DNA of 64,000 bases from Candidatus Omnitrophota bacterium (GTDB taxonomy: Bacteria > Omnitrophota > Gorgyraeia > Zapsychrales > Zapsychraceae), in NCBI GenBank assembly GCA_029261055.1, contig JAJDCA010000003.1, positions 3,641 through 67,640 on the forward strand, read 5' to 3'. Of the stretch, positions 1 through 64,000 are shown piece by piece; position 1 is the stretch's first letter, and every line of letters begins with the position of its first letter. Made by a program: the position numbers and the translations under genes. The notes beneath the pieces are model-generated. The model did no database searches and was not told the origin of the DNA. It saw nothing but the letters and a program-made list of their open reading frames with translations.

Positions 1-19
1 ATCAAAGGATTATTATACT

Positions 20-568
20 TTGTCTAAGGAGATGATTTGTTTGGACAGGCAAAAAGAGGAAAAAATTGTGACGCCTGAGGTTGTGCGTACTGAGAAGGTT
101 TCAAAGTCTTCTGAGGTAACCAAAATGGCAGAGCTCGAAGAAGCTTTGCGGGTTGTAGAAGAAGAAAGGGTTAAGCAAGAAGAGGTTGTTGCAAATTCAA
201 ATCAAGAGGCTGAAACGATTGCAGTTACAGGGGTTGATTCGAAGGAACCAAATTTTAAATCGTTATCGCCAAAAATGCGGGGGGTTATAAAGGAAGAAAT
301 AAAAGAGTTTATTTCTACCAAGTTCATTATCCAAGCGACCAATGCTAAGACGGTATATGTTACAGGTAGTTTTAATGACTGGTCTTTGGATAATGCTTGC
401 CGTTTGAGGGGGGATAACGGAACGTGGGAGGTTGATATTTCCTTGAAGCCTGGTCTTTACAAATATCAATTTATTGTGGATGGTATATGGATGGAGGACC
501 CCGGTAATGAGCGCAAAGAGCGCAATTCTTTTGGGGACATTAACTCTCTTGTTGAGGTAACGGTTTAG
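20..568 (+). CDS. CBM48 / AMPK-beta glycogen-binding-domain protein with a charged Glu/Lys-rich N-terminal region
   Basis: The C-terminal ~85 aa (VYVTGSFNDWS...LKPGLYKYQFIVDGIWMEDPGN) match the AMPK1_CBM/CBM48 signature. The start may be the internal ATG at 32, which follows AAGGAG. Confidence 0.7.
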   Translation: MSKEMICLDRQKEEKIVTPEVVRTEKVSKSSEVTKMAELEEALRVVEEERVKQEEVVANSNQEAETIAVTGVDSKEPNFKSLSPKMRGVIKEEIKEFISTKFIIQATNAKTVYVTGSFNDWSLDNACRLRGDNGTWEVDISLKPGLYKYQFIVDGIWMEDPGNERKERNSFGDINSLVEVTV

Positions 569-894
569 TGGGTAAGAAATTACCCTGTGAGTCCACGCAG
601 GTTTTGGAGGGGAAAATATTTGCTGTTTTAGCTTACCTTTCAATCTTATGTATCCTTCCGCTTATTTTTAAAAAAAATAATGCTTTTGTTCTCCAGCATG
701 GAAAGCAGGGCTTGGTAATTTTTGTTGGTGAGGTGGCTGTTTTTATTCTCCACATCATGCTTGGTGTGTGGTTTTTACGGTTAGGAATATTTGTTCTTGG
801 GGTACTTTCTTTTATTGGTCTTATGGCTGCCCTCAAAGGCGTTTATATTCGTCTTCCAATAGTTTCTAATATCGCAGATAATATAATTTTATAA
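568..894 (+). CDS. small integral membrane protein (DUF4870-like, 3 TM)
   Basis: Hydrophobic helices are present. The motif YLSILCILPLIF...FVLQHGKQGLVIF resembles the DUF4870 family. It is translationally coupled to the upstream ORF. Confidence 0.45.
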   Translation: MGKKLPCESTQVLEGKIFAVLAYLSILCILPLIFKKNNAFVLQHGKQGLVIFVGEVAVFILHIMLGVWFLRLGIFVLGVLSFIGLMAALKGVYIRLPIVSNIADNIIL

Positions 895-1005
895 GCATTG
901 TGGCTTTGCAGAAGTGGGCTTGTGCAAATGGTCATGAATGTGGTATCCTTAATACAGAGAGGTGGAGGGGCTTAAAATAGCATTTCTCCGGTAGGTATGC
1001 TTTCA

Positions 1006-1512
1006 ATGAAAAATAATTTTAACAATTTAGGGCAAAGTATTATTGAATACATGTTGCTTTTTGCATGTATTGTATTTGTTTTAATATTCTTTCTTGCACC
1101 TAAAGGTCAATTTTCTACGTCTGTCAACAAAGTATTAGATCAATCTATTTCTAGCATTGAGTGCATGGCCCGTTCTGTTTGTTATGAAAAGCTTGATATT
1201 CAATGTCAGCCTGTGTGCGGTAATGGCTGCTGTGAAGCAGGCGAAAAGATGAAAAATACGAGTTTATTTTGTCCAAAGGATTGTAAGGATGAAATTCGTC
1301 GTGAATATTGTGGTAATGGGGTGTGTAGTCGAAGAGAGGGGCGGGGGTTTTGTTTTAATTATTGTACGCTAGATTGTGGCCCGTGTCCTTGGAAGTGTGG
1401 AAATGGAGATATTGAGCCAGGTGAGCAGTGCGATGATGATAACACTATTGTAGGGGATGGGTGTGATGGGCAGTGTCAATGTGAACCTGCTGGGAGTTGT
1501 CCTTCTCCGTAA
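1006..1512 (+). CDS. prepilin-like (class III signal: MKNNFNNLG|QSIIE) protein with Myxococcus-type cysteine-rich repeats
   Basis: The N-terminus has a short basic leader, a Gly cleavage site, Glu at +5 and a hydrophobic helix. It is followed by three CGNGxCExGE...C...DC / GEQCDDDN..GDGCDGQC repeats. Confidence 0.6.
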   Translation: MKNNFNNLGQSIIEYMLLFACIVFVLIFFLAPKGQFSTSVNKVLDQSISSIECMARSVCYEKLDIQCQPVCGNGCCEAGEKMKNTSLFCPKDCKDEIRREYCGNGVCSRREGRGFCFNYCTLDCGPCPWKCGNGDIEPGEQCDDDNTIVGDGCDGQCQCEPAGSCPSP

Positions 1513-1522
1513 TGTAAGGAAA

Positions 1523-1822
1523 TTATCGCCTTTTGAGGTCTCGTAATTTTTGTTTTTGGCTATCCCGCATGTCACGGATACGCTGTTTTTGAGTCCGCAT
1601 CATTTCTTTTTGACGCGCTTTTATTTGTCGAATATTATCTTTCAAGTCATTATGGCGTTTTGAGGAGTCAACTGCATTGAATCTCGGAGATGTTCCTTTA
1701 TATACTTTTTTAATGGCATTGACAAAGCCTAAAAAAAGGGCGAAGGACACGGCAACTCCAAAAATTAGTAATATAACGCCGTCAAAATCTTTCATGATGT
1801 TATAAGTATAAGGTGAAATCAT
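1523..1822 (-). CDS. hypothetical membrane-anchored protein with a highly basic coiled tail
   Basis: One TM helix (ILLIFGVAVSFALFLGFV) is followed by a Lys/Arg/Gln-rich tail. I recognise no family. Confidence 0.35.
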   Translation of the reverse strand: MISPYTYNIMKDFDGVILLIFGVAVSFALFLGFVNAIKKVYKGTSPRFNAVDSSKRHNDLKDNIRQIKARQKEMMRTQKQRIRDMRDSQKQKLRDLKRR

Positions 1823-1905
1823 GTTTTTATCAATTTTATATTAAAGAATTCGAACGCGAGGTGTTATAAGTATTTATTCTAATAATTAGAAAAAAGGGGA
1901 GAAGC

Positions 1906-2226
1906 ATGGATAATCAATATGACTTTAAAAGCGAATGGGAAAAAACTAAAAAGCAGCTAATTAAATTTAGTAAAGAAGCTGTAGAAACGGTTAAGAAAGG
2001 CGAAAAGGAGCTTATTAAGTTTTCGCAAAAAAGTAAAGTTCATATAGACGCTACAGCGGTTAGTTTAAAGAAGGAAAAGTTGTTTTATCTTATCGGAAAA
2101 GAATGTGTGAAAATAAAAATGCCCGAAAAGTTGACCCCGAAACTTCAGAAGCTTTTAGAAGAGTACAAGAAAATCGACAAGCAGCAAAAGGCTTTGCAAG
2201 GAAAAATTAAATCCGCAAAAAAGTAG
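1906..2226 (+). CDS. hypothetical Lys/Glu-rich protein
   Basis: A GGGGAG ribosome-binding site sits 6 nt upstream of the ATG. I recognise no family. Confidence 0.4.
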   Translation: MDNQYDFKSEWEKTKKQLIKFSKEAVETVKKGEKELIKFSQKSKVHIDATAVSLKKEKLFYLIGKECVKIKMPEKLTPKLQKLLEEYKKIDKQQKALQGKIKSAKK

Positions 2227-2352
2227 TTCTTATGCTCAAGTACAAATTATGCAGAAATCTGTGTAAAGATCTCAGGTTTGTTTTGTTTGAGTGTGTTCCT
2301 GTATTAAAATTTCAAAAATAGTTAATATTTCTATGGATAATGTGGTAATTTG

Positions 2353-2419
2353 CAGTTAATATGAGCACACGCTCAAAAGAACATTACAGTTAATATGAGC
2401 ATATGCTCATATTAACTGT
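2353..2419. promoter_or_regulatory. operator: perfect 34-bp palindrome ACAGTTAATATGAGCAT|ATGCTCATATTAACTGT (2386-2419) plus a third half-site copy (2353-2367)
   Basis: Read directly from the sequence. It ends 20 bp upstream of the ATG of the DUF134 regulator gene. Confidence 0.55.
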
Positions 2420-2439
2420 GGTGATTGAGGGAGGGAAAA

Positions 2440-2829
2440 ATGAAAAAAGGTCGACGAAAAAAGGTTCGATATGTTCAGCATATGCCTAAAGTTGATCAAT
2501 TTAGTCCTCGTGGACGGCCTGGCCGGCCGGATGAAGTTGAATTAAGGGTTGATCGTTATGAGGCTATAAAGTTGGCAGATTTTCAAGGGTATAGTCAGTC
2601 CGAAGGTGCTACCTTAATGGGGTTGTCCCGACCAACTTTTGGTAGAATTTTACGTGAAGGGCGTAAAATATTGGCCGATGCATTGGTTAATGGTAAGACT
2701 ATCTATATTCGCAATGGCAGTATTCAAATAGGAGTTTTAAAGAAGACGTTTCCGCATAAAAAAGACCTTGTTAATGCTCAGCGGGCGGAAAGTTTTGTTC
2801 GCCGCAAAATCATTGCAAATCAAGTGTGA
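2440..2829 (+). CDS. DUF134/UPF0251 family putative DNA-binding protein (sigma-70 region-4-like HTH)
   Basis: SPRGRPGRP...EAIKLADFQGYSQSEGATLMGLSRPTFGRIL...ALVNGKTIYIRNG matches the DUF134 consensus. The ATG at 2440 follows GAGGGAGGG. The track ORF at 2425 uses an upstream TTG. Confidence 0.75.
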   Translation: MKKGRRKKVRYVQHMPKVDQFSPRGRPGRPDEVELRVDRYEAIKLADFQGYSQSEGATLMGLSRPTFGRILREGRKILADALVNGKTIYIRNGSIQIGVLKKTFPHKKDLVNAQRAESFVRRKIIANQV

Positions 2830-2978
2830 ATTTTTCAACAAAAGAGATGTCAGTAGGATAGAATATGGGTAAATATTTATGTGTTTTGTGGGGTTTTATT
2901 GCGCATTATTAACTTCCTATAATATATATTATGTTAAGTACGTGAATATAATTTTTCATGAAACGCCATTTTTATAAA

Positions 2979-3359
2979 CTACAGCAAGTTCTTTATTTTC
3001 TTTAATAAATTTACTGTTTTAAATGGTTTGATAATGAAGTCATCAGCCCCAAAGTCTTTGTACGCATCTTCAATATAGGATTTTTCATAGGAATTTGAAG
3101 TAAAGGTTATGACTGGGATTTTGTTAGAAAAAGTAGTTTTAATCTCTTCACACAAGGTGTATCCATCCTTGTAAGGCATTAATATGTCTAATAAAATTAA
3201 ATCAGGCGTATCTGTTTTAATAATTTTTAAAGCATTTTTCGGGAAATTTAATGTTGTTACAGAAAATCCATTTTTTGTTAGAATCGATTCAAGCATGTGG
3301 AGCGTTCCAGAATCATCATCAATTACCATAATTTTTTTATCTATATTTTTTTCTTTCAT
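2979..3359 (-). CDS. single-domain response regulator (CheY-like receiver)
   Basis: MVIDDD...DLILLDILMP...KPF receiver signature. The start was moved to an internal Met to remove a 17-nt overlap. Confidence 0.8.
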   Translation of the reverse strand: MKEKNIDKKIMVIDDDSGTLHMLESILTKNGFSVTTLNFPKNALKIIKTDTPDLILLDILMPYKDGYTLCEEIKTTFSNKIPVITFTSNSYEKSYIEDAYKDFGADDFIIKPFKTVNLLKKIKNLL

Positions 3360-3378
3360 AAATATTTCCTTTTTATTC

Positions 3379-3732
3379 TTAGATGGTCCGTTCAATTTGA
3401 GATAAAAGATCTTTTGAATTAAAGGGTTTTGTCATAAAAGAACTAATACCTTCCAATTCAAATAATTCTTCTGTGTGCGTTTTAGCCGTTAAAATCAAAA
3501 TTGGGATAGTTTTGAGGTCATCATGCCATTTTAACTCTTTGACGAGCGAGTATCCATCCATTGCAGGCATGGAAACATCTAGAACAATTAAATCAGGGTG
3601 GATTCTCTTTGCTTCTGCAAAACCGTGAACCCCATCAGATGCAGTAATTACTTCATAACCGTTGGATTCTAGTCGAATTTGGAGGAGTTCTCGTAATGTT
3701 GGATCATCATCAACCACAAGTATTTTTTTCAT
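3379..3732 (-). CDS. single-domain response regulator (CheY-like receiver)
   Basis: MKKILVVDDDPTLRELL...DLIVLDVSMPAMDGY...TAKT...KPF. Confidence 0.85.
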   Translation of the reverse strand: MKKILVVDDDPTLRELLQIRLESNGYEVITASDGVHGFAEAKRIHPDLIVLDVSMPAMDGYSLVKELKWHDDLKTIPILILTAKTHTEELFELEGISSFMTKPFNSKDLLSQIERTI

Positions 3733-3810
3733 TTCGCCTCCCTATTTTAAGTAAATCTTTCAATGCTTTAAAAATGTTGAGCAATCGAATGCGTAGTGAG
3801 CGCATTAAAC

Positions 3811-3847
3811 CAAAAAAACCTATTCCTGATAATTTAGGAATAGGCCT
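3811..3847 (-). terminator. rho-independent terminator (minus strand): CCTATTCCTaaattatcAGGAATAGG + T7
   Basis: A 9-bp perfect stem followed by a T-run on the minus strand, downstream of the receiver gene at 4073. Confidence 0.5.
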
Positions 3848-3859
3848 TGGTTTGATGTT

Positions 3860-4000
3860 CTTTTTTCGGTAACCAGGCTATCCTTTTTCAGGACCCTTAG
3901 CTTTGCCCCTGCTTCGCTCAATTACTTTTGTGTTGATGCGTTTCGCAGGGCTCCGTCCGTTTTTTTAACGGCCAGAGGCCCCCAGGTTACCCCAGGTTTG
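3860..4000 (-). ncRNA. candidate structured small RNA (unclassified)
   Basis: A GC-rich island sits in a 340-bp non-coding gap of an AT-rich genome. GGTAACCAGG (3870) pairs with CCAGGTTACC (3982) to close a ~120-nt element. A terminator lies immediately 3' on the minus strand. No ORF is present. Confidence 0.2.
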
Positions 4001-4072
4001 CCTTTTCGTTTTACTTATTTTTTTTGACACCTTAAGTATAAAACATTTTTCTTGAGATTGCCAATTTTTAGC

Positions 4073-4450
4073 TTAATTTAAAGTTTTATTTATTTCGTCA
4101 ATCAATTCATCAGCTTCAAAGGGTTTGGCAATAGATTTGTAATATGTACCACCAACGTTGATACCGCGCTCTTCATTCCCCTCTCCTTTTTTACCATATA
4201 CTCCTGTGAGAAAAATAACGGGAATATTCTTTGTTTTTTCATCTATTTTAAGAGATTTAACAGCATCTCCTCCCGACATGTTTGGCATCATGATATCCAT
4301 TAAAATGAGGTCAGGAGCTTCTTGCTGTGCGGCAGCAACGCCTTCTTTGCCATCTGACGCGGTAACAACTTCGAAGCTATTTGCTTCTAATCGTTTTTTG
4401 ACAAAAGCAATAATGGTTGGTTCATCATCGACAATAAGTATTTTTTTCAT
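4073..4450 (-). CDS. single-domain response regulator (receiver with Gly-rich insertion)
   Basis: MKKILIVDDEPT...DLILMDIMMPNMSGG...KPF. It has a 4-nt ATGA overlap with upstream xdhC. Confidence 0.8.
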   Translation of the reverse strand: MKKILIVDDEPTIIAFVKKRLEANSFEVVTASDGKEGVAAAQQEAPDLILMDIMMPNMSGGDAVKSLKIDEKTKNIPVIFLTGVYGKKGEGNEERGINVGGTYYKSIAKPFEADELIDEINKTLN

Positions 4451-5253
4451 TTTTTACCTTTTGTAAATTTTTCTGTCCTTGTAAATTTTTTATTTGTTTG
4501 TTTGATTAATTCAGCACTAATTGATAAAGCGATTTCTTCCGGGGTTTGGGCTCCAATATCTAGGCCGGCTGGAATGTTGATTTTATTAAGATATTTTGAC
4601 GAGATACCTGATTTTCTTAGTTGATCAAGAAATTTAATGCGTTTTGTTTTGCTGGAAATAACACCAATGTAACTTGCTTTAGATGTAACAACAGTTTTTA
4701 GGCAAGCAAAATCATATTCATTCCCCTGCGTGACAATCATAATATACGTGTTTTGTGTTAGAGGTAACTTTGCTAATTTTTGGGCGTAATTTCCACAAAG
4801 AATTTTGTCAACATGCGGAAATCTATTTTTATTTGCAAAATTACGACGATTATCAAGAACTGTCACGTGATAATTAAGCATTTTACCAATGATTGATAAA
4901 GGTAACGCTATATGGCCGGCTCCACATATAATAAAGTTTTTTTGTCCGGTAAAAGGTTCAATAAAAACTTTTATTTGTCCGCCACAAATGGATTGACCTT
5001 TGTGGCCAAAATAGTCATAAACGACCGTTTTGGGTTTTCCGGATTTAATGGCTTTACGGCATTCTTTTTGTGCGGCAAATTCGTTCCTCCCCCCTCCGAT
5101 TGATCCAAAGAGTGAGCCATCTTCCAAAACAAGCATTTTTGCCCCGGATTTACGTGGTGTGCCTTTAATGGTGGCCTCTATAATGGTTGCTAAGGCATAG
5201 TTTTGTCCTTTTTTACCAGCTTCCAGTGCTTTGGTAAGGAAATCGTAATTCAT
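4447..5253 (-). CDS. xdhC: XdhC/CoxI-family molybdoenzyme maturation (sulfurase/chaperone) protein
   Basis: XdhC N-terminal domain followed by a Rossmann-like domain (FIICGAGHIALPL, GGGRNEF). Confidence 0.75.
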   Translation of the reverse strand: MNYDFLTKALEAGKKGQNYALATIIEATIKGTPRKSGAKMLVLEDGSLFGSIGGGRNEFAAQKECRKAIKSGKPKTVVYDYFGHKGQSICGGQIKVFIEPFTGQKNFIICGAGHIALPLSIIGKMLNYHVTVLDNRRNFANKNRFPHVDKILCGNYAQKLAKLPLTQNTYIMIVTQGNEYDFACLKTVVTSKASYIGVISSKTKRIKFLDQLRKSGISSKYLNKINIPAGLDIGAQTPEEIALSISAELIKQTNKKFTRTEKFTKGKK

Positions 5254-5319
5254 TTCTGCTCCGATACGGGGGCTAATTTTCGCAGGAATGAAGCCTTACC
5301 TGGATGAGTTTGGAATGCT

Positions 5320-5910
5320 TCATTTGACATACGCTTTAATAATTTTTTGTTCCTCTATAGGGCGGTCACCTGGGGCTGTTTGGGTATTTTCAATTTTTTC
5401 TACAACATCGTAACCGGAAACAACTTCACCGAAAATAGTATGCTTCATATGGAGCCATGTCGTCGGCGCGGTTGTAATAAAAAATTGGCTGCCGTTGGTA
5501 TTGGGACCGGCATTCGCCATCGCTAAAAGGCCTTTTCGGTCAAATTTTATATTTTGATCAAATTCATCTTCAAATTTTCCACCCCAAAGGCTTTCCCCTC
5601 CGCGGCCGGTACCAGTTGGATCTCCTCCTTGGACCATAAAATTCTTAATTACACGGTGGAAAATAATACCGTCGTAATATCCTTTTTTAATTAGACCGAG
5701 TATATTTTCGCAGGTTTTTGGGGCACTATCCGGGAATAAGTTGATTTCTATCTTGCCTTGATTTGTTTCAAAAATAATAACTGTTTTTTGGTTTGAAGTT
5801 TGGGTATCATCTTTTTGAGATTCTTCAGGGATTGAAGAAGTTGAAGAAGCGTTTGAGTTTAATGTAAAAAGTAACATGAGTATGCTTAATCCAAGTATTT
5901 TTGTTGTCAT
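5320..5910 (-). CDS. ppiB: secreted cyclophilin-type peptidyl-prolyl cis-trans isomerase
   Basis: Signal peptide. [36 protein letters not shown] and HTIFGEVV match the cyclophilin fold. Confidence 0.9.
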
Positions 5911-5913
5911 TGT

Positions 5914-7131
5914 TTATTCCTTATTTTTGTCTGGTTCTTGGGTATTGTCCTGATTTGGTTGTTCTTCTGAAAGTGGAGGGTTTGGATCTACAGGTGGCTC
6001 TTCAGGAGGTAGTGATGCTTCTTTTGGTTTTTCAGAGAGATCTTGTTGTTCCATCTCTTCTTTCTTTTCTTTTTCTACTTCTTTGGCAGGAGGTTGTTCT
6101 TCTGTTTTTTGTGGTTCAGGCGGTGGTGCAGTTTCCGGTATAGGCGGTTGAGCTTGAACAGGTTTTTGTAATAGCTTAATTTCTTTGTTTTTTTCTTCAA
6201 TAGTTTTTTCAAAAATGGTTATTTTTTCTTCTAATTGATTAATCCGTTTTTGAGAATTTTCCTTATCAGATTTTTCTGTATTTAACTCAGCATGAACGTC
6301 TTTAGTTTTGTCTTTAGCTTCTTTAATTTCTTTTTCTAACAAATCTTTGATTTTATTGAACTCTTTTCTATTTTTTAATTCATTTTCGAGGTTCGTTTTT
6401 GTTTTTTCTAATTCAAGGCTTTTTTCTTGAAATAAGCTATCAAGTCGAGTATGTTTTTCTTTAAGTTCGTCTAGCTGGGATGTTAAGTTGATTTCATTCT
6501 CAATCTCTTTTTCTTCCTCTTCAGATAGAGGTTTCCCGATAGGAATTTCTTCTCCAATAGGGGCTGGAGTATCAGTTTGAGACGGAATGATCGTTTCTGT
6601 TAAAGGGGATAGTATGGATGTTTCTTCAGCAGAAGGTTGTTCAACATGTTCAGTTTCTGGGATTGTTTCCTTCGCTAAAAAATCTTTTAGGTTGGGTAGA
6701 GGCTTGGATTCTGGCAGGTCGCTCAATGGATCTGCTGAATCAAGTTTATTTTTTTTAAATTTATCAAAAATATTTGTGAGTTTTTCAGGGAGTTTAAACT
6801 TATTTTTTATTTTAGGGGGTGACTCTTCTTGAAGAAAATTAATTTCATCTTCAATAGGTTTCTTTTTACCAAATTGAAATTTTGCAAAAAAATTCTTTTT
6901 AGGTTTTTCTATGAGTGGTTCCATGTCGGATGTATCTTGGGACTCGGGCTCTGCGTTCTTGAAGGCATCTTGTTTGTCAGCATTTAAAATATTGCCTCGA
7001 AGGATTTGGCCGGGGGTTAGTTCTTCCGCGGGGGCGTCTTCGGAAGAAGAGGTTTTGTCCTTAATGAGGATCCAAGCAACAACGCCTAAACCAATGATGG
7101 ATAGAATTACAATTGTAAGAAAAATAGCCAA
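5914..7131 (-). CDS. membrane-anchored Glu/Lys/Pro-rich coiled-coil protein
   Basis: An N-terminal TM helix is followed by a long low-complexity coiled-coil region. I recognise no family. Confidence 0.45.
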   Translation of the reverse strand: MAIFLTIVILSIIGLGVVAWILIKDKTSSSEDAPAEELTPGQILRGNILNADKQDAFKNAEPESQDTSDMEPLIEKPKKNFFAKFQFGKKKPIEDEINFLQEESPPKIKNKFKLPEKLTNIFDKFKKNKLDSADPLSDLPESKPLPNLKDFLAKETIPETEHVEQPSAEETSILSPLTETIIPSQTDTPAPIGEEIPIGKPLSEEEEKEIENEINLTSQLDELKEKHTRLDSLFQEKSLELEKTKTNLENELKNRKEFNKIKDLLEKEIKEAKDKTKDVHAELNTEKSDKENSQKRINQLEEKITIFEKTIEEKNKEIKLLQKPVQAQPPIPETAPPPEPQKTEEQPPAKEVEKEKKEEMEQQDLSEKPKEASLPPEEPPVDPNPPLSEEQPNQDNTQEPDKNKE

Positions 7132-7160
7132 GAGAATACTCCTTTGATATAATCAATTAT

Positions 7161-7775
7161 ATGATTACATGTATTATTTTATCAGCTGGTAAAAGTAGCC
7201 GTTTTGGATCACCAAAGGCTTTAGCTAAACTCAGTCAATGTACTGTTCTCGAACATTTACAGAAGCAATTGATTCATTGTGCACAGGTGACTGAAATTAT
7301 TATTGTTGTTGGAGCCAAAGCTGACCAAATCAAATCTTTTATATTAAACCATAACAAAGTCAAAGTTGTCTACAATAAAGATTATAATTTTGGGCAGACA
7401 TCTTCCTTTAAAGCTGGTTTAAAATATGCAGCACCAGATACTCAAGGTTTTATGTTGTGGCCTGTAGATTATCCGATCATAAAAAATGAAACAATTGATC
7501 AATTAATTAATGCTTTTTTAGAAAATAAATCGAGTATTCTTATCCCTTCTTTTGATGGTCAAAAAGGCCACCCTCCTATTTTTTCTGCATCATTAAAGAA
7601 TGAATTTTTACGTTTAGATAATGCCGTTGGGCTCAACATGGTGGCACGGTCTTATCCAGAATATATAAGTATTCTTCCTGTCGATGATATGGGTGTAATT
7701 ATGAGTTTTAATTCGGAAGAGGAATTCGAAAAAATAAAGGAAAGAAAATTATTGAAAGACGATGACAGCGGCTGA
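7161..7775 (+). CDS. mocA: MobA/MocA-like molybdenum cofactor nucleotidyltransferase
   Basis: ILSAGKSSRFGSPKAL...GHP matches the MobA-like NTP-transferase N-terminal motif. It lies next to the xanthine-dehydrogenase-family genes. Confidence 0.7.
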   Translation: MITCIILSAGKSSRFGSPKALAKLSQCTVLEHLQKQLIHCAQVTEIIIVVGAKADQIKSFILNHNKVKVVYNKDYNFGQTSSFKAGLKYAAPDTQGFMLWPVDYPIIKNETIDQLINAFLENKSSILIPSFDGQKGHPPIFSASLKNEFLRLDNAVGLNMVARSYPEYISILPVDDMGVIMSFNSEEEFEKIKERKLLKDDDSG

Positions 7776-8129
7776 AAAGTTTGCACGGACGTAGGCATTG
7801 CCGATTACGTTTTGAACAGGAAGGCTTTTCCAAGTTCCAGAGGCATCTGTTTTGATAGCTGTTATGGCGTCGCCACCTAGGATGGCTGATTCACGTTTCA
7901 TTTTGTCGAGAACCTCACTCATATATTGTCGTCGTTCAGCATTAATTGTAATGTAGGCAATTACTGTGTGAGGTTTTTCAATATTTTCAACATAAATTAT
8001 TTCATTAGCAGATTTTTTAGACGGATAATAATCTGTTGTGATATCTTTTGAAGTCACACGATAAACGCTGCAGGCCGACGTCAGCGTTAAGAAAATAATT
8101 AGGAAAGAAAGTTTTTTAATAGCATTCAT
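7749..8129 (-). CDS. putative lipoprotein
   Basis: Signal peptide with lipobox (LTLTSAC). I recognise no family. Confidence 0.45.
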   Translation of the reverse strand: MNAIKKLSFLIIFLTLTSACSVYRVTSKDITTDYYPSKKSANEIIYVENIEKPHTVIAYITINAERRQYMSEVLDKMKRESAILGGDAITAIKTDASGTWKSLPVQNVIGNAYVRANFSAAVIVFQ

Positions 8130-8168
8130 AATGGTTAAACCATATCAGAAATTTCTGAAAATTTCTAT

Positions 8169-10484
8169 TTATTTTTTATTTATTGAGTGGAGTGCTTTTA
8201 ATACTTTATCCGGTGTAAAGGGGAGTTCTTTTAATCGAATCCCAACAGCGTCTTCAATAGCATTCGCAATGGCCGCTGAAGTTGGTAAAAGTGAAGCCTC
8301 CCCCATGCCCTTGGCTCCAAATGGTCCATGAGGATCATTGGTCTCAATCAAAATACTTTCCATGGGAGGTATTCCGATAGATCGAGGTAATCGGTAATGG
8401 GCAAAATTGGCATTCGCCACATGGCCTTGTTTAAATTGCAAATTTTCCATAAAGGTGTAGCCGATACCCATAGCCAGAGAACCTTCGATTTGTCCTTCCA
8501 CGGATTGGGGATTAATGGCTTTACCAATATCATGAGCATCATATAATTTAAGAATTTTGACTTCACCGGTTTCTTTATTAACTTCTACTTCAGCAATTTG
8601 TGCTTCAAATCCATAACTGCCTGAAACATTCCCCTCCCCTGTTCTGAAATCAATCGGTGTTGTGTTGGGATTATAACTTCCCCGCCCCATGATTTGTTTT
8701 CCATAATTGAAGGAAAAGCATAATTCAACAGCTTTTTCAAAATTCATTAATGTTGTATTATTTTTTGTATTAATTACTTCTTCAGCTTTGATATCCAGGT
8801 CGTCTCGGTTGAGGTTGTGTTCTTTGGCGACAATTTCAAGAATTTGATTTTTGGCATCTCGAGCGGCAAGGATTGTGGCATTGCCTGAAATAAAGGTTAC
8901 GCGGCTCGCAAAGCTTCCGGTATCAAAAGGGGTTGTTTCCGTATCTCCCGATGTGCATTTTATACGATCGTAACTTACACCTAATTCTTGAGCGGCAATT
9001 TGGGAAAGGGCTGTGTTGGAACCCTGCCCTGTGTCTGCGGCTCCGGTAAAGAAATATACGGAGCAATCTTCTTCGACTTTAACAATAGAGCCTGCAGATT
9101 CATGCGATTTATACATCTTAGACCCCATGACATCCGCCGCAATGCCGATACCGATTCCACGACAGAGACTTTTTTGTTGGCCTCTCTTTTTATTCCATTC
9201 AGCTGCAGCCGTAGCTTTTTCAATACATTCACGTAAACCGTTTGAAGAAATTTTCATTTGATTAATAGTTGTCATGTTCGGGGTGGTGATATTTTTGAGG
9301 CGAAATTCTACGGGGTCCATATTAATACCTTTGGCCAGAAGATCCATGTGTGATTCAATCGCAAAACCTGCCTGCACCCCACCGAAGCCGCGCATAGCAC
9401 CGCTTATAGGCGTATTTGTGTATACCCTATACCCTGTGATACGGAAATGTTTGATTTGATAAACCATAAAAATTCGCATAATCGCAGCGGCTAAAACGGT
9501 TGGGCCATAACTGCAGTAGGCGCCCCCGTCAGCAATAACTTCACCAGTTATGGCTACAAGCGTACCGTCTTTTTTAACGCCGGACTTAATTTTGTATATA
9601 ATGCCATGCTTTCGTCGGGAGGCAATAAATTCTTCTTCGCGGCTGTACGTGATTTTGACCGGTAATCCTCCGGATTTTTTGGACAATAGACAGGCAGAAA
9701 AATCCATTGGTAACATTTCTAATTTGCTGCCAAATCCACCGCCGACAGACATTTTAATAACACGAATGTTATTGAGGTCCATTTTAAATGTTTTTGCCAG
9801 TGCTTCTCTGCATTTAAAAGGCGCTTGGCTGGAGGCCCATAAAGTGACCTTATTGGAAAATAATTCCCACTGTCCAACACACACATGCGGCTCCATGCAA
9901 GCATGATGAGCGGCTGGGGTGTAAAATGTATCTTCGCGGACGTAATCAGCTTCTTTTAAAGTTCGGTCAGGGTTTCCAAAATTAACCGGAAGAATAACGG
10001 CAATGTTGTTAAGGGATTCATGAATCTGTGGGGCATTTGGTTTCATGGCCTCTTGAACATCAAAAACAGCCGGTAAAATTTTATATTTAATATCAATTAA
10101 TTTAAGAGCCTCAAGGGCTGTTTCTTCATCAACGGCCGCTACGGCTCCAATTTCATCTCCAATGTAACGAACCTTTTCTGACTCCAAGGCCATTTGATCT
10201 ATGGTATGAGGAAAAAAGTGTTCGTTAGATCCAAATTTAATTTTGTCGGTGTCTTTGGCCGTAATAACCGCACGAACACCCGGTAAGGCCTCGGCTTTGG
10301 ATGTATCAATGCTTAGGATTTTGGCATGAGGATGCGGTGAGCGGATCATTTTGCCAACCAGCATATTGGCAAATCCAATATCGTAAACGTATTTTGCTTG
10401 GCCGGTAACCATTCCCTTTCCATCAATTCTAGGAACGCTTTTTCCAACAGGATCAGTATATTTTTTATCAATAGACTTCGGCAT
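8169..10484 (-). CDS. xanthine dehydrogenase/aldehyde oxidoreductase family molybdopterin-binding large subunit
   Basis: 771 aa, with a/b hammerhead and MoCo-binding domains (GGGFGSK, GQIEGS motifs). The CO-dehydrogenase AYRCSFR motif is absent. Confidence 0.9.
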   Translation of the reverse strand: MPKSIDKKYTDPVGKSVPRIDGKGMVTGQAKYVYDIGFANMLVGKMIRSPHPHAKILSIDTSKAEALPGVRAVITAKDTDKIKFGSNEHFFPHTIDQMALESEKVRYIGDEIGAVAAVDEETALEALKLIDIKYKILPAVFDVQEAMKPNAPQIHESLNNIAVILPVNFGNPDRTLKEADYVREDTFYTPAAHHACMEPHVCVGQWELFSNKVTLWASSQAPFKCREALAKTFKMDLNNIRVIKMSVGGGFGSKLEMLPMDFSACLLSKKSGGLPVKITYSREEEFIASRRKHGIIYKIKSGVKKDGTLVAITGEVIADGGAYCSYGPTVLAAAIMRIFMVYQIKHFRITGYRVYTNTPISGAMRGFGGVQAGFAIESHMDLLAKGINMDPVEFRLKNITTPNMTTINQMKISSNGLRECIEKATAAAEWNKKRGQQKSLCRGIGIGIAADVMGSKMYKSHESAGSIVKVEEDCSVYFFTGAADTGQGSNTALSQIAAQELGVSYDRIKCTSGDTETTPFDTGSFASRVTFISGNATILAARDAKNQILEIVAKEHNLNRDDLDIKAEEVINTKNNTTLMNFEKAVELCFSFNYGKQIMGRGSYNPNTTPIDFRTGEGNVSGSYGFEAQIAEVEVNKETGEVKILKLYDAHDIGKAINPQSVEGQIEGSLAMGIGYTFMENLQFKQGHVANANFAHYRLPRSIGIPPMESILIETNDPHGPFGAKGMGEASLLPTSAAIANAIEDAVGIRLKELPFTPDKVLKALHSINKK

Positions 10485-10963
10485 TAGTTAATTTTTTTGT
10501 TTTTTTCCTTCATTATTTTTCCTGCTTCTTGAATAGCTTCAAAAATTTTTGGATAACCAGCACATCGACAGAGATTGCCGTCTAAGGCATATTCAATTTC
10601 TTTTTGAGTCGGTTCAGGGTTTTGATCCAATAAAGCTTTAGAAGACATGATCATGCCTGGCATACAGAACCCACATTGAACAGCTCCTTGATCTAAATAA
10701 GCTTGTTGAATCGGATGAAGCTGATTTCCGTCAGCCAAACCTTCAATTGTCGTCACTTCTCCCCCATCTAATGAAGCCGCCAGTGTAATACATGCAAGGA
10801 TGGCTTTACCTTTAACCGTAACGGTACAGGCCCCGCACTCTGCTTCTTCGCACGCGGTTTTTGTCCCGGTCAGGCCTAAGTGATCTCTCAAGACTTCCAA
10901 GAGAGTTTCATGGCCTTTGAGGTCCAATTGATATTTTTGTGTATTGATGGTTAATGTAATCAT
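10484..10963 (-). CDS. [2Fe-2S]-binding small subunit of the xanthine-dehydrogenase-family enzyme
   Basis: CGACTV...C and QCGFCMPG...CRCAGY ferredoxin motifs. Confidence 0.9.
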   Translation of the reverse strand: MITLTINTQKYQLDLKGHETLLEVLRDHLGLTGTKTACEEAECGACTVTVKGKAILACITLAASLDGGEVTTIEGLADGNQLHPIQQAYLDQGAVQCGFCMPGMIMSSKALLDQNPEPTQKEIEYALDGNLCRCAGYPKIFEAIQEAGKIMKEKNKKIN

Positions 10964-11808
10964 TTTTTTTCTATAATTTTTTCAATGGCTTTTCGGATAC
11001 TTACCCGAAACATATGCTGTTTATATTCATCGCTGCGCGTATCATAAATGTCATCGGTGATATGGTCAAGAGCCGATTGGGGTGTTTCCTTTGAAGCCGT
11101 AGTGTTATTTAAGAAGTTTTCTAAAATATGATCGCGTTGAGCAAAGCCTATGCCATTATTTACCGCAACAATAGTATTATTAAATTGCCCACTATTAAAT
11201 TGTGTTTTTAAACATACGGTCAATAAAGGAATATCTACATGAATAGTTTTTTTAACGCGTTGATAAGATAAAGAAATGTTTTTGTCATGGGGGATAGAGA
11301 TTTGAAAAAGAATTTTACGTGTTTTTGCCCCTTTTTGAAAAAAATCTTCGGCGGGTATAATTTCTTCTTTGCCATCTTCTCCCATAAAATGAAGTTTAGC
11401 CTCTAGAGCCGTCATAATAGCCGGCATTTCGGTCCATGTATAACGACACGTTAAATTTCCTCCGATGGTGGCCATATTACGAATAGGTGTTGTCGAAATA
11501 TCTTGGGCCGCTATTTTGAGAATGGCTAGATTATCTGTTAGGTCTGGTGAATTTAAAAGTTCTGCGATCGTGGTCATGGATTTGATGACACATTGATTCT
11601 TATCTATATGGATTCCTTTTAAATTATCAATTTTGTTAAGGTTGATGATATGGCGAGGTGTTTTGTTACCTTTGCGTTTTAAAAGTTTGAGCGTATTAAA
11701 TAAAAATGTCCCTCCAGCCTGCAGCTTAACATGGTCAAGCTCTGCATAAAATTTGGCAGCCTCTGTGAGGGTTTTTGGTGAATGGAGTGTAAATGGATTT
11801 AAAAGCAT
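10960..11808 (-). CDS. FAD-binding medium subunit of the xanthine-dehydrogenase-family enzyme
   Basis: FAD-binding-5 domain (LQAGGTFLF, ATIGGNL). Confidence 0.85.
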   Translation of the reverse strand: MLLNPFTLHSPKTLTEAAKFYAELDHVKLQAGGTFLFNTLKLLKRKGNKTPRHIINLNKIDNLKGIHIDKNQCVIKSMTTIAELLNSPDLTDNLAILKIAAQDISTTPIRNMATIGGNLTCRYTWTEMPAIMTALEAKLHFMGEDGKEEIIPAEDFFQKGAKTRKILFQISIPHDKNISLSYQRVKKTIHVDIPLLTVCLKTQFNSGQFNNTIVAVNNGIGFAQRDHILENFLNNTTASKETPQSALDHITDDIYDTRSDEYKQHMFRVSIRKAIEKIIEKK

Positions 11809-11809
11809 T

Positions 11810-12490
11810 TTATAATAAGTTAATCACTTCTTTTGGTAATCGTTTTAATTCTTGATTGCCTAAAACTTTAATTGACCAGCGTAGAAGTTTTAATTTTTGT
11901 TTTAATTTTGGTCCTGGCTCGGTGATATTAGCCAGGCGTTTTCGCATTAAAAAAAGGATTTTACGTAAGGTATTAAAAATAATTCTGGCTTCTCGGGGAC
12001 GATTATGGCCATTATCTATGATAGCTTCAAGGTGCGCAAAGGCAATTTCATTAATGGTCTCATTGTAATGGTCGAGTTTTTGGATGAGGGCTGGAACCAT
12101 AGCTTTGAAATAATGGTACCGATCCATATGACATAAAGTATGCATAATTTCGATTTGTACAAATGGTGAATTTGCTCTGTTAAGTCGGCGGAGCAAAATT
12201 TTGATCACTTTCTTTTTTTCTTTTGAGAAAACTTCTTGACCGAACTTATCGTTAAAGACACGCACGGCGGCAGCTCCTTTGTAAGAACTGAGTGTGGTAT
12301 CTTTAATGATGGCTAAAAGGATTTCTTTGGGAAGGTCAGTGTACTTAGCTATGTAACCTTGTAGAAGCATCTTGTCATCGAAAATTGTGTAGGATTGTGG
12401 GTCTTGTGAAAATGCTATACGGGGAGATATAAGGCATAAAAAGATTGTTAATAATAAGGTTAGTTTTATAAAGCCAGGATATTTTTTCAT
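11810..12490 (-). CDS. hypothetical secreted protein
   Basis: Signal peptide. It is translationally coupled to nadC upstream and to the FAD subunit downstream. Confidence 0.4.
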   Translation of the reverse strand: MKKYPGFIKLTLLLTIFLCLISPRIAFSQDPQSYTIFDDKMLLQGYIAKYTDLPKEILLAIIKDTTLSSYKGAAAVRVFNDKFGQEVFSKEKKKVIKILLRRLNRANSPFVQIEIMHTLCHMDRYHYFKAMVPALIQKLDHYNETINEIAFAHLEAIIDNGHNRPREARIIFNTLRKILFLMRKRLANITEPGPKLKQKLKLLRWSIKVLGNQELKRLPKEVINLL

Positions 12491-13335
12491 TGTATAACCA
12501 TGGACACATCCACCGCTTGATGGGAATGTGTTAAGGCTCCGATTGAAATGCGATCAACCCCGGTTTTGGCGGCAGCGCGAACATTTTTAAGCGTAATCCC
12601 ACCTGAGGCTTCCAATAAAGGACGTTGCCCTTTGGGTAATTTTTTTGTGAGAACAACGGCTTGTTTCATTTGATGGCTAGACATATTATCCAGCAGAATA
12701 ATATCTGGATTTGCGTTTAAAGCATCTTTAAATTGTATGAGGTCGTCCACTTCTATTTCAATATATTTTTTTGTTTTTTGTCGAAGGGTATCAATAGCTT
12801 CTTGAATAGATAATTGAGGATAACACACTTGTAGATGGTTATCTTTGATAAGAACCATTTCACTCAGGTTCGTTCTGTGGCTCTTTCCTCCTCCGCATCG
12901 AACGGCATATTTTTCCAGTTCCCGTAGGCCAGGAGTTGTTTTGCGTGTATCCATAATTTTTGTTTTGAGTGGGTGTATTTTTTTAACAAAGGTATGTGTC
13001 TGTGTTGCAACACCGGAAAGGTAACTCAGAAAGTTCAAAGCCGTCCGTTCGGTTGTGAGTAGCGCGCGTGTATTTCCTTTAATTGAAGCAATTTGAGTGT
13101 TTTTTTGTACATAATCGCCATCTTTGGCTAATGCTTGAAATTGGATGTTTTTGTCCAGTTTTTGAAAAATTTTGCGGACAATGTCAGTACCGCAAATCAT
13201 AGCGGCCTGTTGAACAAGGATATAGGCTTCGGAAGTATGATTTTTAGGGACCAAACCGTTCGTTGTAATATCCTGGTCTGTTGCATCTTCTTCCAGTGCT
13301 TGAGAAATAATAAGATCACAATTTTTTAGATTCAT
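12487..13335 (-). CDS. nadC: nicotinate-nucleotide pyrophosphorylase (quinolinate phosphoribosyltransferase)
   Basis: QPRTase signature (TRKTTPGLR, CGGG.SHR, IKDNH). Confidence 0.9.
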   Translation of the reverse strand: MNLKNCDLIISQALEEDATDQDITTNGLVPKNHTSEAYILVQQAAMICGTDIVRKIFQKLDKNIQFQALAKDGDYVQKNTQIASIKGNTRALLTTERTALNFLSYLSGVATQTHTFVKKIHPLKTKIMDTRKTTPGLRELEKYAVRCGGGKSHRTNLSEMVLIKDNHLQVCYPQLSIQEAIDTLRQKTKKYIEIEVDDLIQFKDALNANPDIILLDNMSSHQMKQAVVLTKKLPKGQRPLLEASGGITLKNVRAAAKTGVDRISIGALTHSHQAVDVSMVIQ

Positions 13336-13403
13336 AGGAAGGAGATTATATTATCGCTCGAGGGTTGTTGCAAGGGAATTTTCGTGGATATACGGTTTTA
13401 TTT

Positions 13404-14612
13404 TTATTTGGAAATTATCTGTTTATTTTCAACAGGTGGTTGATTTTTTGGAATTTGAAATCGAAATATAGATCCTCCTTTAGGATTAGGTTCGGCCCAT
13501 ATTGTTCCATGATGATCAAAGATGATATTTTTTGCTATGGAGAGGCCTAATCCTGTGCCACCAGCACCTGTTTTAGATTTGCTACTTTGGACAAAGGCAT
13601 CAAAAATAATTTCATATTCAGTTTCAGGTATTCCTATCCCCTCATCAATTATAGAAACGATAAAATATTGATTATCTTGCGCGATTTCAACAAAGATTTT
13701 CTTTTTATTTTGTGAGAATTTAATAGCATTTGATAATAAGTTTTGCATAACTTGTATAATTTTATCTATGTCAATTGCGGCTGTGTCATTGAAATTTGGT
13801 TCTGTGAATTGAATAATTATTTCTTTTTCTTTGCATAATGATTTTGATTCAGTAATAATTTTCTTTATAGCAAGTGAAAGTTGAGTTTCTTGGAATTTAT
13901 ACACTATTTTTCCTGTCTCTAGTTTTGATAAATCTAATAATTCGTTAAGCAAGTCCAGTAAGTTTTCACCGCAGAGCTTAATTTCAGAAAAATATTTTTT
14001 TAATTTCTTTTTATCTATCCATTCGATACGATCCAAACCAAACTTAGCGAAACTTAAAATGCCGTGCAATGGAGTTCGTAGTTCATGGCTTATATTAGCC
14101 AGGAATTCTGATTTGGCTTGGTTGGCTTTTTCAGCGCGGATTTTTTCTTGCATAACTTGATGTGTGCGCTTTAAAACTTCTTTTTCGAATTGACTTTTGT
14201 ACTCTAGAAGTTCTTTTTTTCGTTCGTTTTCGATTTGTTGAGTTTTTTTATTTAATTCAACATATCGAATTGCTTTTTTAATAGTGTATTCAAGGATAAT
14301 GGGATCAAAGGGTTTAATCACAAAATCCAAAGCGCCTTTTTTTAATGCTTCTATGGCTAATTGTACGGTGCCTTCTGCTGTGATCATAATACATTTAAAA
14401 TCAAGGTTTATTTTATTTATGGCCTCAAGGGTCATTAATCCATCCATCTCTGGCATTCGTTGGTCAAGCAAAATAAGATCTGGAGATAAGTCTTTGAGGA
14501 TTTGAAGCGCTTCCATTCCGCTTTCAGCTTCAGAAACTTCATATTCATCAAGAGTGTATTTTATGAGGTGGCGATTATTTTTATCATCATCGACAATGAG
14601 TATTTTTTTCAT
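13404..14612 (-). CDS. hybrid response regulator-histidine kinase (N-terminal receiver + HisKA + HATPase_c)
   Basis: MKKILIVDDD...DLILLDQRMPEMDG receiver. H-box SHELRTPLHGI. G-box GTGLGLSIAK. Confidence 0.85.
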   Translation of the reverse strand: MKKILIVDDDKNNRHLIKYTLDEYEVSEAESGMEALQILKDLSPDLILLDQRMPEMDGLMTLEAINKINLDFKCIMITAEGTVQLAIEALKKGALDFVIKPFDPIILEYTIKKAIRYVELNKKTQQIENERKKELLEYKSQFEKEVLKRTHQVMQEKIRAEKANQAKSEFLANISHELRTPLHGILSFAKFGLDRIEWIDKKKLKKYFSEIKLCGENLLDLLNELLDLSKLETGKIVYKFQETQLSLAIKKIITESKSLCKEKEIIIQFTEPNFNDTAAIDIDKIIQVMQNLLSNAIKFSQNKKKIFVEIAQDNQYFIVSIIDEGIGIPETEYEIIFDAFVQSSKSKTGAGGTGLGLSIAKNIIFDHHGTIWAEPNPKGGSIFRFQIPKNQPPVENKQIISK

Positions 14613-14663
14613 AAAGATATTTATACGCGATGTTAGAAAATAAGAAATAGGGTGGGGTTGTTT

Positions 14664-15062
14664 TTAGCTATCTTTTTTCTTCTTTGAAGAGATTATTTTT
14701 AGAAGTTTTTCAATGTTTTTTTGTAAGGGTAATAGATTTTTTTCTTTGCGGGCTATAACCGCATTAGCGCCGTTTGTTTTGAATTGTGCAATTGTGTTTT
14801 CATCTGTAAAGAGTCCAATTTGAACTATGACTTTGGTGGAAGGTCTTAAGGAGGTAATTTTTTGACAGATTATTTGACTATCAGTATCAGGAAGCATAGC
14901 GCTGAGAATAACCAAGTCAGGTTTTTCTTGTTGAATCTTTTTTATGGATTCTATACCTGATCGAATTAAAGTAATTTTTTTAAATGTTAAGCCTTTAAGA
15001 AATGCAATCAATTTGTCGGCATAAACCGGATGAGCATCAATGATTAAAATTTTATCTTGCAT
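14664..15062 (-). CDS. degenerate (pseudo-)receiver domain protein lacking the phospho-acceptor Asp
   Basis: The receiver fold is recognisable, but IIDAH replaces the DD pocket and DLVILS replaces DxxxxD. Confidence 0.55.
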   Translation of the reverse strand: MQDKILIIDAHPVYADKLIAFLKGLTFKKITLIRSGIESIKKIQQEKPDLVILSAMLPDTDSQIICQKITSLRPSTKVIVQIGLFTDENTIAQFKTNGANAVIARKEKNLLPLQKNIEKLLKIISSKKKKDS

Positions 15063-15807
15063 TAGTCCTCCTCTTTTTTTTATTTTTGAGGGTTTTTTCC
15101 TTGGCGATATGGTTTCTGTATTCCATCGGGGTCTTTTTTTCTATACGTTTAAAAATACGCATAAAAGATTCGGCATTTTGATAGCCGAGTTGTAGGGATA
15201 TTTCATTAATATTGTATGAAGAATTTTTCAATAATGATTTAGCAATATCCATTTTAATCTTCAGTTTATATTCACGGAAGGTTGACCCATGTTTATCGTT
15301 AAACATACGACTTATATACTTGGGGCTAAGGCATAATTCATTAGCAATGTCTTTCAAAGAGACTTGGGATTGATTTCTTTCAATAAATCGTTTAATACGT
15401 GTTATTTTATTATCTGAATTCACGGGTTCGTTACGAAGATATTGATTATTTTTTAAAATTGTGTGAATTTTATGTTTAAGCTCTTCAAGCTCGAAAGGTT
15501 TCTCTAGAAAATCACTAGCTTGATATCTAAGAGCTTGAACAGCAATGTCCATCGAGCCATAAGCTGTAAGCATGATCACGGCAATATTTTTATTTATTTT
15601 TTTAACTTCATGTAATGCGTTAACACCATTCATTCCCGGCATCATAACATCCATTAGAATTAAATTTATTTCATGCGGCTTTCGGAGATAATTTAAGGCA
15701 TCTTGAGCGTTAGAAAAATCAATAATTTCATATTCTGCAAGGCCGACTTTAATGCTTCGAATGACACGAGAGTCATCATCAACAACCATAATTTTTTCTG
15801 AGAGCAT
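15052..15807 (-). CDS. response regulator with AraC-type HTH output domain
   Basis: Receiver (MVVDDD...LILMDVMMPGMNG) plus an AraC HTH C-terminus. The start was moved to MLSEK to limit overlap with the upstream kinase. Confidence 0.8.
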   Translation of the reverse strand: MLSEKIMVVDDDSRVIRSIKVGLAEYEIIDFSNAQDALNYLRKPHEINLILMDVMMPGMNGVNALHEVKKINKNIAVIMLTAYGSMDIAVQALRYQASDFLEKPFELEELKHKIHTILKNNQYLRNEPVNSDNKITRIKRFIERNQSQVSLKDIANELCLSPKYISRMFNDKHGSTFREYKLKIKMDIAKSLLKNSSYNINEISLQLGYQNAESFMRIFKRIEKKTPMEYRNHIAKEKTLKNKKKRRTNAR

Positions 15808-17587
15808 AAGAAGTCTCCTTTTCAGTAGTTGGAAGTTTTGTGATAAAAGAAATTGTGTTTTTGTTTTGGCAATCCATTCTAATTGTTCCACCGTGTTGTT
15901 TGATGATTTCTTTACATATTGAAAGGCCGAGGCCTAAACCATTTTGTTTTGTAGTGAAAAAAGGTTCAAAGCATTTTTGCAAGGATTCTGGATTAATTTT
16001 CTGAACTGCATTGGTAATTTTGATTTGGATACAGTCAGTTTTTTGTGATTTTGATTTTTGAGTGGTTTTTGCAGATAAATAAATAGACTTACCTTCATCT
16101 GCTGCTTCGATGGCATTAGTTATCAGGTTAATGAGGACTTGTTTTAATTTGCTCATATTACCGTGAATCTCTGGAAGATTATCTTTTATATTTATGTCAA
16201 AATGTAATTTTTTTTGTTTAAACCGTATTTTTGTTAATGAAATAATGTCATTAATTAAAGTATTGACGTTGAGTTTTTCCATAGGAAATTGTTGAGCTTT
16301 TGTATAATCACTTATATTTTGTAACATGGTTTTCCAGGAGTTTAGTTCTTTGGGGATTACTTGGGAAAAATCAGCAATAAATGCTTTTTCTTTATGTCGT
16401 TGCGGAAGCAAATGAATGTAAGTTTTAACAAGTACGAGTGAATTCTTCAGTTCGTGAGCAATAGCTGTGGTTGCTTTTCCAACAATGGATAACCTTTCCA
16501 TTTGTCGAGCTTTACGTAATTCGTCAGCCATTTTATTAAACGTGTTGAGAAATTTTCCAATTTCATCTTTACGTTGAATCGGGAATGTTTGGTTAAATTG
16601 TCCACGGGCTAATCGTTGGGTGCGTTCAATCACTTGATTCATGGGGCGGCTTATAAGGCGTGCTAACATAAGACTCAATATAATAGCAGCGAGGATACTT
16701 AAAAGAATAATGATCCATGATTGAGCCTGCATGATTTTGGAAAAGGCATAAGCTTCTTTAAGTGGTTGAAATATAACTAAACCCCAATTTATTTTTGGAA
16801 TTGGGGCGTAAGCAACCAACCAACGTTTTTTATGGTTATCTTTCATTTCACGACTTCCGGATAATCCACGAGAAAGTTCATCTGTGATGGCTGGATAAGG
16901 AGGTTTTGTATTTGTAAGGATTAGTTTTTTATCAGGATGGGCAATGAGTTGTCCCTTGTGGCCAATTAAATATACGCCGCAAGATTTACCGCAGTTAATA
17001 TTGTCAACAACATCCCACACTCTACGTAAGTTAACATCGGCGATAAGAACTCCCTTAATTTTTCCAAGATTTTTTATTGGTACGCCCAAAGTCATTAGTG
17101 GCGTACGATTTTTTGAAATCCGAACATCGGAAACGTAAATTTTTCCTTGGATTGTGTCTAAAAATTCAGGGTCCTCACTGCGATCTGTCAGAGGTGTACC
17201 TAGCTCGGAGGAGCAGATTTCGTGTCCATTTTGATCAACGGAGGCAATGCGGCCAAAGATAGGATATTTTAACGCAAGTTCTACAATGGTTGTTTCTTGT
17301 CGCCAAGGATCTGCGTGTAATGTTCCAAGAATAGCGGCTATTGTTTCCAATGCTTTACGAGGCGATTCAATAAATTCTTTTAATTCTCCTGTGGCGTGAA
17401 TGGCTATTTCTTTATGATCATTTAATATAGATGTTTTTAATGCTTTTTGACTTGTTTGAATAAGGATAAAACCTAAGGTAATTAAGGGGATAATTACAAG
17501 AAGTAGCAACAGAACAAAAATTTGTTGCCAAATACGTTTGGGGGTAATTTTTTGATGAAAAGATTGAATAAAATATGAAAATGACAT
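15779..17587 (-). CDS. membrane sensor histidine kinase with periplasmic Cache-type domain, HAMP, HisKA and HATPase_c
   Basis: Two TM helices flank a ~250-aa extracytoplasmic domain. H-box AHELKNSL. G-box GLGLGLSICK. Confidence 0.85.
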   Translation of the reverse strand: MSFSYFIQSFHQKITPKRIWQQIFVLLLLLVIIPLITLGFILIQTSQKALKTSILNDHKEIAIHATGELKEFIESPRKALETIAAILGTLHADPWRQETTIVELALKYPIFGRIASVDQNGHEICSSELGTPLTDRSEDPEFLDTIQGKIYVSDVRISKNRTPLMTLGVPIKNLGKIKGVLIADVNLRRVWDVVDNINCGKSCGVYLIGHKGQLIAHPDKKLILTNTKPPYPAITDELSRGLSGSREMKDNHKKRWLVAYAPIPKINWGLVIFQPLKEAYAFSKIMQAQSWIIILLSILAAIILSLMLARLISRPMNQVIERTQRLARGQFNQTFPIQRKDEIGKFLNTFNKMADELRKARQMERLSIVGKATTAIAHELKNSLVLVKTYIHLLPQRHKEKAFIADFSQVIPKELNSWKTMLQNISDYTKAQQFPMEKLNVNTLINDIISLTKIRFKQKKLHFDINIKDNLPEIHGNMSKLKQVLINLITNAIEAADEGKSIYLSAKTTQKSKSQKTDCIQIKITNAVQKINPESLQKCFEPFFTTKQNGLGLGLSICKEIIKQHGGTIRMDCQNKNTISFITKLPTTEKETSYALRKNYGC

Positions 17588-17598
17588 GTAACATTATA

Positions 17599-18948
17599 TC
17601 AAATTTTTGAAGCTATTAAAGTTTGATATTCTTTCTTAATAAATTCAGGTACCATTTTATCAAGATATGGCTTTTTACACCCAGCGGTTTGGAAATTTTT
17701 TTCTTCCAAAAAAGACATCATGCGGCATCCACCGCTACACATTGGGAGATAAGTGCAATCTTGCGGGCATTGTTTCCAGACGTCAAGGTTTATAAATTCA
17801 TGATGTTTTTTATTGAAGTGTTCATCTTGGATGTTGCCAACCGCAAATTCCGGATGCCCTAGCATGGAATTACATTTGTAAATGTGTCCTTTTTGATCAA
17901 TCGTTACCCCCCCCTGTTCACTTGTTAATGGGCAGGCGGTGATGGACATACCATTTTTTGTCGGAAGACCGCGGCTTTCCATAAGGTTTTGGATTTTTTT
18001 ATTATCTTTTAGGAGTTGTTTATTTTCAAAATTACAGTTACAGGCTGTATTTTGAATTTGTTCTGCCTGGCCAACAGGTCCAAGGGTGGCATGAAGTGGT
18101 GAAAATATAAAACGGCCTAATTTGTGTAGAATTTCTATTTCTTCAAAATAATTAAGTAGTCGTTCGATCGGAGCGATATTCCCTTTAGTATAACTGGTAG
18201 AAATACCGATTTTAACCATATCACTACAATTGGTGATATTTTGAATGATTTTATCAAAGCTGCCTCGGCCATTACGTAAAGGGCGGTTACGATCATGATC
18301 TTGGCCAACACCATCTACGGAAATACGTACCTGGTCCAGTCCTAATGTAAGATAATGGGCAATACACTCTGGAGTCATCAAATAACCATTAGTTTGCAAC
18401 ATAAATTTGAATCGTATGCCTTGTTTTTTGCACCAGATTTGCATTTCACTGGCAATTTGTTCAAGAATAAATTTATTTAACAGAGGTTCCCCCCCGTAAA
18501 AAATTAGATAGAGTTGTTTATAATTAAATTTCTTAATTTGTTTTTTTAGCCATGTCATGACATGGTCTGCCGTTTTGGCATCCATTTTAACATTTGCGCG
18601 AGATGTTTCTTCAAAGCAGTAAGTACATTTTAGATTGCAGGCATAGGTTGTGAGGATCGTTACGGCAAAAGAGTCTGTTTTTGATTCATGTTTTAGTTGA
18701 TTTAAAAAAAACTTTAGGTTCTGATGGTCTTCTTTTTCATTTTTTACAATCATCCCCATTTTGTGTAAGGCTGTGAGATCTTTGGAATGGCGTTCGCGTA
18801 ATGTAGGTAAAATTTTTTCAGAATTTTCGATAATTTTACGTAATTCGTGATTAATTTTGACCATCCCTTGTGTACGAATATTATAAATAAGATGATCTTG
18901 ATCGGTTGGATAATTATCGATAATAAGTGTGTTGTTAGAAAATTGCAT
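17599..18948 (-). CDS. radical SAM / SPASM-domain peptide-modifying enzyme with ~100-aa N-terminal extension (possible RRE)
   Basis: CNLKCTYC (CxxxCxxC) occurs at ~aa 104. The C-terminal Cys-rich SPASM region is CPQDCTYLPMCSGGCR. Confidence 0.9.
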   Translation of the reverse strand: MQFSNNTLIIDNYPTDQDHLIYNIRTQGMVKINHELRKIIENSEKILPTLRERHSKDLTALHKMGMIVKNEKEDHQNLKFFLNQLKHESKTDSFAVTILTTYACNLKCTYCFEETSRANVKMDAKTADHVMTWLKKQIKKFNYKQLYLIFYGGEPLLNKFILEQIASEMQIWCKKQGIRFKFMLQTNGYLMTPECIAHYLTLGLDQVRISVDGVGQDHDRNRPLRNGRGSFDKIIQNITNCSDMVKIGISTSYTKGNIAPIERLLNYFEEIEILHKLGRFIFSPLHATLGPVGQAEQIQNTACNCNFENKQLLKDNKKIQNLMESRGLPTKNGMSITACPLTSEQGGVTIDQKGHIYKCNSMLGHPEFAVGNIQDEHFNKKHHEFINLDVWKQCPQDCTYLPMCSGGCRMMSFLEEKNFQTAGCKKPYLDKMVPEFIKKEYQTLIASKI

Positions 18949-19046
18949 AAATTATGACTCAATATGGTTGCTAATTTTATGATGGTAAGTGGTGAATGCT
19001 ATGATAGCAATTACCACTTACCATCGTATAATGTATTTATAACGTT

Positions 19047-19154
19047 TTATTCAACCTCTTCAGGGGTTTGCATTGTTTCTGTCCCTGGTGGCCAACAACA
19101 ACTTAGCGCGGACATTTCTTTGAGGTCAACTGCCCCTTTTTTGATAATTTCCAT
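19047..19154 (-). CDS. 35-aa candidate RiPP precursor peptide MEIIKKGAVDLKEMSALSCCWPPGTETMQTPEEVE (not in supplied ORF track)
   Basis: A perfect ribosome-binding site AAGGAGGTG sits 6 nt before the ATG. The ORF lies 30 bp downstream of the binding-protein gene and 98 bp upstream of the rSAM/SPASM gene on the same strand. Confidence 0.5.
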   Translation of the reverse strand: MEIIKKGAVDLKEMSALSCCWPPGTETMQTPEEVE

Positions 19155-19184
19155 TAATATCACCTCCTTAATGTGTTATGAGTT

Positions 19185-20783
19185 TTATTTATGGAGAATT
19201 TGCCAGTTTTTTAATGAATGTACGGGCATGGACCAACAAAAGAAATCATCTGTATTTTTTAATTTCGCGGATACCGCATGAAAAGTTTGTGGAAAGAAAA
19301 AGAAGCAAGCTGGTTGATCCAAATAGAGTAATTTATGGATTTCTTGGTAAATCTTTGAGCGTTCATTTTTATTTTGGATTATCCTGCCAGATTCAAAAAG
19401 CATATCAATTTTGTTATTTTTATAAGGCCATAATTGTCCAAATTGGCTAGATGAGGAATACCAACTACCTAATGCATCATAAGCATCATGACCTAAACCT
19501 TCAAAAAAACGTAACCATGCTTGTGGTTTATGTGTGGTTAAAAAATTTTTGGTTAAATCCGAGTTATTTTTATAGGGAATGATTTGTACTTTCATTCCAA
19601 TTTCAGCTAATTGTTGACGAATAATAATGGCCGCTTTTTTGTAAAAATCATTACGGATATCTACGAGGAGGCGGAGTTCCAGCTTTTTTCTTCCTTTTTC
19701 AAAGACGCCATCTCCGTCTATATCTTTCCATCCTAAATGCATAAGGTTCATGCGTGCTCGTAAGGGATTGTAAGGCAGTGATCGGACATCAGAATTAAAC
19801 CCCATCGACTTGGGATGAAATGGCCCGGTGCTTTCTAGTCCTTCAACGGAAGTTGCTTGCATGAGTTGTTTTCGGTCTATGCTCATAGCAATCGCGTTAC
19901 GAATATCAGGGTTAAAGAAGGTAGAATCTTGGGTATTGTAGACCATGGCAAAATACATTTCCCAAGGAATGGTATAAGTCTTGAATGTTGGATCTTTGGC
20001 AACAATTTTATAATCTTCATGATTGAGATATAAGACAAGATCAACTTCTTGCTGCATTAAAGCGATCCAGAGTTTTTTGGCATTAGGATATGTTTTTATA
20101 ATAATCTGGTCTAAATAAGGGCGATTTTCAAAATATTTTTGATTGGCTTCAAGGGTTATTTGATTTGTTTTTTTATCCCATTTTTTAAATTTGAATGGGC
20201 CTGTCCCAATGGGAAAGTAGTTGAAGGATGCTGTGGGCAGTGCTTTATCACTCAGGAGATGTTTAGGAGCAATTTCTCTGGTGAGCTTATGCAAAATAGC
20301 CGGAAACGCCTTTTTGAGTTTTATTTTTACTGTGTAATTATCAATGATTTTCCATTGTTCGATCAATTCTGTATTGGTACGTCGAGGTGATTGGTTTTTT
20401 GAATCGGCAATCATGTCATAAGTAAATTTTATATCTTTTGTCGTTAATTCTACACCATCGTGAAATTTGACACCTTCATGCAAATAAAAAATATAAACCA
20501 ATCCGTCTTCGGAGATGTCCCAGGATTTGGCTAACCCAGGTACGACTTTTCCCTGGCTATTAATACGGACAAGAGAATCAAAGATGAGGGCCATTAACGG
20601 TGCTGAAACGCTATGTGAGGTCAGTATGGGATTAATAATGGTCGGAGGATTACTTGTTCCCCACACTAAGGTACCTCCATATTTTTTTTGTCTGATTTGG
20701 GCTAAGTCTGCTAATGCCGTGGAAGGATATGGGGCTAACATATTTGTCATAAAGATAAAGGTGATAAAAATTTTTAAAAACAT
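19185..20783 (-). CDS. ABC-type periplasmic substrate-binding protein, family 5 (oligopeptide/dipeptide/nickel type)
   Basis: SBP_bac_5 signature (KYGGTLVWG...NPIL...LV...GLAKSWDIS.DG..Y.F.L..GVKFHDG) with a signal peptide. No permease or ATPase genes are adjacent. Confidence 0.85.
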   Translation of the reverse strand: MFLKIFITFIFMTNMLAPYPSTALADLAQIRQKKYGGTLVWGTSNPPTIINPILTSHSVSAPLMALIFDSLVRINSQGKVVPGLAKSWDISEDGLVYIFYLHEGVKFHDGVELTTKDIKFTYDMIADSKNQSPRRTNTELIEQWKIIDNYTVKIKLKKAFPAILHKLTREIAPKHLLSDKALPTASFNYFPIGTGPFKFKKWDKKTNQITLEANQKYFENRPYLDQIIIKTYPNAKKLWIALMQQEVDLVLYLNHEDYKIVAKDPTFKTYTIPWEMYFAMVYNTQDSTFFNPDIRNAIAMSIDRKQLMQATSVEGLESTGPFHPKSMGFNSDVRSLPYNPLRARMNLMHLGWKDIDGDGVFEKGRKKLELRLLVDIRNDFYKKAAIIIRQQLAEIGMKVQIIPYKNNSDLTKNFLTTHKPQAWLRFFEGLGHDAYDALGSWYSSSSQFGQLWPYKNNKIDMLFESGRIIQNKNERSKIYQEIHKLLYLDQPACFFFFPQTFHAVSAKLKNTDDFFCWSMPVHSLKNWQILHK

Positions 20784-20882
20784 TGTGAGGTCTTGGCATT
20801 GACCTGAGTGATCAATACCATACATTACGAAGGGAATAAGAAAATAGGTTTATGTGTGTTTTAGCTGACTTTTTTCTACTTT

Positions 20883-22754
20883 TTAAAATTTAAGCGAAAA
20901 TCCCCCTTCAAAATAACGCTCTGGTAGAGGAAATGTTTTGTCAGACCAATATTTACTGTTGGTAATATTGTGGATGTTAACAAAGATTTCACCTTTGATA
21001 TTTTTGTAACGAGGTTGGTAATTCTGGGTTAATTTGGCATCAAAAATTGGTTTACGGTCATTGGGTTCATCGCTGGCATCAGAATCCCAACGATCGTAGT
21101 AACCATAGAGATTAAGTCCAAAGCCTTTTTTATTTTTGTAGTTTGCTCCCCATCGAAAGCTTTGCCGAGCTGTGCCGTTGCCTCTTACGACTTCATCTGT
21201 GGCTTTGTCCACCACATGATTAAATGCACTGCTGGTAAAAAAATGCCACTCTTCAGAGAGGGTATAATCTAAGGTTAAATCTACGCTTTGACGACGAAAT
21301 TTATCAAAGTTTTGACTTTGAAATAAAGAATCTTCATTGAATACAATTTTAATAGCATCTCTTATTTGGGCCAATGAATAATTTAGGTTAAGGTTTAATG
21401 CTGATAACGGGTTTGTCTCCAGGCCAATTTCATACACCATAGCTTTTTCAGCCTTTAACTCTGGATTCGGAGCGACCAAAAAAGATGGATCGTCATTAAA
21501 TAACCATAATAAAGGTGGGGCTTGGAAGGCTCGGGTAGCCTTGAAGCGAATCGAGGTCTCTCTCTCATCTTTAAACTGATAAATGGCGCCAAGGCTTGGG
21601 CTTGTTTGATCTCCAAAACGGTTGTTATTATCATAACGAATGCCTGGAATAATATCTAAATTACCTAAATTTAGTGTATAATTAGCAAATGGGGCTTCCA
21701 TGTGAATATGTTTTGGTTGAGGAATATTACGGCTAGATTTGATTTTTTGCCATTCAAAATCACTACCGACAACAAGTTTGTCTTTTTCTCGAAAAGTAAA
21801 GCGGGCTACGCCACTTAACCCATTGTAGATGTTTGAGTTGTTTGTAAGGAGCCCCCCAACAGTCTCTGTTTTTATATTTTGATTGTTATATTTTCCGGAG
21901 ATATTAAGTTGAAACTTAGGTTTATCAATTTCAAAAGACATTTTTCCGTATCGGGAATAATAAGGTTGTAGTGTGGTTGATCCTGAGGGTTTGACCCCAT
22001 CACGGACTTCAGCTCCACTATATCCGAAAGAAGCCGTTAGTTTGGCTTGGTCTCCAACAGGATAATTGAGTTTGGAAAAATATTTTTGCTCTTCTACATC
22101 GGAAATAGATCGAGTGCCAGAAGTATTCATAAAACTTCCTGAAACAAAATAACCAGCCTTACCTATTCGTCCTGCGAGATCAAGGCTATTTTTGGTTGTG
22201 CCAAATTCAGCAAACGATGAGGTGAAGTTGCCGGTGGGGATAGTATTTTCCCCTACCTCTTTTGTGATTACGTTGATGACCCCCCCTAGACTGGATCCCC
22301 AGGCACTTGAAGAAGCTCCTTTTATAACTTCAATTTGTTTGATGTTCTCTATTGGGATTTTTGTGGGGTTAGCCTGGCCTGAGAGTTGGGTGTTAAATGG
22401 GATTCCATCGACCATCACCAAGACTTGCCGTGATCGAGATCCTTGGATTGTGAGAGATGTGCTTTGACCAAATTTATTACGTACAGCAATATTGACTCCT
22501 GGAATAAGGCTTAAGACTTCCCCTAAATCGCGTCCAGGTAATTTTTCAATATCTTTTTCAGTATAAATAATGACATTTTCTGCAGCACGGTCTGCCTCAC
22601 TTTGTATACGTGTGGCGCTCACGATAATGGGCGATGTCTCTGCAGAGTGTGCGTAAGTCGAAGTAAAAATTAAGAAAGTAGATATACAGATGGTAGGCAA
22701 TAAATGAGAAAAATTAAATTTTATGTAATAGTTTTGGGGATGTTTGGGGAACAT
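20883..22754 (-). CDS. TonB-dependent outer-membrane receptor
   Basis: Signal peptide, plug domain (IVSATR...ENVIIYT..DIEKLPGRDLGEVL), a 22-strand barrel region and the C-terminal aromatic ...GGFSLKF. Confidence 0.85.
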   Translation of the reverse strand: MFPKHPQNYYIKFNFSHLLPTICISTFLIFTSTYAHSAETSPIIVSATRIQSEADRAAENVIIYTEKDIEKLPGRDLGEVLSLIPGVNIAVRNKFGQSTSLTIQGSRSRQVLVMVDGIPFNTQLSGQANPTKIPIENIKQIEVIKGASSSAWGSSLGGVINVITKEVGENTIPTGNFTSSFAEFGTTKNSLDLAGRIGKAGYFVSGSFMNTSGTRSISDVEEQKYFSKLNYPVGDQAKLTASFGYSGAEVRDGVKPSGSTTLQPYYSRYGKMSFEIDKPKFQLNISGKYNNQNIKTETVGGLLTNNSNIYNGLSGVARFTFREKDKLVVGSDFEWQKIKSSRNIPQPKHIHMEAPFANYTLNLGNLDIIPGIRYDNNNRFGDQTSPSLGAIYQFKDERETSIRFKATRAFQAPPLLWLFNDDPSFLVAPNPELKAEKAMVYEIGLETNPLSALNLNLNYSLAQIRDAIKIVFNEDSLFQSQNFDKFRRQSVDLTLDYTLSEEWHFFTSSAFNHVVDKATDEVVRGNGTARQSFRWGANYKNKKGFGLNLYGYYDRWDSDASDEPNDRKPIFDAKLTQNYQPRYKNIKGEIFVNIHNITNSKYWSDKTFPLPERYFEGGFSLKF

Positions 22755-22814
22755 TACGATCGGTACTATATCGTACTTTTTTTGATAGATCAAGGATAAT
22801 ACATAGGTTGTGTA

Positions 22815-22854
22815 TAAAAAAGGGGCCTTGATTGTTGAAAAATTTTAGGCCCCT
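22815..22854 (-). terminator. rho-independent terminator (minus strand) AGGGGCC-loop-GGCCCCT + T6
   Basis: GC stem followed by a T-run on the minus strand, downstream of the 75-aa gene. Confidence 0.5.
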
Positions 22855-22871
22855 CCCGTGGCGGGTAATTT

Positions 22872-23099
22872 TTATAACATATCTTCAATTAATGTTATTT
22901 CGGTTTTAATGGTGGGTTTTTGTCCATGGGGAATATAAGCTTTTACCTCAGCTTTTGATTTAAAAATTTCCAAAGCTTCTTTTCTTCGATTTTCTTTTAA
23001 TAAAGCAATGACTTTTTCTTTGAGACTTTTTTTGTTTAATGTCGCGATAACTCTTAAACTTTGATAATTTTCATTATTTAATACGAGTAATGCGTTCAT
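22872..23099 (-). CDS. hypothetical 75-aa protein
   Basis: An ORF with a terminator downstream. I recognise no family. Confidence 0.35.
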   Translation of the reverse strand: MNALLVLNNENYQSLRVIATLNKKSLKEKVIALLKENRRKEALEIFKSKAEVKAYIPHGQKPTIKTEITLIEDML

Positions 23100-23468
23100 T
23101 TTTAGTTTCTCCTTTGTAATATGGCGTGAAGAATAGTATCTTCAGGTATTTTGCTTCTTGCTGCGCGCATGTAATTTTTAGTTAATTAAAGCATAACATA
23201 TGGTGTGTCATAAATCAAGTGTATCTAAGTTATTTTGACATATTTTGTATTACTTATAACATTATGTAATTAAATAGTTTATGATAATTATGAAAGTAAA
23301 TAGTTATTATATTTTAAAATAATGTCATAATTATATGATTATATCATTGTTATGACATATTATGACGGTGTTATCAACTACAGAGATAATACTTAAAAAT
23401 GTAAGGACTCCTCTAAAAAATTATATTTTCTATATGTCAAAATATTAGTTTTTTTTTGTTTTTATGGC

Positions 23469-23503
23469 TTGACATGTATTCTTAGCTAGTATATAAATTA
23501 ATT
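23469..23503 (+). promoter_or_regulatory. sigma70-like promoter TTGACA-N17-TATAAA for the XRE/cupin regulator
   Basis: Consensus -35 and near-consensus -10 sit about 40 bp upstream of the 23542 start. Confidence 0.4.
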
Positions 23504-23541
23504 CTCTATATGTAATATATTAATTAAATGAGGAGAATTCC

Positions 23542-24111
23542 GTGAATCATTATGAAAAAATAAAAAAAATTCGTAAAGAGCAAAAAATGACGATAAAAGA
23601 GGTTTATCAGCGTGGTAAGTCTATTTGGGGGCAACAAAATGCACTCTCGATTAGTACGATTAATCGAATTGAAGCGGGTAAACGGCATAAATTTTCTTCT
23701 TTACACAAGCTTTGTTTTATTTTAGGTGTTGAGCTTAAGGAATTATTTAAAGATACTGAAGTTTCAGAATATTTAGTCATACCCAGAAAAGAAAGAACAT
23801 TAGGATACTCTTATAATGAAAAAGCTTTTTCTAATATTGTGAATAATCCGAATCAGAGTTTTTTGGCTCAAGAATTTACTTTAGCGCCTTCCGGTAGGAC
23901 ATCTTCTGATAATGCGACTTTAGCTGGAGAGAAATCTGAAAAATGGGTTTATGTTGTTAGAGGTGAGCTAGTGTGTGTTATTGAAGCAGAGAAGTTTTTA
24001 TTAAAAGGCCGGGATACTTTGTCATTTGATAGCACTAAGGTTCATTATTTCAAAAATGCGTCTAATAAAAAATGTATCTTTATTGTTGTTGAGAATCCGG
24101 GGCGTTATTGA
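23542..24111 (+). CDS. XRE-family HTH + cupin domain transcriptional regulator
   Basis: N-terminal HTH_3 (IKKIRKEQKMTIKEV...STINRIEAG). C-terminal cupin beta-barrel. Confidence 0.75.
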   Translation: MNHYEKIKKIRKEQKMTIKEVYQRGKSIWGQQNALSISTINRIEAGKRHKFSSLHKLCFILGVELKELFKDTEVSEYLVIPRKERTLGYSYNEKAFSNIVNNPNQSFLAQEFTLAPSGRTSSDNATLAGEKSEKWVYVVRGELVCVIEAEKFLLKGRDTLSFDSTKVHYFKNASNKKCIFIVVENPGRY

Positions 24112-24122
24112 GGTTTAAAAAA

Positions 24123-24494
24123 TCATTGTTCAGAAATTTCTTTGATTTTTTGTGTAGCCACGATGCGTAGATCATCAAAACTAAACGGTTTTGTCATGTA
24201 GTCATCAGCCCCTAATGCCGTCGCTTTCTGGCGCATCGCTTCATCCCCTTTGGCTGTTACCATAATCACCATAACTTTAGGATCAAGTTCTTTAAACTCT
24301 TTCAGAAGGTCCAAACCATCAACATCAGGCATAAGAATATCCAGAAAAATTATTTTTGGTTTTTCTTTTTTGAATACACTCAACGCCTTTTTCCCTGTCG
24401 TTGCCGTAAATACAGTAAAACCTATATACGAAAATGTTTGACTAATACTTTCACATACCCCGGCTTCATCATCTACAGCTAAAATTTTTATCAT
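24123..24494 (-). CDS. single-domain response regulator (CheY-like receiver)
   Basis: MIKILAVDDE...IIFLDILMPDVDG...TAKG...KPF. Confidence 0.85.
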   Translation of the reverse strand: MIKILAVDDEAGVCESISQTFSYIGFTVFTATTGKKALSVFKKEKPKIIFLDILMPDVDGLDLLKEFKELDPKVMVIMVTAKGDEAMRQKATALGADDYMTKPFSFDDLRIVATQKIKEISEQ

Positions 24495-24865
24495 GATTGT
24501 TCCTTTCGATTACCAGTACCCCGTGTAATAAGTTTGGTATTGACTTCTTTAGCAGAAAAAGTTTCTTTTAAGGCCTCAATCGCGCGTTCGGGGTACATTT
24601 GACCGCAGGTGAGAATGTCAAAGGCGGCGAATCCGTCTTCCGGCCAGGTGTGGATGGCAAAATGGGATTCGGCAATGAGGATGATGCCTGTAACACCAAT
24701 GGGGTCAAACTGATAGAAATAATGTTCTAGAATGGTGGCTTCACTTTTGACAGCTGCTTCTAAAAAGGCTTCTTTGACATCAGCAGCAAATTTAAGTCGT
24801 TCTTTGTCACAGTCAATGAAATCGACCAGATAATGTTTTCCGTGGTTTTTTTGTGGTTGGGTCAT
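24491..24865 (-). CDS. speH: S-adenosylmethionine decarboxylase proenzyme (SpeH-type)
   Basis: GKH...D...AESHFAIHTWPE matches the pyruvoyl-dependent AdoMetDC signature. Confidence 0.85.
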   Translation of the reverse strand: MTQPQKNHGKHYLVDFIDCDKERLKFAADVKEAFLEAAVKSEATILEHYFYQFDPIGVTGIILIAESHFAIHTWPEDGFAAFDILTCGQMYPERAIEALKETFSAKEVNTKLITRGTGNRKEQS

Positions 24866-24867
24866 GG

Positions 24868-25302
24868 TTAGACTTCCTTAACACTAAAGCCGATTTCCGC
24901 TTCAGCAACTTTTTTGTCTTTTACATAAGCCTGGATTTTGAGGAATCCTGCCTTGCTCATGAGTTTTAGGGTTGTTACGTCTATTTTTAGCTGGTCACCG
25001 GGAACCACGGGGGCAAAGAATTTGCTGGATACTTTGGCTAAATAATAAACTAAGTCTTTCCCTTGCATGTTTTTGCTGTAATAAAAATAAATACAACCGG
25101 CCTGGGCCATCGCTTCCACTATTAAAACACCAGGCATAATTTTCTCATTTGGAAAATGTCCTGTAAAAAAAGGTTCATTTACAGAAACATTTTTGATGGC
25201 CGTAAGTTTTTCATTAGGTTGTAAATCAATAACCCTATCAATGAGTAAAAATGGATAACGATGAGGAATAATTTTCTGGATTTCTTGAATATCTAATTGC
25301 AT
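24868..25302 (-). CDS. fabZ: 3-hydroxyacyl-ACP dehydratase
   Basis: IPHRYPFLLIDRV...FFTGHFP..IMPGVLIVEAMAQ hotdog motif. Confidence 0.9.
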   Translation of the reverse strand: MQLDIQEIQKIIPHRYPFLLIDRVIDLQPNEKLTAIKNVSVNEPFFTGHFPNEKIMPGVLIVEAMAQAGCIYFYYSKNMQGKDLVYYLAKVSSKFFAPVVPGDQLKIDVTTLKLMSKAGFLKIQAYVKDKKVAEAEIGFSVKEV

Positions 25303-25305
25303 GAT

Positions 25306-25902
25306 TTATCCTTTTTTATCGGTAACACTATTTAATATATATTTTCCAAGGATGTCAGTTTCAATATTGACCTGATCCCCTTCTTTTATTGTTCCGAGAG
25401 TAGTGACCTTGAGGGTAAATGGGATTAAATAGACGGAGAAATAACTTTTTTTGACTTCCCCCACTGTTAGGCTTATGCCGTCAACACATACAGAACCTTT
25501 GGGGACAAAGTAAGGAGCTGTTTTTTTATTAAGACTAAATCTTAGTTCAGTATAATTCTCAAGAGTAATTTTCTTTTTTAGGGTGGCCATGTGATCTACA
25601 TGGCCGGTGACAAAATGCCCATCAATACGGCCGTTGGCTTTAAGGGCACGTTCTAAATTAACTTTGTTTCCTAGTTTGAGTGCGCCTAAGGTTGTTTTGG
25701 TAAGGGTTTCTTTCATGATATCAAAACTTAGGATATTCTTTTTGATCTGTGTCACCGTGAGGCACACGCCGTTAATCGCAATGCTGTCACCCTTTTTTAT
25801 CCCAGCGGGGCCCGACCAGGCTAATGTATCCAAAATAGCAAGATTTTTTGTCGTCGTGAGTTTTTTAACTGTCCCTGTTTTTTCTATGATACCGGTGAAC
25901 AT
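25306..25902 (-). CDS. ribE: riboflavin synthase alpha subunit
   Basis: MFTGIIE...G at the N-terminus, followed by duplicated lumazine-binding repeats. Confidence 0.9.
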   Translation of the reverse strand: MFTGIIEKTGTVKKLTTTKNLAILDTLAWSGPAGIKKGDSIAINGVCLTVTQIKKNILSFDIMKETLTKTTLGALKLGNKVNLERALKANGRIDGHFVTGHVDHMATLKKKITLENYTELRFSLNKKTAPYFVPKGSVCVDGISLTVGEVKKSYFSVYLIPFTLKVTTLGTIKEGDQVNIETDILGKYILNSVTDKKG

Positions 25903-26975
25903 GTGATAAATATTTCCTGGTTGAGTTTTTGAATTTCGAAGTTTTTTAATTCAATCGCTTTATTAATATTAAGGGTATTCAGCCCTACTACGGAACTTAA
26001 GGCCTTTTGATCGCCAATAATTTTTGGGGCGATATAAATATGCATTTTGTCAATTAAGCGTTCTTTTAAAGCGTTGCCGATCGTGCGAGCGCCACCTTCC
26101 AATAGGATACTGGTAATTTTTTGTTTGGCAAGTTCTTTGAAGAGCTCTTTTAAGGGAATGCCTTCTCTTTTTTTGGGATAAACAATAACATGGATCCCTT
26201 TATTCTTAAGGAGTTGAATTTTTTTGGGAGAAGCTTTAGTTGTCGTGGCTACAATACAGTCAGAAAAATTGACATCCTGAAAAAGTTTGGCGTTGGGGGA
26301 AATTTGTAGTGATGAATCCAGGATGATTTTTTTTAAGTGTTTTGTTTTTTTAGCGGCATTTAATCTGGGGTTATCTTTGAGTACGGTGTTGATGCCAACA
26401 CAAATAGCATCAAACTCATTACGTAGTGCACGAGCAAATTGACGTGTTTTATGTGAGGTAATCCATTGGGAATGACCCGTGGCTGTGGCAATTTTGCCAT
26501 CTAAGGTTTGGGCACATTTTGCTGTTACAAAGGGACGCTGATATTTTATGTATTTGATGAATGCTTCATTGAGTTGTTCAGATTCTTTTTGAAGCACGCC
26601 GATTTGTGTAAGGATGCCTGCGCGACGTAATTTGGCAATAGATTTTCCATTGGTCAAAGGATTGGGGTCCTTCATTCCAATGACTACTTTTTTAATTTTA
26701 CTTTTGATAACAGCATCGACACACGGTGGGGTTTTACCCGTATGACAACATGGTTCTAAGTTTACGTAGAGGGTTGCTCCCTGAGCCTTGAGACCTGCCT
26801 CTTTAAGAGCAATGACTTCAGCATGATTGCCTCCACAACGCCGGTGCCAACCTTGGGAAATGATTTTGTTGTTTTTTACAATAACAGCGCCAACCATGGG
26901 GTTTGGGGAAGTTAGTCCTTTCCCTTTACGCGCAAGGTTGAGAACGCTTGTCATGTAGTCGATGTGTTGTAACAT
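25884..26975 (-). CDS. ribD: bifunctional riboflavin biosynthesis deaminase/reductase
   Basis: CMP/dCMP deaminase zinc motif (HAE...PCCHTGKTPPC) plus a C-terminal reductase domain. Confidence 0.9.
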   Translation of the reverse strand: MLQHIDYMTSVLNLARKGKGLTSPNPMVGAVIVKNNKIISQGWHRRCGGNHAEVIALKEAGLKAQGATLYVNLEPCCHTGKTPPCVDAVIKSKIKKVVIGMKDPNPLTNGKSIAKLRRAGILTQIGVLQKESEQLNEAFIKYIKYQRPFVTAKCAQTLDGKIATATGHSQWITSHKTRQFARALRNEFDAICVGINTVLKDNPRLNAAKKTKHLKKIILDSSLQISPNAKLFQDVNFSDCIVATTTKASPKKIQLLKNKGIHVIVYPKKREGIPLKELFKELAKQKITSILLEGGARTIGNALKERLIDKMHIYIAPKIIGDQKALSSVVGLNTLNINKAIELKNFEIQKLNQEIFITCSPVS

Positions 26976-27781
26976 TTTAATTTTTCGACTAAGTCATAAG
27001 GGATTTTAATTTTTCCAACGTAGGTGTGTTTTTTTGCCGAGCCATGGGCGTCAGATCCACCTGTGATAGTGATGTTGTGTTTTTTAGCCAGACCGGCATA
27101 AAAATCAATAACATTAGGTGAAGTATTAGGATAAAGTACTTCAATTCCTCCAAGACCGGCGGCAACAAAACTGGGAATCAATTCATCTACACACGTTAGC
27201 ATGGGATGTGCAAGGACAGCTACACCACCCGCCTCTTTGATTAATTGGATGGCTTCTTGCGGTGTTTGTTTAAATTTAGGTGCAAAGGCAGGGGCATCAT
27301 CTGCTAGGTATTTGTTAAAGGCTTCTTTGAAATTAGATATCCATCCTTTTTTAAGGAGAATGGCGGCAAGATGTGGACGACCAACAGCGTCAGATTTAGC
27401 TAAGGCACAAACTTCCTCAATATTGATATTATCAACCCCAAGTGTTTTTAGTTTTGCGATCATTTCTTTCATGCGCTCAAAACGCGTACTTTGCATCTGG
27501 GTCAGTTGTTTAAGCAAAAATGGGCTTTTATAATCAAATAAATAACCAAGGATATGGACATCTTTTCCGTTAATTTCTGACGAAAGTTCAATGGCAGGAA
27601 TCACTTCAATGTCATATTTCTTTGCCGCTTCAATCGTTGGTTGGATGCCGTCTACCGTATCATGATCGGCAATAGCGATGCAATTAAGGTCGTTTTTGTA
27701 GGCATCTTCAATAACTTCTTGTGGAGACGATGTGCTATCAGAAAAATGGGTGTGAATGTGAAGATCAGCTGTTTTATTCAT
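26951..27781 (-). CDS. PHP-domain phosphoesterase
   Basis: DLHIHTHFSD...HDT..G matches the PHP metal-binding motifs. Confidence 0.8.
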   Translation of the reverse strand: MNKTADLHIHTHFSDSTSSPQEVIEDAYKNDLNCIAIADHDTVDGIQPTIEAAKKYDIEVIPAIELSSEINGKDVHILGYLFDYKSPFLLKQLTQMQSTRFERMKEMIAKLKTLGVDNINIEEVCALAKSDAVGRPHLAAILLKKGWISNFKEAFNKYLADDAPAFAPKFKQTPQEAIQLIKEAGGVAVLAHPMLTCVDELIPSFVAAGLGGIEVLYPNTSPNVIDFYAGLAKKHNITITGGSDAHGSAKKHTYVGKIKIPYDLVEKLKCYNTSTT

Positions 27782-28214
27782 CTTTATTTTCTGTCTTATT
27801 TGTTGATGTTAATTCAGATTTATGGATTTTATCTAAAACGCCATTAATAAATTTTCCGGAATCAACATCTCCATATTTTTTAGCTAAATCGACAGCTTCA
27901 TTAATGGTGACTTTTGGTGGAATATCAGAGGCATGTAGCAATTCAAAGACACCAATTCTTAGAACATTGCGGTCAATGACGGCCATGCGTTTGATTTGCC
28001 AGTTGGTGGCGTATTGGACGAGTTTTTCATCAATATTTGTGAGGTTTTTTTCAATGCCGGAAGTTAAACGTAGGGTAAATTCATGGACATTTTTGTCAAT
28101 AGAATCTTGCTCTTCCCAATAGGTTTTAGCCGCGGTATGAATTTCCCGGCGGGTTATTTCTGATTGGTAAAGAATTTTCAAAGCACATTCACGGCCAAGC
28201 GTTCGTTTTCTCAT
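27774..28214 (-). CDS. nusB: transcription antitermination factor NusB
   Basis: NusB fold motifs (REC.L..LYQ, DR..L..A..EL). Confidence 0.85.
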   Translation of the reverse strand: MRKRTLGRECALKILYQSEITRREIHTAAKTYWEEQDSIDKNVHEFTLRLTSGIEKNLTNIDEKLVQYATNWQIKRMAVIDRNVLRIGVFELLHASDIPPKVTINEAVDLAKKYGDVDSGKFINGVLDKIHKSELTSTNKTENKDE

Positions 28215-28675
28215 GATGAAATATTGTTGATCAAATTGATCATATCAATGGCTGCTGTTGCGGCATCTCTTCCCTTATTGTCCCCTTTTTCCTCTGAGCG
28301 GGCATAGGCTTGATTAACGGTTTCTGTTGATAACACGCCCAGGATAATGGGTTTCTTAGTCATAAGGGATACTTGCGCAATACCGCGGGCTGATTCTTGG
28401 GCAACTAACTCAAAGTGAAAAGTTTCTCCACGAATCACACAGCCTAAGCATATGACAGCATCGATATTACGTTTCTTGGCTAAGTGAAGAGCTGCGACTG
28501 GGATTTCAAAAGCTCCTGGTACCCAAACGGTGGTAATATTTTTACCTTTGATTCCTAAAGAATTTAATTCATCCAAACATCCTTCTAAAAGCCGCTCTGT
28601 AATAAATTCATTAAATTTGGATGCAACAATAGCGATTTTCTTAATTTTGGACTTCTTTTTGGTAGGGGTTGCCAT
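28211..28675 (-). CDS. ribH: 6,7-dimethyl-8-ribityllumazine synthase
   Basis: IAIVASKFN..I...L..G....L...G.....ITTVWVPGAFE.P. Confidence 0.9.
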   Translation of the reverse strand: MATPTKKKSKIKKIAIVASKFNEFITERLLEGCLDELNSLGIKGKNITTVWVPGAFEIPVAALHLAKKRNIDAVICLGCVIRGETFHFELVAQESARGIAQVSLMTKKPIILGVLSTETVNQAYARSEEKGDNKGRDAATAAIDMINLINNISS

Positions 28676-29875
28676 TTAAAGAATATGCCCTAACTTATCC
28701 TTTTTTGTTTTTAGATAATCCTTATTGACGGAGTTATGTGGAATTTTTAGAGGGACACGTTCACTAACCGTTAATCCATATCCTTCGAGGCCAACAATTT
28801 TTCTGGGATTATTGGTTAAAAGTTTGATATTTTTAACGCCTGTTTCTACAAGAATTTGGGCCCCTAAGCCATAATGGCGTAGATCCGGTGAAAACCCTAA
28901 AGCTTTGTTAGCTTCGACAGTATCCAGTCCTTCATCTTGGAGGTTATAAGCTTTGAGCTTATTGATAAGCCCAATTCCCCGGCCTTCTTGACGCATGTAG
29001 ACGAGAACACCACTTTCGCTTTTACCAATAGCTTTTAATGAGTTTTCCAATTGAGCATTGCAGTCACATCTTTGCGAATGAAAAACATCCCCAGTGAGAC
29101 ATTCCGATTGAACGCGAACTAGAGTTGGTTGTTCAGGATCAATTTTTCCTTTGACGAGGACAATATGCTCGAGATTATCAATAAGTGAACGATAGGCAAT
29201 CATGTTAAATTCACCATACTCAGTTGGCAAACGTGTCTCGACAACTCGTTCAATCAATTTTTCGTAAGTGCGTTTATATTCAATAAGACTATCAATTGTA
29301 CAAATTTTTAGATTTTGTTTTTTTGCGAAGATTTTTAAATCATCTGTTCTAGCCATGGTCCCGTCTTCGTTCATAATTTCACAAATAACACCGGCAGGAA
29401 AAAGTCCTGCGAGTCTAGTGAGATCTACAGAAGCTTCTGTGTGACCAGCGCGAACAAGAACACCACCCTTCATAGCGCGAAGAGGAAATAAATGTCCAGG
29501 GGTTATAAGGTCAGCTAGTTTGGCTTTAGGATCAATAAGAGTTTTAACGGTTTGGGAGCGGTCGGACGCAGAAATTCCAGTGGTAACGCCTTTTGCCGCA
29601 TCAACAGAAATGGCCCATCCGGTATCACATTTTTGATGTTTGCTGGGAAAATTAACTTTCATTGGGTGAAGATCCAGGGCATCAAGTCTGCCTTCTTCCA
29701 TTGGGACGCAGATCAAACCACGAGCTTCTTTGGCCATAAAATTTATTATTTCCGGGGTAATAAATTCGGCTGCACATAATAAATCACCTTCATTTTCGCG
29801 ACCTTCATCATCCATAACAATGACCATTTTTCCCTGCTTTAAATCTTCTAAAATTTCTTCAATTTTGTTAAACAT
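28676..29875 (-). CDS. ribBA: bifunctional DHBP synthase / GTP cyclohydrolase II
   Basis: RENEGDL (RibB) and the C(x)2C...C zinc motif of RibA ([14 protein letters not shown]). Confidence 0.9.
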
Positions 29876-29970
29876 AAAATACCTTTTTTTGATGATAAGT
29901 TATTGTTTTTTAAATAATTTCCGGTTAATATATGCAAAAAGTAATGGATTGTCAAGGAGGGATTATATTG

Positions 29971-30438
29971 ATGAAAATTGAAGAAAAAATTGCACAAGCT
30001 TTGGTTGTTCAGAAAAAAACACTTGGGGTTGCAGAGTCATGCACAGGAGGACTTCTCTCCCATCGGCTTACCAATATTCCTGGGTGTTCAGACTTTCTTA
30101 AATTAGGGGTGGTGGCGTATAGCAACGAAGCCAAAATTAAATGCCTTAAAGTTTCGCAAGAGGATCTTAAAAAACATGGATCCGTTAGTGAGGAAGTTGC
30201 CATGGCTATGGCCAGTGGTGTACGGCAATTAGCCAAAACTGGGTTTGGTATTGGAATTACTGGTATCGCCGGCCCTACAGGCGGGACTAAAAAAAAGTCA
30301 GTGGGATTAGTCTACATTGCCGTAAATACTAAGGATGAGACTCTTTGTCTAAAATGTCAATTTGAAGGCACGCGATCTAGTATTAAATCGCAATCCAGCA
30401 CGCAGGCATTATATTTACTTTTAGAATTTTTATTATAA
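29971..30438 (+). CDS. CinA C-terminal domain / nicotinamide-nucleotide amidohydrolase PncC-like
   Basis: LGVAESCTGGLLS...ITGIAGP CinA signature. The ATG at 29971 follows AAGGAGGG. Confidence 0.8.
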   Translation: MKIEEKIAQALVVQKKTLGVAESCTGGLLSHRLTNIPGCSDFLKLGVVAYSNEAKIKCLKVSQEDLKKHGSVSEEVAMAMASGVRQLAKTGFGIGITGIAGPTGGTKKKSVGLVYIAVNTKDETLCLKCQFEGTRSSIKSQSSTQALYLLLEFLL

Positions 30439-30449
30439 TTTAAAAAATT

Positions 30450-31208
30450 ATGTCCAAACATCCCGTATCTTTTCAAAATCATGAAATCAATTTTAAAATT
30501 ATTGCCTTTGCAATGGTTTGTTTTGTTTTATGTTTAACGATATTTTTATTTTTACAGGGATATATTTTTCATTTTTCAATTGCAACCTTTATACTTAAAT
30601 TCAAACAAAGTTTATATTATCCTCATTACAATCAAATTCCGTTTGGGACGGTTAACGATGTAAATATTCAATATGTATTTATGTGTTTTGTATTTTCAAC
30701 AATTCTTATTTCAGGCATTATTTTAAAAGTTTTTAGCCATTTCAAACCAAGAAAATTTAACATTTCCTTTGCGCCTATTATGGCAAGCATCGGGATTATA
30801 AGTCTTGTCTTCCTTGCCGGTGTTCAGCAAATAAGACGAACAGAACATCTTACGTATAAAAAGAAAATGTTTGATGATAAAACAGATGCTGAAAAAAATA
30901 AGATGATTTTTGGTTCAAAATATGAATTTGCGAGGATTTCACAAAAATTCTTTTTACGATCACATCAGGGGAAATTACTAACCGATCTTGATGTTGGAAA
31001 GAGTCCGAGCATGTTTTACCATAGGGTATTGTCGTATTATTTATATCCTAAAGTTTCTGTACGCATTAAGAATAACTATCCGGAAGATGTCCTTATTCTA
31101 TTTTTTAAGAAAAATGCATTAGAAAGTATTCCCGACAATTATCAGATTTTATTTAAGAGTGAAAATAATAATTATATTTTAGCGGCTAAGAACTCAATCC
31201 AGAGATAA
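30450..31208 (+). CDS. hypothetical membrane protein (4 TM + soluble C-terminal domain)
   Basis: Hydrophobic helices. It is coupled to the downstream polytopic membrane protein. Confidence 0.4.
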   Translation: MSKHPVSFQNHEINFKIIAFAMVCFVLCLTIFLFLQGYIFHFSIATFILKFKQSLYYPHYNQIPFGTVNDVNIQYVFMCFVFSTILISGIILKVFSHFKPRKFNISFAPIMASIGIISLVFLAGVQQIRRTEHLTYKKKMFDDKTDAEKNKMIFGSKYEFARISQKFFLRSHQGKLLTDLDVGKSPSMFYHRVLSYYLYPKVSVRIKNNYPEDVLILFFKKNALESIPDNYQILFKSENNNYILAAKNSIQR

Positions 31209-31222
31209 GCAATTGTCCTAAC

Positions 31223-32629
31223 ATGTTAGAATTTAAATTAATCACAAGTTTACTTATTCCGTTGGCCATTGGATATGCGGTTATTTTATTCATATCGCGA
31301 AATCAAATAATGCCGATATTCTTACGACTAGCCCTTTCTTATGGCATGGGGATGGGGATATTAGCTTTTTGGATGATGCTATTAGGGATGTTTGGGCAAA
31401 CTTTTAATCTATGGACCGTAGGAGGCCCTCTTTTAGGAATAGCACTGATTTTAGTTTTATTTTTATTTATTTCTCAAAAAAATGAAATGAAATATGATGA
31501 CGATATAACGTATTTAAATGAAATATCTTCATCAAGGAATGAATCTTTAATGTCTAAAGGTTTGAAATGGTTATTTTTATTTGTCATGATTATGTATATT
31601 TTTCACAATATTTTTTATGTTTTTTGGCATGCAATGAATGTTCCCATATCGACCTGGGATGCCATAGCAACGGTTGCCTTCAAAGCTAAAATTTTTTATT
31701 ATGAAAAATCTTTGCCTCCACTTAATTTTCTACCCCATAAAACCTACCCTCTTCTTGTTCCGTTACTCCAAACATGGGTTACTCTAAATTTAGAACAATG
31801 GAGTGATCAGTTGATTAAAATTATATTTCCGTGTGCATTTTTATCGTACCTATGTATTCAATATTATTTTTTGCGATTTTTCACCAATAAAGTGTGGGCT
31901 ATTTTAGGCTGCACGATTCTTCTCTCTTCTAATTTTTTTATTTATCATGCGACGATTTCATACCGAGACTTTTTTTTAATGTATTATAATTGCAGCACAA
32001 TTATGTTTTTACTTCTTTGGAGCGCCCATAAAGAAAAGAGTTTTTATTTGCTGATGGCTTCCTTCTTTGCTGGTTTTGCATCAATAACGAAATTAGAAGG
32101 AACAGCCTTTATGATGATTTATTTTTTTCTATTTTTACTTATTAATTTTTATTTTAAGGGTTCTTATGTCAAAAATAGATGGATAAATATGATAAGATTT
32201 ATTGTTCCTGTCATTACGATTTGGATTCCCTTCCATATATTTAAACTAGTCACGGGAGTTGTGAATAGTGATAAAACACAATTAGAGTTTTCTGTAGAAA
32301 AAATTTTATTGATTCCGCAAATTATATTAGGCTTTGCAAATAATTTATTTCTTTCAGGTAATTGGAATATTGTGTGGTGGGTAATGCTGATCAGTTTAAT
32401 TCATTGGGGACGGAAAAGAAAAAATATTGAAGTAAAATTAATTTCTTTGAGTATTATATTATTTTTTGCACTTTATGCCGCTGTCGCCTTGATGACGGCA
32501 AACTATACATGGATTGCCGGTGAAAATCGGATAACAGGTTTGTCTCGTCTTATTCTACATTTTTATCCTCTCTCTGTTCTTTTGATTGTTTTATTAAATT
32601 ATCCAGAACGCCCTAAATCAGTTGATTAA
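31223..32629 (+). CDS. polytopic membrane protein, possibly GT-C-fold (ArnT/PMT-like) glycosyltransferase
   Basis: About 11 predicted TM helices. It sits next to a Dpm1/ArnC-like GT2. The assignment rests only on architecture and context. Confidence 0.35.
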   Translation: MLEFKLITSLLIPLAIGYAVILFISRNQIMPIFLRLALSYGMGMGILAFWMMLLGMFGQTFNLWTVGGPLLGIALILVLFLFISQKNEMKYDDDITYLNEISSSRNESLMSKGLKWLFLFVMIMYIFHNIFYVFWHAMNVPISTWDAIATVAFKAKIFYYEKSLPPLNFLPHKTYPLLVPLLQTWVTLNLEQWSDQLIKIIFPCAFLSYLCIQYYFLRFFTNKVWAILGCTILLSSNFFIYHATISYRDFFLMYYNCSTIMFLLLWSAHKEKSFYLLMASFFAGFASITKLEGTAFMMIYFFLFLLINFYFKGSYVKNRWINMIRFIVPVITIWIPFHIFKLVTGVVNSDKTQLEFSVEKILLIPQIILGFANNLFLSGNWNIVWWVMLISLIHWGRKRKNIEVKLISLSIILFFALYAAVALMTANYTWIAGENRITGLSRLILHFYPLSVLLIVLLNYPERPKSVD

Positions 32630-33405
32630 ATTTTTTGTATTTCAATGGTGAAGAACATACCAAGCCATCGATGAAACGGGGATAATATAAGCTCGATGGC
32701 TTTGATTAAGGGGTAGGAAAATGACGGCACTAATTGTTTCATTGAGACCCCACCACTTAATAGATAACGAAATGGGGTGTGGTATTTGATTTTTGAGATT
32801 TTGAGAGATTCAAATTGGGCCTCAAGTTTTTCTTTGTCTCGACAAAAAATAATCCAGGGTAATGCTCCATTGGCTGATGAAAGTGGTCCATCCCCTTTTA
32901 TTTCCCATCCACCGGATGGATCAAAGTTTTCATGATGAAAGTTTTGGTAAATGAACCTTCCCCAGAGCGTATTGGCTGGTTCGAGCATTACAATTTTTCC
33001 ACCAGGTTTTAGACATCTAGATATTTCTTTTAAGATGGGAACGGGGTGTTTAAAGTGATGAAAAACATCCAGCATGAAAAAGGCATCAATAGAGCTATCC
33101 TTAAAAGGGATATGTTCTGCTGAAAAACATAAATCTGTATTGTGAAGAGGAAGTATGTCGGATGTCATTATTTGAGGGATAACTTTCTTTACAAACCCTC
33201 CCCCACTTCCCAACTCAACAAAAGTACCTTGAGGGTTTAAATAGAAGGATTTTTTAAATTGATTATAAAAATCAAGGTATAGTTTTTTTAGAAAAGGTTT
33301 TTGTTCAATTATTTTTTTGTGTAACTCTGTTGTGGAAGGATGATCGAGGTTTTCAATATTTTTTGTTTCAGGCAGTTTTAACCATTCTAAGATTTTTTGA
33401 AGCAT
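32626..33405 (-). CDS. class I SAM-dependent methyltransferase
   Basis: VELGSGGG motif I and a DAFFMLDVFHH.. post-I acidic motif. Confidence 0.8.
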   Translation of the reverse strand: MLQKILEWLKLPETKNIENLDHPSTTELHKKIIEQKPFLKKLYLDFYNQFKKSFYLNPQGTFVELGSGGGFVKKVIPQIMTSDILPLHNTDLCFSAEHIPFKDSSIDAFFMLDVFHHFKHPVPILKEISRCLKPGGKIVMLEPANTLWGRFIYQNFHHENFDPSGGWEIKGDGPLSSANGALPWIIFCRDKEKLEAQFESLKISKIKYHTPFRYLLSGGVSMKQLVPSFSYPLIKAIELILSPFHRWLGMFFTIEIQKI

Positions 33406-33424
33406 ATTTTTAGGAAGGATAATT

Positions 33425-34837
33425 TTAAATAAACTTTATTTTTCGCATAGCAAATACGGTCATTTTTAATAAAAGCCAGCCGTGGCGAAAGCGGCTGATT
33501 TGAGTAGACCCGTATGTTCTTGCGAGATAATGGACTGGAATTTCGACAATCTTGAGGTTGAGTTTAGCAGCGCCAAATAACAAGTCAAAATCTCCAAAAG
33601 GATCAAAATCTCCAAAATATTTACGCCCTTCGGTAATTTTTGTATAATCTTCACGCCATAAAACTTTTGTTCCACAAAGAGTATCTTTTAAATATTGTCC
33701 AAGAAGATACGTCAGAATGATGCTAAAGGTTTTGTTTGCCACGGTATTAAGAAATCGCATAGCCTGTTTTTCCATGTTGTAAACCAGACGGCTACCGTTG
33801 ATAAACTCTCCTTTTCCGGAAACAATGGCATTAAAGAAATCAGGTAAGCTTTCTGGTGGAACGGTGAGATCCGCATCCAATATCATAAGGACATCACCTC
33901 GTGCGGCAGAAAATCCTTCTCGTACGGCATCTCCTTTACCCTTTCCTTTTTGAACAAAGACATGGATATTTTTATCAGGATACGCATTTTTGACACGTTC
34001 ACATTCTTCACGAGTGCCGTCTTTTGAATGCCCTTCCACGAAGATAATCTCTGTATTTGTGCCCATTTTAGGCGTACGGAGAACGGCTTGTTCAATGTTA
34101 CCTTTTTCATTACGGCAAGGAACAATGACAGAACAGCTCACGTGTTCAGGGTTTTTTCTTTGTGTTGAAGGCTGGAATAGAAGAATATGGTGAAGAGCAA
34201 ATTTTCGAAAAAATGGCAAATAAACGATATATTTATTAAAAAAAGTAGAAAGCACCGGGATATTCAAGGGTAAAAGGATTTGTTGTTTTTGTGCAATAAT
34301 ATTGAATCCGGATACATATAAAAGATTTTTAAGATCGTTTGTGGAAAGCCAATGCTGTTTAGGCCATTTCATGCGTAGTTTCAGGAGTTCTGCGAGTTTG
34401 AGAATGGGTCTCCAGAGATATGTATGGTAAATGAGGATGATTTTTGTGTCTGGTCGGCATACTTTTTTTAATTCTGTAAACGCCTTTTGAAGATTATCAC
34501 AGTATCCAATCACATCGTGAATAATGACATAGTCAAAGGTTTCAAAAATGTTTAAGTTTTCTAAATCTCCAATTTGAAATTTGATATCCGGAGAGGTTTT
34601 TTGTGCTACCTCAATCATGTTTGGGCTAGAATCGATCCCAAGCCCATAACGGGGTTTTAAAGAGGTTATCAGTTCTCCTGTAAGGCACCCAATTTCCAGG
34701 ACAGAAGAATTATCAGGGATATGAAATTTGATATATTTTTCGGTTGTCCGATGATAATAGGAGGCTTTTTTTCGCCATTTTAATCTGAGGCTGGCAATAG
34801 AATCTGCAAAATTTTTTCTATTCTCTTTTGGTTGCAT
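33425..34837 (-). CDS. fusion protein: N-terminal SAM methyltransferase domain + C-terminal GT2 (Dpm1/ArnC-like polyprenyl-phosphate glycosyltransferase)
   Basis: LEIGCLTGE methyltransferase motif. The C-terminal half carries the GT2 motifs VIVPCRNE...DGT...ILDADL. Confidence 0.8.
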   Translation of the reverse strand: MQPKENRKNFADSIASLRLKWRKKASYYHRTTEKYIKFHIPDNSSVLEIGCLTGELITSLKPRYGLGIDSSPNMIEVAQKTSPDIKFQIGDLENLNIFETFDYVIIHDVIGYCDNLQKAFTELKKVCRPDTKIILIYHTYLWRPILKLAELLKLRMKWPKQHWLSTNDLKNLLYVSGFNIIAQKQQILLPLNIPVLSTFFNKYIVYLPFFRKFALHHILLFQPSTQRKNPEHVSCSVIVPCRNEKGNIEQAVLRTPKMGTNTEIIFVEGHSKDGTREECERVKNAYPDKNIHVFVQKGKGKGDAVREGFSAARGDVLMILDADLTVPPESLPDFFNAIVSGKGEFINGSRLVYNMEKQAMRFLNTVANKTFSIILTYLLGQYLKDTLCGTKVLWREDYTKITEGRKYFGDFDPFGDFDLLFGAAKLNLKIVEIPVHYLARTYGSTQISRFRHGWLLLKMTVFAMRKIKFI

Positions 34838-34848
34838 TAGAAATTTCT

Positions 34849-35631
34849 TTAGCGTCGACTATTCAGTTTGGCTAATAATCGAAGGATTTCAATGTAAAGC
34901 CAGACAAGTGTGACCATAAGGCCGAAGGCCGCATACCATTCCATATATTTGGGGAGTCCCATTTCAGATCCGTGCTCAATAAAGTCAAAGTCTAAAACAA
35001 GATTTAAGGCTGCAATAGTTACGACCACCAGACTAAAGCCGATACCGATCGGTCCGCTTGAGTGAATCATGGGGATGGATGCGCCAAAGAATCCCATGAT
35101 CATACTGACAAAATAAATTACACAAATAGCGCCTGTTGCAGCCACAACGCCCAGCTTAAAATTTTCCGTCGCTTTAATCAGTCCGGACTTGTAGGCAGCG
35201 AGAAGGCAAAATAATGTGCCGAATGTTAGAGATACAGCTTGGATAACGATGCCTGGAAATTTAATTTCAAAGATTGCAGATATGCCACCGATAAAGCATC
35301 CTTCACAAAGAGCGTAAATCGGAGCGGTTATCGGAGCCCATTCTTTTTTAAAGATAGTGATCAGAGCCATGATAGCCCCTGCAATGACGCCAAACCATAA
35401 AAATGGCATAACAGCTCCAGCAGATCTTGAAACTGTGCCGGGGAATCCTTCTAATGTTGTCATGGGTTGCATAACTTTGCTCCACACCCAGGAGGCTGTA
35501 ATCAATAAAAGAAAGAGCAAAATAAAAGATTTGTTCACGGTTCCCTGGAGCGACATGCTCCCCCCTACTCCGCAACTACGGGCTTGTTCAAATGCTTTGG
35601 CATTTAAGGCCGGGTTAGCTGTTCTCATCAT
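34849..35631 (-). CDS. 7-TM membrane protein, Bax-inhibitor-1/YccA-like
   Basis: Seven hydrophobic helices with a charged C-terminus (LAKLNSRR). The family assignment is tentative. Confidence 0.45.
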   Translation of the reverse strand: MMRTANPALNAKAFEQARSCGVGGSMSLQGTVNKSFILLFLLLITASWVWSKVMQPMTTLEGFPGTVSRSAGAVMPFLWFGVIAGAIMALITIFKKEWAPITAPIYALCEGCFIGGISAIFEIKFPGIVIQAVSLTFGTLFCLLAAYKSGLIKATENFKLGVVAATGAICVIYFVSMIMGFFGASIPMIHSSGPIGIGFSLVVVTIAALNLVLDFDFIEHGSEMGLPKYMEWYAAFGLMVTLVWLYIEILRLLAKLNSRR

Positions 35632-35647
35632 AATTTTTTCTCCTATT

Positions 35648-36115
35648 TTAAATTATTCCTGCCCAACGAATAGCAATGTGCATAACGATATTGGTGTATA
35701 AACCGGCGACGAGGTCATCGGCCATAATACCCATAGCACCACCCTGGGCTTCCAGTTTATTGGCTGGATAAATTTTAAACATATCAAAGGCTCGCCATAA
35801 AAAGAATGTTGTGACAACAACAGCCGGCGTAATCGGTAAGGCCCAGAAGGCAATACAAACACCGGCCACTTCGTCAATGGTGACACATCCAGGATCTTTT
35901 TTCTTTTCAATTTCTTCCATTCTCCCACACACCATAAATCCGATAGCGGTTGTAACAATAAAAAATAAGATATACAAAATAGGATGATCACGCAAGCCCA
36001 GACAAATAAGCGCTGCTACGATACTCGTTGTGGTTCCAGGGGCTATAGGGAAATAGCCATTGTAGAAAAATGTAGAAAGCAATTTAACGTGTTTGTCGGA
36101 AAGTGTTCCAGACAT
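35648..36115 (-). CDS. pgpA: phosphatidylglycerophosphatase A
   Basis: DPGCVTIDEVAG and FDMFKIYP...GG.GIM.DD..AG match the PgpA motifs. Confidence 0.8.
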   Translation of the reverse strand: MSGTLSDKHVKLLSTFFYNGYFPIAPGTTTSIVAALICLGLRDHPILYILFFIVTTAIGFMVCGRMEEIEKKKDPGCVTIDEVAGVCIAFWALPITPAVVVTTFFLWRAFDMFKIYPANKLEAQGGAMGIMADDLVAGLYTNIVMHIAIRWAGII

Positions 36116-36653
36116 AAGTTCCTCCTGAAATGAGTGTTAATCCAACGGCGAAGAGCATGATTGTATAAATGCCGTAGGATAACCCGCCCATAAGTTTGGC
36201 AAGCCAATGACCGGGCAGTTGAGATTCGCTTAAAATAATGTAAGTAAGAATTATGCCGATGGCTGCAATTTGGAGTACAGTTTTATATTTGCCAAGCTTT
36301 TCCGCCGCTAATACACTCCCTTTTTTCATCGCGATGAATCGCCAGATGGTAATGCCTACCTCTCTGATAAAAATAATCCAAAACATCCATGCTGCAATAA
36401 TATGCATTTGCATAAAAAGAAAAAAAGCAGACAACATTAAAAATTTATCAGCAATTGGATCCATGATTTTTCCAAAACATGTAATTAAGTTATGTTTTCT
36501 GGCGTAGTAGCCATCATAAAAATCTGTTAATGAAGCGAGAACAAAAATTAAGCTTGCATAAGCTTTAGCCCCTATGCCTTCTTGTCCCATCAAATAGATG
36601 AAGAGGAATGTCAAAAAAATACGTATCACTGTTAGGGTATTTGGCAGGTTCAT
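36084..36653 (-). CDS. pgsA: CDP-diacylglycerol--glycerol-3-phosphate 3-phosphatidyltransferase
   Basis: CDP-alcohol phosphatidyltransferase motif DFYDGYYARK...G...DPIADK. Confidence 0.85.
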   Translation of the reverse strand: MNLPNTLTVIRIFLTFLFIYLMGQEGIGAKAYASLIFVLASLTDFYDGYYARKHNLITCFGKIMDPIADKFLMLSAFFLFMQMHIIAAWMFWIIFIREVGITIWRFIAMKKGSVLAAEKLGKYKTVLQIAAIGIILTYIILSESQLPGHWLAKLMGGLSYGIYTIMLFAVGLTLISGGTYVWNTFRQTR

Positions 36654-37960
36654 ATTGTTCCAATTAAATCATATTCTAAGGTGTCTTTAATCGTCACTGT
36701 TGCAAAATCACCAATGGTTAAAGGTTTGGGTGTGGTAATAAATACCGTACCATCAACGTCAGGAGCATCAAATTCTGTTCGACCCAAGTACCTATTCTCT
36801 TCATTTTTATCTTTTTCGTCAATTAAAACTTTTAGAGTTTGGCCGATATAGCGTTCCTGGATGGATTGTGAAATGGATTGTTGAATTTGCATTAATTGAT
36901 GGTACCGCTCTTGTTTAATTTCTTCAGGAACTTGGTCAGGCATATCAAAAGCCGAAGTTCCTTCTTCCGGTGAATAGGTGAATACGCCTAACTTTTCAAA
37001 TCGCATGTTTTGGACAAATTGGCAAAGTTCATCAAAATGTTTATCTGTTTCACCGGGTAATCCTACAATAAAGGTCGTGCGGATGCTTGCGTTTCGGACT
37101 TTTTGACGTATTTTTTGAATGAGTTCAATCGTTTGTTGTGTGGTGATACCACGGTTCATATTTTTTAATATGGGATCGCTGATGTGTTGTAAAGGCACAT
37201 CAATGTATTTACAAAGCTTTTCTTCTTTGGCGATGACATCAATAAGTTTATCGGTGATATGTGCCGGATAGGCGTATAACAAACGAATCCATTGGATGTT
37301 TTTTGTAATCTTCACCATTTCTTGGAGTAATTTGGCAAGATGCTTTTCGTGGAAAAGGTCCATACCGTAGGCGGTGATATCCTGCCCGACAATATTGACT
37401 TCTTTTACACCACGGGCATCACATTGGCGAATTTCTTCTAAAACAGACGCAACCGTACGGGAAATAAATTTACCTTTAATTTGTGGAATAATACAGAAGT
37501 TGCATCGATTGTAGCAGCTTTCACAAATTTTGACATACGCCATATGTGTTGGTGTTAAAGCAACTTGTGCCGGTATCTTTTCTTGCTCAAGATGTTCAAT
37601 CCCTCCAAGGGCATCAATTTCGGGGAATTCTTCAGCCAAAGTTTTGCTGTAACGTTGGGCAAGGCACCCGGCAACGACAATTTTTTTTATCTTCCCCTCT
37701 TTTTTAAGTTTGATCAGGTCTAAAATAGTATCAATCGATTCTTGCTTAGCCTCCTCAATAAATCCGCATGTATTGACCACCGCAATGTCCGCCTCATCCG
37801 CATTAACTATTTTGACACCCTTTCCCTTCAGCCGTCCCAAAATAACTTGTGAATCCACCAAATTTCGGGCACACCCAAGATTAATAATGCCAACAGTTTT
37901 TTCTTGAGATATGCGTTCTTTATAAAATTGTTTGAGGGATTTCGGGGAAGGCATAGACAT
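36650..37960 (-). CDS. rimO: ribosomal protein S12 methylthiotransferase (MTTase with TRAM domain)
   Basis: INLGCARNLVDSQ...VVNTCGFI (UPF0004), a radical SAM CxxxCxxC and a C-terminal TRAM domain. Confidence 0.8.
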   Translation of the reverse strand: MSMPSPKSLKQFYKERISQEKTVGIINLGCARNLVDSQVILGRLKGKGVKIVNADEADIAVVNTCGFIEEAKQESIDTILDLIKLKKEGKIKKIVVAGCLAQRYSKTLAEEFPEIDALGGIEHLEQEKIPAQVALTPTHMAYVKICESCYNRCNFCIIPQIKGKFISRTVASVLEEIRQCDARGVKEVNIVGQDITAYGMDLFHEKHLAKLLQEMVKITKNIQWIRLLYAYPAHITDKLIDVIAKEEKLCKYIDVPLQHISDPILKNMNRGITTQQTIELIQKIRQKVRNASIRTTFIVGLPGETDKHFDELCQFVQNMRFEKLGVFTYSPEEGTSAFDMPDQVPEEIKQERYHQLMQIQQSISQSIQERYIGQTLKVLIDEKDKNEENRYLGRTEFDAPDVDGTVFITTPKPLTIGDFATVTIKDTLEYDLIGTI

Positions 37961-39061
37961 TTATTTCGAAACCGTTAATCCGTCTTTGGTAATGACGACA
38001 CGTTTGGCGCGGCGGTCGCGGCGGCCTAGGGAACCGATGAGTTTGCCGTTGAGTTCGAATTCTAGCTGGTTGATGTTTTTACCGGAGATTTCAATTTTTT
38101 CATTAGCCATCCAGGTTTCGACAGTGCCGAGACGTAGAGTCGATTGGAATACGGTTTGACCATCGGTTTTGACGCGTAACCAGCTGTTTTTCTTGGCGCG
38201 GACTGTTAAGGTTACATTTTTCGCCACCTTAGGTGTCTCGGGTGTAATACTGGTCGCCTGTTGGGCTGGTTTAGTTACTGCTGGCGTTGACGTTCGTGTA
38301 ACAGGCTTTACTGGAGATATTTTTTGTGGAATGACTTTTGGTTTGGGGGGGAGTTTTTTTTGTGTTTTTTGTACGGGCGTAGTTTTTTTAACTTTTACAG
38401 CGGGTACTTTTTTTTGTGTTTTTGATATAGGTTTAATTTTATTAGAAATAGATTTCTTGGTTTTTGAAATGGGGGATCGTGTTACTGGTGTACGACTGGA
38501 GGTATTAATTTTAGTTTGTTTGATTCTTTGGTTATCCTCTGAGCGATTAGGTATTAAAAAGGCAATAATTTTAATGCTTAAGAATAAGATGATGATTGCG
38601 CTAATCGCAATAACGGCGCGTTGTTTGTTGCGCCGGGTTAATAGTGGTGAAAGGAAGTCAGAAATACGATTTGTTAATTCCAGTTCTTCAAAGGTTTTAC
38701 TTGTTTCAGTGTCAGTTTTAGGCAGAGTTTCTTGTTTTTCAGTATCAACGACTTCAGAGATATCAATATTTAAATAAGTGGCGTAAATTTTAAGAAAGCC
38801 TTTGTAATAGAATGGTGACATGGTTCGGATGGTGTATCCTTCTTCAATGGCACGCAGGGCATCCATCGGAATTTTTGTAATTTCGTGGACGAGTTCCAAG
38901 GATAGACCTTGGCTTTCTCTTGCTTTTTTTAAAATGGAACCTTTGGATGTGCCTGGTGGCTCATTAGGTTTGGATGTTGGTGTATTAGGCATGGCATGAG
39001 AAGCATCAGCTTGCGGTGCTTCGGTAATGTTTTGAGGTTCAAATAAATTAGGTTCGTTCAT
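37961..39061 (-). CDS. rodZ: RodZ-like cytoskeleton protein (XRE HTH + TM + Pro/Thr/Lys-rich linker + DUF4115-like C-terminus)
   Basis: N-terminal HTH (GSILKKARESQGLSLELVHEITKIP), a single TM helix and a low-complexity linker. Confidence 0.7.
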   Translation of the reverse strand: MNEPNLFEPQNITEAPQADASHAMPNTPTSKPNEPPGTSKGSILKKARESQGLSLELVHEITKIPMDALRAIEEGYTIRTMSPFYYKGFLKIYATYLNIDISEVVDTEKQETLPKTDTETSKTFEELELTNRISDFLSPLLTRRNKQRAVIAISAIIILFLSIKIIAFLIPNRSEDNQRIKQTKINTSSRTPVTRSPISKTKKSISNKIKPISKTQKKVPAVKVKKTTPVQKTQKKLPPKPKVIPQKISPVKPVTRTSTPAVTKPAQQATSITPETPKVAKNVTLTVRAKKNSWLRVKTDGQTVFQSTLRLGTVETWMANEKIEISGKNINQLEFELNGKLIGSLGRRDRRAKRVVITKDGLTVSK

Positions 39062-41312
39062 CTTCTTCCTGCATATTATCTAATAACCATTGCTCGCGGT
39101 CAACGAGAATTTCTCGTGGCTTGCTTCCTGCGTAAGGTCCGACAATTCCAGTCTGTTCCATCATATCAATGAGGCGTGCGGCACGCGTGTACCCTAGCCG
39201 CATACGGCGTTGTAAAATAGATACAGACGCCTGGTTTGTTTCAATGACGAGACGTACAGCTTCATCATAATATTCATCTTGTTGGTCGGAACCTTTACCT
39301 CTTCCTCCGGTTTGATGTTTGACGATCGTGTCGTCATAAGAAGGGGCTTGTTGGTCTTTGATAAATTGAATGACTTTATTGATTTCGTCATCTTTTACAA
39401 AATTACCTTGGCCTCGAGAAGGTTTTGCGTCGCCCGGTTGGATAAATAACATATCCCCTCTTCCCAAGAGGTTTTCAGCGCCATTGCAATCCAAGACAGT
39501 ACGCGAATCTGTTTTTGAGGCGACTTTAAATGAAATACGCGCAGGAAAATTCGCTTTGATGACACCCGTAATAACATCTACGGAAGGTCTTTGGGTTGCC
39601 AAAATAAGGTGAATACCTACAGCCCGCGACAATTGGGCAAGGCGGCAGATTGAACCCTCAACGGCTTTAGCTGAAACTTGCATCAAATCTGCTAACTCAT
39701 CAATGATGACGACAATGTATGGCATCTTGTTGTCATCTTTTTCATTGTAGCCTTGAATATTTCTTACGCCGGCTTTAGCTAATTTTTTGTACCGCGCCTC
39801 CATTTCTCCGACAACCCAGTTAAGAGCGGCGGCTGCTTTTTTGGGATCAGTGATGGTGGGAGACAATAAATGGGGAATATCATTATATTGGGCCAGTTCA
39901 ACCATTTTTGGATCGACCATAACAAACTTAACCTCATCTGGGGAGGCATTTAAAAGTATGGACATGATAATCCCATTAACACAAACAGTTTTGCCTGAAC
40001 CTGTTGTTCCTGCAATTAAGAGATGTGGCATACCAGCCAAATCGGCGACCATAGCTTTTCCGGAAATATCTTTTCCAAGAGATAACGTCAGCTTTGATTT
40101 GGCAGTACGAAATTCATCACTTATCAGAACGTCCTTAAGATAAACGGAAGCGGTGCTAGCATTAGGTACTTCGATACCAATTCTATTTTTTCCAGGGATG
40201 GGGGCAACAATCCTGATGGATGTCGCTTTCATAGCCAGGGCAATGTCGTCAGACAATGTAGTAAATTTTTGAACCTTAACTCCAGGAGCGGGCTCTAATT
40301 CGTAGCGTGTAATAGCCGGCCCACGTTCAATATCAACGACACGTGCGTTGACTGTAAAATTTGCCAAAGTTTCTTCTAATATTTTTGCGCCACTTACAAG
40401 GGAGCTCTCAATTTTACTTTTTGGAATTTCTGGGGGTGATTCTAATAAGTCCAAAGACGGAATCGTATACTCGCCAACAATTTCAGGTGTAGAATCAGAG
40501 GTTGATGATTTTTTTCCTTTTGGTGTTTGGGCTATATGTATTTTAGGTTTTGTAGGTTTTCTGGTTTTTGATCGTGGCTCTTCTTCCTCTTCCTCCTCTT
40601 CTTCATATTCGTATTCTTCCTCTTCTTCATATTCTTCTTCGTCTTCTTCGGATGTTTTTTTCTTTTTTAGCCAATCAAAAAGTTTAGCCTTATTTTTAGC
40701 TTTTTGGGTAATGGGTTTTTTAGGTGGCGTTTTTTGAGGTTTTTTGTTTGGCGTTTGGAACTTTTCTTTAAATATTTCAGGAAGGGATTGAATTGATTCT
40801 ATGAATTTTAAAAAGAAAGGGCTTAGGAGAACTTCGCCTGTGAGAATCAAAGCAAGGATACCCAATGTTGACAGAATAATGTAAGAACCTAGCGGTCCGA
40901 TGTTTTTGACGAGATAGTCACTTGTGATAATGCCAATGATACCTGCTCTTTGGAAACGTACGACAGTTTCTTGAGGGCCAGTCATGCTTAATAAAGAACT
41001 GATGACACAAAATAAAACCAGGGCACTGATACATTTTGGTATAGAAAAATGTAATTCATGTGAGGTGAATTTTTTCCAGCTCCAAAAGAAAAGAAAAAAC
41101 ACAATAGCGTATGCACTATAACCGATCATAAAAAATAAAGAACCAGATAGGTAAGCGCCGGTTATACGAATCAAATTTTGAGCAGGAATGTTGGGTTGTG
41201 AGGTGTACCAGGGTAAGTCGTTGGGTGTAAATGAAATGAGGCTGGCCAACAGAATCATGCCGAAGGCCATGATAATTACAGCTTTAATTTCATTGAGGTG
41301 TTCTTCTGTCAT
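39048..41312 (-). CDS. ftsK: DNA translocase FtsK
   Basis: Four N-terminal TM helices, an acidic linker, a Walker A site (GTTGSGKT) and a gamma domain (SVSILQRRMRLGYTRAARLID). Confidence 0.9.
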   Translation of the reverse strand: MTEEHLNEIKAVIIMAFGMILLASLISFTPNDLPWYTSQPNIPAQNLIRITGAYLSGSLFFMIGYSAYAIVFFLFFWSWKKFTSHELHFSIPKCISALVLFCVISSLLSMTGPQETVVRFQRAGIIGIITSDYLVKNIGPLGSYIILSTLGILALILTGEVLLSPFFLKFIESIQSLPEIFKEKFQTPNKKPQKTPPKKPITQKAKNKAKLFDWLKKKKTSEEDEEEYEEEEEYEYEEEEEEEEEPRSKTRKPTKPKIHIAQTPKGKKSSTSDSTPEIVGEYTIPSLDLLESPPEIPKSKIESSLVSGAKILEETLANFTVNARVVDIERGPAITRYELEPAPGVKVQKFTTLSDDIALAMKATSIRIVAPIPGKNRIGIEVPNASTASVYLKDVLISDEFRTAKSKLTLSLGKDISGKAMVADLAGMPHLLIAGTTGSGKTVCVNGIIMSILLNASPDEVKFVMVDPKMVELAQYNDIPHLLSPTITDPKKAAAALNWVVGEMEARYKKLAKAGVRNIQGYNEKDDNKMPYIVVIIDELADLMQVSAKAVEGSICRLAQLSRAVGIHLILATQRPSVDVITGVIKANFPARISFKVASKTDSRTVLDCNGAENLLGRGDMLFIQPGDAKPSRGQGNFVKDDEINKVIQFIKDQQAPSYDDTIVKHQTGGRGKGSDQQDEYYDEAVRLVIETNQASVSILQRRMRLGYTRAARLIDMMEQTGIVGPYAGSKPREILVDREQWLLDNMQEEDERT

Positions 41313-41320
41313 TATTTTCA

Positions 41321-41389
41321 GCCTTCAGTCGTCAGACATCAGTCATCAGAATTCTTGGTGCTGACGACTGAAGGCTGATGTCTGACGAC
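41321..41389. repeat. overlapping inverted repeats (GCCTTCAGTCGTCAG / CTGACGACTGAAGGC and GTCGTCAGACATCAG / CTGATGTCTGACGAC) able to form mutually exclusive hairpins
   Basis: Read directly in the 81-bp gap between the pnp stop and the ftsK start. Confidence 0.5.
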
Positions 41390-41393
41390 TAAT

Positions 41394-43514
41394 TTATTTT
41401 TCAGCTAATTCTGCTTCAGCTTTTTTCTTGCTGAGATTCATTCGGTTCATTTTATCAATTTCAACCAACTTAACTTTGAATTTGTCCCCAGGGTTACAAA
41501 TTGTTGTTGGGTCTTTGACATATTCATCGGATAATTCTGACACGTGAACCAATCCCTGTTTGCCAGGTAAGAATTCACAAAAAGCACCAAAATTCATGAC
41601 TTTGACAACCGTGGCATCATATATTTTGCCAATTTCCGGAGCTTGTGAAAATCCATTGATATAATCTAATGCTTTTTGGCTGGCTTCTCTACTCATTGAA
41701 GCAATAAGAACTGTGCCTTCATCATTAACATCAATAGATTCAACACCTGTCTCTTCAATGATTTTTTTAATCATTTTACCGCCAGGCCCAATAAGTTCAC
41801 CAATTTTTTCTGGTGGTATACTGGTAGAAGCGATGCGTGGTGCGAATTCAGAGGTATCAGCTTTTGGTTTATCAATACAAGATTCCATATTTTCTAAAAT
41901 GACATCTCTAGCTTCTTTTGCTTGGGTAATACCTTTTTCTAGGATATCAAGCGAAGCACCTTTGATTTTAAGATCTAATTGAATCGCGGTTAAACCATTT
42001 TTGGTTCCGGCAATTTTATAGTCCATATCACCAAAATGATCTTCTAATCCCATGATGTCAGTTAAGAGTCTGTAGTCACCATCTTCTTTGGTAACGAGCC
42101 CAATAGAAATTCCGGCCACAGGATTTTTAATCGGTACACCAGCATCCATTAAACTGAGACTTCCGGCACAAACACTAGCCATACTGGAGGATCCATTAGA
42201 TTCTAGAATTTCGGAAACAATACGAACTGTATAAGGAAAGTCATCTTTTTCCGGTAAAACTGCTTTAAGGGCCTTGGCAGCTAATGCACCGTGACCAATT
42301 TCACGTCGACCTGGTCCACGACTTCCGCGGGCTTCACCAACACTAAAAGCGGGGAAATTATAATGTAACATAAAGTTGTTATAGGCAAGACCTTCTAAGG
42401 ATTCGATCATCTGTTCATCACGTTTTGTTCCCAAGGTTATTGTTGCCAAACTTTGGGTTTGTCCACGTGTAAAAATGCTTGAACCGTGGGTGCGCGGGAG
42501 GATATTGATTTCAGAAGCAAGCGCGCGAAGTTCTTTAGCCCCACGTCCATCTGCTCGCTTGTCATCATTAAAAATGGAGTTGCGAACGATTTCATATTGG
42601 AGCTCTTCTAGTATCGCGTTAATATCACCTTTGGAAACTTCACGATTGTCGACTTTTAATGCATCGAAAACAGACATATCTGAAAAGATTTTTGTGTGAA
42701 GTGCACTGAGGGCATTTTCACGTTCCGCTTTGTCTGCGATTTTATAGGCATCTGCCATGCCAGTACCAACGAGTTCTGTTACTTTAGATTTTAAATCAGG
42801 GTGAGCATTAATAAGAGCAACTTCAATTTTTTCTTTACCAATTTGTTTTTGAAGTTCTAATTGAACTTCACGACTTGGCTGAAGTTGTTCGGTTGCAAAT
42901 TTTAAAGCGGCAACCATTTTCTCTTCTGGAACTTCATTCGACTCGCCTTCAATCATAACAATACCATCTTCAAGTCCGACGACCATCAAGTCCATAGCGC
43001 TTTGTTCTCGTTGTTCATAGGTTGGGTTAATGACAAATTCATCATCAATCATGCCCACACGCACAGCCCCGCAGGGTCCTTCAAAAGGAATGTCAGAAAT
43101 TGTTAAAGCCGCTGAAGCGCCGATGAGCGCCAGAATATCCGGGTCATTTTCGCCATCACTACTTAAAACAGTACATGTCACTACGACATCGTTATACATA
43201 CCTTTAGGAAAAAGCGGTCTGATAGGACGGTCAATCAGGCGGCACGTCAAGATTTCTTTTTGGGTAGGACGTCCTTCACGTTTAAAAAATCCTCCGGGAA
43301 TGCGACCGGCCGCATATGTTTTTTCTTGATATTCCACCATCAATGGAAAGAAATCAATGCCTTCTCTGGCTTTCTTTGACATACAAGCAGCAACCAAAAT
43401 GACGGTTCCACCATAAGTGATCATAACCGAGGCATTCGCCTGTTTAGCTATTTTGCCACTTTCAATAATAATATTTTTGTTACCAAATGGTATTTCAACA
43501 CGACCTAAACTCAT
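41394..43514 (-). CDS. pnp: polynucleotide phosphorylase
   Basis: Two RNase PH domains, plus KH and S1. The N-terminus is conserved. Confidence 0.95.
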   Translation of the reverse strand: MSLGRVEIPFGNKNIIIESGKIAKQANASVMITYGGTVILVAACMSKKAREGIDFFPLMVEYQEKTYAAGRIPGGFFKREGRPTQKEILTCRLIDRPIRPLFPKGMYNDVVVTCTVLSSDGENDPDILALIGASAALTISDIPFEGPCGAVRVGMIDDEFVINPTYEQREQSAMDLMVVGLEDGIVMIEGESNEVPEEKMVAALKFATEQLQPSREVQLELQKQIGKEKIEVALINAHPDLKSKVTELVGTGMADAYKIADKAERENALSALHTKIFSDMSVFDALKVDNREVSKGDINAILEELQYEIVRNSIFNDDKRADGRGAKELRALASEINILPRTHGSSIFTRGQTQSLATITLGTKRDEQMIESLEGLAYNNFMLHYNFPAFSVGEARGSRGPGRREIGHGALAAKALKAVLPEKDDFPYTVRIVSEILESNGSSSMASVCAGSLSLMDAGVPIKNPVAGISIGLVTKEDGDYRLLTDIMGLEDHFGDMDYKIAGTKNGLTAIQLDLKIKGASLDILEKGITQAKEARDVILENMESCIDKPKADTSEFAPRIASTSIPPEKIGELIGPGGKMIKKIIEETGVESIDVNDEGTVLIASMSREASQKALDYINGFSQAPEIGKIYDATVVKVMNFGAFCEFLPGKQGLVHVSELSDEYVKDPTTICNPGDKFKVKLVEIDKMNRMNLSKKKAEAELAEK

Positions 43515-43560
43515 AATTTTTCTCCAATTATTAATTAATGACTAACACATATTAGGGTAA

Positions 43561-43622
43561 GGAAACCTTGTATCAGTTTGAGATACTAGCACATACAGAT
43601 ACGCAATGGCCCTCTTTGTTTC
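43561..43622 (-). promoter_or_regulatory. rpsO terminator / pnp leader hairpin (GGAAAC...GTTTCC with inner GTATC/GATAC stems)
   Basis: A long stem-loop between rpsO and pnp. In established rpsO-pnp biology this site is processed by RNase III. Confidence 0.5.
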
Positions 43623-43643
43623 CTTAACCATCAATCGAAAAGA

Positions 43644-43913
43644 TTACTTACGTAATCCTAATTTCGAAATTGTTTCTTGATATTTTTGAGGGTCTTGCTT
43701 TTTGAGATAAGCTAAAAGACGGCGTCTTTTTCCAATCATCATCAAAAGACCTCGTCTTGAATGAAAATCTTTTTTGTGGGACTTGAAATGATCGTTGAGA
43801 TAATTGATCTTTTCCGACAGAAGTGCAATTTGTACTGTGGGGGATCCTGTATCTTTGGCATGAACCTTAAAATCGTCAATAATCGCTGTTTTTTTTTCTT
43901 TAATTAAAACCAA
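43644..43913 (-). CDS. rpsO: 30S ribosomal protein S15
   Basis: 89 aa with the conserved ...[16 protein letters not shown] signature. Confidence 0.95.
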
Positions 43914-43962
43914 TGTTTTTTCCTCCGTTTCGAGTTTATTTATTTTCTTCTCTATTTTAGTG

Positions 43963-43995
43963 GGCTATTCTACTATCCACATGAGGATTAGTCAA
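43963..43995 (-). promoter_or_regulatory. sigma70-like promoter for rpsO (TTGACT-N17-TAGAAT on minus strand)
   Basis: Consensus-like hexamers with the right spacing upstream of rpsO. Confidence 0.4.
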
Positions 43996-44040
43996 AGGGT
44001 TTTCTGGGTAAAGAATTTTTTGGAAATATAAACAATTTGT

Positions 44041-47000
44041 CTATCCAATATGGGGTGACGCATCAATCTCTTTGCGACAAAATTTCTGTCGATAGCGATC
44101 CAACCAGCTTACATCACCTTGCGTCGGTGACCCAAAAAGTCCGGGCGCCGTACGGCTAAAATCACTATCCATATCAGACTCCGACAGGCCCAAAAGCGGG
44201 AGCATACTGGGGATGCGGATCACGTTAAGAATCACCGGTACCACCCCATCAACGCGCATAGCCGCATCCGGCTGCTGCGCAAACGGCAGAACAATTCCAT
44301 TACCATCACGCTTCACCTCAAACTTCAACATCGCCGGATCCAGGTTAATACCCCCTGTTTTATTGGGCTGGGATACCTTAACCCTATTTTCCAGCATAGC
44401 ATTATCAGCGAGGTTTTGGAGGAGACTAATAATGTTTGATTCTTTTAGCAATGGTGAATCCTTAGAATACGTTATTTGTTGTTCATTCAAGATATTTTTT
44501 AATTTTTGATTTTGATTATTAAAATCAAAATTTAAATTAAGGTCTTTCTGAGCTTGATCAAGAATTTTTTGTCCGTAGGCCTTTTTTGCCAGGCGTACAC
44601 TCCTTTGAACAGATTTTATCATGTCTACAATATCGCCTTTATTAGCTTCCGCATTTTTTATAACGAGGTCCATAAACATCTGTTTGGATGCAAAAATCTC
44701 CAAACGTTCTTCACTAAATTTATTTTTATGTAATTCAATAAAAATATTAAGATATGATTTGAGATTGGGAAGTTCTTTCTTTAGTTCTATAAGATTATTG
44801 GTTTCAGATACCTCCACTTGTTCAATGTTTTTAAATGTTAGAAGAAATCCATCTTCCGGTATCTTTTTGTTCATTGCATCAACGATCGATGAAACGTGGT
44901 TTGTAATGTCGCTAGACATGGAATTGTCTACGCCCTTCATTATAATTTGATTATTAAATACATCTGCCGCTTCCCTTACATCCGTATGCTTCGCAATTCT
45001 ATTAATATCGTTATTAATGATAGGAATTTGGAAAAGTATTTCTCTTTTAAACGCATCTTCATTTTTTCGAAAGTCCCCTTTATAAGTACCCTTCCGTAGT
45101 TCATCTTGCTTAATTTTGTTTTCAGGGCCAATTACAGTTTCCTCCACAATCTTAAAATGGGTATGTCCTTCCTCTGGAAAAAACTGGGCGGATACTCTAA
45201 AGTACAAATCTTTTGTTTTTTGATTTTCTGGATTCTTTCTTGAATATATTATCATAAGTTCTTTCTCTACATCATTAGACTGAAAATTTGTATCCGACTC
45301 CTGCGTTATTATGACCTTAGTCAACGTTGCTACACCAGGAAGGGCGTTGCTGCCGCCTTCTAATAATTTCAGAAAAGAACCTCCACCTGTTGAAATAAAT
45401 TTTATTCCTTTAATTTCAAACTGGTTAATCGCTGTAACAGAGTCACCTCCCCCGGTTACGGTTAGGTTGTCCGCTAAGGCAAGGCTCTTTCCTACATCCT
45501 TTGTCCCGTTTTGAGCGAATGAAAGGACATCAAATGCACCCATAGGGCCATTCCAAAAAATAGATTGTTCTGGATTTTCTTCCGATATTTTTTGAATTTC
45601 AGATGTAAATAATTGAACCGTTTTCGGGCCGATATCCACCATCATCCAACCATCCTCAACCCCTTCTCTTATATCTGTTATAATTCTATTATTTGCTCCT
45701 TCCTCAAATTTATCTGCCACAACCCCATCTATCGGTAAAATAATTTTATCGGAGTATTTTCTAAATAATTCTTTAGCTAATTCAACATCTTTATCTTGTG
45801 CCAGCGAAGCGCCCATGTCAATTTTTTGGGCCTTTAAAAACGCATTAGCCATAGCGCCGCCTATTAAAAGTTTTTTTAAATTAGGGTTTTTTAATAATGT
45901 TTCTAGCATGATGATTTTATCTGAAACTTTACTACCCCCCACCACAGCCAGACCAGTGTTCGTTCGGACTTTTTCAGCCATTTTTAATTCTTTATCTAAA
46001 AGAAGTCCGGATACTCTGATGGGCACAATACCTTCAGCACCTGTTACCGAGGCATGATTACGATGCGCGGCCCCAAACGCATCGTTAATAAACACATCGA
46101 CACCTTTGTATAATTTTTGTGAAAATTGACTGTGTGTTTCACGGGCTTTTTCAACATTTTCTTTCGCTATCTGGATCACATGGGGGTCACTACTTTTTTT
46201 TGCAGCTTTAAGGACATCTTCAGCCTCGGATAAAATTGTCTCCGCTTTATTAAAACGAACATTTTCAAGGACAATGATAGAGTTTTTGAACGCTTTTTCA
46301 TCAACGCCCGGTCTTTGCATATAAGCTTCAACATCCGCCATTGTTTTAAAGATAGGGTTATAATAAATACGGCCCAAGCCATCGTCCCATAATTTTTCAG
46401 CTATATTTTTAACGACTTTTTTAAGAGAAAGGGTCGGGTCTTCCTGTCCTTCCGGCCGACCCATATGAGCCGTAATAATTATCATCTCCGGGGACTTATC
46501 CATGAGATATTTAATTGTTGGAATGGATTCTGCAATACGCGTATCATCCGTTATTTCCCCCGTTTTTTCATCAATTGGAACATTCAACTCCAACCGCATG
46601 GCCACCCGTTTGTCCTTTAACTCTTCGTCAGATAAATCTTTGAGGTTTTTTGTCGAAGCCATAGCATTATCCCTTAGGTTTACTGTGTCACCAGCTAATA
46701 ATCGTCGCACATCATCGGCAACGGCTCTGTTGTCTGATGCCGCATCTCCTCCTCTGATATGTTGCAACAAATAGTATTCAACGCCTTTATTTTTGGAGGT
46801 ACCCAAGGAATATGTTATGAGTCCCTCATGGGTGGTTACTTGTTTGGCATTTTCAGGAATATTGTTAAATAATTCTTTATCATTTTTAGCTAAGTCAAGG
46901 TTAACAAATGGTTCAAAAATATGGTTTAACACTAATTTGGAGGTTTTGACAATGGATGGATTTGATTTATTTGATTCGATTGTTGTCAAAAGATCGTGCA

Positions 47001-49269
47001 GTTCATCTGCGTTGATGTCAATATTATTTATACTTGACGTAATTTTATTATTTATTTTTATTAAAGTTGTTGTTTTGATATTTTTTTCAATTTCAGAAGT
47101 ATTTTGTACAGAATTCGTATTTGTATAAATTGCATCAATTTGGTTTTTTTGATGACTTTCCAATCCATCAATCTGCTGCGCTAATTCTTCAAGCGGCTTC
47201 TGGACTTCTTCAATCATCATAGAATGATCCACTATCCATTGAAATTTATCTGAAGGTATCTTTCCCTCAAATTTTTCAACAAACTGATTAACAAGATCTA
47301 TGTTATTTGATATTTCTTGAGTAACGTCTTCTGATTCAAGCATTTGCTCTATTTTTTTGGTTAATGGGTTTGTTTCATACAATTCTTTAAAATCATTTTG
47401 AAGGTTAGTTACCATATTTCGTACTATTCCTTCTGTGAATTTGTTTTGTTTTTCTGCAACTATATCTGTTAATGACTTTATATCTTCCGGTCGTTCTTGC
47501 TTTGCGTTAGCTACCGCCGTAATGAAATTTTGAACGAGAGTTACTTCTTCATTTTTCGCAGAAATGAAGCCATGCTCTTCGGGATTGTTAAAAAAAGTGT
47601 TTTTTCTTTTTTTTACGATCGCAGCATACGAGGGTATTTTTTGTAGAAAATTATTATTATATTGAGATTCAATATCCTGCACAATATTTTTTAATGCCTG
47701 TAGAGAAGGGGATCTTGTGTATCTGATATGCTTTACATCCATCACTTTTTCAATAAAAATTTTAACAGCATTTAATTCTTTAGGTTCAACAAAGATTTGT
47801 TCCTTCATTTTTTGATGATAACTATCATCTCCGGAAGAGTTAATATATTTATTGCGTAGCTCTTTTATTCCTTTGTAAGCAGTAAAAATATTGTAGCCGG
47901 TATACTTCTTGTCTAATGTATTTAAAATAGTTTCTAATTCTTTAATGGAAAGGGTAGTGCCTTGTATTATCAACCTCGCACGCATTGTTTCCAAATCTTC
48001 GGGCAATTGAGAATTATCAACCTGTTGTAGAAAGGTTGCTTTTGATATTTCCGTTATCGCCGCATTATTAACAATCCCTAGCGTATTGGTCGCCACTTGC
48101 CAGTTTATTCCGGTTTGAAGTTCTTCAACCTCTAGTTTTGTAACGGTCATAGAACTGTCAAGGATCATTGCGACATCTGTAATTTTTGTTCCACCGGAGA
48201 AATATTTGCGGGGGATGATTTCTTGGGTGGCCGGGTCATAGTCTTCTTTAATCAGGTCGTAAACGCCTTTTTTAAAGGATTCCACGTATTGGTCGTAAAT
48301 TTTTTGATTAATCTGTTTATCTTGTGTGTCTACACCCAAAGTTTTATTTTGATCCACAATCATATGACCCAATAAACTTTCTTTGAGGTTTTTTTTGTAC
48401 CAGGTAGCCAGAATCACTGAATTGTAGACTTGACGCAATTGAGAAAACGTGGTGCCTTGGTTGACTTCCTTTTCAATGGCCGGGATCAGGACCTCTCGAA
48501 CGACATCAGAGGAAACTCCACTGACAATTTTAGCTTCATCCGTCACAAGGCTGTCTAGACCGAATGATTCTTTATCCATATTTTCTTGTAGGGCCACATA
48601 ATCTTCTTCCAGCATTACTTTAAGGTAACTGTCTGTCACAAACACGCTGGATTCCCGCTCATAAACTGAGGCTTTTTCAGGCACAATCCATATTTTATTA
48701 AAGGTATTCATCGGAATATCCGTGGTGCCAAACCGGGCATAGGCTTGTTCATGCACTTTATTCCAAAAATCAGCGCCTAATTCCTCTTCAGGGTACATTA
48801 AGGAGGCGGTTACCTGTTTGAGCATGTAGTCTTGAGCCAAAAGGTCGCGGCCCATTTGGGTATCGCCAAAATTTTCCGGAATAATACGGTCAGATTCATA
48901 CGGGGAAAGGTTTACCCACATATCTTCATGGGGAATAGTTAATGAAGCTAGAAAATATTTGATTAAACGGGTGGATTCGGCCTTTAATTCATCGCCTTCA
49001 ATGTCTGTATCCCCTGTATTGATCATAAAATTGATACGCAGTGGATCATTCGCATGAAAGGTAAGCCCATTCATCAAGGGTGGCGTAAAAACGTCGCTTA
49101 AGGGGATCATCGTTCCGGGAATCGGCAAATTTAGTACATTTTGTGGCGCGGTCTGCGCTCGGACCACGGAAGGTGGCATAATGGTTGTAGCGCTGAAAGT
49201 TATAGCCATTAAAAGAGATATGACTCTGTAGGGTAATCGTATGCATCGTTTTTGCATGGACAAGTTCAT
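44041..49269 (-). CDS. 1742-aa secreted/membrane-anchored giant protein containing an intact phosphoglycerate kinase domain (approx. 45300-46620) flanked by uncharacterised regions
   Basis: N-terminal signal/anchor. The PGK motifs are all present: KRVAMRLELNVP, HMGRP, VLENVRFNKAE, NDAFGAAHRNHAS, VVGGSKVSDKI, FWNGPMGAFD and TGGGDSVTA. Confidence 0.8.
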   Translation of the reverse strand: MNLSMQKRCIRLPYRVISLLMAITFSATTIMPPSVVRAQTAPQNVLNLPIPGTMIPLSDVFTPPLMNGLTFHANDPLRINFMINTGDTDIEGDELKAESTRLIKYFLASLTIPHEDMWVNLSPYESDRIIPENFGDTQMGRDLLAQDYMLKQVTASLMYPEEELGADFWNKVHEQAYARFGTTDIPMNTFNKIWIVPEKASVYERESSVFVTDSYLKVMLEEDYVALQENMDKESFGLDSLVTDEAKIVSGVSSDVVREVLIPAIEKEVNQGTTFSQLRQVYNSVILATWYKKNLKESLLGHMIVDQNKTLGVDTQDKQINQKIYDQYVESFKKGVYDLIKEDYDPATQEIIPRKYFSGGTKITDVAMILDSSMTVTKLEVEELQTGINWQVATNTLGIVNNAAITEISKATFLQQVDNSQLPEDLETMRARLIIQGTTLSIKELETILNTLDKKYTGYNIFTAYKGIKELRNKYINSSGDDSYHQKMKEQIFVEPKELNAVKIFIEKVMDVKHIRYTRSPSLQALKNIVQDIESQYNNNFLQKIPSYAAIVKKRKNTFFNNPEEHGFISAKNEEVTLVQNFITAVANAKQERPEDIKSLTDIVAEKQNKFTEGIVRNMVTNLQNDFKELYETNPLTKKIEQMLESEDVTQEISNNIDLVNQFVEKFEGKIPSDKFQWIVDHSMMIEEVQKPLEELAQQIDGLESHQKNQIDAIYTNTNSVQNTSEIEKNIKTTTLIKINNKITSSINNIDINADELHDLLTTIESNKSNPSIVKTSKLVLNHIFEPFVNLDLAKNDKELFNNIPENAKQVTTHEGLITYSLGTSKNKGVEYYLLQHIRGGDAASDNRAVADDVRRLLAGDTVNLRDNAMASTKNLKDLSDEELKDKRVAMRLELNVPIDEKTGEITDDTRIAESIPTIKYLMDKSPEMIIITAHMGRPEGQEDPTLSLKKVVKNIAEKLWDDGLGRIYYNPIFKTMADVEAYMQRPGVDEKAFKNSIIVLENVRFNKAETILSEAEDVLKAAKKSSDPHVIQIAKENVEKARETHSQFSQKLYKGVDVFINDAFGAAHRNHASVTGAEGIVPIRVSGLLLDKELKMAEKVRTNTGLAVVGGSKVSDKIIMLETLLKNPNLKKLLIGGAMANAFLKAQKIDMGASLAQDKDVELAKELFRKYSDKIILPIDGVVADKFEEGANNRIITDIREGVEDGWMMVDIGPKTVQLFTSEIQKISEENPEQSIFWNGPMGAFDVLSFAQNGTKDVGKSLALADNLTVTGGGDSVTAINQFEIKGIKFISTGGGSFLKLLEGGSNALPGVATLTKVIITQESDTNFQSNDVEKELMIIYSRKNPENQKTKDLYFRVSAQFFPEEGHTHFKIVEETVIGPENKIKQDELRKGTYKGDFRKNEDAFKREILFQIPIINNDINRIAKHTDVREAADVFNNQIIMKGVDNSMSSDITNHVSSIVDAMNKKIPEDGFLLTFKNIEQVEVSETNNLIELKKELPNLKSYLNIFIELHKNKFSEERLEIFASKQMFMDLVIKNAEANKGDIVDMIKSVQRSVRLAKKAYGQKILDQAQKDLNLNFDFNNQNQKLKNILNEQQITYSKDSPLLKESNIISLLQNLADNAMLENRVKVSQPNKTGGINLDPAMLKFEVKRDGNGIVLPFAQQPDAAMRVDGVVPVILNVIRIPSMLPLLGLSESDMDSDFSRTAPGLFGSPTQGDVSWLDRYRQKFCRKEIDASPHIG

Positions 49270-49463
49270 CTGAAATATCCTCCGGTTTTAATCTTTATTA
49301 AAAATGGGTAAAAAACGCAAAGAAAGCGTTTTTTATTGACTATATTTGAAGTGTAACATATTTTTGGCATGAAGTGCAAGGTGGGGAGCAAAAAAATTAA
49401 AAAATATTGAATAATTTGTGGAAAAGTAAAAAAATATATTATAATTATTTAAATCAAGCGGTA

Positions 49464-49853
49464 TTAGATAAATCGGTCAGGTGATGTTTCAAAAAATAAG
49501 GCTAATTTTTTTGCCAGCTCTTTGCTAATCGGCCTGCGACCGTTTTCCATGTCAGATATATTCTGTCTGGAAAGAGTGCGGTTTGATATTTCACTTAAGT
49601 GTTTGGCCAAAGCTGGTTGTGTTAGTCCTCGATTTTCGCGATAGTGCCGTAGAGCTTTTTCTGGTGTGATATTCGCTTTTGTTTTTTTATACCAATCAGA
49701 GGTAAAGGGGTCGATGAGTTCATCATCGTTTTGAATAATGGAATAATCCTTGCCAAACTCACTTTGTAAATATCGGACAAGTTTTCTTGGGATACGTCCC
49801 TTCACTTCAAATAAATTTTGTCTAGTATGGGGCTTTTTCACGACTACCTGCAT
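49464..49853 (-). CDS. HigA-like XRE-family HTH antitoxin
   Basis: C-terminal HTH (GLTQPALAKHLSEISNRTLSRQNISDMENGRRPIS). It lies downstream of the RelE-fold toxin and overlaps it. The start was trimmed to an internal Met. Confidence 0.65.
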   Translation of the reverse strand: MQVVVKKPHTRQNLFEVKGRIPRKLVRYLQSEFGKDYSIIQNDDELIDPFTSDWYKKTKANITPEKALRHYRENRGLTQPALAKHLSEISNRTLSRQNISDMENGRRPISKELAKKLALFFETSPDRFI

Positions 49854-50091
49854 AATACACCTCCACAATAATGCTTCCCGTTTCCCATCGCCAGCAAGCG
49901 ACATATTTGTAAGTCAAATGGCAATGATACTTATTCTGTCCAAGTTTACTAAAGTTAGCCCAATTTGGCTGTATTGGGCCGGTATCTTTTAAATCATTTA
50001 ATAAAAGAACAAATTTTTCTTGAATATTTTTTGGTAGTTTCTTAAGATTTTTATCAACAGTTTTCGTTATTTTTATAATAAAATGATTCAT
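49822..50091 (-). CDS. RelE/ParE-superfamily (HigB-like) toxin
   Basis: 89 aa. A conserved C-terminal region (WRWETGSIIVEVYY) is typical of RelE-fold mRNA interferases. The toxin precedes the antitoxin, as in HigBA. Confidence 0.65.
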   Translation of the reverse strand: MNHFIIKITKTVDKNLKKLPKNIQEKFVLLLNDLKDTGPIQPNWANFSKLGQNKYHCHLTYKYVACWRWETGSIIVEVYYAGSREKAPY

Positions 50092-50281
50092 TTAAAGTAT
50101 ACCTAATAATTGGGTACATGTCAATGTGTACATAATTTTTTGTGGGGAAATTAAAAAATGAATTCAGAGGAGTGATTTAAGTGAATCTTGTGGGGATGTG
50201 AACCATATTGTATTGGAGTATTTATTTTTGTCAAATTCTAAAATTTTATACAATTTTTATACAAAAAATCTAAAATAATAG

Positions 50282-51586
50282 TTATTCATGATTTTCCATT
50301 TTCACCGCTTTTTTAAATTTTTTTAACTGCTCGCGATAGAAGTCTACAGAAGGGTGCTTTTCGATGAGATTTTTTTCAATAGCGATAGCTTCGTCAATAC
50401 GGTTGAGTTTGTACAGAATTTCGGCTTTGGTATCTAAGAAGGCTGATTCTTCAGAGGAAATGGTGAGTGCTTGGTTAATGAACTCAAGAGCTTTATCTAA
50501 TTGGACATTTTCTTCGGCATAAAGCCAGGCGAGATCATTGTAAATTTCAGCGCGTTCAGGTTCTTTAGTCAGACTTTCTAATAGAAGTGTTTCTTTAGTG
50601 CTTGCATCAAGCATAGGGTATTGGGATATGTATTGGGCGTAGGCTGGATTGGATAATGTGAGTATGATTATAGGAATAATAATTGAAGAGGCATTATAGA
50701 CATAGTGAAAAACAATTGATGGAATGATAGATCCGCTGGAAGCACGCAGCATTGTTAAAATAAATCCTAATAACATCACGGCACTAATGGCCAGCCAGTC
50801 TCCCCAGTATTGGGCCACATGTGAGAGTCCAAAAAAGAGTGAAATACTGACGACGGCAAATGTTGTGCCTTTCAGGCGCTGCAAGACTTGAAAGAAATAC
50901 CCTCGAAAAATGACTTCTTCAAGAAATGGGGCGGCCAAAATTGCAAGAAGAATAAACATTATAAGGGCCCCTGCAGAAGGTGTGGTGGTTAAGATTTCGC
51001 TTAAGGGGGTGTTTGGGCTTACTTTACGTGTTGTAATCAGGAATGATGCGATTGTTGCAAAGGTCAAACTCAAGAAAGCCGGTCTGAGGACTAAGGTAAA
51101 AAAAGATTTTCCTTTGTGGTCGAGTCCAAGACTTTTCCAAAATCCAATGTTAACTGGCCTTCGCACGGTTTTATAGATAAGAAAAATAGTTAAAAAGGAG
51201 GAAAAAATAGTAATGATTATCAGGTTCCATAATTCAGTTTTGAGTGGCGTAAATATTAATGAAGCTACTTCGAGTACGATTGCAAAAATAGTTATACCCA
51301 GGGTGGATAAAATAATGATGCCCGTGGCATCCAACCCTGTATCTTCTCTAGTAAGATATAGCCCTTCTTCCGAAGCCGCATTATCCTTTTCGATAATATT
51401 GAGAATTTTGTAACGTTTGATAAGATATATTGGTACGGTAATAATTGAAAATAAAAAAGTTAAAACAGCTAACCACACTGGTTTAAACTTGATGTGTTCA
51501 AAGTACAGGTCGGCACCTTTTTTATGTAGAAAATAGGCATCAAGATAAACAACCAAAGAAAAAGCAAAAATATACGTAATCGACAT
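50282..51586 (-). CDS. CPBP-family (CAAX/Abi) intramembrane metalloprotease with C-terminal TPR repeats
   Basis: EEVIFRGYFF...FGLSH...H motifs in the TM region. TPR-like helices lie in the last ~110 aa. Confidence 0.75.
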   Translation of the reverse strand: MSITYIFAFSLVVYLDAYFLHKKGADLYFEHIKFKPVWLAVLTFLFSIITVPIYLIKRYKILNIIEKDNAASEEGLYLTREDTGLDATGIIILSTLGITIFAIVLEVASLIFTPLKTELWNLIIITIFSSFLTIFLIYKTVRRPVNIGFWKSLGLDHKGKSFFTLVLRPAFLSLTFATIASFLITTRKVSPNTPLSEILTTTPSAGALIMFILLAILAAPFLEEVIFRGYFFQVLQRLKGTTFAVVSISLFFGLSHVAQYWGDWLAISAVMLLGFILTMLRASSGSIIPSIVFHYVYNASSIIIPIIILTLSNPAYAQYISQYPMLDASTKETLLLESLTKEPERAEIYNDLAWLYAEENVQLDKALEFINQALTISSEESAFLDTKAEILYKLNRIDEAIAIEKNLIEKHPSVDFYREQLKKFKKAVKMENHE

Positions 51587-51698
51587 ATTGAAAAGTATAC
51601 AATATTTTAGATGGAAAAACTAATAGTCTGTTAATAAAAAATACTTGCGAAGATAATATAAATGTTATACACTTAAGTATAACTAAAGGAGGTTCAAT

Positions 51699-51953
51699 AT
51701 GATTATGAAAGTTTTTAATAAAGGTCAGGTTGTTATTCCAGCACGTATTCGTAAGACTTTAGGGATTGAAATAGGAGATGTGGTGGATGTAGAAATTAAT
51801 CCACAAAAACGTAGTTTAGAGCTTAAGGTAACCGATCAAAAAAAAGCAAAGGCTCTTGCCGGTTGTTTTCGAAAATATAAAAAAAACATACCATTTCCTT
51901 CTCGTAAGAAAATGCATGAAACCTTTACAAAAGGATTGATGAATGAAAAGTAA
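51699..51953 (+). CDS. AbrB/MazE-type (SpoVT_AbrB) antitoxin, VapB-like
   Basis: Swapped-hairpin N-terminus (KGQVVIPARIRKTLGIEIGDVVDVEI). It overlaps the downstream PIN gene by 11 nt. Confidence 0.7.
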   Translation: MIMKVFNKGQVVIPARIRKTLGIEIGDVVDVEINPQKRSLELKVTDQKKAKALAGCFRKYKKNIPFPSRKKMHETFTKGLMNEK

Positions 51954-52359
51954 GTTAATGGATACAAATGTTATTGTGCGTTATTTTGTAGAAGATCCAG
52001 TTAAGGTGCATTCAAAGTTTAAAGGGGTTTTTTCGTTTTTTCCAAAGGTAGAATCAGGTGCTGTGAGTGTGGAACTTCCGGATTTAGTTGTTTTTGAAGT
52101 TTTTTTTGTTTTGACCAACATTTATAAAATTCCACAAGTTGATGCAGCACAAAAACTTAGTGATCTTATTGCGTTTCGAGGGTTTTTGATGCAGAATAAA
52201 CCTCTTATGACCTCTTGTCTTCAAAAATTACAAAAAGAAAAAATCGATTTAGTTGATGCTTATTTGCTTTCTCTTGCGAAACAAAAAGGAATTTTGGCTG
52301 TATATTCTTTTGACAAAGATTTATCCAAACACGGCCTGCAATTGGCTGATGTGAAGTAG
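51943..52359 (+). CDS. PIN-domain toxin (VapC-like)
   Basis: Acidic residues at MDTNVIV, ...DAYL... and SFDKD, with the right spacing for PIN. Confidence 0.75.
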   Translation: MKSKLMDTNVIVRYFVEDPVKVHSKFKGVFSFFPKVESGAVSVELPDLVVFEVFFVLTNIYKIPQVDAAQKLSDLIAFRGFLMQNKPLMTSCLQKLQKEKIDLVDAYLLSLAKQKGILAVYSFDKDLSKHGLQLADVK

Positions 52360-52368
52360 GTTTAAGGA

Positions 52369-53208
52369 ATGGCTTTTAAATCATCACTCCAATTTTCTAT
52401 TATTATTCCCACGCATAATAGGCGGGCTTTTCTTGAAATCGCGGTCTCTTCTGTTTTGAAGCAAAGTGATGCGGATTTTGAGTTGATTGTTGTCGATGAT
52501 GGATCAACCGATGAGACCAAGGATTATATTCAAACCATTCATGATCCACGCTTTGTGTATTGTTATCAAAATAATCAAGGGGTTTCCAAGGCACGTAATG
52601 CGGGGCTGAAGCAGGCTCGAGGTCAATGGATTGCCTTTCTGGATTCGGATGATCAATGGACACCACAGAAGTTAGAAATAACACGGCAATATATCGAAAA
52701 GTTTCCTTCTATTTCAATATTTTACACGGAAGAAGTTTGGTATCGCAATGGTGCAATTTTAAATCAAAAGAAAAAACATAAAAATCCGGATGGGCATGTT
52801 TATATTCAGGCTCTTCCCTTATGTTGTATGAGCATATCGACAGCCGTGATTAATCGTACCGTTTTTGAGGCAATTGGCATATTTGATAAAGATTTCGTTG
52901 CGTGTGAAGACTATGATTTTTGGTTACGGGCCACGCATCGTTATGAAGTCAAATTAATCCCTGAGGCTTTGACTCTTAAAGACGGCGGTCGGCCGGATCA
53001 ACTGTCTTCCAGCATTTGGGGATTGGATCGGTTTCGCATCAAGGCCTTGTCCAAGATGCTTAAAAGTGGGCAGCTTTCCAAAAAAGATTATGCTGCAACC
53101 TATCAAGAAATACTTAAAAAATCGCGTGTGTATATAGCTGGAGCTAAAAAACGAGGGAAAATTGAAGAGGTTCGAAAAATGGTATCAGATCTTAATCGTT
53201 TTAAATAA
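52369..53208 (+). CDS. family 2 glycosyltransferase
   Basis: FSIIIPTHN...VVDDGSTD...NQGVSKARNAGL...DSDD matches the GT2 motifs. Confidence 0.85.
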   Translation: MAFKSSLQFSIIIPTHNRRAFLEIAVSSVLKQSDADFELIVVDDGSTDETKDYIQTIHDPRFVYCYQNNQGVSKARNAGLKQARGQWIAFLDSDDQWTPQKLEITRQYIEKFPSISIFYTEEVWYRNGAILNQKKKHKNPDGHVYIQALPLCCMSISTAVINRTVFEAIGIFDKDFVACEDYDFWLRATHRYEVKLIPEALTLKDGGRPDQLSSSIWGLDRFRIKALSKMLKSGQLSKKDYAATYQEILKKSRVYIAGAKKRGKIEEVRKMVSDLNRFK

Positions 53209-53225
53209 GCAACGATAGGATAATT

Positions 53226-56200
53226 TTAATGCTTTGGGTTTATGGTGATACTTCGCTCTTTTTCTAAAAATATTTCCCCTTCATCAAGAATATCCTCTAC
53301 TTGAAAGAATTTAATTTTGATAGGATAACGCGTTGATTCAGAAGAAAAATTAAAATATTTATGCGAAATTCTAATAGTTTCTGATTGGCCAGGTCTAATG
53401 CGCACTGTTTTTACATCTTCTGCCAGGATATCAAATACGCGATCCTGCCCCCAATCAACCACAGCTTCTACTTTAACTATTGCCGAATCCTGGGAAGATA
53501 TCACGGCTTTAATAACGACATCATCTCCTGACGTAATATCACTGCCACAAGCCACCGTCCCTAAACCATCCGGATTGTCACAAAGAATTTCAAAATTCTT
53601 GATTGTGAGTAATGATTGAGGAATAACCTTAACATCCGGATACGTTTTAGTAATACTCAATCCTTGATCATTTATTAATTTTAATGTTACAGTATAATTT
53701 TCTTCCACACTAACAGGATCATATGGGTGTGAATAAGATAAAGATTTTCTGGATGACACAGTAAAAGATTCAATAGTCTCTACAGTTCCGTCCCCATAAT
53801 CAATAGAACCGTGCAGTGTTTGTGTTGTGTCAAATGCTCTGATAGTCGCCTTTAGATTCGCTAATCCCCATGAACCATCAAGGATATCATTATTAATTTC
53901 CACATTACCATCTTCTATCCAAAAATCAGGATACACCGTTATCGTTTTTGATTGTTCCTGGGTGTAATTATTATCATGGACTTTTACTCTAATAGCATAT
54001 TCTTTGGGATCTGTTAGGGGCAGAGTGTACGTTTTTAATTTATTTATTTGAAAGTTATTTCCCGGGCTGATGGTAAATGGTGCTATATCTTTTGCACCAT
54101 CTCCCCAAGATAATCTCCCCGCTAAATTAACGGTTTTTACTGTGCTAATTTCTGCCTTTATCTCAAATTCTTTTCCAATATTCACGCGCGAGGGGGCTGA
54201 TAAAGATGCTATTGAAAAGGCCGCGTTGCCTGCATGATTCACAGATACTGGCACATCTTTTTTTACAGTTTTGTCATCCCCCGACACCTCTACACTAATA
54301 TTATAATTTTCTGTATACGGAGCTAGCCCCTTTGTAAAATTAGATTGTTTATATTCATGTGTTGTTGCCGTTGCTGTGTATGTTCCGTCAGAACCAATCA
54401 AAAAATTTCTGGGCCCATTATTAAAGGAATCTTCTTCACCATCCCCCCAATAAACCCTTCCGTTAAGATTTGCCCCGGGGGTCCCCGTCACAATAATTGA
54501 AAGCATTACTGTTTCATTTTCAGCCACGAATTCTTTATTCAGCGTGACTGAATCAATATTAAACACATCGAAACAATTTGTTTCTGCACATCCAGGAGGA
54601 GATATTTCTACACATTGCCCTAAATTATTACACTTTTGTCCTGAAGAACAATCATTAACATCGACACATTCCGGAGGATCAATCACCGGACCATCATTAT
54701 CCCTATTATCCAGTCCTTTCGGTAATGCCAACTCTTGGACAATAGTAAACGTACGCTTATGTTCATTTTGCATTTTATTATTCATGACCACCCTAACCCG
54801 TTTATTGGCTGGATTGGAATCGGCATACGTATAAGAACGAAAATTTCCAGGCTGATCTATCAAAAATCCTGACTTAACAAAAGAATCGTTAGGATCAGCA
54901 GGCCCCCAACCTCCTAATGAATCGCCTCTTTCAAAATAAATTTTGGCATCAAACCAGTCACGATTATATAAAGGCATAACATTGACCTTTAGACAGTTTG
55001 TACAGGAATTTTGACCTGCAACAATATTTTTGTCTACAGACCACACAGATGATGCATAAGGCATCATCGGCCATTCAACAGTTTTTGTTATGGCATCTTG
55101 TCCTAAATTATTTTTGACTGTTAAGGTGACTTCGTATGTGGCTGGAGATACGATACGTCCTTTTTCCATAAACGTAAATTCACGATGGTTTGTTGATCCT
55201 TCATCCAAGACTGTTTCCGTGCCTGTTTTCAAATTACGAAATTTCCATACATGACTGCTCATTCCGCCACCGACCGAAGTGCTTTGAAAATAATATTTCT
55301 CTTGAGGGTCAAAACTTCTCTGATAATACTTAAAATCTGCGATGGGGGCTGACTCTGCAGAACTGGAGGCCTGTACAGACATAAACCCTTCCGCTCTCCT
55401 CGTTGAAAGAAACGGGGAATCTTCCACAGTAAAAAAGTCCGATTCAGAAACTAACCTGTTTTGTGGGGTAACTTTAAGGCCTCGGGAAAAATTAACATTT
55501 ATAAAAAAAGTATGTCCGCCGAATTTATTAGATACCGTCAGTTCGACACGATAACTCCCATCATTAAAGGCATGTTCAAATACCGCATTATTACCGCGTT
55601 TAATTACGGTATCATTATCATCAAGCGTATCCCCTTTTGTATCAATTACCTTCCATTCCCGGCCTGTCACCTGTCCTGTTGAGACGTCTTCATAAGTTAC
55701 TGTACGTCCACTCGTGCTTTGTTCTCTGAAAAATGCTGTAGGCACATTCGGGTCAATGATAAACGTGGTTACGCTGCTGCCATCACTTGTATTATCGAAA
55801 GGAAGACTGTTCGGACAGGTTTGCCCATCGGCCGTCACCGCCGTACGAAATTGACTTGGGCTCAAGCTCTGTCGGGTGAACGAACTGTTTTTAACCAATT
55901 TACCATTCTGCCCACGATTCACAAACACCTCTTGAGAAGCCATCACCGTAAGATTTTTGGAAATAACATTGACTGTGTAACGGTCTGCTTCATCGTAAAA
56001 ACGCGTAGCCGTAATCCCGCCGGGTTGTGTAACCCCATCACCAAACTCCCAACGCATAATTTTAGTGGTATCTACATGAGACACTTTAAATGATACCTGT
56101 CCGGGATTATTTTTTTCATCCGGGAATCGATACTCCAAAAGTCCCTGTCCAGTTTTTCCTCCATCAGAAGGAATTAAACCTTTGGGGGCGGGGCAGGCAT

Positions 56201-59200
56201 CAACGACTTCATCCGGAATATCAATTGGTATTATTTCTTCTTTTGACACAACATGCGTTCCCTGTTCATCATCAATTTTTATGCTTAAGTTAACCTTTAT
56301 TTCTACTGTTTCAGGTATTATTGAATATTCAAAATTTTGACCCAAGTCGTCATTCGATACAAACATCGCTATCAAATCACCCTCCGCATTTTCTGCATTA
56401 ATAGACCAAAGCCAATCTATGGCCTCGATGTTATCCACTTCTAAATCCCCGCTAAACTGTATTGTTTCACTATCAAAAAATTCATGGGTAAATAAAACGT
56501 CCTTGCTTGTACGAGTAGGACCGGATACTGCAGTATCTTCATCATCCAGTATCAGGACAATATGAGCCTCTGAATCTTCTGATTCTATTTTTGACGTTAC
56601 TGGATTTACAACATCATGCGACACACGTAAGGTAATATATACAGGCTCGGTAGGATCTTCAATATTTGTCGTTGCAAGTAAGTCGTGTGTTTTATTATCT
56701 ATGGGGGGGAAATATAATTTATCTGGAGTTGTTTTTAATAAAAGTTCTGCTTTTGAGGCAAAAACATTATCGCCTTTAATTAATGCCAACGTAAGTTCCA
56801 TTCCTTGTGGAAAATCATCACTCATTTGAAAATATGGCATTTGAGAATAAATTTCTATTTCATTACCCTCCGTCTTTTCCACAAAAAGCTTTACCTCGAA
56901 ACCTTCATCTAATTTTACCGGAGGTGTTCTTTTTGAAGGATCTACCGTGTCAAAAGTAACAACGTCGCCTCCAGATGAATATTTAAAACCGTTAACATCC
57001 GTTACAATTAGATTTATAAAAAAACGATTATAATCATCAAAGCTCCCAACAGGAAGAGTATAAATTGGATCTATTTCGGTAAGCGTAGTTGTAACTTTTA
57101 CATCATTTAAATCTGTCGATGTTATTCTCCATTCAAGAAGATCAACATCTAGGCCATCAATATCATTAAAAAATTGTACAGTTTGCGAATCTAAAACTTC
57201 ATAAGTAAAATCAATTAAATAATCTTCAGGATGACGGCATCCCTCCCCTCCGTTCAAAGACGTTCTAAATTTTGTTGGTACACTCAAAGTATTGCTTGCC
57301 GTAGAAGCCGGGCAGACATCAAAGGTATTATTTTGTACACCCAGTTCTCGTTTAACAATATCAATAGCCCGTTGATCAAATAAAATATCTCCATGCGGAT
57401 TGTCTGTTATTTGTGGTAAGGACGTAAAATTATCCCCCAACCCTCTTGTATAGTTCTGAACAAATATGTCATCCGACGGAAGGCTTGCCGGAGGAATATG
57501 TTTGTCTCCTTCTATGGCAATTACAAATTGATCCGCCTTTCCATTAAATTGGCTAACAGACTGAGGACTAAAAAGATTTTTCTGAATATCTCCATACGGA
57601 TACATTGCACGTGTTATATCTCCATATTTAGTGAATTTGGTTCCTATGGGAGCAAAACAAGATCTTGCGGTATTTGATCCACCTAATATTGGAGTTAATT
57701 CAATAGCTTTAAGTCCGCTGAATTCTCCTTCCTTTTCAAAACGCATGGCCTCGCGAAGGACAATAGCTCCATAGGAATGATCAATAACCGTAACGGAATC
57801 CCCCACCGGATTCTCTCGTTTAAACAGCCACCAATGATTAGCTAATTGCGATCCAAGAAGCTCAATTTTTTCAAGATAATCATACACAAAATAAACAATA
57901 TTGTATTCCTCCTTCAACTTATCATCGTTCAAGTAAAATGAAAAAATGTCTTTCGGAGAACGAGAATCAGCTCCGGGAATAAATAAAACCGTCGGTTTAC
58001 CGGCATCAAAACTCCCCAAAGAATAAATCCCAGGGGTTTCTGATATAGCCCCCCCTCCAACATCAAAAGGAATTTCACATGCACAACCGTCCCCTTCGTT
58101 CAGAGACGTTCTAAATTTCTCTTGTCCGCCCAAAGCACTGATGGTTGTAGACGCAGGGCAACCATCGCTATCTTCACCCCCATCAAGAAAAACTTCTATA
58201 TCAAACGTATTCGGTTCAACCACACCAAGCATTCTAATAGCGACATTTGTCACAGGATCATGAAAAACATCTCCCTTTTTCCATATAAAATCACCAGAAT
58301 TTCTTTTAGTAATAAGATGTGTGTCCCCTGTTGATATCCTCTCTCCAGCCATATATATGACAACTCCTTGATCTACCCCTGCCATATTATTGAAGGCTGT
58401 AGCTTTATTATATTCTACATAGATAGGCATGTTTGTACCACGGCCCAACTTTAAAATACTTGGTTTATCCTCTTGCATGGCTCTTAAAGGATAAAATGTG
58501 GTTACTCCTGCTCGTACTGCAGAACTATCCTCTTCCATAACAGCTTCTATACTTAAATCAAAAAATCCTGCTTTCTCTCGACGATACCCATTAAAATTAA
58601 GAACAAACCTATTTCCCATTGTGTCCCAAGGGTCAGCATAACTTTCGCTGCACCTGTCGGAATCATCACTAAAATCAACACAATTCCAAGAATTAGCATG
58701 ATCCCATTCAAATGTATGATGCCCCAATTCATGAGATAAAGTAGATGATTCCTCTTTATTATACGCCGTATTTACAATAATCACCTTGCTGTGACTTTTA
58801 ACAATGCTTTTATCGATATATTTTACCGACCCGCCAAGCGTATCAAGTTTTCTCAAACATGATCCATCCAAATGAATAAAAAATACAATAGCTGTATAAT
58901 CTTGAAAAATTATGTTATTGTCAGCCTTTTTAGTTACTTCTTTAACAAAGCTTTCAAAAATCTTAATTTCTTCAGCCCTATCACCACCACATAGTTGATT
59001 TGTAAACCCTGCGGTTATACCAAAACCATCTTCGCTGTAAGAATTATCTTTATTCATTTCGACTGTGTACCACCCAAAAATATCTGCCATCACAGAACTT
59101 ATTTTGCCATTTGAAATGGACGTATATAATTGATTCACATCGGAAACCATTTGATTTATTTCTGTATCTATAATGGGCTTTGACTGATCGTCCTGAAAAT

Positions 59201-62200
59201 TTACTTTAATAGCGGCAATTTTGATGTTTGAGGGAATGGAAGTGGAAGCTGAATTTATGACTTCGATACCGCTGCCTTGCGTGCTTACACGCCCCTTAAA
59301 AGCAATATGATGATCAATCCCAAAACCTCTTAGTTTAATCGTACTCCCTGAAATCACATTTGAGGGAAATCCCTGAGCCGGATAAAGAAAGAAGTGTGTT
59401 TTGTCTTTTGTTAATGAATAGAATACATCAGCCCTGCCTTCATTAAAATAATCTGCAATCGAAATCCCCAATACTCCTTCAACCTCCACTTCCTGTTCCA
59501 CACAACCCCTCACCTCTTCTGGCATTAAATTACGGACAGTCTTGGGAAGGATCAGCTCAAGCGCCTTTTCCGGGTTTTCCCGCATAGTTTTAATCAAAAG
59601 GGCTTTGCGTTTTCGAACAAAATCAAGAAGTCCACGATTGTCTCCCCGGCGTCTGGCATCAAAGATTTTTTGCGTGTTTTCTTCTAATGTGCCATTCGCC
59701 TCTGTCGCGCAGCCAAAACTATCTAGTGAGCCTTCATCCGTTTTTGGGGTGTCATCCACAATAGGTTTATCATCCTTTTCGTCGATACCTACCTTGACGG
59801 ATAGCGTATGGATATCTTTAGTTCCCCTTCGTCTGAGCTCTTGATAAGCGGTTAAAGTAACCGTATATTCTCCCGCTTCGGAAAATGTATGCGTGGGGTT
59901 TTCTTCATAACTTATATTGGTGTTTCCACCTAAAAAACCTCTTAAAATAGGAATGCCATATCCACCTAGACTTGTATTAGTTTGACTCTTGCGATCATCA
60001 CCAAAATTCCATGTAAAAGATTTAGCATTTAGAGATGAATTTTTAAACTTAACTTCAAACACCCCTTCCCGAATTTCGGTTACCTTATAATCAAAATCAG
60101 CTATGACGGCAGCCGGATCGAGGACTTCGATATAATCTGTTTTGATTTCCTGATCTGTATCTAAGGATAACGTGCTTCGTAAAAAAACTGTATATCTACC
60201 TGGTTCCGTATATGTGTGCATGGGGTTTTGTTCGATACTCTCCACCCCATTATTTTGATTCAAATCAAAATCCCATATCCATTGATCAGGATCGCCGATG
60301 GTTGTGTCGGTAAATTGAACCGTTAGAGGCGCGACTCCTTTTTTTATGGAAGAGTCAAAATTTGTAATAAATAGATTTGGTAAGGGGTTCTCATCATCAG
60401 CCGGTATAACGGTTATTGAATTACTGACACTAGGCCTAAAGAAATCCCCCGTAGTAGACTTTCCTCGAACTTCAAAGGTATACGTTTCACCTATTTCTAA
60501 ATTTAGGTTGTTGGCTGTTGCCAAATTAACTAGACCGACAGATGTCCAGCCTTGGATCTCTGTAAGGCCTACTGCTTTAAAATCAATTTTATTTGAAAAA
60601 ATTCGATACTGATATTCAATAATATCTGATTCAGGTTTATAGGGTGTCCAGGTAGCTTGGAGTTGTGTGAGTGAAGTGGTTGTTGGATTTATCGTGGTTA
60701 CCACAGGTATTGAATGGGTAAGAAGAACTAAACGTTCAAATGTTTTTATGACCTTTCCATCTGCTTTATTAATTTCTGCATAAAAAATATTTTCTCCAAT
60801 GCTCACTGTTCTTGTGTCCCAGGATAAAGAATAATTACGGTTTCCAGGAGTATCCGGGGCATTTTTCCCTACAGCATCGGATCCTAATAAAGCAGGATCA
60901 AGTATTTGGGTTCCGTTAAAAGGTTTTCTAAAAAACTTAACTGATGTAATATCTGCATTGTCTTGTACAGAAACTTTGAGGGTTACTTTACCGCTGATGT
61001 TCCTGTCTTCAGTGACTGGCGAAATTATGAGTTGCGCGCTATCCTTAATAGTTACCTCAACCTTCAGGCTTGTATCTGTTGACGGGCCTATTACGATATC
61101 CATACCAGAATCTTGTGTAGAAAAAGGCATATTTTCCAGAAAGTCAGCGTCATAAAAATCTTTTCTCGCATCATCAAAACTGTTGGGAGTCCCATCTAAA
61201 AGATACGTTTCAAACGGAGCTTTATTGTACATAATTAAAGCTCCAAAAGGTGGGTCATGGCTCCATTGGTCAAACTGGTATACATTTTTATCAAGACCTT
61301 TTGGTTGCCGAAATTCAACATAAAAATGTTCCCAGAATTTTGTCGTGTGTATCTTGAGTGCAAGTGATTTCTTTGCTAAATCTTCATAAGGATTTAACGT
61401 ATATTCATTTGATTTTTTCACATTAATTCTGTTTGTATCATCCAACCATCCGACAATATCTTTATTGGCAGCATGTGGATGAACTCTGCGACTCATAACA
61501 TCATAAAGGTTGGGTTCTTTTATGGAACAAGCTAACAAGGTATTTTCCGGAATAAAAACTTGATCGCCGCAGTCTAATCCCTGTGCATGATGAAATCCAA
61601 AATTATGCCCCATTTCATGTTCAGGAGCACCACCGGGTTCGCCTATTTCATTATATAAAAATTGTGTCTGTAGCCATGATATTGTGACATTAATGCTTTC
61701 ACCTGGATTAAGTAGAAGAGATCTCTTTCCAATTGTTCCAAACCCTGCCCAGTCGCAACCCAGATCATTTAACGGTGATATAATAATAATACGTTCATAT
61801 TGCTTAAAATTAATTGTTTCTTTTGATTTTTGCAAGACTGCTTCTAAGATGGTATCAGTATCGCAGGTCGCATTGATCGGCAATTTTTGCCAATCCACTA
61901 CTCTTCCGCTAAAAAATACTTTGCCAAACGAAACGTCCTGATAAAAAGAGTCGATTGAATCATTTTCGCCAAAAATACGGTTGTGCATTTGGTCTTTTGT
62001 AAAAGGTTCCTCTCTTTTGTCTTGAAAATTGGCAGGAATAACAATAGTTTTTTGCTCACCAAATATTTTGAAATCGGGTGTATTTAAAACAGATAACCCC
62101 ATGTTCTTCTCCGGAGTTTCCTGTGAAGGACGATTGAAATTCAATAATAAATGCGTATCAAAAAGAACCCCTGAAGCTTGAACAATGTTTCCTGAATGTA

Positions 62201-64000
62201 GCGGTCGATGAATGGGTGCTGCTGGATGCAATTGAATAGTCTGTTGGGTTGATATATTTAGTTTGTATTCCATCCAACTATTTCTATTATCAAAAGTATC
62301 AAATATTGTTACAGATAGAATCCCTTCCAGAGGGCCACTATCCTTTTCAATCCATTTCTCATTTAAAAATTGTCTAAAATTGATACGTTCTTCTTTTGTA
62401 AGTATTGAGGCTAGAATTTTAGAAATATCAGGGTTATTTTTGTTTAACTCTCCAATAGTTTTATCATCACCGATAAGAAGTTTCATCCGTCGTTCGGCAA
62501 TTTTGTTCATAAAATTCTCTAAAACAGTTTTTTCTCTTCCATTTGTCGTTTTATATTTTTCAAAAAACTTTCTTAAAACACCCGTAGCTTGACTAAAGGA
62601 AGAAAGGTCTGTATCAGGATTAAGTTCTAGAGTCACTATGATGGTGATAGGGTTGCTGCCTCTAATAAGTGTTTGTCTTTCTGGTGAGAATGTGAGACCG
62701 AGATCTAAATGATTTGGAATTTTGTCCAGAGCCACTTCAATAGTGCATCCTAAACAATTTACTCCGGAAGAGCTTCCATCTATTTGATATTCATATGTGT
62801 GTGTTGACAAATTATGCTTTACTTCTGATGAGTTAACCACTTGGCCACGGATATTTTTTAATTCTATGATAAGCCCTGTTAGGTCGACAAGGTCCTTAGT
62901 CAAATCATCACCGTTAAGAATAACATTGCCTTTAATAATGGAAGATGCATCATCTTTTTTTGGTGCATTCACTTTAACGGTTAGTGTATAGGTGTCGGAA
63001 TTGTCCTTACGTCCAAGTTCTTGATAAGCGGTTAAAGTAACCGTATATTCTCCCGCTTTGGAAAATGTATGCGTGGGGTTTTCTTCATAACTTATATTGG
63101 TGTTGCCACCTAAAAAACCTCTTAAAATAGGAATACCATATCCACCTAGACTTGTATTAGTTTGACTTTTGCGATCATCACCAAAATTCCATATGTAAGA
63201 TTTAGCATTTAAAGAAAGGTTATTAAATTTAACTTTGACCTCCCCTTCACGAACTTCAGTGGATGTGTAATCAAAATCAGCTGTTACATTTTCTTTATCA
63301 TCCGGTGTATCCGGATCCTTACCAATTGCGCGAAATGCACGTATGGTTTTTTTAGCTTTTCCCACAGCACTGTTATCATTGGTTACTGTAAGAGTGACAT
63401 CATAATTTCCCTTTTCAAAGGTATGTTCTGGAGAGGTTTTATGGCTGGATGTCCCATCCCCAAAATCCCATGCATAGATAGGATTTTTTAAAGTTGAGGT
63501 CTCGGTTAAATCAATGAAAGCAACTGTAAAAGGAGCTTGTCCACGTACTATTCTTTTTGTGTAATCATTTTCGTCTGTTTCGTCTCCCGGGATAGTGGTA
63601 AATGAAACTTCAGGGGCTTTATCGTTATCATCGCCTTTATCAATTAATATAGGGGACGTACATAAATCATCCTTCCCTCCATTTTGTCCAGAGCAGGTCC
63701 ATTTATATTCGGAGGAAGAGTCCCTAGAGTCAATAAAGGTACCGTTAGAACATCTATTTTTTAGAACACCACATTTACCGTCAACCGGTTTTGAAAGTTT
63801 GCAATCGGCATCTGATCCACTGTGTTTGCCGATGCATTTCCATCTGTCTTCCTTGAGAGAGTCGAGAGCAGGACGAAAGTCTCCTTCAGAGCAAGAATCA
63901 ATATTAGAACCACAGGTACCATTAACAGATATAGGGATTGAGCAGGAATCGGTCTTCCCCCCATTTTGTCCAGAGCAGGTCCATTTATATTCAGAGGAAG
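53226..64000 (-). CDS. >3590-aa giant multidomain protein, N-terminus beyond window edge: Cys-rich tandem modules, several PKD domains, M43-like metzincin motif HEMGHNFGFHH (~61586-61620), second HExxH motif HELGHH (~58699-58735), lipase-like DHSYG (~57761-57790), Ig/PKD-like C-terminal repeats
   Basis: The reading frame stays open from 63365 to 64000 with no stop. The track's MGKAKK start at 63365 is an internal GTG. PKD signatures (WNFGDD...NPTHTF..GEYTVTLTA) occur at least four times. Confidence 0.85.
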   Translation of the reverse strand, partial: SSEYKWTCSGQNGGKTDSCSIPISVNGTCGSNIDSCSEGDFRPALDSLKEDRWKCIGKHSGSDADCKLSKPVDGKCGVLKNRCSNGTFIDSRDSSSEYKWTCSGQNGGKDDLCTSPILIDKGDDNDKAPEVSFTTIPGDETDENDYTKRIVRGQAPFTVAFIDLTETSTLKNPIYAWDFGDGTSSHKTSPEHTFEKGNYDVTLTVTNDNSAVGKAKKTIRAFRAIGKDPDTPDDKENVTADFDYTSTEVREGEVKVKFNNLSLNAKSYIWNFGDDRKSQTNTSLGGYGIPILRGFLGGNTNISYEENPTHTFSKAGEYTVTLTAYQELGRKDNSDTYTLTVKVNAPKKDDASSIIKGNVILNGDDLTKDLVDLTGLIIELKNIRGQVVNSSEVKHNLSTHTYEYQIDGSSSGVNCLGCTIEVALDKIPNHLDLGLTFSPERQTLIRGSNPITIIVTLELNPDTDLSSFSQATGVLRKFFEKYKTTNGREKTVLENFMNKIAERRMKLLIGDDKTIGELNKNNPDISKILASILTKEERINFRQFLNEKWIEKDSGPLEGILSVTIFDTFDNRNSWMEYKLNISTQQTIQLHPAAPIHRPLHSGNIVQASGVLFDTHLLLNFNRPSQETPEKNMGLSVLNTPDFKIFGEQKTIVIPANFQDKREEPFTKDQMHNRIFGENDSIDSFYQDVSFGKVFFSGRVVDWQKLPINATCDTDTILEAVLQKSKETINFKQYERIIIISPLNDLGCDWAGFGTIGKRSLLLNPGESINVTISWLQTQFLYNEIGEPGGAPEHEMGHNFGFHHAQGLDCGDQVFIPENTLLACSIKEPNLYDVMSRRVHPHAANKDIVGWLDDTNRINVKKSNEYTLNPYEDLAKKSLALKIHTTKFWEHFYVEFRQPKGLDKNVYQFDQWSHDPPFGALIMYNKAPFETYLLDGTPNSFDDARKDFYDADFLENMPFSTQDSGMDIVIGPSTDTSLKVEVTIKDSAQLIISPVTEDRNISGKVTLKVSVQDNADITSVKFFRKPFNGTQILDPALLGSDAVGKNAPDTPGNRNYSLSWDTRTVSIGENIFYAEINKADGKVIKTFERLVLLTHSIPVVTTINPTTTSLTQLQATWTPYKPESDIIEYQYRIFSNKIDFKAVGLTEIQGWTSVGLVNLATANNLNLEIGETYTFEVRGKSTTGDFFRPSVSNSITVIPADDENPLPNLFITNFDSSIKKGVAPLTVQFTDTTIGDPDQWIWDFDLNQNNGVESIEQNPMHTYTEPGRYTVFLRSTLSLDTDQEIKTDYIEVLDPAAVIADFDYKVTEIREGVFEVKFKNSSLNAKSFTWNFGDDRKSQTNTSLGGYGIPILRGFLGGNTNISYEENPTHTFSEAGEYTVTLTAYQELRRRGTKDIHTLSVKVGIDEKDDKPIVDDTPKTDEGSLDSFGCATEANGTLEENTQKIFDARRRGDNRGLLDFVRKRKALLIKTMRENPEKALELILPKTVRNLMPEEVRGCVEQEVEVEGVLGISIADYFNEGRADVFYSLTKDKTHFFLYPAQGFPSNVISGSTIKLRGFGIDHHIAFKGRVSTQGSGIEVINSASTSIPSNIKIAAIKVNFQDDQSKPIIDTEINQMVSDVNQLYTSISNGKISSVMADIFGWYTVEMNKDNSYSEDGFGITAGFTNQLCGGDRAEEIKIFESFVKEVTKKADNNIIFQDYTAIVFFIHLDGSCLRKLDTLGGSVKYIDKSIVKSHSKVIIVNTAYNKEESSTLSHELGHHTFEWDHANSWNCVDFSDDSDRCSESYADPWDTMGNRFVLNFNGYRREKAGFFDLSIEAVMEEDSSAVRAGVTTFYPLRAMQEDKPSILKLGRGTNMPIYVEYNKATAFNNMAGVDQGVVIYMAGERISTGDTHLITKRNSGDFIWKKGDVFHDPVTNVAIRMLGVVEPNTFDIEVFLDGGEDSDGCPASTTISALGGQEKFRTSLNEGDGCACEIPFDVGGGAISETPGIYSLGSFDAGKPTVLFIPGADSRSPKDIFSFYLNDDKLKEEYNIVYFVYDYLEKIELLGSQLANHWWLFKRENPVGDSVTVIDHSYGAIVLREAMRFEKEGEFSGLKAIELTPILGGSNTARSCFAPIGTKFTKYGDITRAMYPYGDIQKNLFSPQSVSQFNGKADQFVIAIEGDKHIPPASLPSDDIFVQNYTRGLGDNFTSLPQITDNPHGDILFDQRAIDIVKRELGVQNNTFDVCPASTASNTLSVPTKFRTSLNGGEGCRHPEDYLIDFTYEVLDSQTVQFFNDIDGLDVDLLEWRITSTDLNDVKVTTTLTEIDPIYTLPVGSFDDYNRFFINLIVTDVNGFKYSSGGDVVTFDTVDPSKRTPPVKLDEGFEVKLFVEKTEGNEIEIYSQMPYFQMSDDFPQGMELTLALIKGDNVFASKAELLLKTTPDKLYFPPIDNKTHDLLATTNIEDPTEPVYITLRVSHDVVNPVTSKIESEDSEAHIVLILDDEDTAVSGPTRTSKDVLFTHEFFDSETIQFSGDLEVDNIEAIDWLWSINAENAEGDLIAMFVSNDDLGQNFEYSIIPETVEIKVNLSIKIDDEQGTHVVSKEEIIPIDIPDEVVDACPAPKGLIPSDGGKTGQGLLEYRFPDEKNNPGQVSFKVSHVDTTKIMRWEFGDGVTQPGGITATRFYDEADRYTVNVISKNLTVMASQEVFVNRGQNGKLVKNSSFTRQSLSPSQFRTAVTADGQTCPNSLPFDNTSDGSSVTTFIIDPNVPTAFFREQSTSGRTVTYEDVSTGQVTGREWKVIDTKGDTLDDNDTVIKRGNNAVFEHAFNDGSYRVELTVSNKFGGHTFFINVNFSRGLKVTPQNRLVSESDFFTVEDSPFLSTRRAEGFMSVQASSSAESAPIADFKYYQRSFDPQEKYYFQSTSVGGGMSSHVWKFRNLKTGTETVLDEGSTNHREFTFMEKGRIVSPATYEVTLTVKNNLGQDAITKTVEWPMMPYASSVWSVDKNIVAGQNSCTNCLKVNVMPLYNRDWFDAKIYFERGDSLGGWGPADPNDSFVKSGFLIDQPGNFRSYTYADSNPANKRVRVVMNNKMQNEHKRTFTIVQELALPKGLDNRDNDGPVIDPPECVDVNDCSSGQKCNNLGQCVEISPPGCAETNCFDVFNIDSVTLNKEFVAENETVMLSIIVTGTPGANLNGRVYWGDGEEDSFNNGPRNFLIGSDGTYTATATTHEYKQSNFTKGLAPYTENYNISVEVSGDDKTVKKDVPVSVNHAGNAAFSIASLSAPSRVNIGKEFEIKAEISTVKTVNLAGRLSWGDGAKDIAPFTISPGNNFQINKLKTYTLPLTDPKEYAIRVKVHDNNYTQEQSKTITVYPDFWIEDGNVEINNDILDGSWGLANLKATIRAFDTTQTLHGSIDYGDGTVETIESFTVSSRKSLSYSHPYDPVSVEENYTVTLKLINDQGLSITKTYPDVKVIPQSLLTIKNFEILCDNPDGLGTVACGSDITSGDDVVIKAVISSQDSAIVKVEAVVDWGQDRVFDILAEDVKTVRIRPGQSETIRISHKYFNFSSESTRYPIKIKFFQVEDILDEGEIFLEKERSITINPKH
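59839..60012. repeat. intragenic near-identical (~97%) 174-bp direct repeat, copy 1 (copy 2 at 63019-63192)
   Basis: Direct comparison of the two segments shows about 4 mismatches. Both encode the same PKD module (ADFDY..TE.REG...NPTHTFS.AGEYTVTLTAYQEL). Confidence 0.75.
63019..63192. repeat. intragenic near-identical 174-bp direct repeat, copy 2
   Basis: See copy 1. Weaker similarity extends about 45 bp further. Confidence 0.75.
63676..64000. repeat. ~280-bp tandem coding repeat (CCATTTTGTCCAGAGCAGGTCCATTTATATTC recurs at 63681 and 63961) encoding Cys-rich ~93-aa modules (…EYKWTCSGQNGG…C…C…)
   Basis: The DNA motif recurs exactly 280 bp apart. The translated modules share EYKWTCSGQNGGK.D.C. 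Confidence 0.55.

Follow-up and report, generated by a model that had tools for sequence, protein, structure and literature searches.

A phosphoglycerate kinase domain carried between conserved end modules in a predicted exported protein of a large Omnitrophota family

The window, a 64,000-nucleotide stretch of a Candidatus Omnitrophota contig (JAJDCA010000003.1), encodes on its minus strand a 1742-aa protein of ~192 kDa that contains a phosphoglycerate kinase (PGK) domain (Table 1). An in-frame stop, raised in the preliminary description of this locus as something that could separate the PGK segment, was looked for, and the reading frame proved to be single and uninterrupted over its entire length. 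The upstream HTH gene is followed by a terminator-like hairpin, indicating that the PGK gene opens its own transcription unit. Public gene calls place the start of the protein at M31; M1 was adopted instead because it is preceded at a distance of 9 nt by a GGAGG Shine-Dalgarno sequence and because residues 1–30 are conserved among homologs.

Table 1. Features of the PGK gene and its immediate surroundings (window coordinates).
Feature	Residues	Position	Strand	Remarks
Terminator-like hairpin		49309..49335	-	10-bp stem, then T-run; closes upstream HTH gene
Shine-Dalgarno GGAGG		49279..49283	-	9 nt 5' of ATG at 49269
PGK-protein ORF	1-1742	44041..49269	-	Single frame, no internal stop
Sec-type signal peptide	1-38	49156..49269	-	Predicted cleavage VRA|Q
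N-module	39-360	48190..49155	-	LNLPxPG ... WVNLSPYE ... KVMLEEDY ... RKYFSGG; family-defining head
Variable linker 1	361-879	46633..48189	-	AT-rich, N/K/E-rich
PGK cargo domain	880-1305	45355..46632	-	PF00162, E 6e-103; ~32-aa insertion after ENVRF
Variable linker 2	1306-1626	44392..45354	-	No detectable homologs or domains
C-module	1627-1705	44155..44391	-	GGINLDPAMLKFEVKRDGNGIVLP ... VDGVVPVILNVIRIPSMLPLLG; family-defining tail
Variable C-terminal tail and stop codon	1706-1742	44041..44154	-	
rpsO		43644..43913	-	Downstream of PGK gene
pnp		41394..43514	-	Downstream of rpsO

The neighboring genes encode an HTH regulator, an Rce1-like protease, a PIN/MazE pair, a glycosyltransferase, and the products of rpsO, pnp, ftsK and rodZ. 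The PGK gene lies directly upstream of rpsO-pnp on the same strand, as described previously, but this position looks incidental for three reasons. rpsO has a promoter-like site of its own, albeit a weak consensus match from a scan that returned no more sites than shuffled sequence; no ORF family recurred at more than six of 78 related genome loci when their 755 flanking ORFs were clustered in search of a partner or transporter; and at locus L053, which shares the pnp-ftsK-rodZ-miaB block, the related gene is located at the other end of the block and lacks PGK. A TonB-dependent receptor encoded in the window indicates that the source organism possesses an outer membrane.

The embedded domain matches PF00162 with 345 bits (cut-off 27) over profile positions 2–378 of 379, and PGKs in the PDB align to it at E 2.6e-71. 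All of the motifs listed in the preliminary description (RLELNVP, HMGRP, ENVRF, AHRNHAS, GGSKVSDKI, NGPMGAFD and GGGDS) are present in the translation, and the domain contains no cysteine; its insertion spans approximately residues 1010–1041. The catalytic equipment was assessed at 16 positions covering the 3-phosphoglycerate basic patch, the catalytic lysine and the nucleotide- and Mg-binding residues, which we take to be R38, H62, R65, R122, H169, R170, K215, D218, K219, N336, E343, D374, T375 and G394–396 of human PGK. Fifteen of the 16 agree exactly with a consensus built from 116 canonical PGKs, and the equivalent of E343 is an aspartate, as it is in 12 of 19 embedded PGKs. The PGK domain thus appears from its residues to be catalytically competent, and a complete PGK does reside within a large signal-peptide protein, as had been proposed, instead of forming a free-standing enzyme of ~390–420 aa without a targeting signal. 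Identity to any PGK was only 37–40% among the matches listed in a homolog search with the domain alone, whose output was saturated with generic PGKs and missed the members of the family described below, and the embedded PGKs fall on long branches separate from canonical PGKs.

Could the gene be an artefact, that is, a chimeric contig or a merger of two or three genes? The sequence derives from a metagenome-assembled contig and its GC content varies from 0.29 to 0.45 along the gene. The dips, however, coincide with unconserved linkers, and the identical protein is encoded in two assemblies, on a 67,697-bp NCBI contig and on a contig that Logan assembled from SRR15505515. The same N- and C-modules, moreover, flank a PGK domain in more than 20 other proteins, and they always occupy opposite ends of one ORF. 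These results exclude the chimeric assembly about which the preliminary description had cautioned, and together with the uninterrupted frame they make an artefact of any kind extremely improbable.

The N-terminus, previously recognized as a signal or anchor, has the order of a textbook Sec signal: a K/R-rich n-region, a hydrophobic core, PP and the predicted cleavage site. This assignment was made with simple rules (charge, hydrophobic core, cleavage-site pattern) that were also applied across the family. In 178 of 197 members the dipeptide AQ precedes the LNLPxPG motif by no more than 18 aa; 163 of these 178 have A, S, V, G or T at the -3 position, and the median net charge ahead of the core is +3. 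Positive charge before the core and an A-x-A|Q-type site in ~90% of members predict that the N-terminus remains inside and the remainder is exported. A lipoprotein signal was rejected because the lipobox cysteine is absent, and a prepilin-type signal because charged residues follow the FIE-like start. Only two 19-residue windows of the PGK protein exceed a Kyte-Doolittle value of 1.4, corresponding to the signal peptide and to a proline-rich stretch of the C-module; the latter was rejected as a stop-transfer anchor, as the segment contains three prolines and its flank is acidic rather than basic. A C-terminal sorting signal of the T9SS, sortase or exosortase type was likewise rejected, given the variable ~40-aa tail that follows the C-module.

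The flanks of the PGK domain had been called uncharacterised, and single-sequence and profile searches indeed gave no Pfam, NCBIfam or PDB match for the N-module, the C-module or either linker, nor were homologs or domains of the linkers detected. The modules are nevertheless the defining parts of the protein, because they bracket swappable cargo across thousands of members. The N-module (~320 aa) directly follows the signal peptide, is 50–65% identical between paralogs, and is predicted to be mixed alpha/beta and helix-rich, not a beta-helix; that of the PGK protein scores 594 bits against the A1 profile. The C-module has a conserved core of ~65 aa with the consensus GGIxLNPxxLxxQIKRDGxGxPLP...GFxPVIINVxP...LLG, to which the PGK protein contributes a match of 90.5 bits against the C-module HMM. 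Structure prediction of the flanks, suggested in the preliminary description, gave no regular fold and no predicted strands for the C-module modeled alone by AF2 with 43 homologs (pLDDT 66, pTM 0.24), and structure-based attempts assigned a fold to neither module.

Clustered at 50% identity, the family numbers 8,332 representatives under a threshold of E<=1e-3 and 6,636 under the stricter E<=1e-30. It is almost confined to Omnitrophota: among the named records, a single one is something other than an Omnitrophota metagenome-assembled genome. Every complete member shares one layout, a signal peptide and N-module followed by variable cargo and a C-module at the C-terminus. The N-module was N-terminal in 150 of 150 cases among the matches listed, the C-module was at the extreme C-terminus in all 70 complete family ORFs from the 78 loci, and at least 110 homologs have variable cargo bracketed by the two. 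The cargo includes PGI, FBA, TIM, GAPDH, PGK, enolase and PPDK, nearly all of glycolysis, and further PGM, UGPase, FBPase, PEPCK, GGDEF and receiver domains; many members contain HEAT repeats or no recognizable domain. Protein P0010 alone carries GAPDH, PGK, enolase and aldolase, with GAPDH-PGK-enolase in pathway order. PGK is therefore one interchangeable cargo among many: the arrangement that had been judged highly unusual is real in an exported-type protein, but it is no one-off, belonging as it does to a family thousands strong. Tandem arrays of family genes on the same strand are common at the 78 loci; no other family copy was found in the window. A 3379-aa neighbor in the window is a PKD protein unrelated to the family. 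The family is apparently undescribed, and no capped, cysteine-purged family or published name for one was found in the literature searched.

The most extreme property of these proteins is their lack of cysteine. The family contains 159 cysteines in 346,348 residues (0.046%), the residue being wholly absent from 127 of 211 proteins, as compared with 1.38% cysteine in the 755 neighboring ORFs and 1.39% in those neighbors that are positive for a signal peptide by a crude test. This ~30-fold depletion is specific to the family, and cysteine is the only extreme residue, with a family-to-neighbor ratio of 0.03 where the next lowest ratio is 0.55. Embedded PGK domains contain one cysteine in 9,005 aa, versus 0.20% in canonical PGKs, and the two cysteines of the PGK protein are located in the signal peptide and the C-terminal tail. 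The cysteines that the depletion spares are the catalytic ones, in the GAPDH SCTTN motif of P0010, P0072 and P0102 and in the radical-SAM CxxxCxxC motif of P0040. Cysteine is also scarce in the passengers of autotransporters and two-partner secretion systems and in exported proteins of Dsb-less bacteria. We infer that these proteins lost cysteine because they traverse or occupy an extracytoplasmic route or compartment in which disulfides and free thiols would do harm. Together with the conservation of the signal-peptidase site, the loss of cysteine throughout the family supports export or surface tethering, proposed in the preliminary description, as a plausible reading.

We favor the reading that the protein is an exported, catalytically active PGK on a family-specific export or anchoring scaffold, with a probability of roughly 0.6; its destination and export route are deduced from the features above. 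The Sec signal peptide would carry the modular protein over the inner membrane, the N-module and the short C-module would act as shared targeting, anchoring or assembly parts, and the variable middle would bear the enzyme, here a PGK that may well be functional. As drawn from the cysteine purge, PGK and the sister GAPDH, enolase, TIM, aldolase, PGI, PGM and PPDK would work outside the cytoplasm, be it in the periplasm or cell coat, where the bacterium touches a host or prey cell, or within the cell so contacted, and PGK would act on released sugar phosphates (1,3-bisphosphoglycerate + ADP <-> 3-phosphoglycerate + ATP). Neither a normal periplasm nor open water would be expected to contain ATP/ADP and 1,3-bisphosphoglycerate, and an exported PGK therefore presupposes a special setting. 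Omnitrophota are bacteria of ultra-small size, most of which depend on a host or live as predators. A broader and considerably more tentative proposal is that they export a near-complete set of glycolytic and sugar-phosphate enzymes on cysteine-free carriers with a novel head and tail, forming an extracytoplasmic or in-prey pathway that harvests ATP, PEP or sugar phosphates from host cell contents via an unrecognised export or anchoring route open only to thiol-free proteins.

Two other explanations accept the protein as real. The capped enzymes might instead be the cell's working glycolysis, held by an uncleaved anchor on a common scaffold as a membrane-tethered cytoplasmic metabolon. Their cargo is classic cytosolic central metabolism with cytosolic substrates, sometimes in pathway order as in P0010, and neither the window nor 1.3 Mb of related flanks showed a stand-alone pgk, although only ~0.65 would be expected there by chance; were the genome to lack a stand-alone pgk, the capped copy would have to serve cytosolic glycolysis. 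A reading on the cytoplasmic face has also been weighed for long proteins that have only transmembrane segments (10.64898/2026.06.07.730766). We consider such a metabolon unlikely: the charge ahead of the core and the cleavage site in ~90% of members predict export, a 30-fold purge that spares only catalytic cysteines would be hard to explain in an anaerobe's cytoplasm, and housekeeping enzymes would not be expected on long branches apart from canonical PGKs.

Less likely still is a non-catalytic role, in which the PGK fold would bind a ligand or give structure to a surface protein, for example as an adhesin or sensor. Equivalents of R65, H169/R170 or K215 are lost in the sister PGKs P0004–P0009, P0073 and P0094, and the loss of binding residues in P0073, P0094 and P0045 implies that not every cargo is active; HEAT repeats or unrecognizable cargo in many members would also suit a structural role, and surface PGK that binds host proteins is documented in streptococci (PMC7729029). 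In the present copy, however, the sole change at the key positions is the conservative E to D, and the retention of catalytic cysteine in GAPDH and radical-SAM cargo indicates that the family is under selection for chemistry. The intact key residues and this selective retention in sister proteins disfavor, for this copy, the moonlighting and domesticated nucleotide-binding scaffold functions suggested earlier.

If the capped proteins act outside the cytoplasm as the favored reading holds, a phylum of nanobacteria deploys energy-yielding central metabolism beyond its own boundary, giving a concrete molecular handle on how Omnitrophota exploit hosts or prey. Glycolysis-positive annotations would then need re-reading, as KO and Pfam hits may represent exported cargo and not housekeeping enzymes. 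The N- and C-modules, with 8,332 clusters among the larger unannotated protein families, are probably the signature of a new system for targeting or assembly, and the rule of N-module, C-module and no cysteine could serve to find and classify thousands of hypothetical Omnitrophota proteins. The retention of catalytic cysteines amid the purge can be read as mutagenesis carried out by nature: it shows that enzymes of many kinds tolerate becoming thiol-free, a point relevant to protein engineering.

Among known secretion systems, type V passengers come closest. They have a Sec signal, a conserved N-terminal module of ~300 aa and a long variable region, can be very large, expand into paralogs with swappable ends, and contain little cysteine. 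The carrier family resembles TpsA proteins and autotransporters in its Sec signal, conserved head, variable region, very large size, paralogs with swappable ends and few cysteines, but membership was rejected since no TPS-domain or autotransporter-barrel Pfam match was obtained even at E<=5. Furthermore, the ~65-aa C-module has no predicted fold, the N-module is predicted to be mixed alpha/beta and not a beta-helix, no Omp85-type partner lies beside family genes, and the cargo consists of metabolic enzymes, not adhesins or toxins. Type I RTX substrates lack an N-terminal signal peptide and have Ca-binding nonapeptide repeats (GGxGxD) ahead of a C-terminal signal; the PGK protein was rejected as one, having a Sec-type signal, no Pfam match to RTX or any other repeat family, and a single GGINLD.

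Sugar-phosphate enzyme domains have been reported in giant Omnitrophota proteins predicted to be extracytoplasmic (10.1101/2023.11.21.568195; 10.64898/2026.06.07.730766), a prediction that was made independently and that we count in favor of export. Archaeovorin and the long proteins share with the carrier family the phylum, the signal peptide, TIM, PGI, FBPase, PGM, aldolase and PPDK domains, and HEAT repeats, GGDEF and receiver domains; a sugar-phosphate enzyme within a signal-peptide polypeptide is found here as PGK and in sister proteins as the others. The preprints' proteins, however, are at least 10,000–30,000 aa long with many transmembrane helices, C39/S8 peptidase and SecA-like domains, and their genes are flanked by T2SS/T4P loci (10.1101/2023.11.21.568195; 10.64898/2026.06.07.730766). 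The PGK protein has 1742 aa and one hydrophobic N-terminal segment, and no T2SS/T4P-like locus, pilZ or solute-binding neighbor was found in the annotated parts of the window, and no neighbor recurs across the 78 loci. PGK is absent from the domain list of West-Roberts (10.1101/2023.11.21.568195), and neither preprint mentions the N- and C-modules and cysteine purge that define the carrier family.

PGK is covalently joined to other modules in the Thermotoga PGK-TIM, trypanosomatid PAS-PGK and PGK-like PGK-CNB-HTH-TM fusions; some kinetoplastid fusions are membrane-associated, and the PGK-like proteins are catalytically dead (PMC7729029). The Omnitrophota protein shares this covalent joining, but the known fusions are cytosolic or glycosomal, much smaller and without a signal peptide. 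Assignment to bifunctional PGK/TIM (PRK13962) was rejected at 305 bits against a cut-off of 883, with model positions 4–394 of 645 covering the PGK part only. The PGK that moonlights on the streptococcal surface is an ordinary ~400-aa cytosolic enzyme without signal peptide or carrier (PMC7729029). It too is located outside the cytoplasm, as is predicted for the Omnitrophota protein, which in contrast has a dedicated gene, an export signal, carrier modules and a cysteine-free sequence.

The phosphoglycerate kinase (PGK) gene of the window is translated as one open reading frame (ORF) of 1742 codons whose sole stop lies at its end. PF00162 (phosphoglycerate kinase) is the only Pfam domain in the protein, covering residues 880–1305 and profile positions 2–378 of 379 (E 6e-103); a PGK/TIM model of NCBIfam was matched in its PGK half alone, with a score far under cut-off. 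All of the PGK motifs quoted in the preliminary description (RLELNVP, HMGRP, ENVRF, AHRNHAS, GGSKVSDKI, NGPMGAFD and GGGDS) are present in the translation, and its placement of rpsO and pnp downstream on the same strand is borne out by annotation. The signal peptide that it claimed was also found, as the N-terminus, MNLSMQKRCIRLPYRVISLLMAITFSATTIMPPSVVRA/QT, shows Sec-type n-, h- and c-regions. The ATG at 49269 comes after a terminator-like hairpin and has GGAGG 9 nt upstream; residues 1–30 are kept in homologs. The database gene call (P0001, 1712 aa) begins at M31, so the signal peptide is lost from public calls of this type, and topology predictions run across the family on database sequences may overlook such peptides for this reason.

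When 5.8 billion proteins were searched, over 4,000 matched, the named ones being from Omnitrophota/Omnitrophica MAGs. Mapping of the alignments revealed that the PGK region is not common to these matches, which share instead an N-terminal region (residues 1 to ∼360, 50–65% identity) and a C-terminal region (residues ∼1630–1705, 40–55% identity), here called the N-module (39–360) and C-module (1627–1705). An N-module profile matched 8,332 cluster representatives (50% identity clusters) of 1.84 billion, 6,636 of them with E ≤ 1e-30; among the matches listed, the module was at the N-terminus in 150 of 150, in proteins of 420–5,312 aa. Scanning GTDB genomes with the N-module gave at least 586 stretches, from which 78 loci were kept; these are from Omnitrophota MAGs, save a few whose labels are generic or doubtful, and several of them share a genome. 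Every complete family ORF in the loci (70/70) has the N-module at its very start and the C-module at its very end, and in ORFs lacking the C-module the sequence ends before it or is frameshifted. It is thus almost certain that the PGK protein is one member of a family capped by both modules. The preliminary observations of the ORF, PGK domain and signal stand, and the interpretation attached to them holds in part, having been too narrow for one member of such a family. An assembly artefact was excluded by the uninterrupted ORF, the identical protein on an NCBI contig and on a Logan contig assembled separately, and the presence of both modules on one ORF; the PGK-bearing giant protein is a real feature.

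Between the modules, content differs wholly from protein to protein. Enzyme cargo includes PGK, enolase, GAPDH, class II aldolase, TIM and glucose-6-phosphate isomerase; further enzymes are phosphoglucomutase, UDP-glucose pyrophosphorylase, PPDK, FBPase, PEPCK, adenylate kinase and glycogen synthase, and GGDEF and receiver domains, HEAT repeats and metallophosphatases also occur. One homolog (P0010) carries GAPDH, PGK, enolase and aldolase in one chain between both modules, and about half of the family proteins have no recognisable content there. Same-strand tandem arrays of 3–5 family genes with short gaps are common (L015, L022, L031, L045, L057), which suggests local duplication followed by cargo swapping. 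Five further loci, in which N-module and C-module ORFs lie in adjacent or overlapping frames, are frameshifted or pseudogenised members or sequencing errors. A member on a 6.3-kb contig (L077, DYOU01000064.1) comes from a MAG labelled Candidatus Elulimicrobium, placed by NCBI in the Patescibacteria group and not in Omnitrophota, and is explained by mis-binning or by horizontal transfer. Among the other family records, many are labelled 'uncultured Planctomycetales'.

Neither module matched Pfam, NCBIfam or PDB sequences in single-sequence or profile searches. The C-module consensus is GGIxLNPALLDLQIKRDGNGVPLPxxxQPIxxMxIxGFxPVIINVTPVxNLPLLLG, followed by a variable tail of ∼40 aa that is acidic for the most part. 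AF2 predicted no regular structure for the isolated C-module; a partner-dependent docking or recognition peptide would fit. The two linkers of the PGK protein have a GC content of 0.29–0.37, versus 0.40–0.45 in the conserved modules, and returned zero homologs, paralogs included; both seem to evolve almost freely.

The PGK gene is the sole family copy in the window, which holds no other glycolytic genes and is otherwise ordinary chromosome (riboflavin and NAD biosynthesis, two-component systems, a TonB-dependent receptor, ftsK, rodZ, miaB). The large PKD-domain ORF nearby lacks both modules, and its cysteine content (30 Cys, 0.89%) is normal; it is therefore a different kind of large protein, probably a surface protein. 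In the Omnitrophota MAG UBA10174 (L053) the window's pnp-to-BaxI block is retained, but the family gene lies after BaxI rather than before rpsO and is without PGK, so insertion sites of family genes are not conserved. No recurrent neighbour gene was found next to family members among the loci.

Coordinates of features in the window and in family loci
Sequence	Position	Strand	Feature	Remark
Window	44041-49269	-	PGK gene
Window	49156-49269	-	Signal peptide segment
Window	46633-48189	-	Linker
Window	44392-45354	-	Linker
Window	50282-51586		Rce1-like/TPR protease gene	One side of MazE/PIN pair
Window	51699-52359	+	MazE-like antitoxin and PIN-domain toxin pair
Window	52369-53208		Family 2 glycosyltransferase	Other side of MazE/PIN pair
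Window	53226-63365	-	PKD-domain ORF, 3379 aa	4 kb upstream of PGK gene
L053	694-14521		pnp-ftsK-rodZ-miaB-pgsA-pgpA-BaxI block, family gene
L059	1896-6608		Split N-/C-module ORFs
L070	6420-9996		Split N-/C-module ORFs
L035	5651-12991		Split N-/C-module ORFs
L024	7930-17211		Split N-/C-module ORFs
L006	221-3547		Split N-/C-module ORFs

In the mature parts of 211 family proteins, 159 of 346,348 residues (0.046%) are cysteine, and 127 of these proteins (median length 1,532 aa) are cysteine-free. ORFs flanking family genes in the same genomes have 1.38% cysteine and crudely picked signal-peptide-positive neighbours 1.39%; other amino acids deviate by about two-fold at most. Embedded PGK domains contain one cysteine in 9,005 residues, versus 0.20% in canonical PGKs, and the depletion therefore reaches into the enzyme cargo. 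Surviving cysteines belong to GAPDH active-site SCTTN-type motifs in P0010, P0072 and P0102 (SNASCTTNA, GSCTTG, SCASCTTNA) and to a radical-SAM CxxxCxxC in P0040, proteins of 1.3–3 kaa that are cysteine-free elsewhere; the exceptions among the proteins checked are signal-peptide or tail cysteines and one in the P0010 aldolase region. P0010 apparently has two GAPDH active-site motifs. Taken together, the depletion and the retained catalytic cysteines show that dispensable thiols are strongly selected against while chemistry is selected for.

Of 16 key substrate and catalytic residues, the window PGK retains 15, and the other shows a conservative E-to-D change common to most embedded PGKs; the domain is quite likely to be catalytically active. 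Degenerate PGK domains do occur in some sister proteins, as would be expected if PGK served as a non-catalytic binding module, but the window copy does not agree with that alternative, which we regard as distinctly improbable. Embedded PGKs resemble one another slightly more than they resemble canonical PGKs and, in a crude neighbor-joining tree, lie outside the canonical cluster, each on a long branch, suggesting an old, fast-evolving, family-internal lineage rather than recent capture of a housekeeping gene. The top-scoring relatives of the PGK domain by itself (P0121–P0123, 797–798 aa) start and finish in PGK sequence and have a ∼400-aa insertion directly after the ENLRYH motif, the site of a 32-aa insertion in the window PGK.

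An 'AQ' pair lies no more than 18 residues ahead of the first N-module motif in 178 of the 197 members whose N-termini are complete; 163 of these 178 have a small residue (A/S/V/G/T) at position -3, and the median net charge ahead of the hydrophobic core is +3. This pattern is of signal-peptidase I type and predicts export of everything downstream, and we place the probability that the PGK protein is extracytoplasmic at roughly 0.65. A cytoplasmic, membrane-tethered metabolon would account for the cytosolic substrates of these enzymes, but is at odds with the pattern of charge and cleavage site and offers no explanation for the cysteine purge; we consider it unlikely.

The PGK protein combines a leader of Sec type, a modular architecture capped at both ends, a conserved active site and a family-specific purge of thiols. 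In the exported reading, the PGK protein would be unfolded while crossing the inner membrane, and a family-specific step acting through the N-module and/or C-module, intolerant of disulfides and free thiols, would then provide outer-membrane passage, anchoring or assembly, after which PGK may work outside the cytoplasm alongside sister enzymes. Intolerance of thiols or disulfides is established for passengers of autotransporter and two-partner secretion and for exported proteins of Dsb-less bacteria. Because Omnitrophota are ultra-small and host dependence or predation is predicted for many (PMC10066038), the cell coat, a host or prey contact zone, or the host cell's own contents are plausible settings, with sugar phosphates and adenylates available there.

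The capped PGK protein differs in kind from the Thermotoga PGK-TIM fusion, from trypanosomatid PAS-PGK and PGK-like proteins and from streptococcal surface PGK (PMC7729029 for the latter two). With type V and type I secretion substrates the resemblance is one of architecture alone: the domains that define them were tested for and are absent. By the main text of West-Roberts et al., 2023 (bioRxiv 10.1101/2023.11.21.568195), TIM, PGI, FBPase, PGM, aldolase and PPDK domains lie within 'Archaeovorin' proteins of at least 30,000 aa and are predicted to be extracellular, a topology that the same authors doubt; that of a 2026 preprint (bioRxiv 10.64898/2026.06.07.730766) describes 'multi-enzyme metabolic cluster' proteins of at least 10,000 aa with signal-peptide and transmembrane topology. 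Term searches of both main texts found no N-/C-module family, proteins of 0.5–5 kaa, PGK cargo or cysteine depletion, and no other description of the capped family was found in the literature searched. The capped PGK protein is best classed with these recently noticed exported enzyme-bearing Omnitrophota proteins; apparently new, and of general interest, are a capped family, unannotated and very large, and a purge of thiols from which catalytic cysteines are spared.

Follow-up and report, generated by a model that had tools for sequence, protein, structure and literature searches.

We find that the last 10.8 kb of a 64,000-nucleotide stretch of Omnitrophota DNA (the window, by which we mean the whole stretch analysed) holds the 3′ end of one giant gene, whose visible product carries two metzincin-type zinc-protease modules and one alpha/beta-hydrolase domain on a chain of PKD and Ig-like domains. 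Taken as a whole, it probably represents the C-terminal part, at least 3,590 residues long, of a giant, exported, multi-enzyme Omnitrophota protein. The combination of two zinc-protease modules with one lipase-like serine hydrolase on a PKD/Ig chain is an unusual mix within a kind of protein already known. The interpretation in an earlier note, made from the DNA letters alone, survives in its metzincin sites, its hydrolase and its internal GTG, but not in its M43/pappalysin label. The extracellular degradative or adhesive role that it proposed is plausible.

Reading frame and domain order

Translating the minus strand directly, we read 3,590 codons without a stop from the window edge at 63998 to the stop codon at 53226-53228. 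At about 37% G+C such a frame is not due to chance (roughly 0.93^3590). The ORF list gives the same frame as 53226..63365 with a GTG start. This GTG is codon 212 (VGKAKK) and is internal because it lies inside a PKD match (residues 157-217) with the frame open upstream; the earlier note had read it in this way, placing the N-terminus of a protein of more than 3590 residues off the window. Since the N-terminus is outside the window, neither signal peptide nor anchor is visible. An exact 41-nt query for the upstream 5′ sequence matched nothing in genome contigs or metagenome contigs, an exact-product look-up of the neighbouring glycosyltransferase gave no match, and a protein-guided metagenome-contig scan with aa 1-560 returned PKD-level matches only (24-39% identity).

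The visible 3,590 residues are acidic (516 D+E versus 352 K+R), often carry paired Cys, and contain no transmembrane-like segment (19-residue Kyte-Doolittle mean, maximum 1.15). At the C-terminus, no known sorting signal was matched and no anchor or secretion tail was recognisable. No secretion system adjoins the gene within the visible window, and a TonB-dependent receptor gene in the window indicates an outer membrane. The composition of the gene matches the remainder of the window. Among the other genes, the window encodes a PNPase with 62-68% identity to Omnitrophota MAGs and a family-5 (SBP_bac_5) extracellular solute-binding protein; it holds no RNA genes.

The visible protein is built around a supermodule of about 1,060 residues that is present twice and runs from a PKD pair through a helical and beta-barrel pro-region to a zinc metalloprotease. 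One lipase-like hydrolase with a Ser-Asp-His set, between two short disulfide loops, follows, and then about 1,300 residues of PKD-like beta-sandwich (Table 1).

Table 1. Features of the 3′ end of the giant gene; residues are those of the visible protein.
Feature	Residues (aa)	Window positions	Strand	Basis
3′ end of one giant gene: C-terminal 3,590 codons and stop; 5′ end beyond the window		53226..64000	-	continuous translation, ORF list
Cys-rich tandem modules: 2.5 units of 47 aa, 4 Cys each	1-118	63645..63998	-	direct reading
PKD pair 1	PKD1 135-217, PKD2 240-345	62964..63596	-	PKD_4 and PKD matches
Beta-rich, then helical region, without significant family match	346-496	62511..62963	-	
Metzincin module 1: helical and beta-barrel pro-region, catalytic domain from about aa 646	497-960	61119..62510	-	
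Ig-like (Big_7-like) and fn3-like domains	985-1070, 1100-1185	60444..61046	-	Big_7, fn3 matches
PKD pair 2, copy of PKD pair 1	PKD3 1200-1290, PKD4 1300-1405	59784..60401	-	
Metzincin module 2, diverged copy of module 1	1457-1949	58152..59630	-	
Cys-bounded loop A (CPAST...KFRTSLNEGDGC), N-terminal side of hydrolase	1947-1972	58083..58160	-	
Alpha/beta-hydrolase (lipase-like) domain	1983-2225	57324..58052	-	
Cys-bounded loop B (CPAST...KFRTSLNGGEGC), C-terminal side of hydrolase	2229-2254	57237..57314	-	
Region with weak internal repetition (2264-2290 ~ 2503-2529)	2255-2600	56199..57236	-	
Three weak PKD-like domains	about 2630-2700, 2765-2835, 2895-2980	55059..56111	-	PKD_4 or PKD
Six-Cys knot-like linker	3111-3142	54573..54668	-	Cys 3111, 3117, 3123, 3129, 3137, 3142
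C-terminal array: about 4 beta-rich repeats of 110-120 aa with (W/Y)GDG-type motifs	3143-3590	53229..54572	-	

The Cys-rich tandem modules described earlier open the visible sequence. W-x-C-x-G recurs in their units at aa 6, 53 and 100, and the DNA under them repeats directly, with a period of 282 nt and 83% identity. They matched no Pfam or NCBIfam family, and the array probably continues upstream of the window edge. The PKD domains, also named in the earlier note, match at curated thresholds. Over the visible protein, PKD_4 (PF18911) reached E=9.8e-45 and 151 bits and PKD (PF00801) 119 bits, with six stretches each; four copies are above threshold individually and three are weak. PKD pair 2 (PKD_4, E=2.9e-10 and 1.7e-11) is 79% identical in amino acids to aa 241-350, with 300 nt of DNA repeated at 85% identity and a spacing of 3,180 nt. 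Compared with PDB sequences, the PKD domains match those of the secreted collagenase ColH (E=8e-9), and they also resemble those of an S-layer protein.

The Ig-like and fn3-like domains both score under the cut-off (Big_7 E=2.4e-4, fn3 E=0.023), and the alignment of one relative (P0001; aa 520-1082, E=9e-59) spans through the Ig domain. Beyond the hydrolase, aa 2255-2600 gave no Pfam or PDB sequence match. The three weak PKD-like domains, with WEFGDG at aa 2650, stay under the cut-off as well (E=2.3e-5, 0.024 and 0.0083). No family match was obtained for the six-Cys linker. The C-terminal array repeats internally (3151-3212 with 3272-3329) and has a weak PKD match at E=0.19; the C-terminal 490 residues gave no PDB sequence match. 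Tandem Repeats Finder reported no DNA tandem array in 53000-64000, the repeats being diverged and detected by DNA repeat search and protein-level comparison.

The two metalloprotease modules

The two zincin-type HExxH sites of the earlier note both lie in metzincin-type protease modules with the metzincin catalytic fold, and all three motifs that it quoted, the hydrolase motif included, are present where it put them. Module 1 carries the zinc motif HEMGHNFGFHH (aa 794-804, window 61587-61619) and the Met-turn candidate M835 (61494-61496). Its 12 homologues share at most 32% identity with it and carry Peptidase_M11 or Reprolysin Pfam domains. In the family alignment the H, E, H, H, C and M columns are invariant, and the H, E, H, G and H columns of the zinc motif are kept in 13 of 13 homologues as well as in module 1. 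The Met column, in a D-x-M-G context, is invariant in all 15 aligned sequences, the model falling below pLDDT 50 over this stretch. Module 1 also keeps the family-conserved Cys columns, and module 2 has Cys at or beside three of them.

The second motif, called atypical in the earlier note, is indeed so. In module 2 the sequence HELGHHTFEWDH (aa 1756-1767, window 58698-58733) is longer by one residue, inserted between its second and third His, and places Glu1764 at the Gly position of the motif. On direct reading, Asp1766 falls at the canonical +6 position by spacing alone, besides His1767. The module retains the Glu, the three His and the Met-turn Met (candidate M1794, 58617-58619), and 30 of the 63 family-conserved positions. 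The confidence of its structural model is moderate and drops under pLDDT 50 directly behind the zinc motif.

We place both modules most likely in the InhA (M6)/gametolysin (M11) branch of the metzincins. The pappalysin (M43) identity put forward earlier was rejected. HExxHxxGxxH is the general metzincin consensus and is not specific to M43. The Pfam profile Peptidase_M43 (PF05572) did not match module 1 and gave module 2 14-15 bits against a cut-off of 23, the relatives are of M11/Reprolysin type, and the closest fold is not a pappalysin. The HExxHxxGxxH motif and the fold class are what module 1 has in common with the pappalysins ulilysin, PAPP-A and cytophagalysin, the last of which, a secreted bacterial peptidase, is likewise large and multi-domain (PMC11674741).

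Strict M6 membership was also rejected. The TIGR03296 M6 domain aligned to module 1 with E=8e-11 and 42.4 bits, under its cut-off of 110.8, and the third zinc ligand is His in module 1 and in all homologues; in the thuringilysins (M6) it is Asp (PMC12237041). Module 2 is ambiguous in this respect because both Asp1766, at +6, and His1767 are present there. Pfam PF05548 (M11) matched neither window module and 6 of 11 aligned family members (best E=2.7e-13); the link to M11 therefore runs through relatives only. Taken singly, the protease modules both stay under every curated family threshold. Identity to InhA2, of the Bacillus InhA (M6) type, is 13%, and here two modules lie within a protein of more than 3,590 residues. 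In Vibrio cholerae, the M6 protease PrtV carries C-terminal PKD domains. The Akkermansia peptidase OgpA, annotated as M11, is a much weaker structural match than InhA2, and nothing in the modules points to an O-glycopeptidase specificity as in OgpA.

The lipase-like hydrolase domain

The lipase-like HSYG motif of the earlier note (aa 2074-2077, window 57768-57779) proved to form the nucleophile elbow of an alpha/beta hydrolase, to which lipases come nearest among solved folds. The candidate triad is Ser2075 in DHSYG (57774-57776), Asp2165 (57504-57506) and His2202 (57393-57395). In the predicted model (pLDDT 88.5), which has the alpha/beta-hydrolase fold with the Ser elbow, Asp and His in order, Ser2075 (domain residue 101) sits between strand 95-100 and helix 102-112, Asp2165 (residue 191) follows strand 181-188 and His2202 (residue 228) follows strand 217-220. 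Across 26 sequences the Ser and the Asp are invariant and the His is at least 90% conserved. Among the Foldseek matches listed, nearly all are alpha/beta hydrolases, with lipases on top. Secreted CALB and Streptomyces/Bacillus lipases (7v6d, 5h6g, 6wpx, 3w9b) share 13-16% identity with the domain, which has DHSYG as its nucleophile motif. The domain is called lipase-like after these distant fold neighbours, from which its putative substrate class is taken.

Sequence searches drew far less. Against PDB sequences the domain gave nothing significant, and its family profile gave weak alpha/beta-hydrolase matches (E>=0.08). No Pfam lipase family reached threshold on the window hydrolase, the best being PGAP1 with 15 bits against 24.3; its relatives show sub-threshold matches to Lipase_2 (3.3e-5), Abhydrolase_6 (1.1e-4), PGAP1 and DUF676. 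A word-indexed search for relatives came back blank, and a full HMMER scan alone recovered them, as 60 representative clusters at E<=0.001 among 1.84 billion. The family, a rare one among alpha/beta hydrolases and lacking a Pfam model, occurs as lipoproteins and within other very long proteins, some of them from Omnitrophota and Elusimicrobiota. About one-third of the small relatives have a lipobox. The closest relatives include long Omnitrophota proteins (P0016, P0018), and some are parts of long proteins with a C39 peptidase (P0016).

The window sequence D-H-S-Y-G departs from the canonical G-x-S-x-G, and PG stands at the position of the family-consensus HG. Both departures are family traits rather than decay, because the family consensus, x-[HY]-S-[YF]-G, leaves the first position variable and several members likewise have PG. 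The two Cys-bounded loops that flank the domain repeat each other in protein (1909-1972 with 2203-2254) and in DNA (83 nt, 75% identity, spacing 846 nt).

Possible role and known relatives

Omnitrophota are abundant, very small and barely cultured bacteria that are thought to live on or prey on other microbes, and how their long proteins act is puzzling. Long proteins with several enzymes are common in the phylum (bioRxiv 10.64898/2026.06.07.730766), and a role in adhering to prey and digesting its envelope has been suggested for giant Omnitrophota proteins that carry peptidase and hydrolase domains (bioRxiv 10.1101/2023.11.21.568195). The protein described here would be exported and then held at the surface or released, with its PKD and Ig-like domains serving as spacers and binding modules. 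Signal peptides or membrane anchors open the stand-alone relatives of the protease modules, one of which has a dockerin. The lipoboxes among the small hydrolase relatives, the likeness of the PKD domains to those of ColH and an S-layer protein, the lack of a transmembrane-like segment in the visible part and its frequent paired Cys likewise point outside the cytoplasm. Module 1 would cleave proteins through a His-His-His zinc site with Glu795 as the general base. Module 2 may be a further protease, its zinc loop altered, or a copy that only binds. The hydrolase may act on the ester bonds of lipids or of acylated polymers. In combination, the three could break down environmental polymers or, by analogy with other Omnitrophota, the envelope of a host or prey cell, in the service of a small host-dependent bacterium. 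A bolder form of this proposal seems doubtful to us. It would make the sequence the tail of a much longer giant protein, in which two proteases and a lipase of an undescribed alpha/beta-hydrolase family act as a surface-held, contact-dependent tool that opens both the protein layer and the lipid membrane of prey or host, and the HExxHxxxxxxH site of module 2 would be a functional new variant of the metzincin zinc site.

The same enzymes could instead digest environmental proteins and lipids as a nutrient-scavenging exoenzyme that has no tie to host or prey, the products being imported by ordinary transporters. We regard this as the most serious competitor, though on balance improbable. The window encodes both the SBP_bac_5 protein and the TonB-dependent receptor, secreted multi-domain proteases that carry PKD domains, the clostridial collagenases among them, ordinarily serve nutrition or tissue breakdown, and no sequence feature points to a cell-surface target. 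However, more than 30 kb separates the transporter genes from this gene, with no evident co-regulation, and publications describe Omnitrophota as host-dependent or predatory. The target is the sole difference from the explanation that we prefer, so sequence cannot decide between the two.

It is unlikely that the protein works chiefly as an adhesin or scaffold in which some, or even all, enzyme-like domains are inactive binders (pseudo-enzymes). Module 2 would be the first candidate for inactivity, with its Glu1764 for Gly, its extra residue and its 30 of 63 conserved positions; the hydrolase is missing both the Gly that opens GxSxG and the His of the oxyanion motif HG; and PKD/Ig-like or unassigned beta-rich sequence makes up more than half of the visible protein. 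However, the catalytic Glu, three His and Met persist in both protease modules and the Ser, Asp and His in the hydrolase, whose motif departures are shared across its family. Moreover, IgAse, which has a one-residue insertion in its metzincin zinc motif, is a structurally characterised peptidase (PMC12237041).

Far less probable is a toxin carrier of MARTX-like or polymorphic type, whose enzyme domains would enter a target cell once it had cleaved itself. Such carriers come to mind from the several unrelated enzyme domains on one very long polypeptide and from the hydrolase relatives in long C39-peptidase proteins (P0016), and MARTX toxins also have an alpha/beta-hydrolase effector. C39 domains have been proposed as processors of Omnitrophota giant proteins (bioRxiv 10.1101/2023.11.21.568195). 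Against this, Pfam and NCBIfam searches of the visible 3,590 residues found no RTX, cysteine-protease processing, C39, Rhs/YD or translocation domains, and disulfide-stabilised metzincins and PKD domains typify extracellular enzymes. A pseudogene fragment, which the earlier note had named as the finding that would undo its reading, or an assembly chimera was rejected: the gene is cut by the window edge, and an assembler might in principle be misled by its repeats (300, 83 and 72 nt long, with 85%, 75% and 83% identity respectively), but 10.8 kb of AT-rich DNA is stop-free with no sign of a pseudogene, the domains are intact and continuous over all repeat boundaries, the catalytic residues are conserved and the composition is that of the remainder of the window.

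The preferred reading, an exported multi-enzyme protein, puts the gene beside the Omnitrophota giant proteins (Archaeovorins, Dockerin-type and multi-enzyme), which are of the same phylum, very long and tiled with unrelated enzyme domains. The Archaeovorin and Dockerin types are marked by many transmembrane regions, a SecA DEAD-like domain, dockerin or glycan-active domains, and lengths in the tens of thousands of residues (West-Roberts et al. 2023). In the visible 3,590 residues we found no transmembrane regions and no SecA DEAD, dockerin, C39, glycosyl hydrolase or glycosyltransferase domains. This visible length is far under the 10,000 and 30,000 aa thresholds of giant-protein studies, with the N-terminal part of the gene beyond the window. 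In local profile searches, none of the 74 retrieved relatives carried both a protease and a hydrolase; this is a small sample and no census.

Were the domains inactive or the protein an ordinary exoenzyme, the gene would be a routine annotation of a large secreted hydrolase. As it stands, it offers three compact, excisable enzyme domains with their catalytic residues intact, and its natural protease pair, one with a canonical and one with an altered zinc loop, could gauge how much change a metzincin site tolerates. The clostridial collagenases ColG and ColH share the design of a zinc protease with PKD spacer or binding domains. Their catalytic domain is an M9 gluzincin, unlike the metzincins here, and their collagen-binding domain has no counterpart; the hydrolase domain and the second protease module are additions relative to ColG and ColH.

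Domain layout of the giant protein

The giant gene, a minus-strand frame at 53226-64000, encodes two metzincin modules (modules 1 and 2) and one alpha/beta-hydrolase domain in an intact frame, with the catalytic residues conserved, on a PKD/Ig scaffold. Performing translation, we find 3,590 codons without a stop, from the stop codon (53226-53228) to base 63998, which confirms the long frame described in the earlier note. A frame of this length is not attributable to chance in DNA of about 37% G+C, as in the window. The ORF listing gives the gene as 53226..63365 with a GTG start. This GTG is codon 212 (VGKAKK) and falls within residues 157-217, where a PKD domain was matched; thus, the listed start is internal, as had been suspected, and the real start lies upstream of the window. 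The three motifs quoted from the sequence were all found in their places. The visible 3,590 aa are acidic and show no transmembrane-like hydrophobic segment.

Features of the giant protein (minus strand; residues numbered from the visible N-terminal edge)
Feature	Residues	Remark
Cys-rich units, 2.5 x 47 aa, 4 Cys each	1-118	282-nt DNA period
PKD pair 1	135-345	
Stretch without family assignment	346-496	
Protease module 1	497-960	
HEMGHNFGFHH zinc motif, module 1	794-804	minus strand
Ig-like and fn3-like domains	985-1185	
PKD pair 2	1200-1405	
Protease module 2	1457-1949	
HELGHHTFEWDH zinc motif, module 2	1756-1767	minus strand
Cys-bounded loop A	1947-1972	
Alpha/beta hydrolase	1983-2225	
HSYG motif	2074-2077	minus strand
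Cys-bounded loop B	2229-2254	
Stretch without family assignment	2255-2600	
Three weak PKD-like domains	about 2630-2980	
Six-Cys linker	3111-3142	
Beta-rich repeats, about four, (W/Y)GDG motifs	3143-3590	

A supermodule of ~1,060 residues is duplicated internally and makes up the first half of the protein. The PKD segments of the two copies (window 59791-60090 and 62971-63270) share 85% DNA and 79% protein identity, whereas the adjoining protease modules are only 20% identical to each other. This contrast points to gene conversion within the gene or to its recent partial duplication.

Protease modules and their zinc sites

We found twelve relatives of module 1, at 32% identity or less, and two of module 2, of which one comes from a Patescibacteria MAG. 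Across the aligned modules and relatives, the H, E, H and third His columns are invariant, and a downstream Met (D-x-M-G context) and conserved Cys columns are also shared. Pfam Peptidase_M11 was matched by 6 of the 11 aligned members (best E=2.7e-13) and Reprolysin-type models by 8 of the 11. Modules 1 and 2 themselves fell under every curated family threshold; the NCBIfam M6 domain model matched aa 658-906 at E=8e-11, well below its cut-off. Because of the relatives' M11 and Reprolysin matches, the M6 match and the invariant zinc-site columns, we assign both modules, on sequence grounds, to the InhA/gametolysin branch of the metzincins. The M43/pappalysin-like label first given to the zincin motif was wrong, and we rejected a pappalysin identity since the family links run to the InhA/gametolysin branch. 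Unlike the thuringilysins, in which Asp is the third ligand (PMC12237041), the modules have His as the presumed third ligand and fit the pattern of three His reported for M11 and M12 (PMC7518263).

Module 2 is a diverged copy, retaining 30 of 63 family-conserved positions compared to 38 of 63 in module 1. Its zinc motif has one residue more after the second His, and Asp1766, judged by spacing alone, also occupies the canonical +6 position.

The hydrolase domain

A word-indexed search returned no relatives of the hydrolase domain; a full HMMER scan, covering 1.84 billion representatives, gave 60 at E<=0.001. Part of these are small proteins, about a third of them with a lipobox, and the remainder are domains within long proteins, some from Omnitrophota and Elusimicrobiota, that reach up to 6,530 aa. 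In the alignment, the Ser of x-[HY]-S-[YF]-G and the Asp of G-D-x-H-x-P are invariant, the His of N-P-H is nearly so, and a P-x-x-G-G-S motif is also present; the three residues correspond to Ser2075, Asp2165 and His2202. In the AlphaFold model, which has high confidence (pLDDT 88.5, pTM 0.87), the Ser lies between a strand and a helix, and the Asp and His follow the next two core strands. Foldseek with this model gave 568 PDB matches at E<=0.001, and the best 50 of the 568 were almost all alpha/beta hydrolases. Pfam matches on family members were weak (Lipase_2, Abhydrolase_6, PGAP1 and DUF676). Predicted structure and alignment thus uphold the lipase-like reading of HSYG at the level of fold and triad.

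An 83-nt direct repeat (window 57238-57320 and 58084-58166; 75% identity, spacing 846 nt) flanks the domain and codes for the two Cys-bounded loops of ~26 aa (CPAST...KFRTSLNxGxGC). It could be a trace of the domain having been inserted as a cassette. Near aa 2716-2728 there is a third, weaker copy of the loop sequence, again with FRT.

Proposed function and genomic surroundings

We infer that the giant protein is exported, because signal peptides, lipoboxes, membrane anchors or a dockerin are found on stand-alone relatives of both enzyme types, and because the protein has conserved Cys pairs, PKD domains resembling those of secreted collagenases and no transmembrane-like segments. Its most probable action is the extracellular digestion of proteins and of ester-linked lipids or polymers. 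The earlier note was right about the nature of the protein. By analogy with published proposals for the phylum, the giant protein may act on the envelope of a host or prey cell. Reports describe Omnitrophota as very small and host-dependent or predatory, and as unusually rich in very long multi-enzyme proteins (bioRxiv 10.1101/2023.11.21.568195; bioRxiv 10.64898/2026.06.07.730766).

The main rival, nutrient scavenging from the environment, departs from this reading in the target only. The giant protein could also be an adhesin whose enzyme domains are dead, mainly as regards module 2, which may or may not be active: it retains the catalytic Glu, the three His and the Met, and the characterised peptidase IgAse has a one-residue insertion in its metzincin zinc motif (PMC12237041), but Glu1764 replaces a Gly present in module 1 and in 13 of 13 homologues. 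A MARTX-like delivery toxin is unlikely, as is a pseudogene or an assembly chimera.

All components of the giant protein fall into known superfamilies, and Omnitrophota have been described before as having giant proteins with several enzymes. The novel points are the combination of protease module and hydrolase domain, found together in 0 of 74 retrieved relatives, the rarity of the hydrolase family, for which Pfam has no model, the changed zinc motif in module 2 and the divergence of the protein (identity to anything found does not exceed 32-36%).

The window is an ordinary piece of bacterial chromosome. It encodes PNPase, FtsK, RodZ, a MiaB-like enzyme, riboflavin synthesis genes and two-component systems, and contained no tRNA genes or Rfam matches. 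Its PNPase shares 62-68% identity with the enzymes of Candidatus Omnitrophota MAGs and of MAGs labelled uncultured Planctomycetales, versus ~50% at most for other phyla. Two ORFs, 31223-32629 (+; 468 aa) and 5914-7131 (-; 405 aa), had no Pfam match at E<=0.01. At 19185-22793 (-), a TonB-dependent receptor (Plug and beta-barrel) adjoins a family-5 extracellular solute-binding protein; the organism therefore has an outer membrane, and the two may form an uptake route for digestion products.

A 1,742-aa ORF at 44041-49269 (-) holds a phosphoglycerate kinase domain (Pfam PGK, E=6e-103) that is complete and occupies only aa 880-1305. Its N-terminal extension (880 aa) begins with a signal-peptide-like hydrophobic segment, its C-terminal extension (437 aa) has one strongly hydrophobic stretch, and neither has a Pfam match. 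It is odd to find a glycolytic enzyme within a long and possibly exported protein, and the arrangement is reminiscent of the multi-enzyme fusions reported for Omnitrophota (bioRxiv 10.64898/2026.06.07.730766). At 50282-51586 (-) lies a 434-aa protein with an Rce1-like CAAX-type membrane protease domain and C-terminal TPR repeats. About 0.9 kb past the 3' end of the giant gene, at 51699-52359 (+), an 84-aa MazE/AbrB-type antitoxin ORF overlaps a 138-aa PIN-domain ORF by 11 nt, and together they look like a VapBC-like toxin-antitoxin pair.
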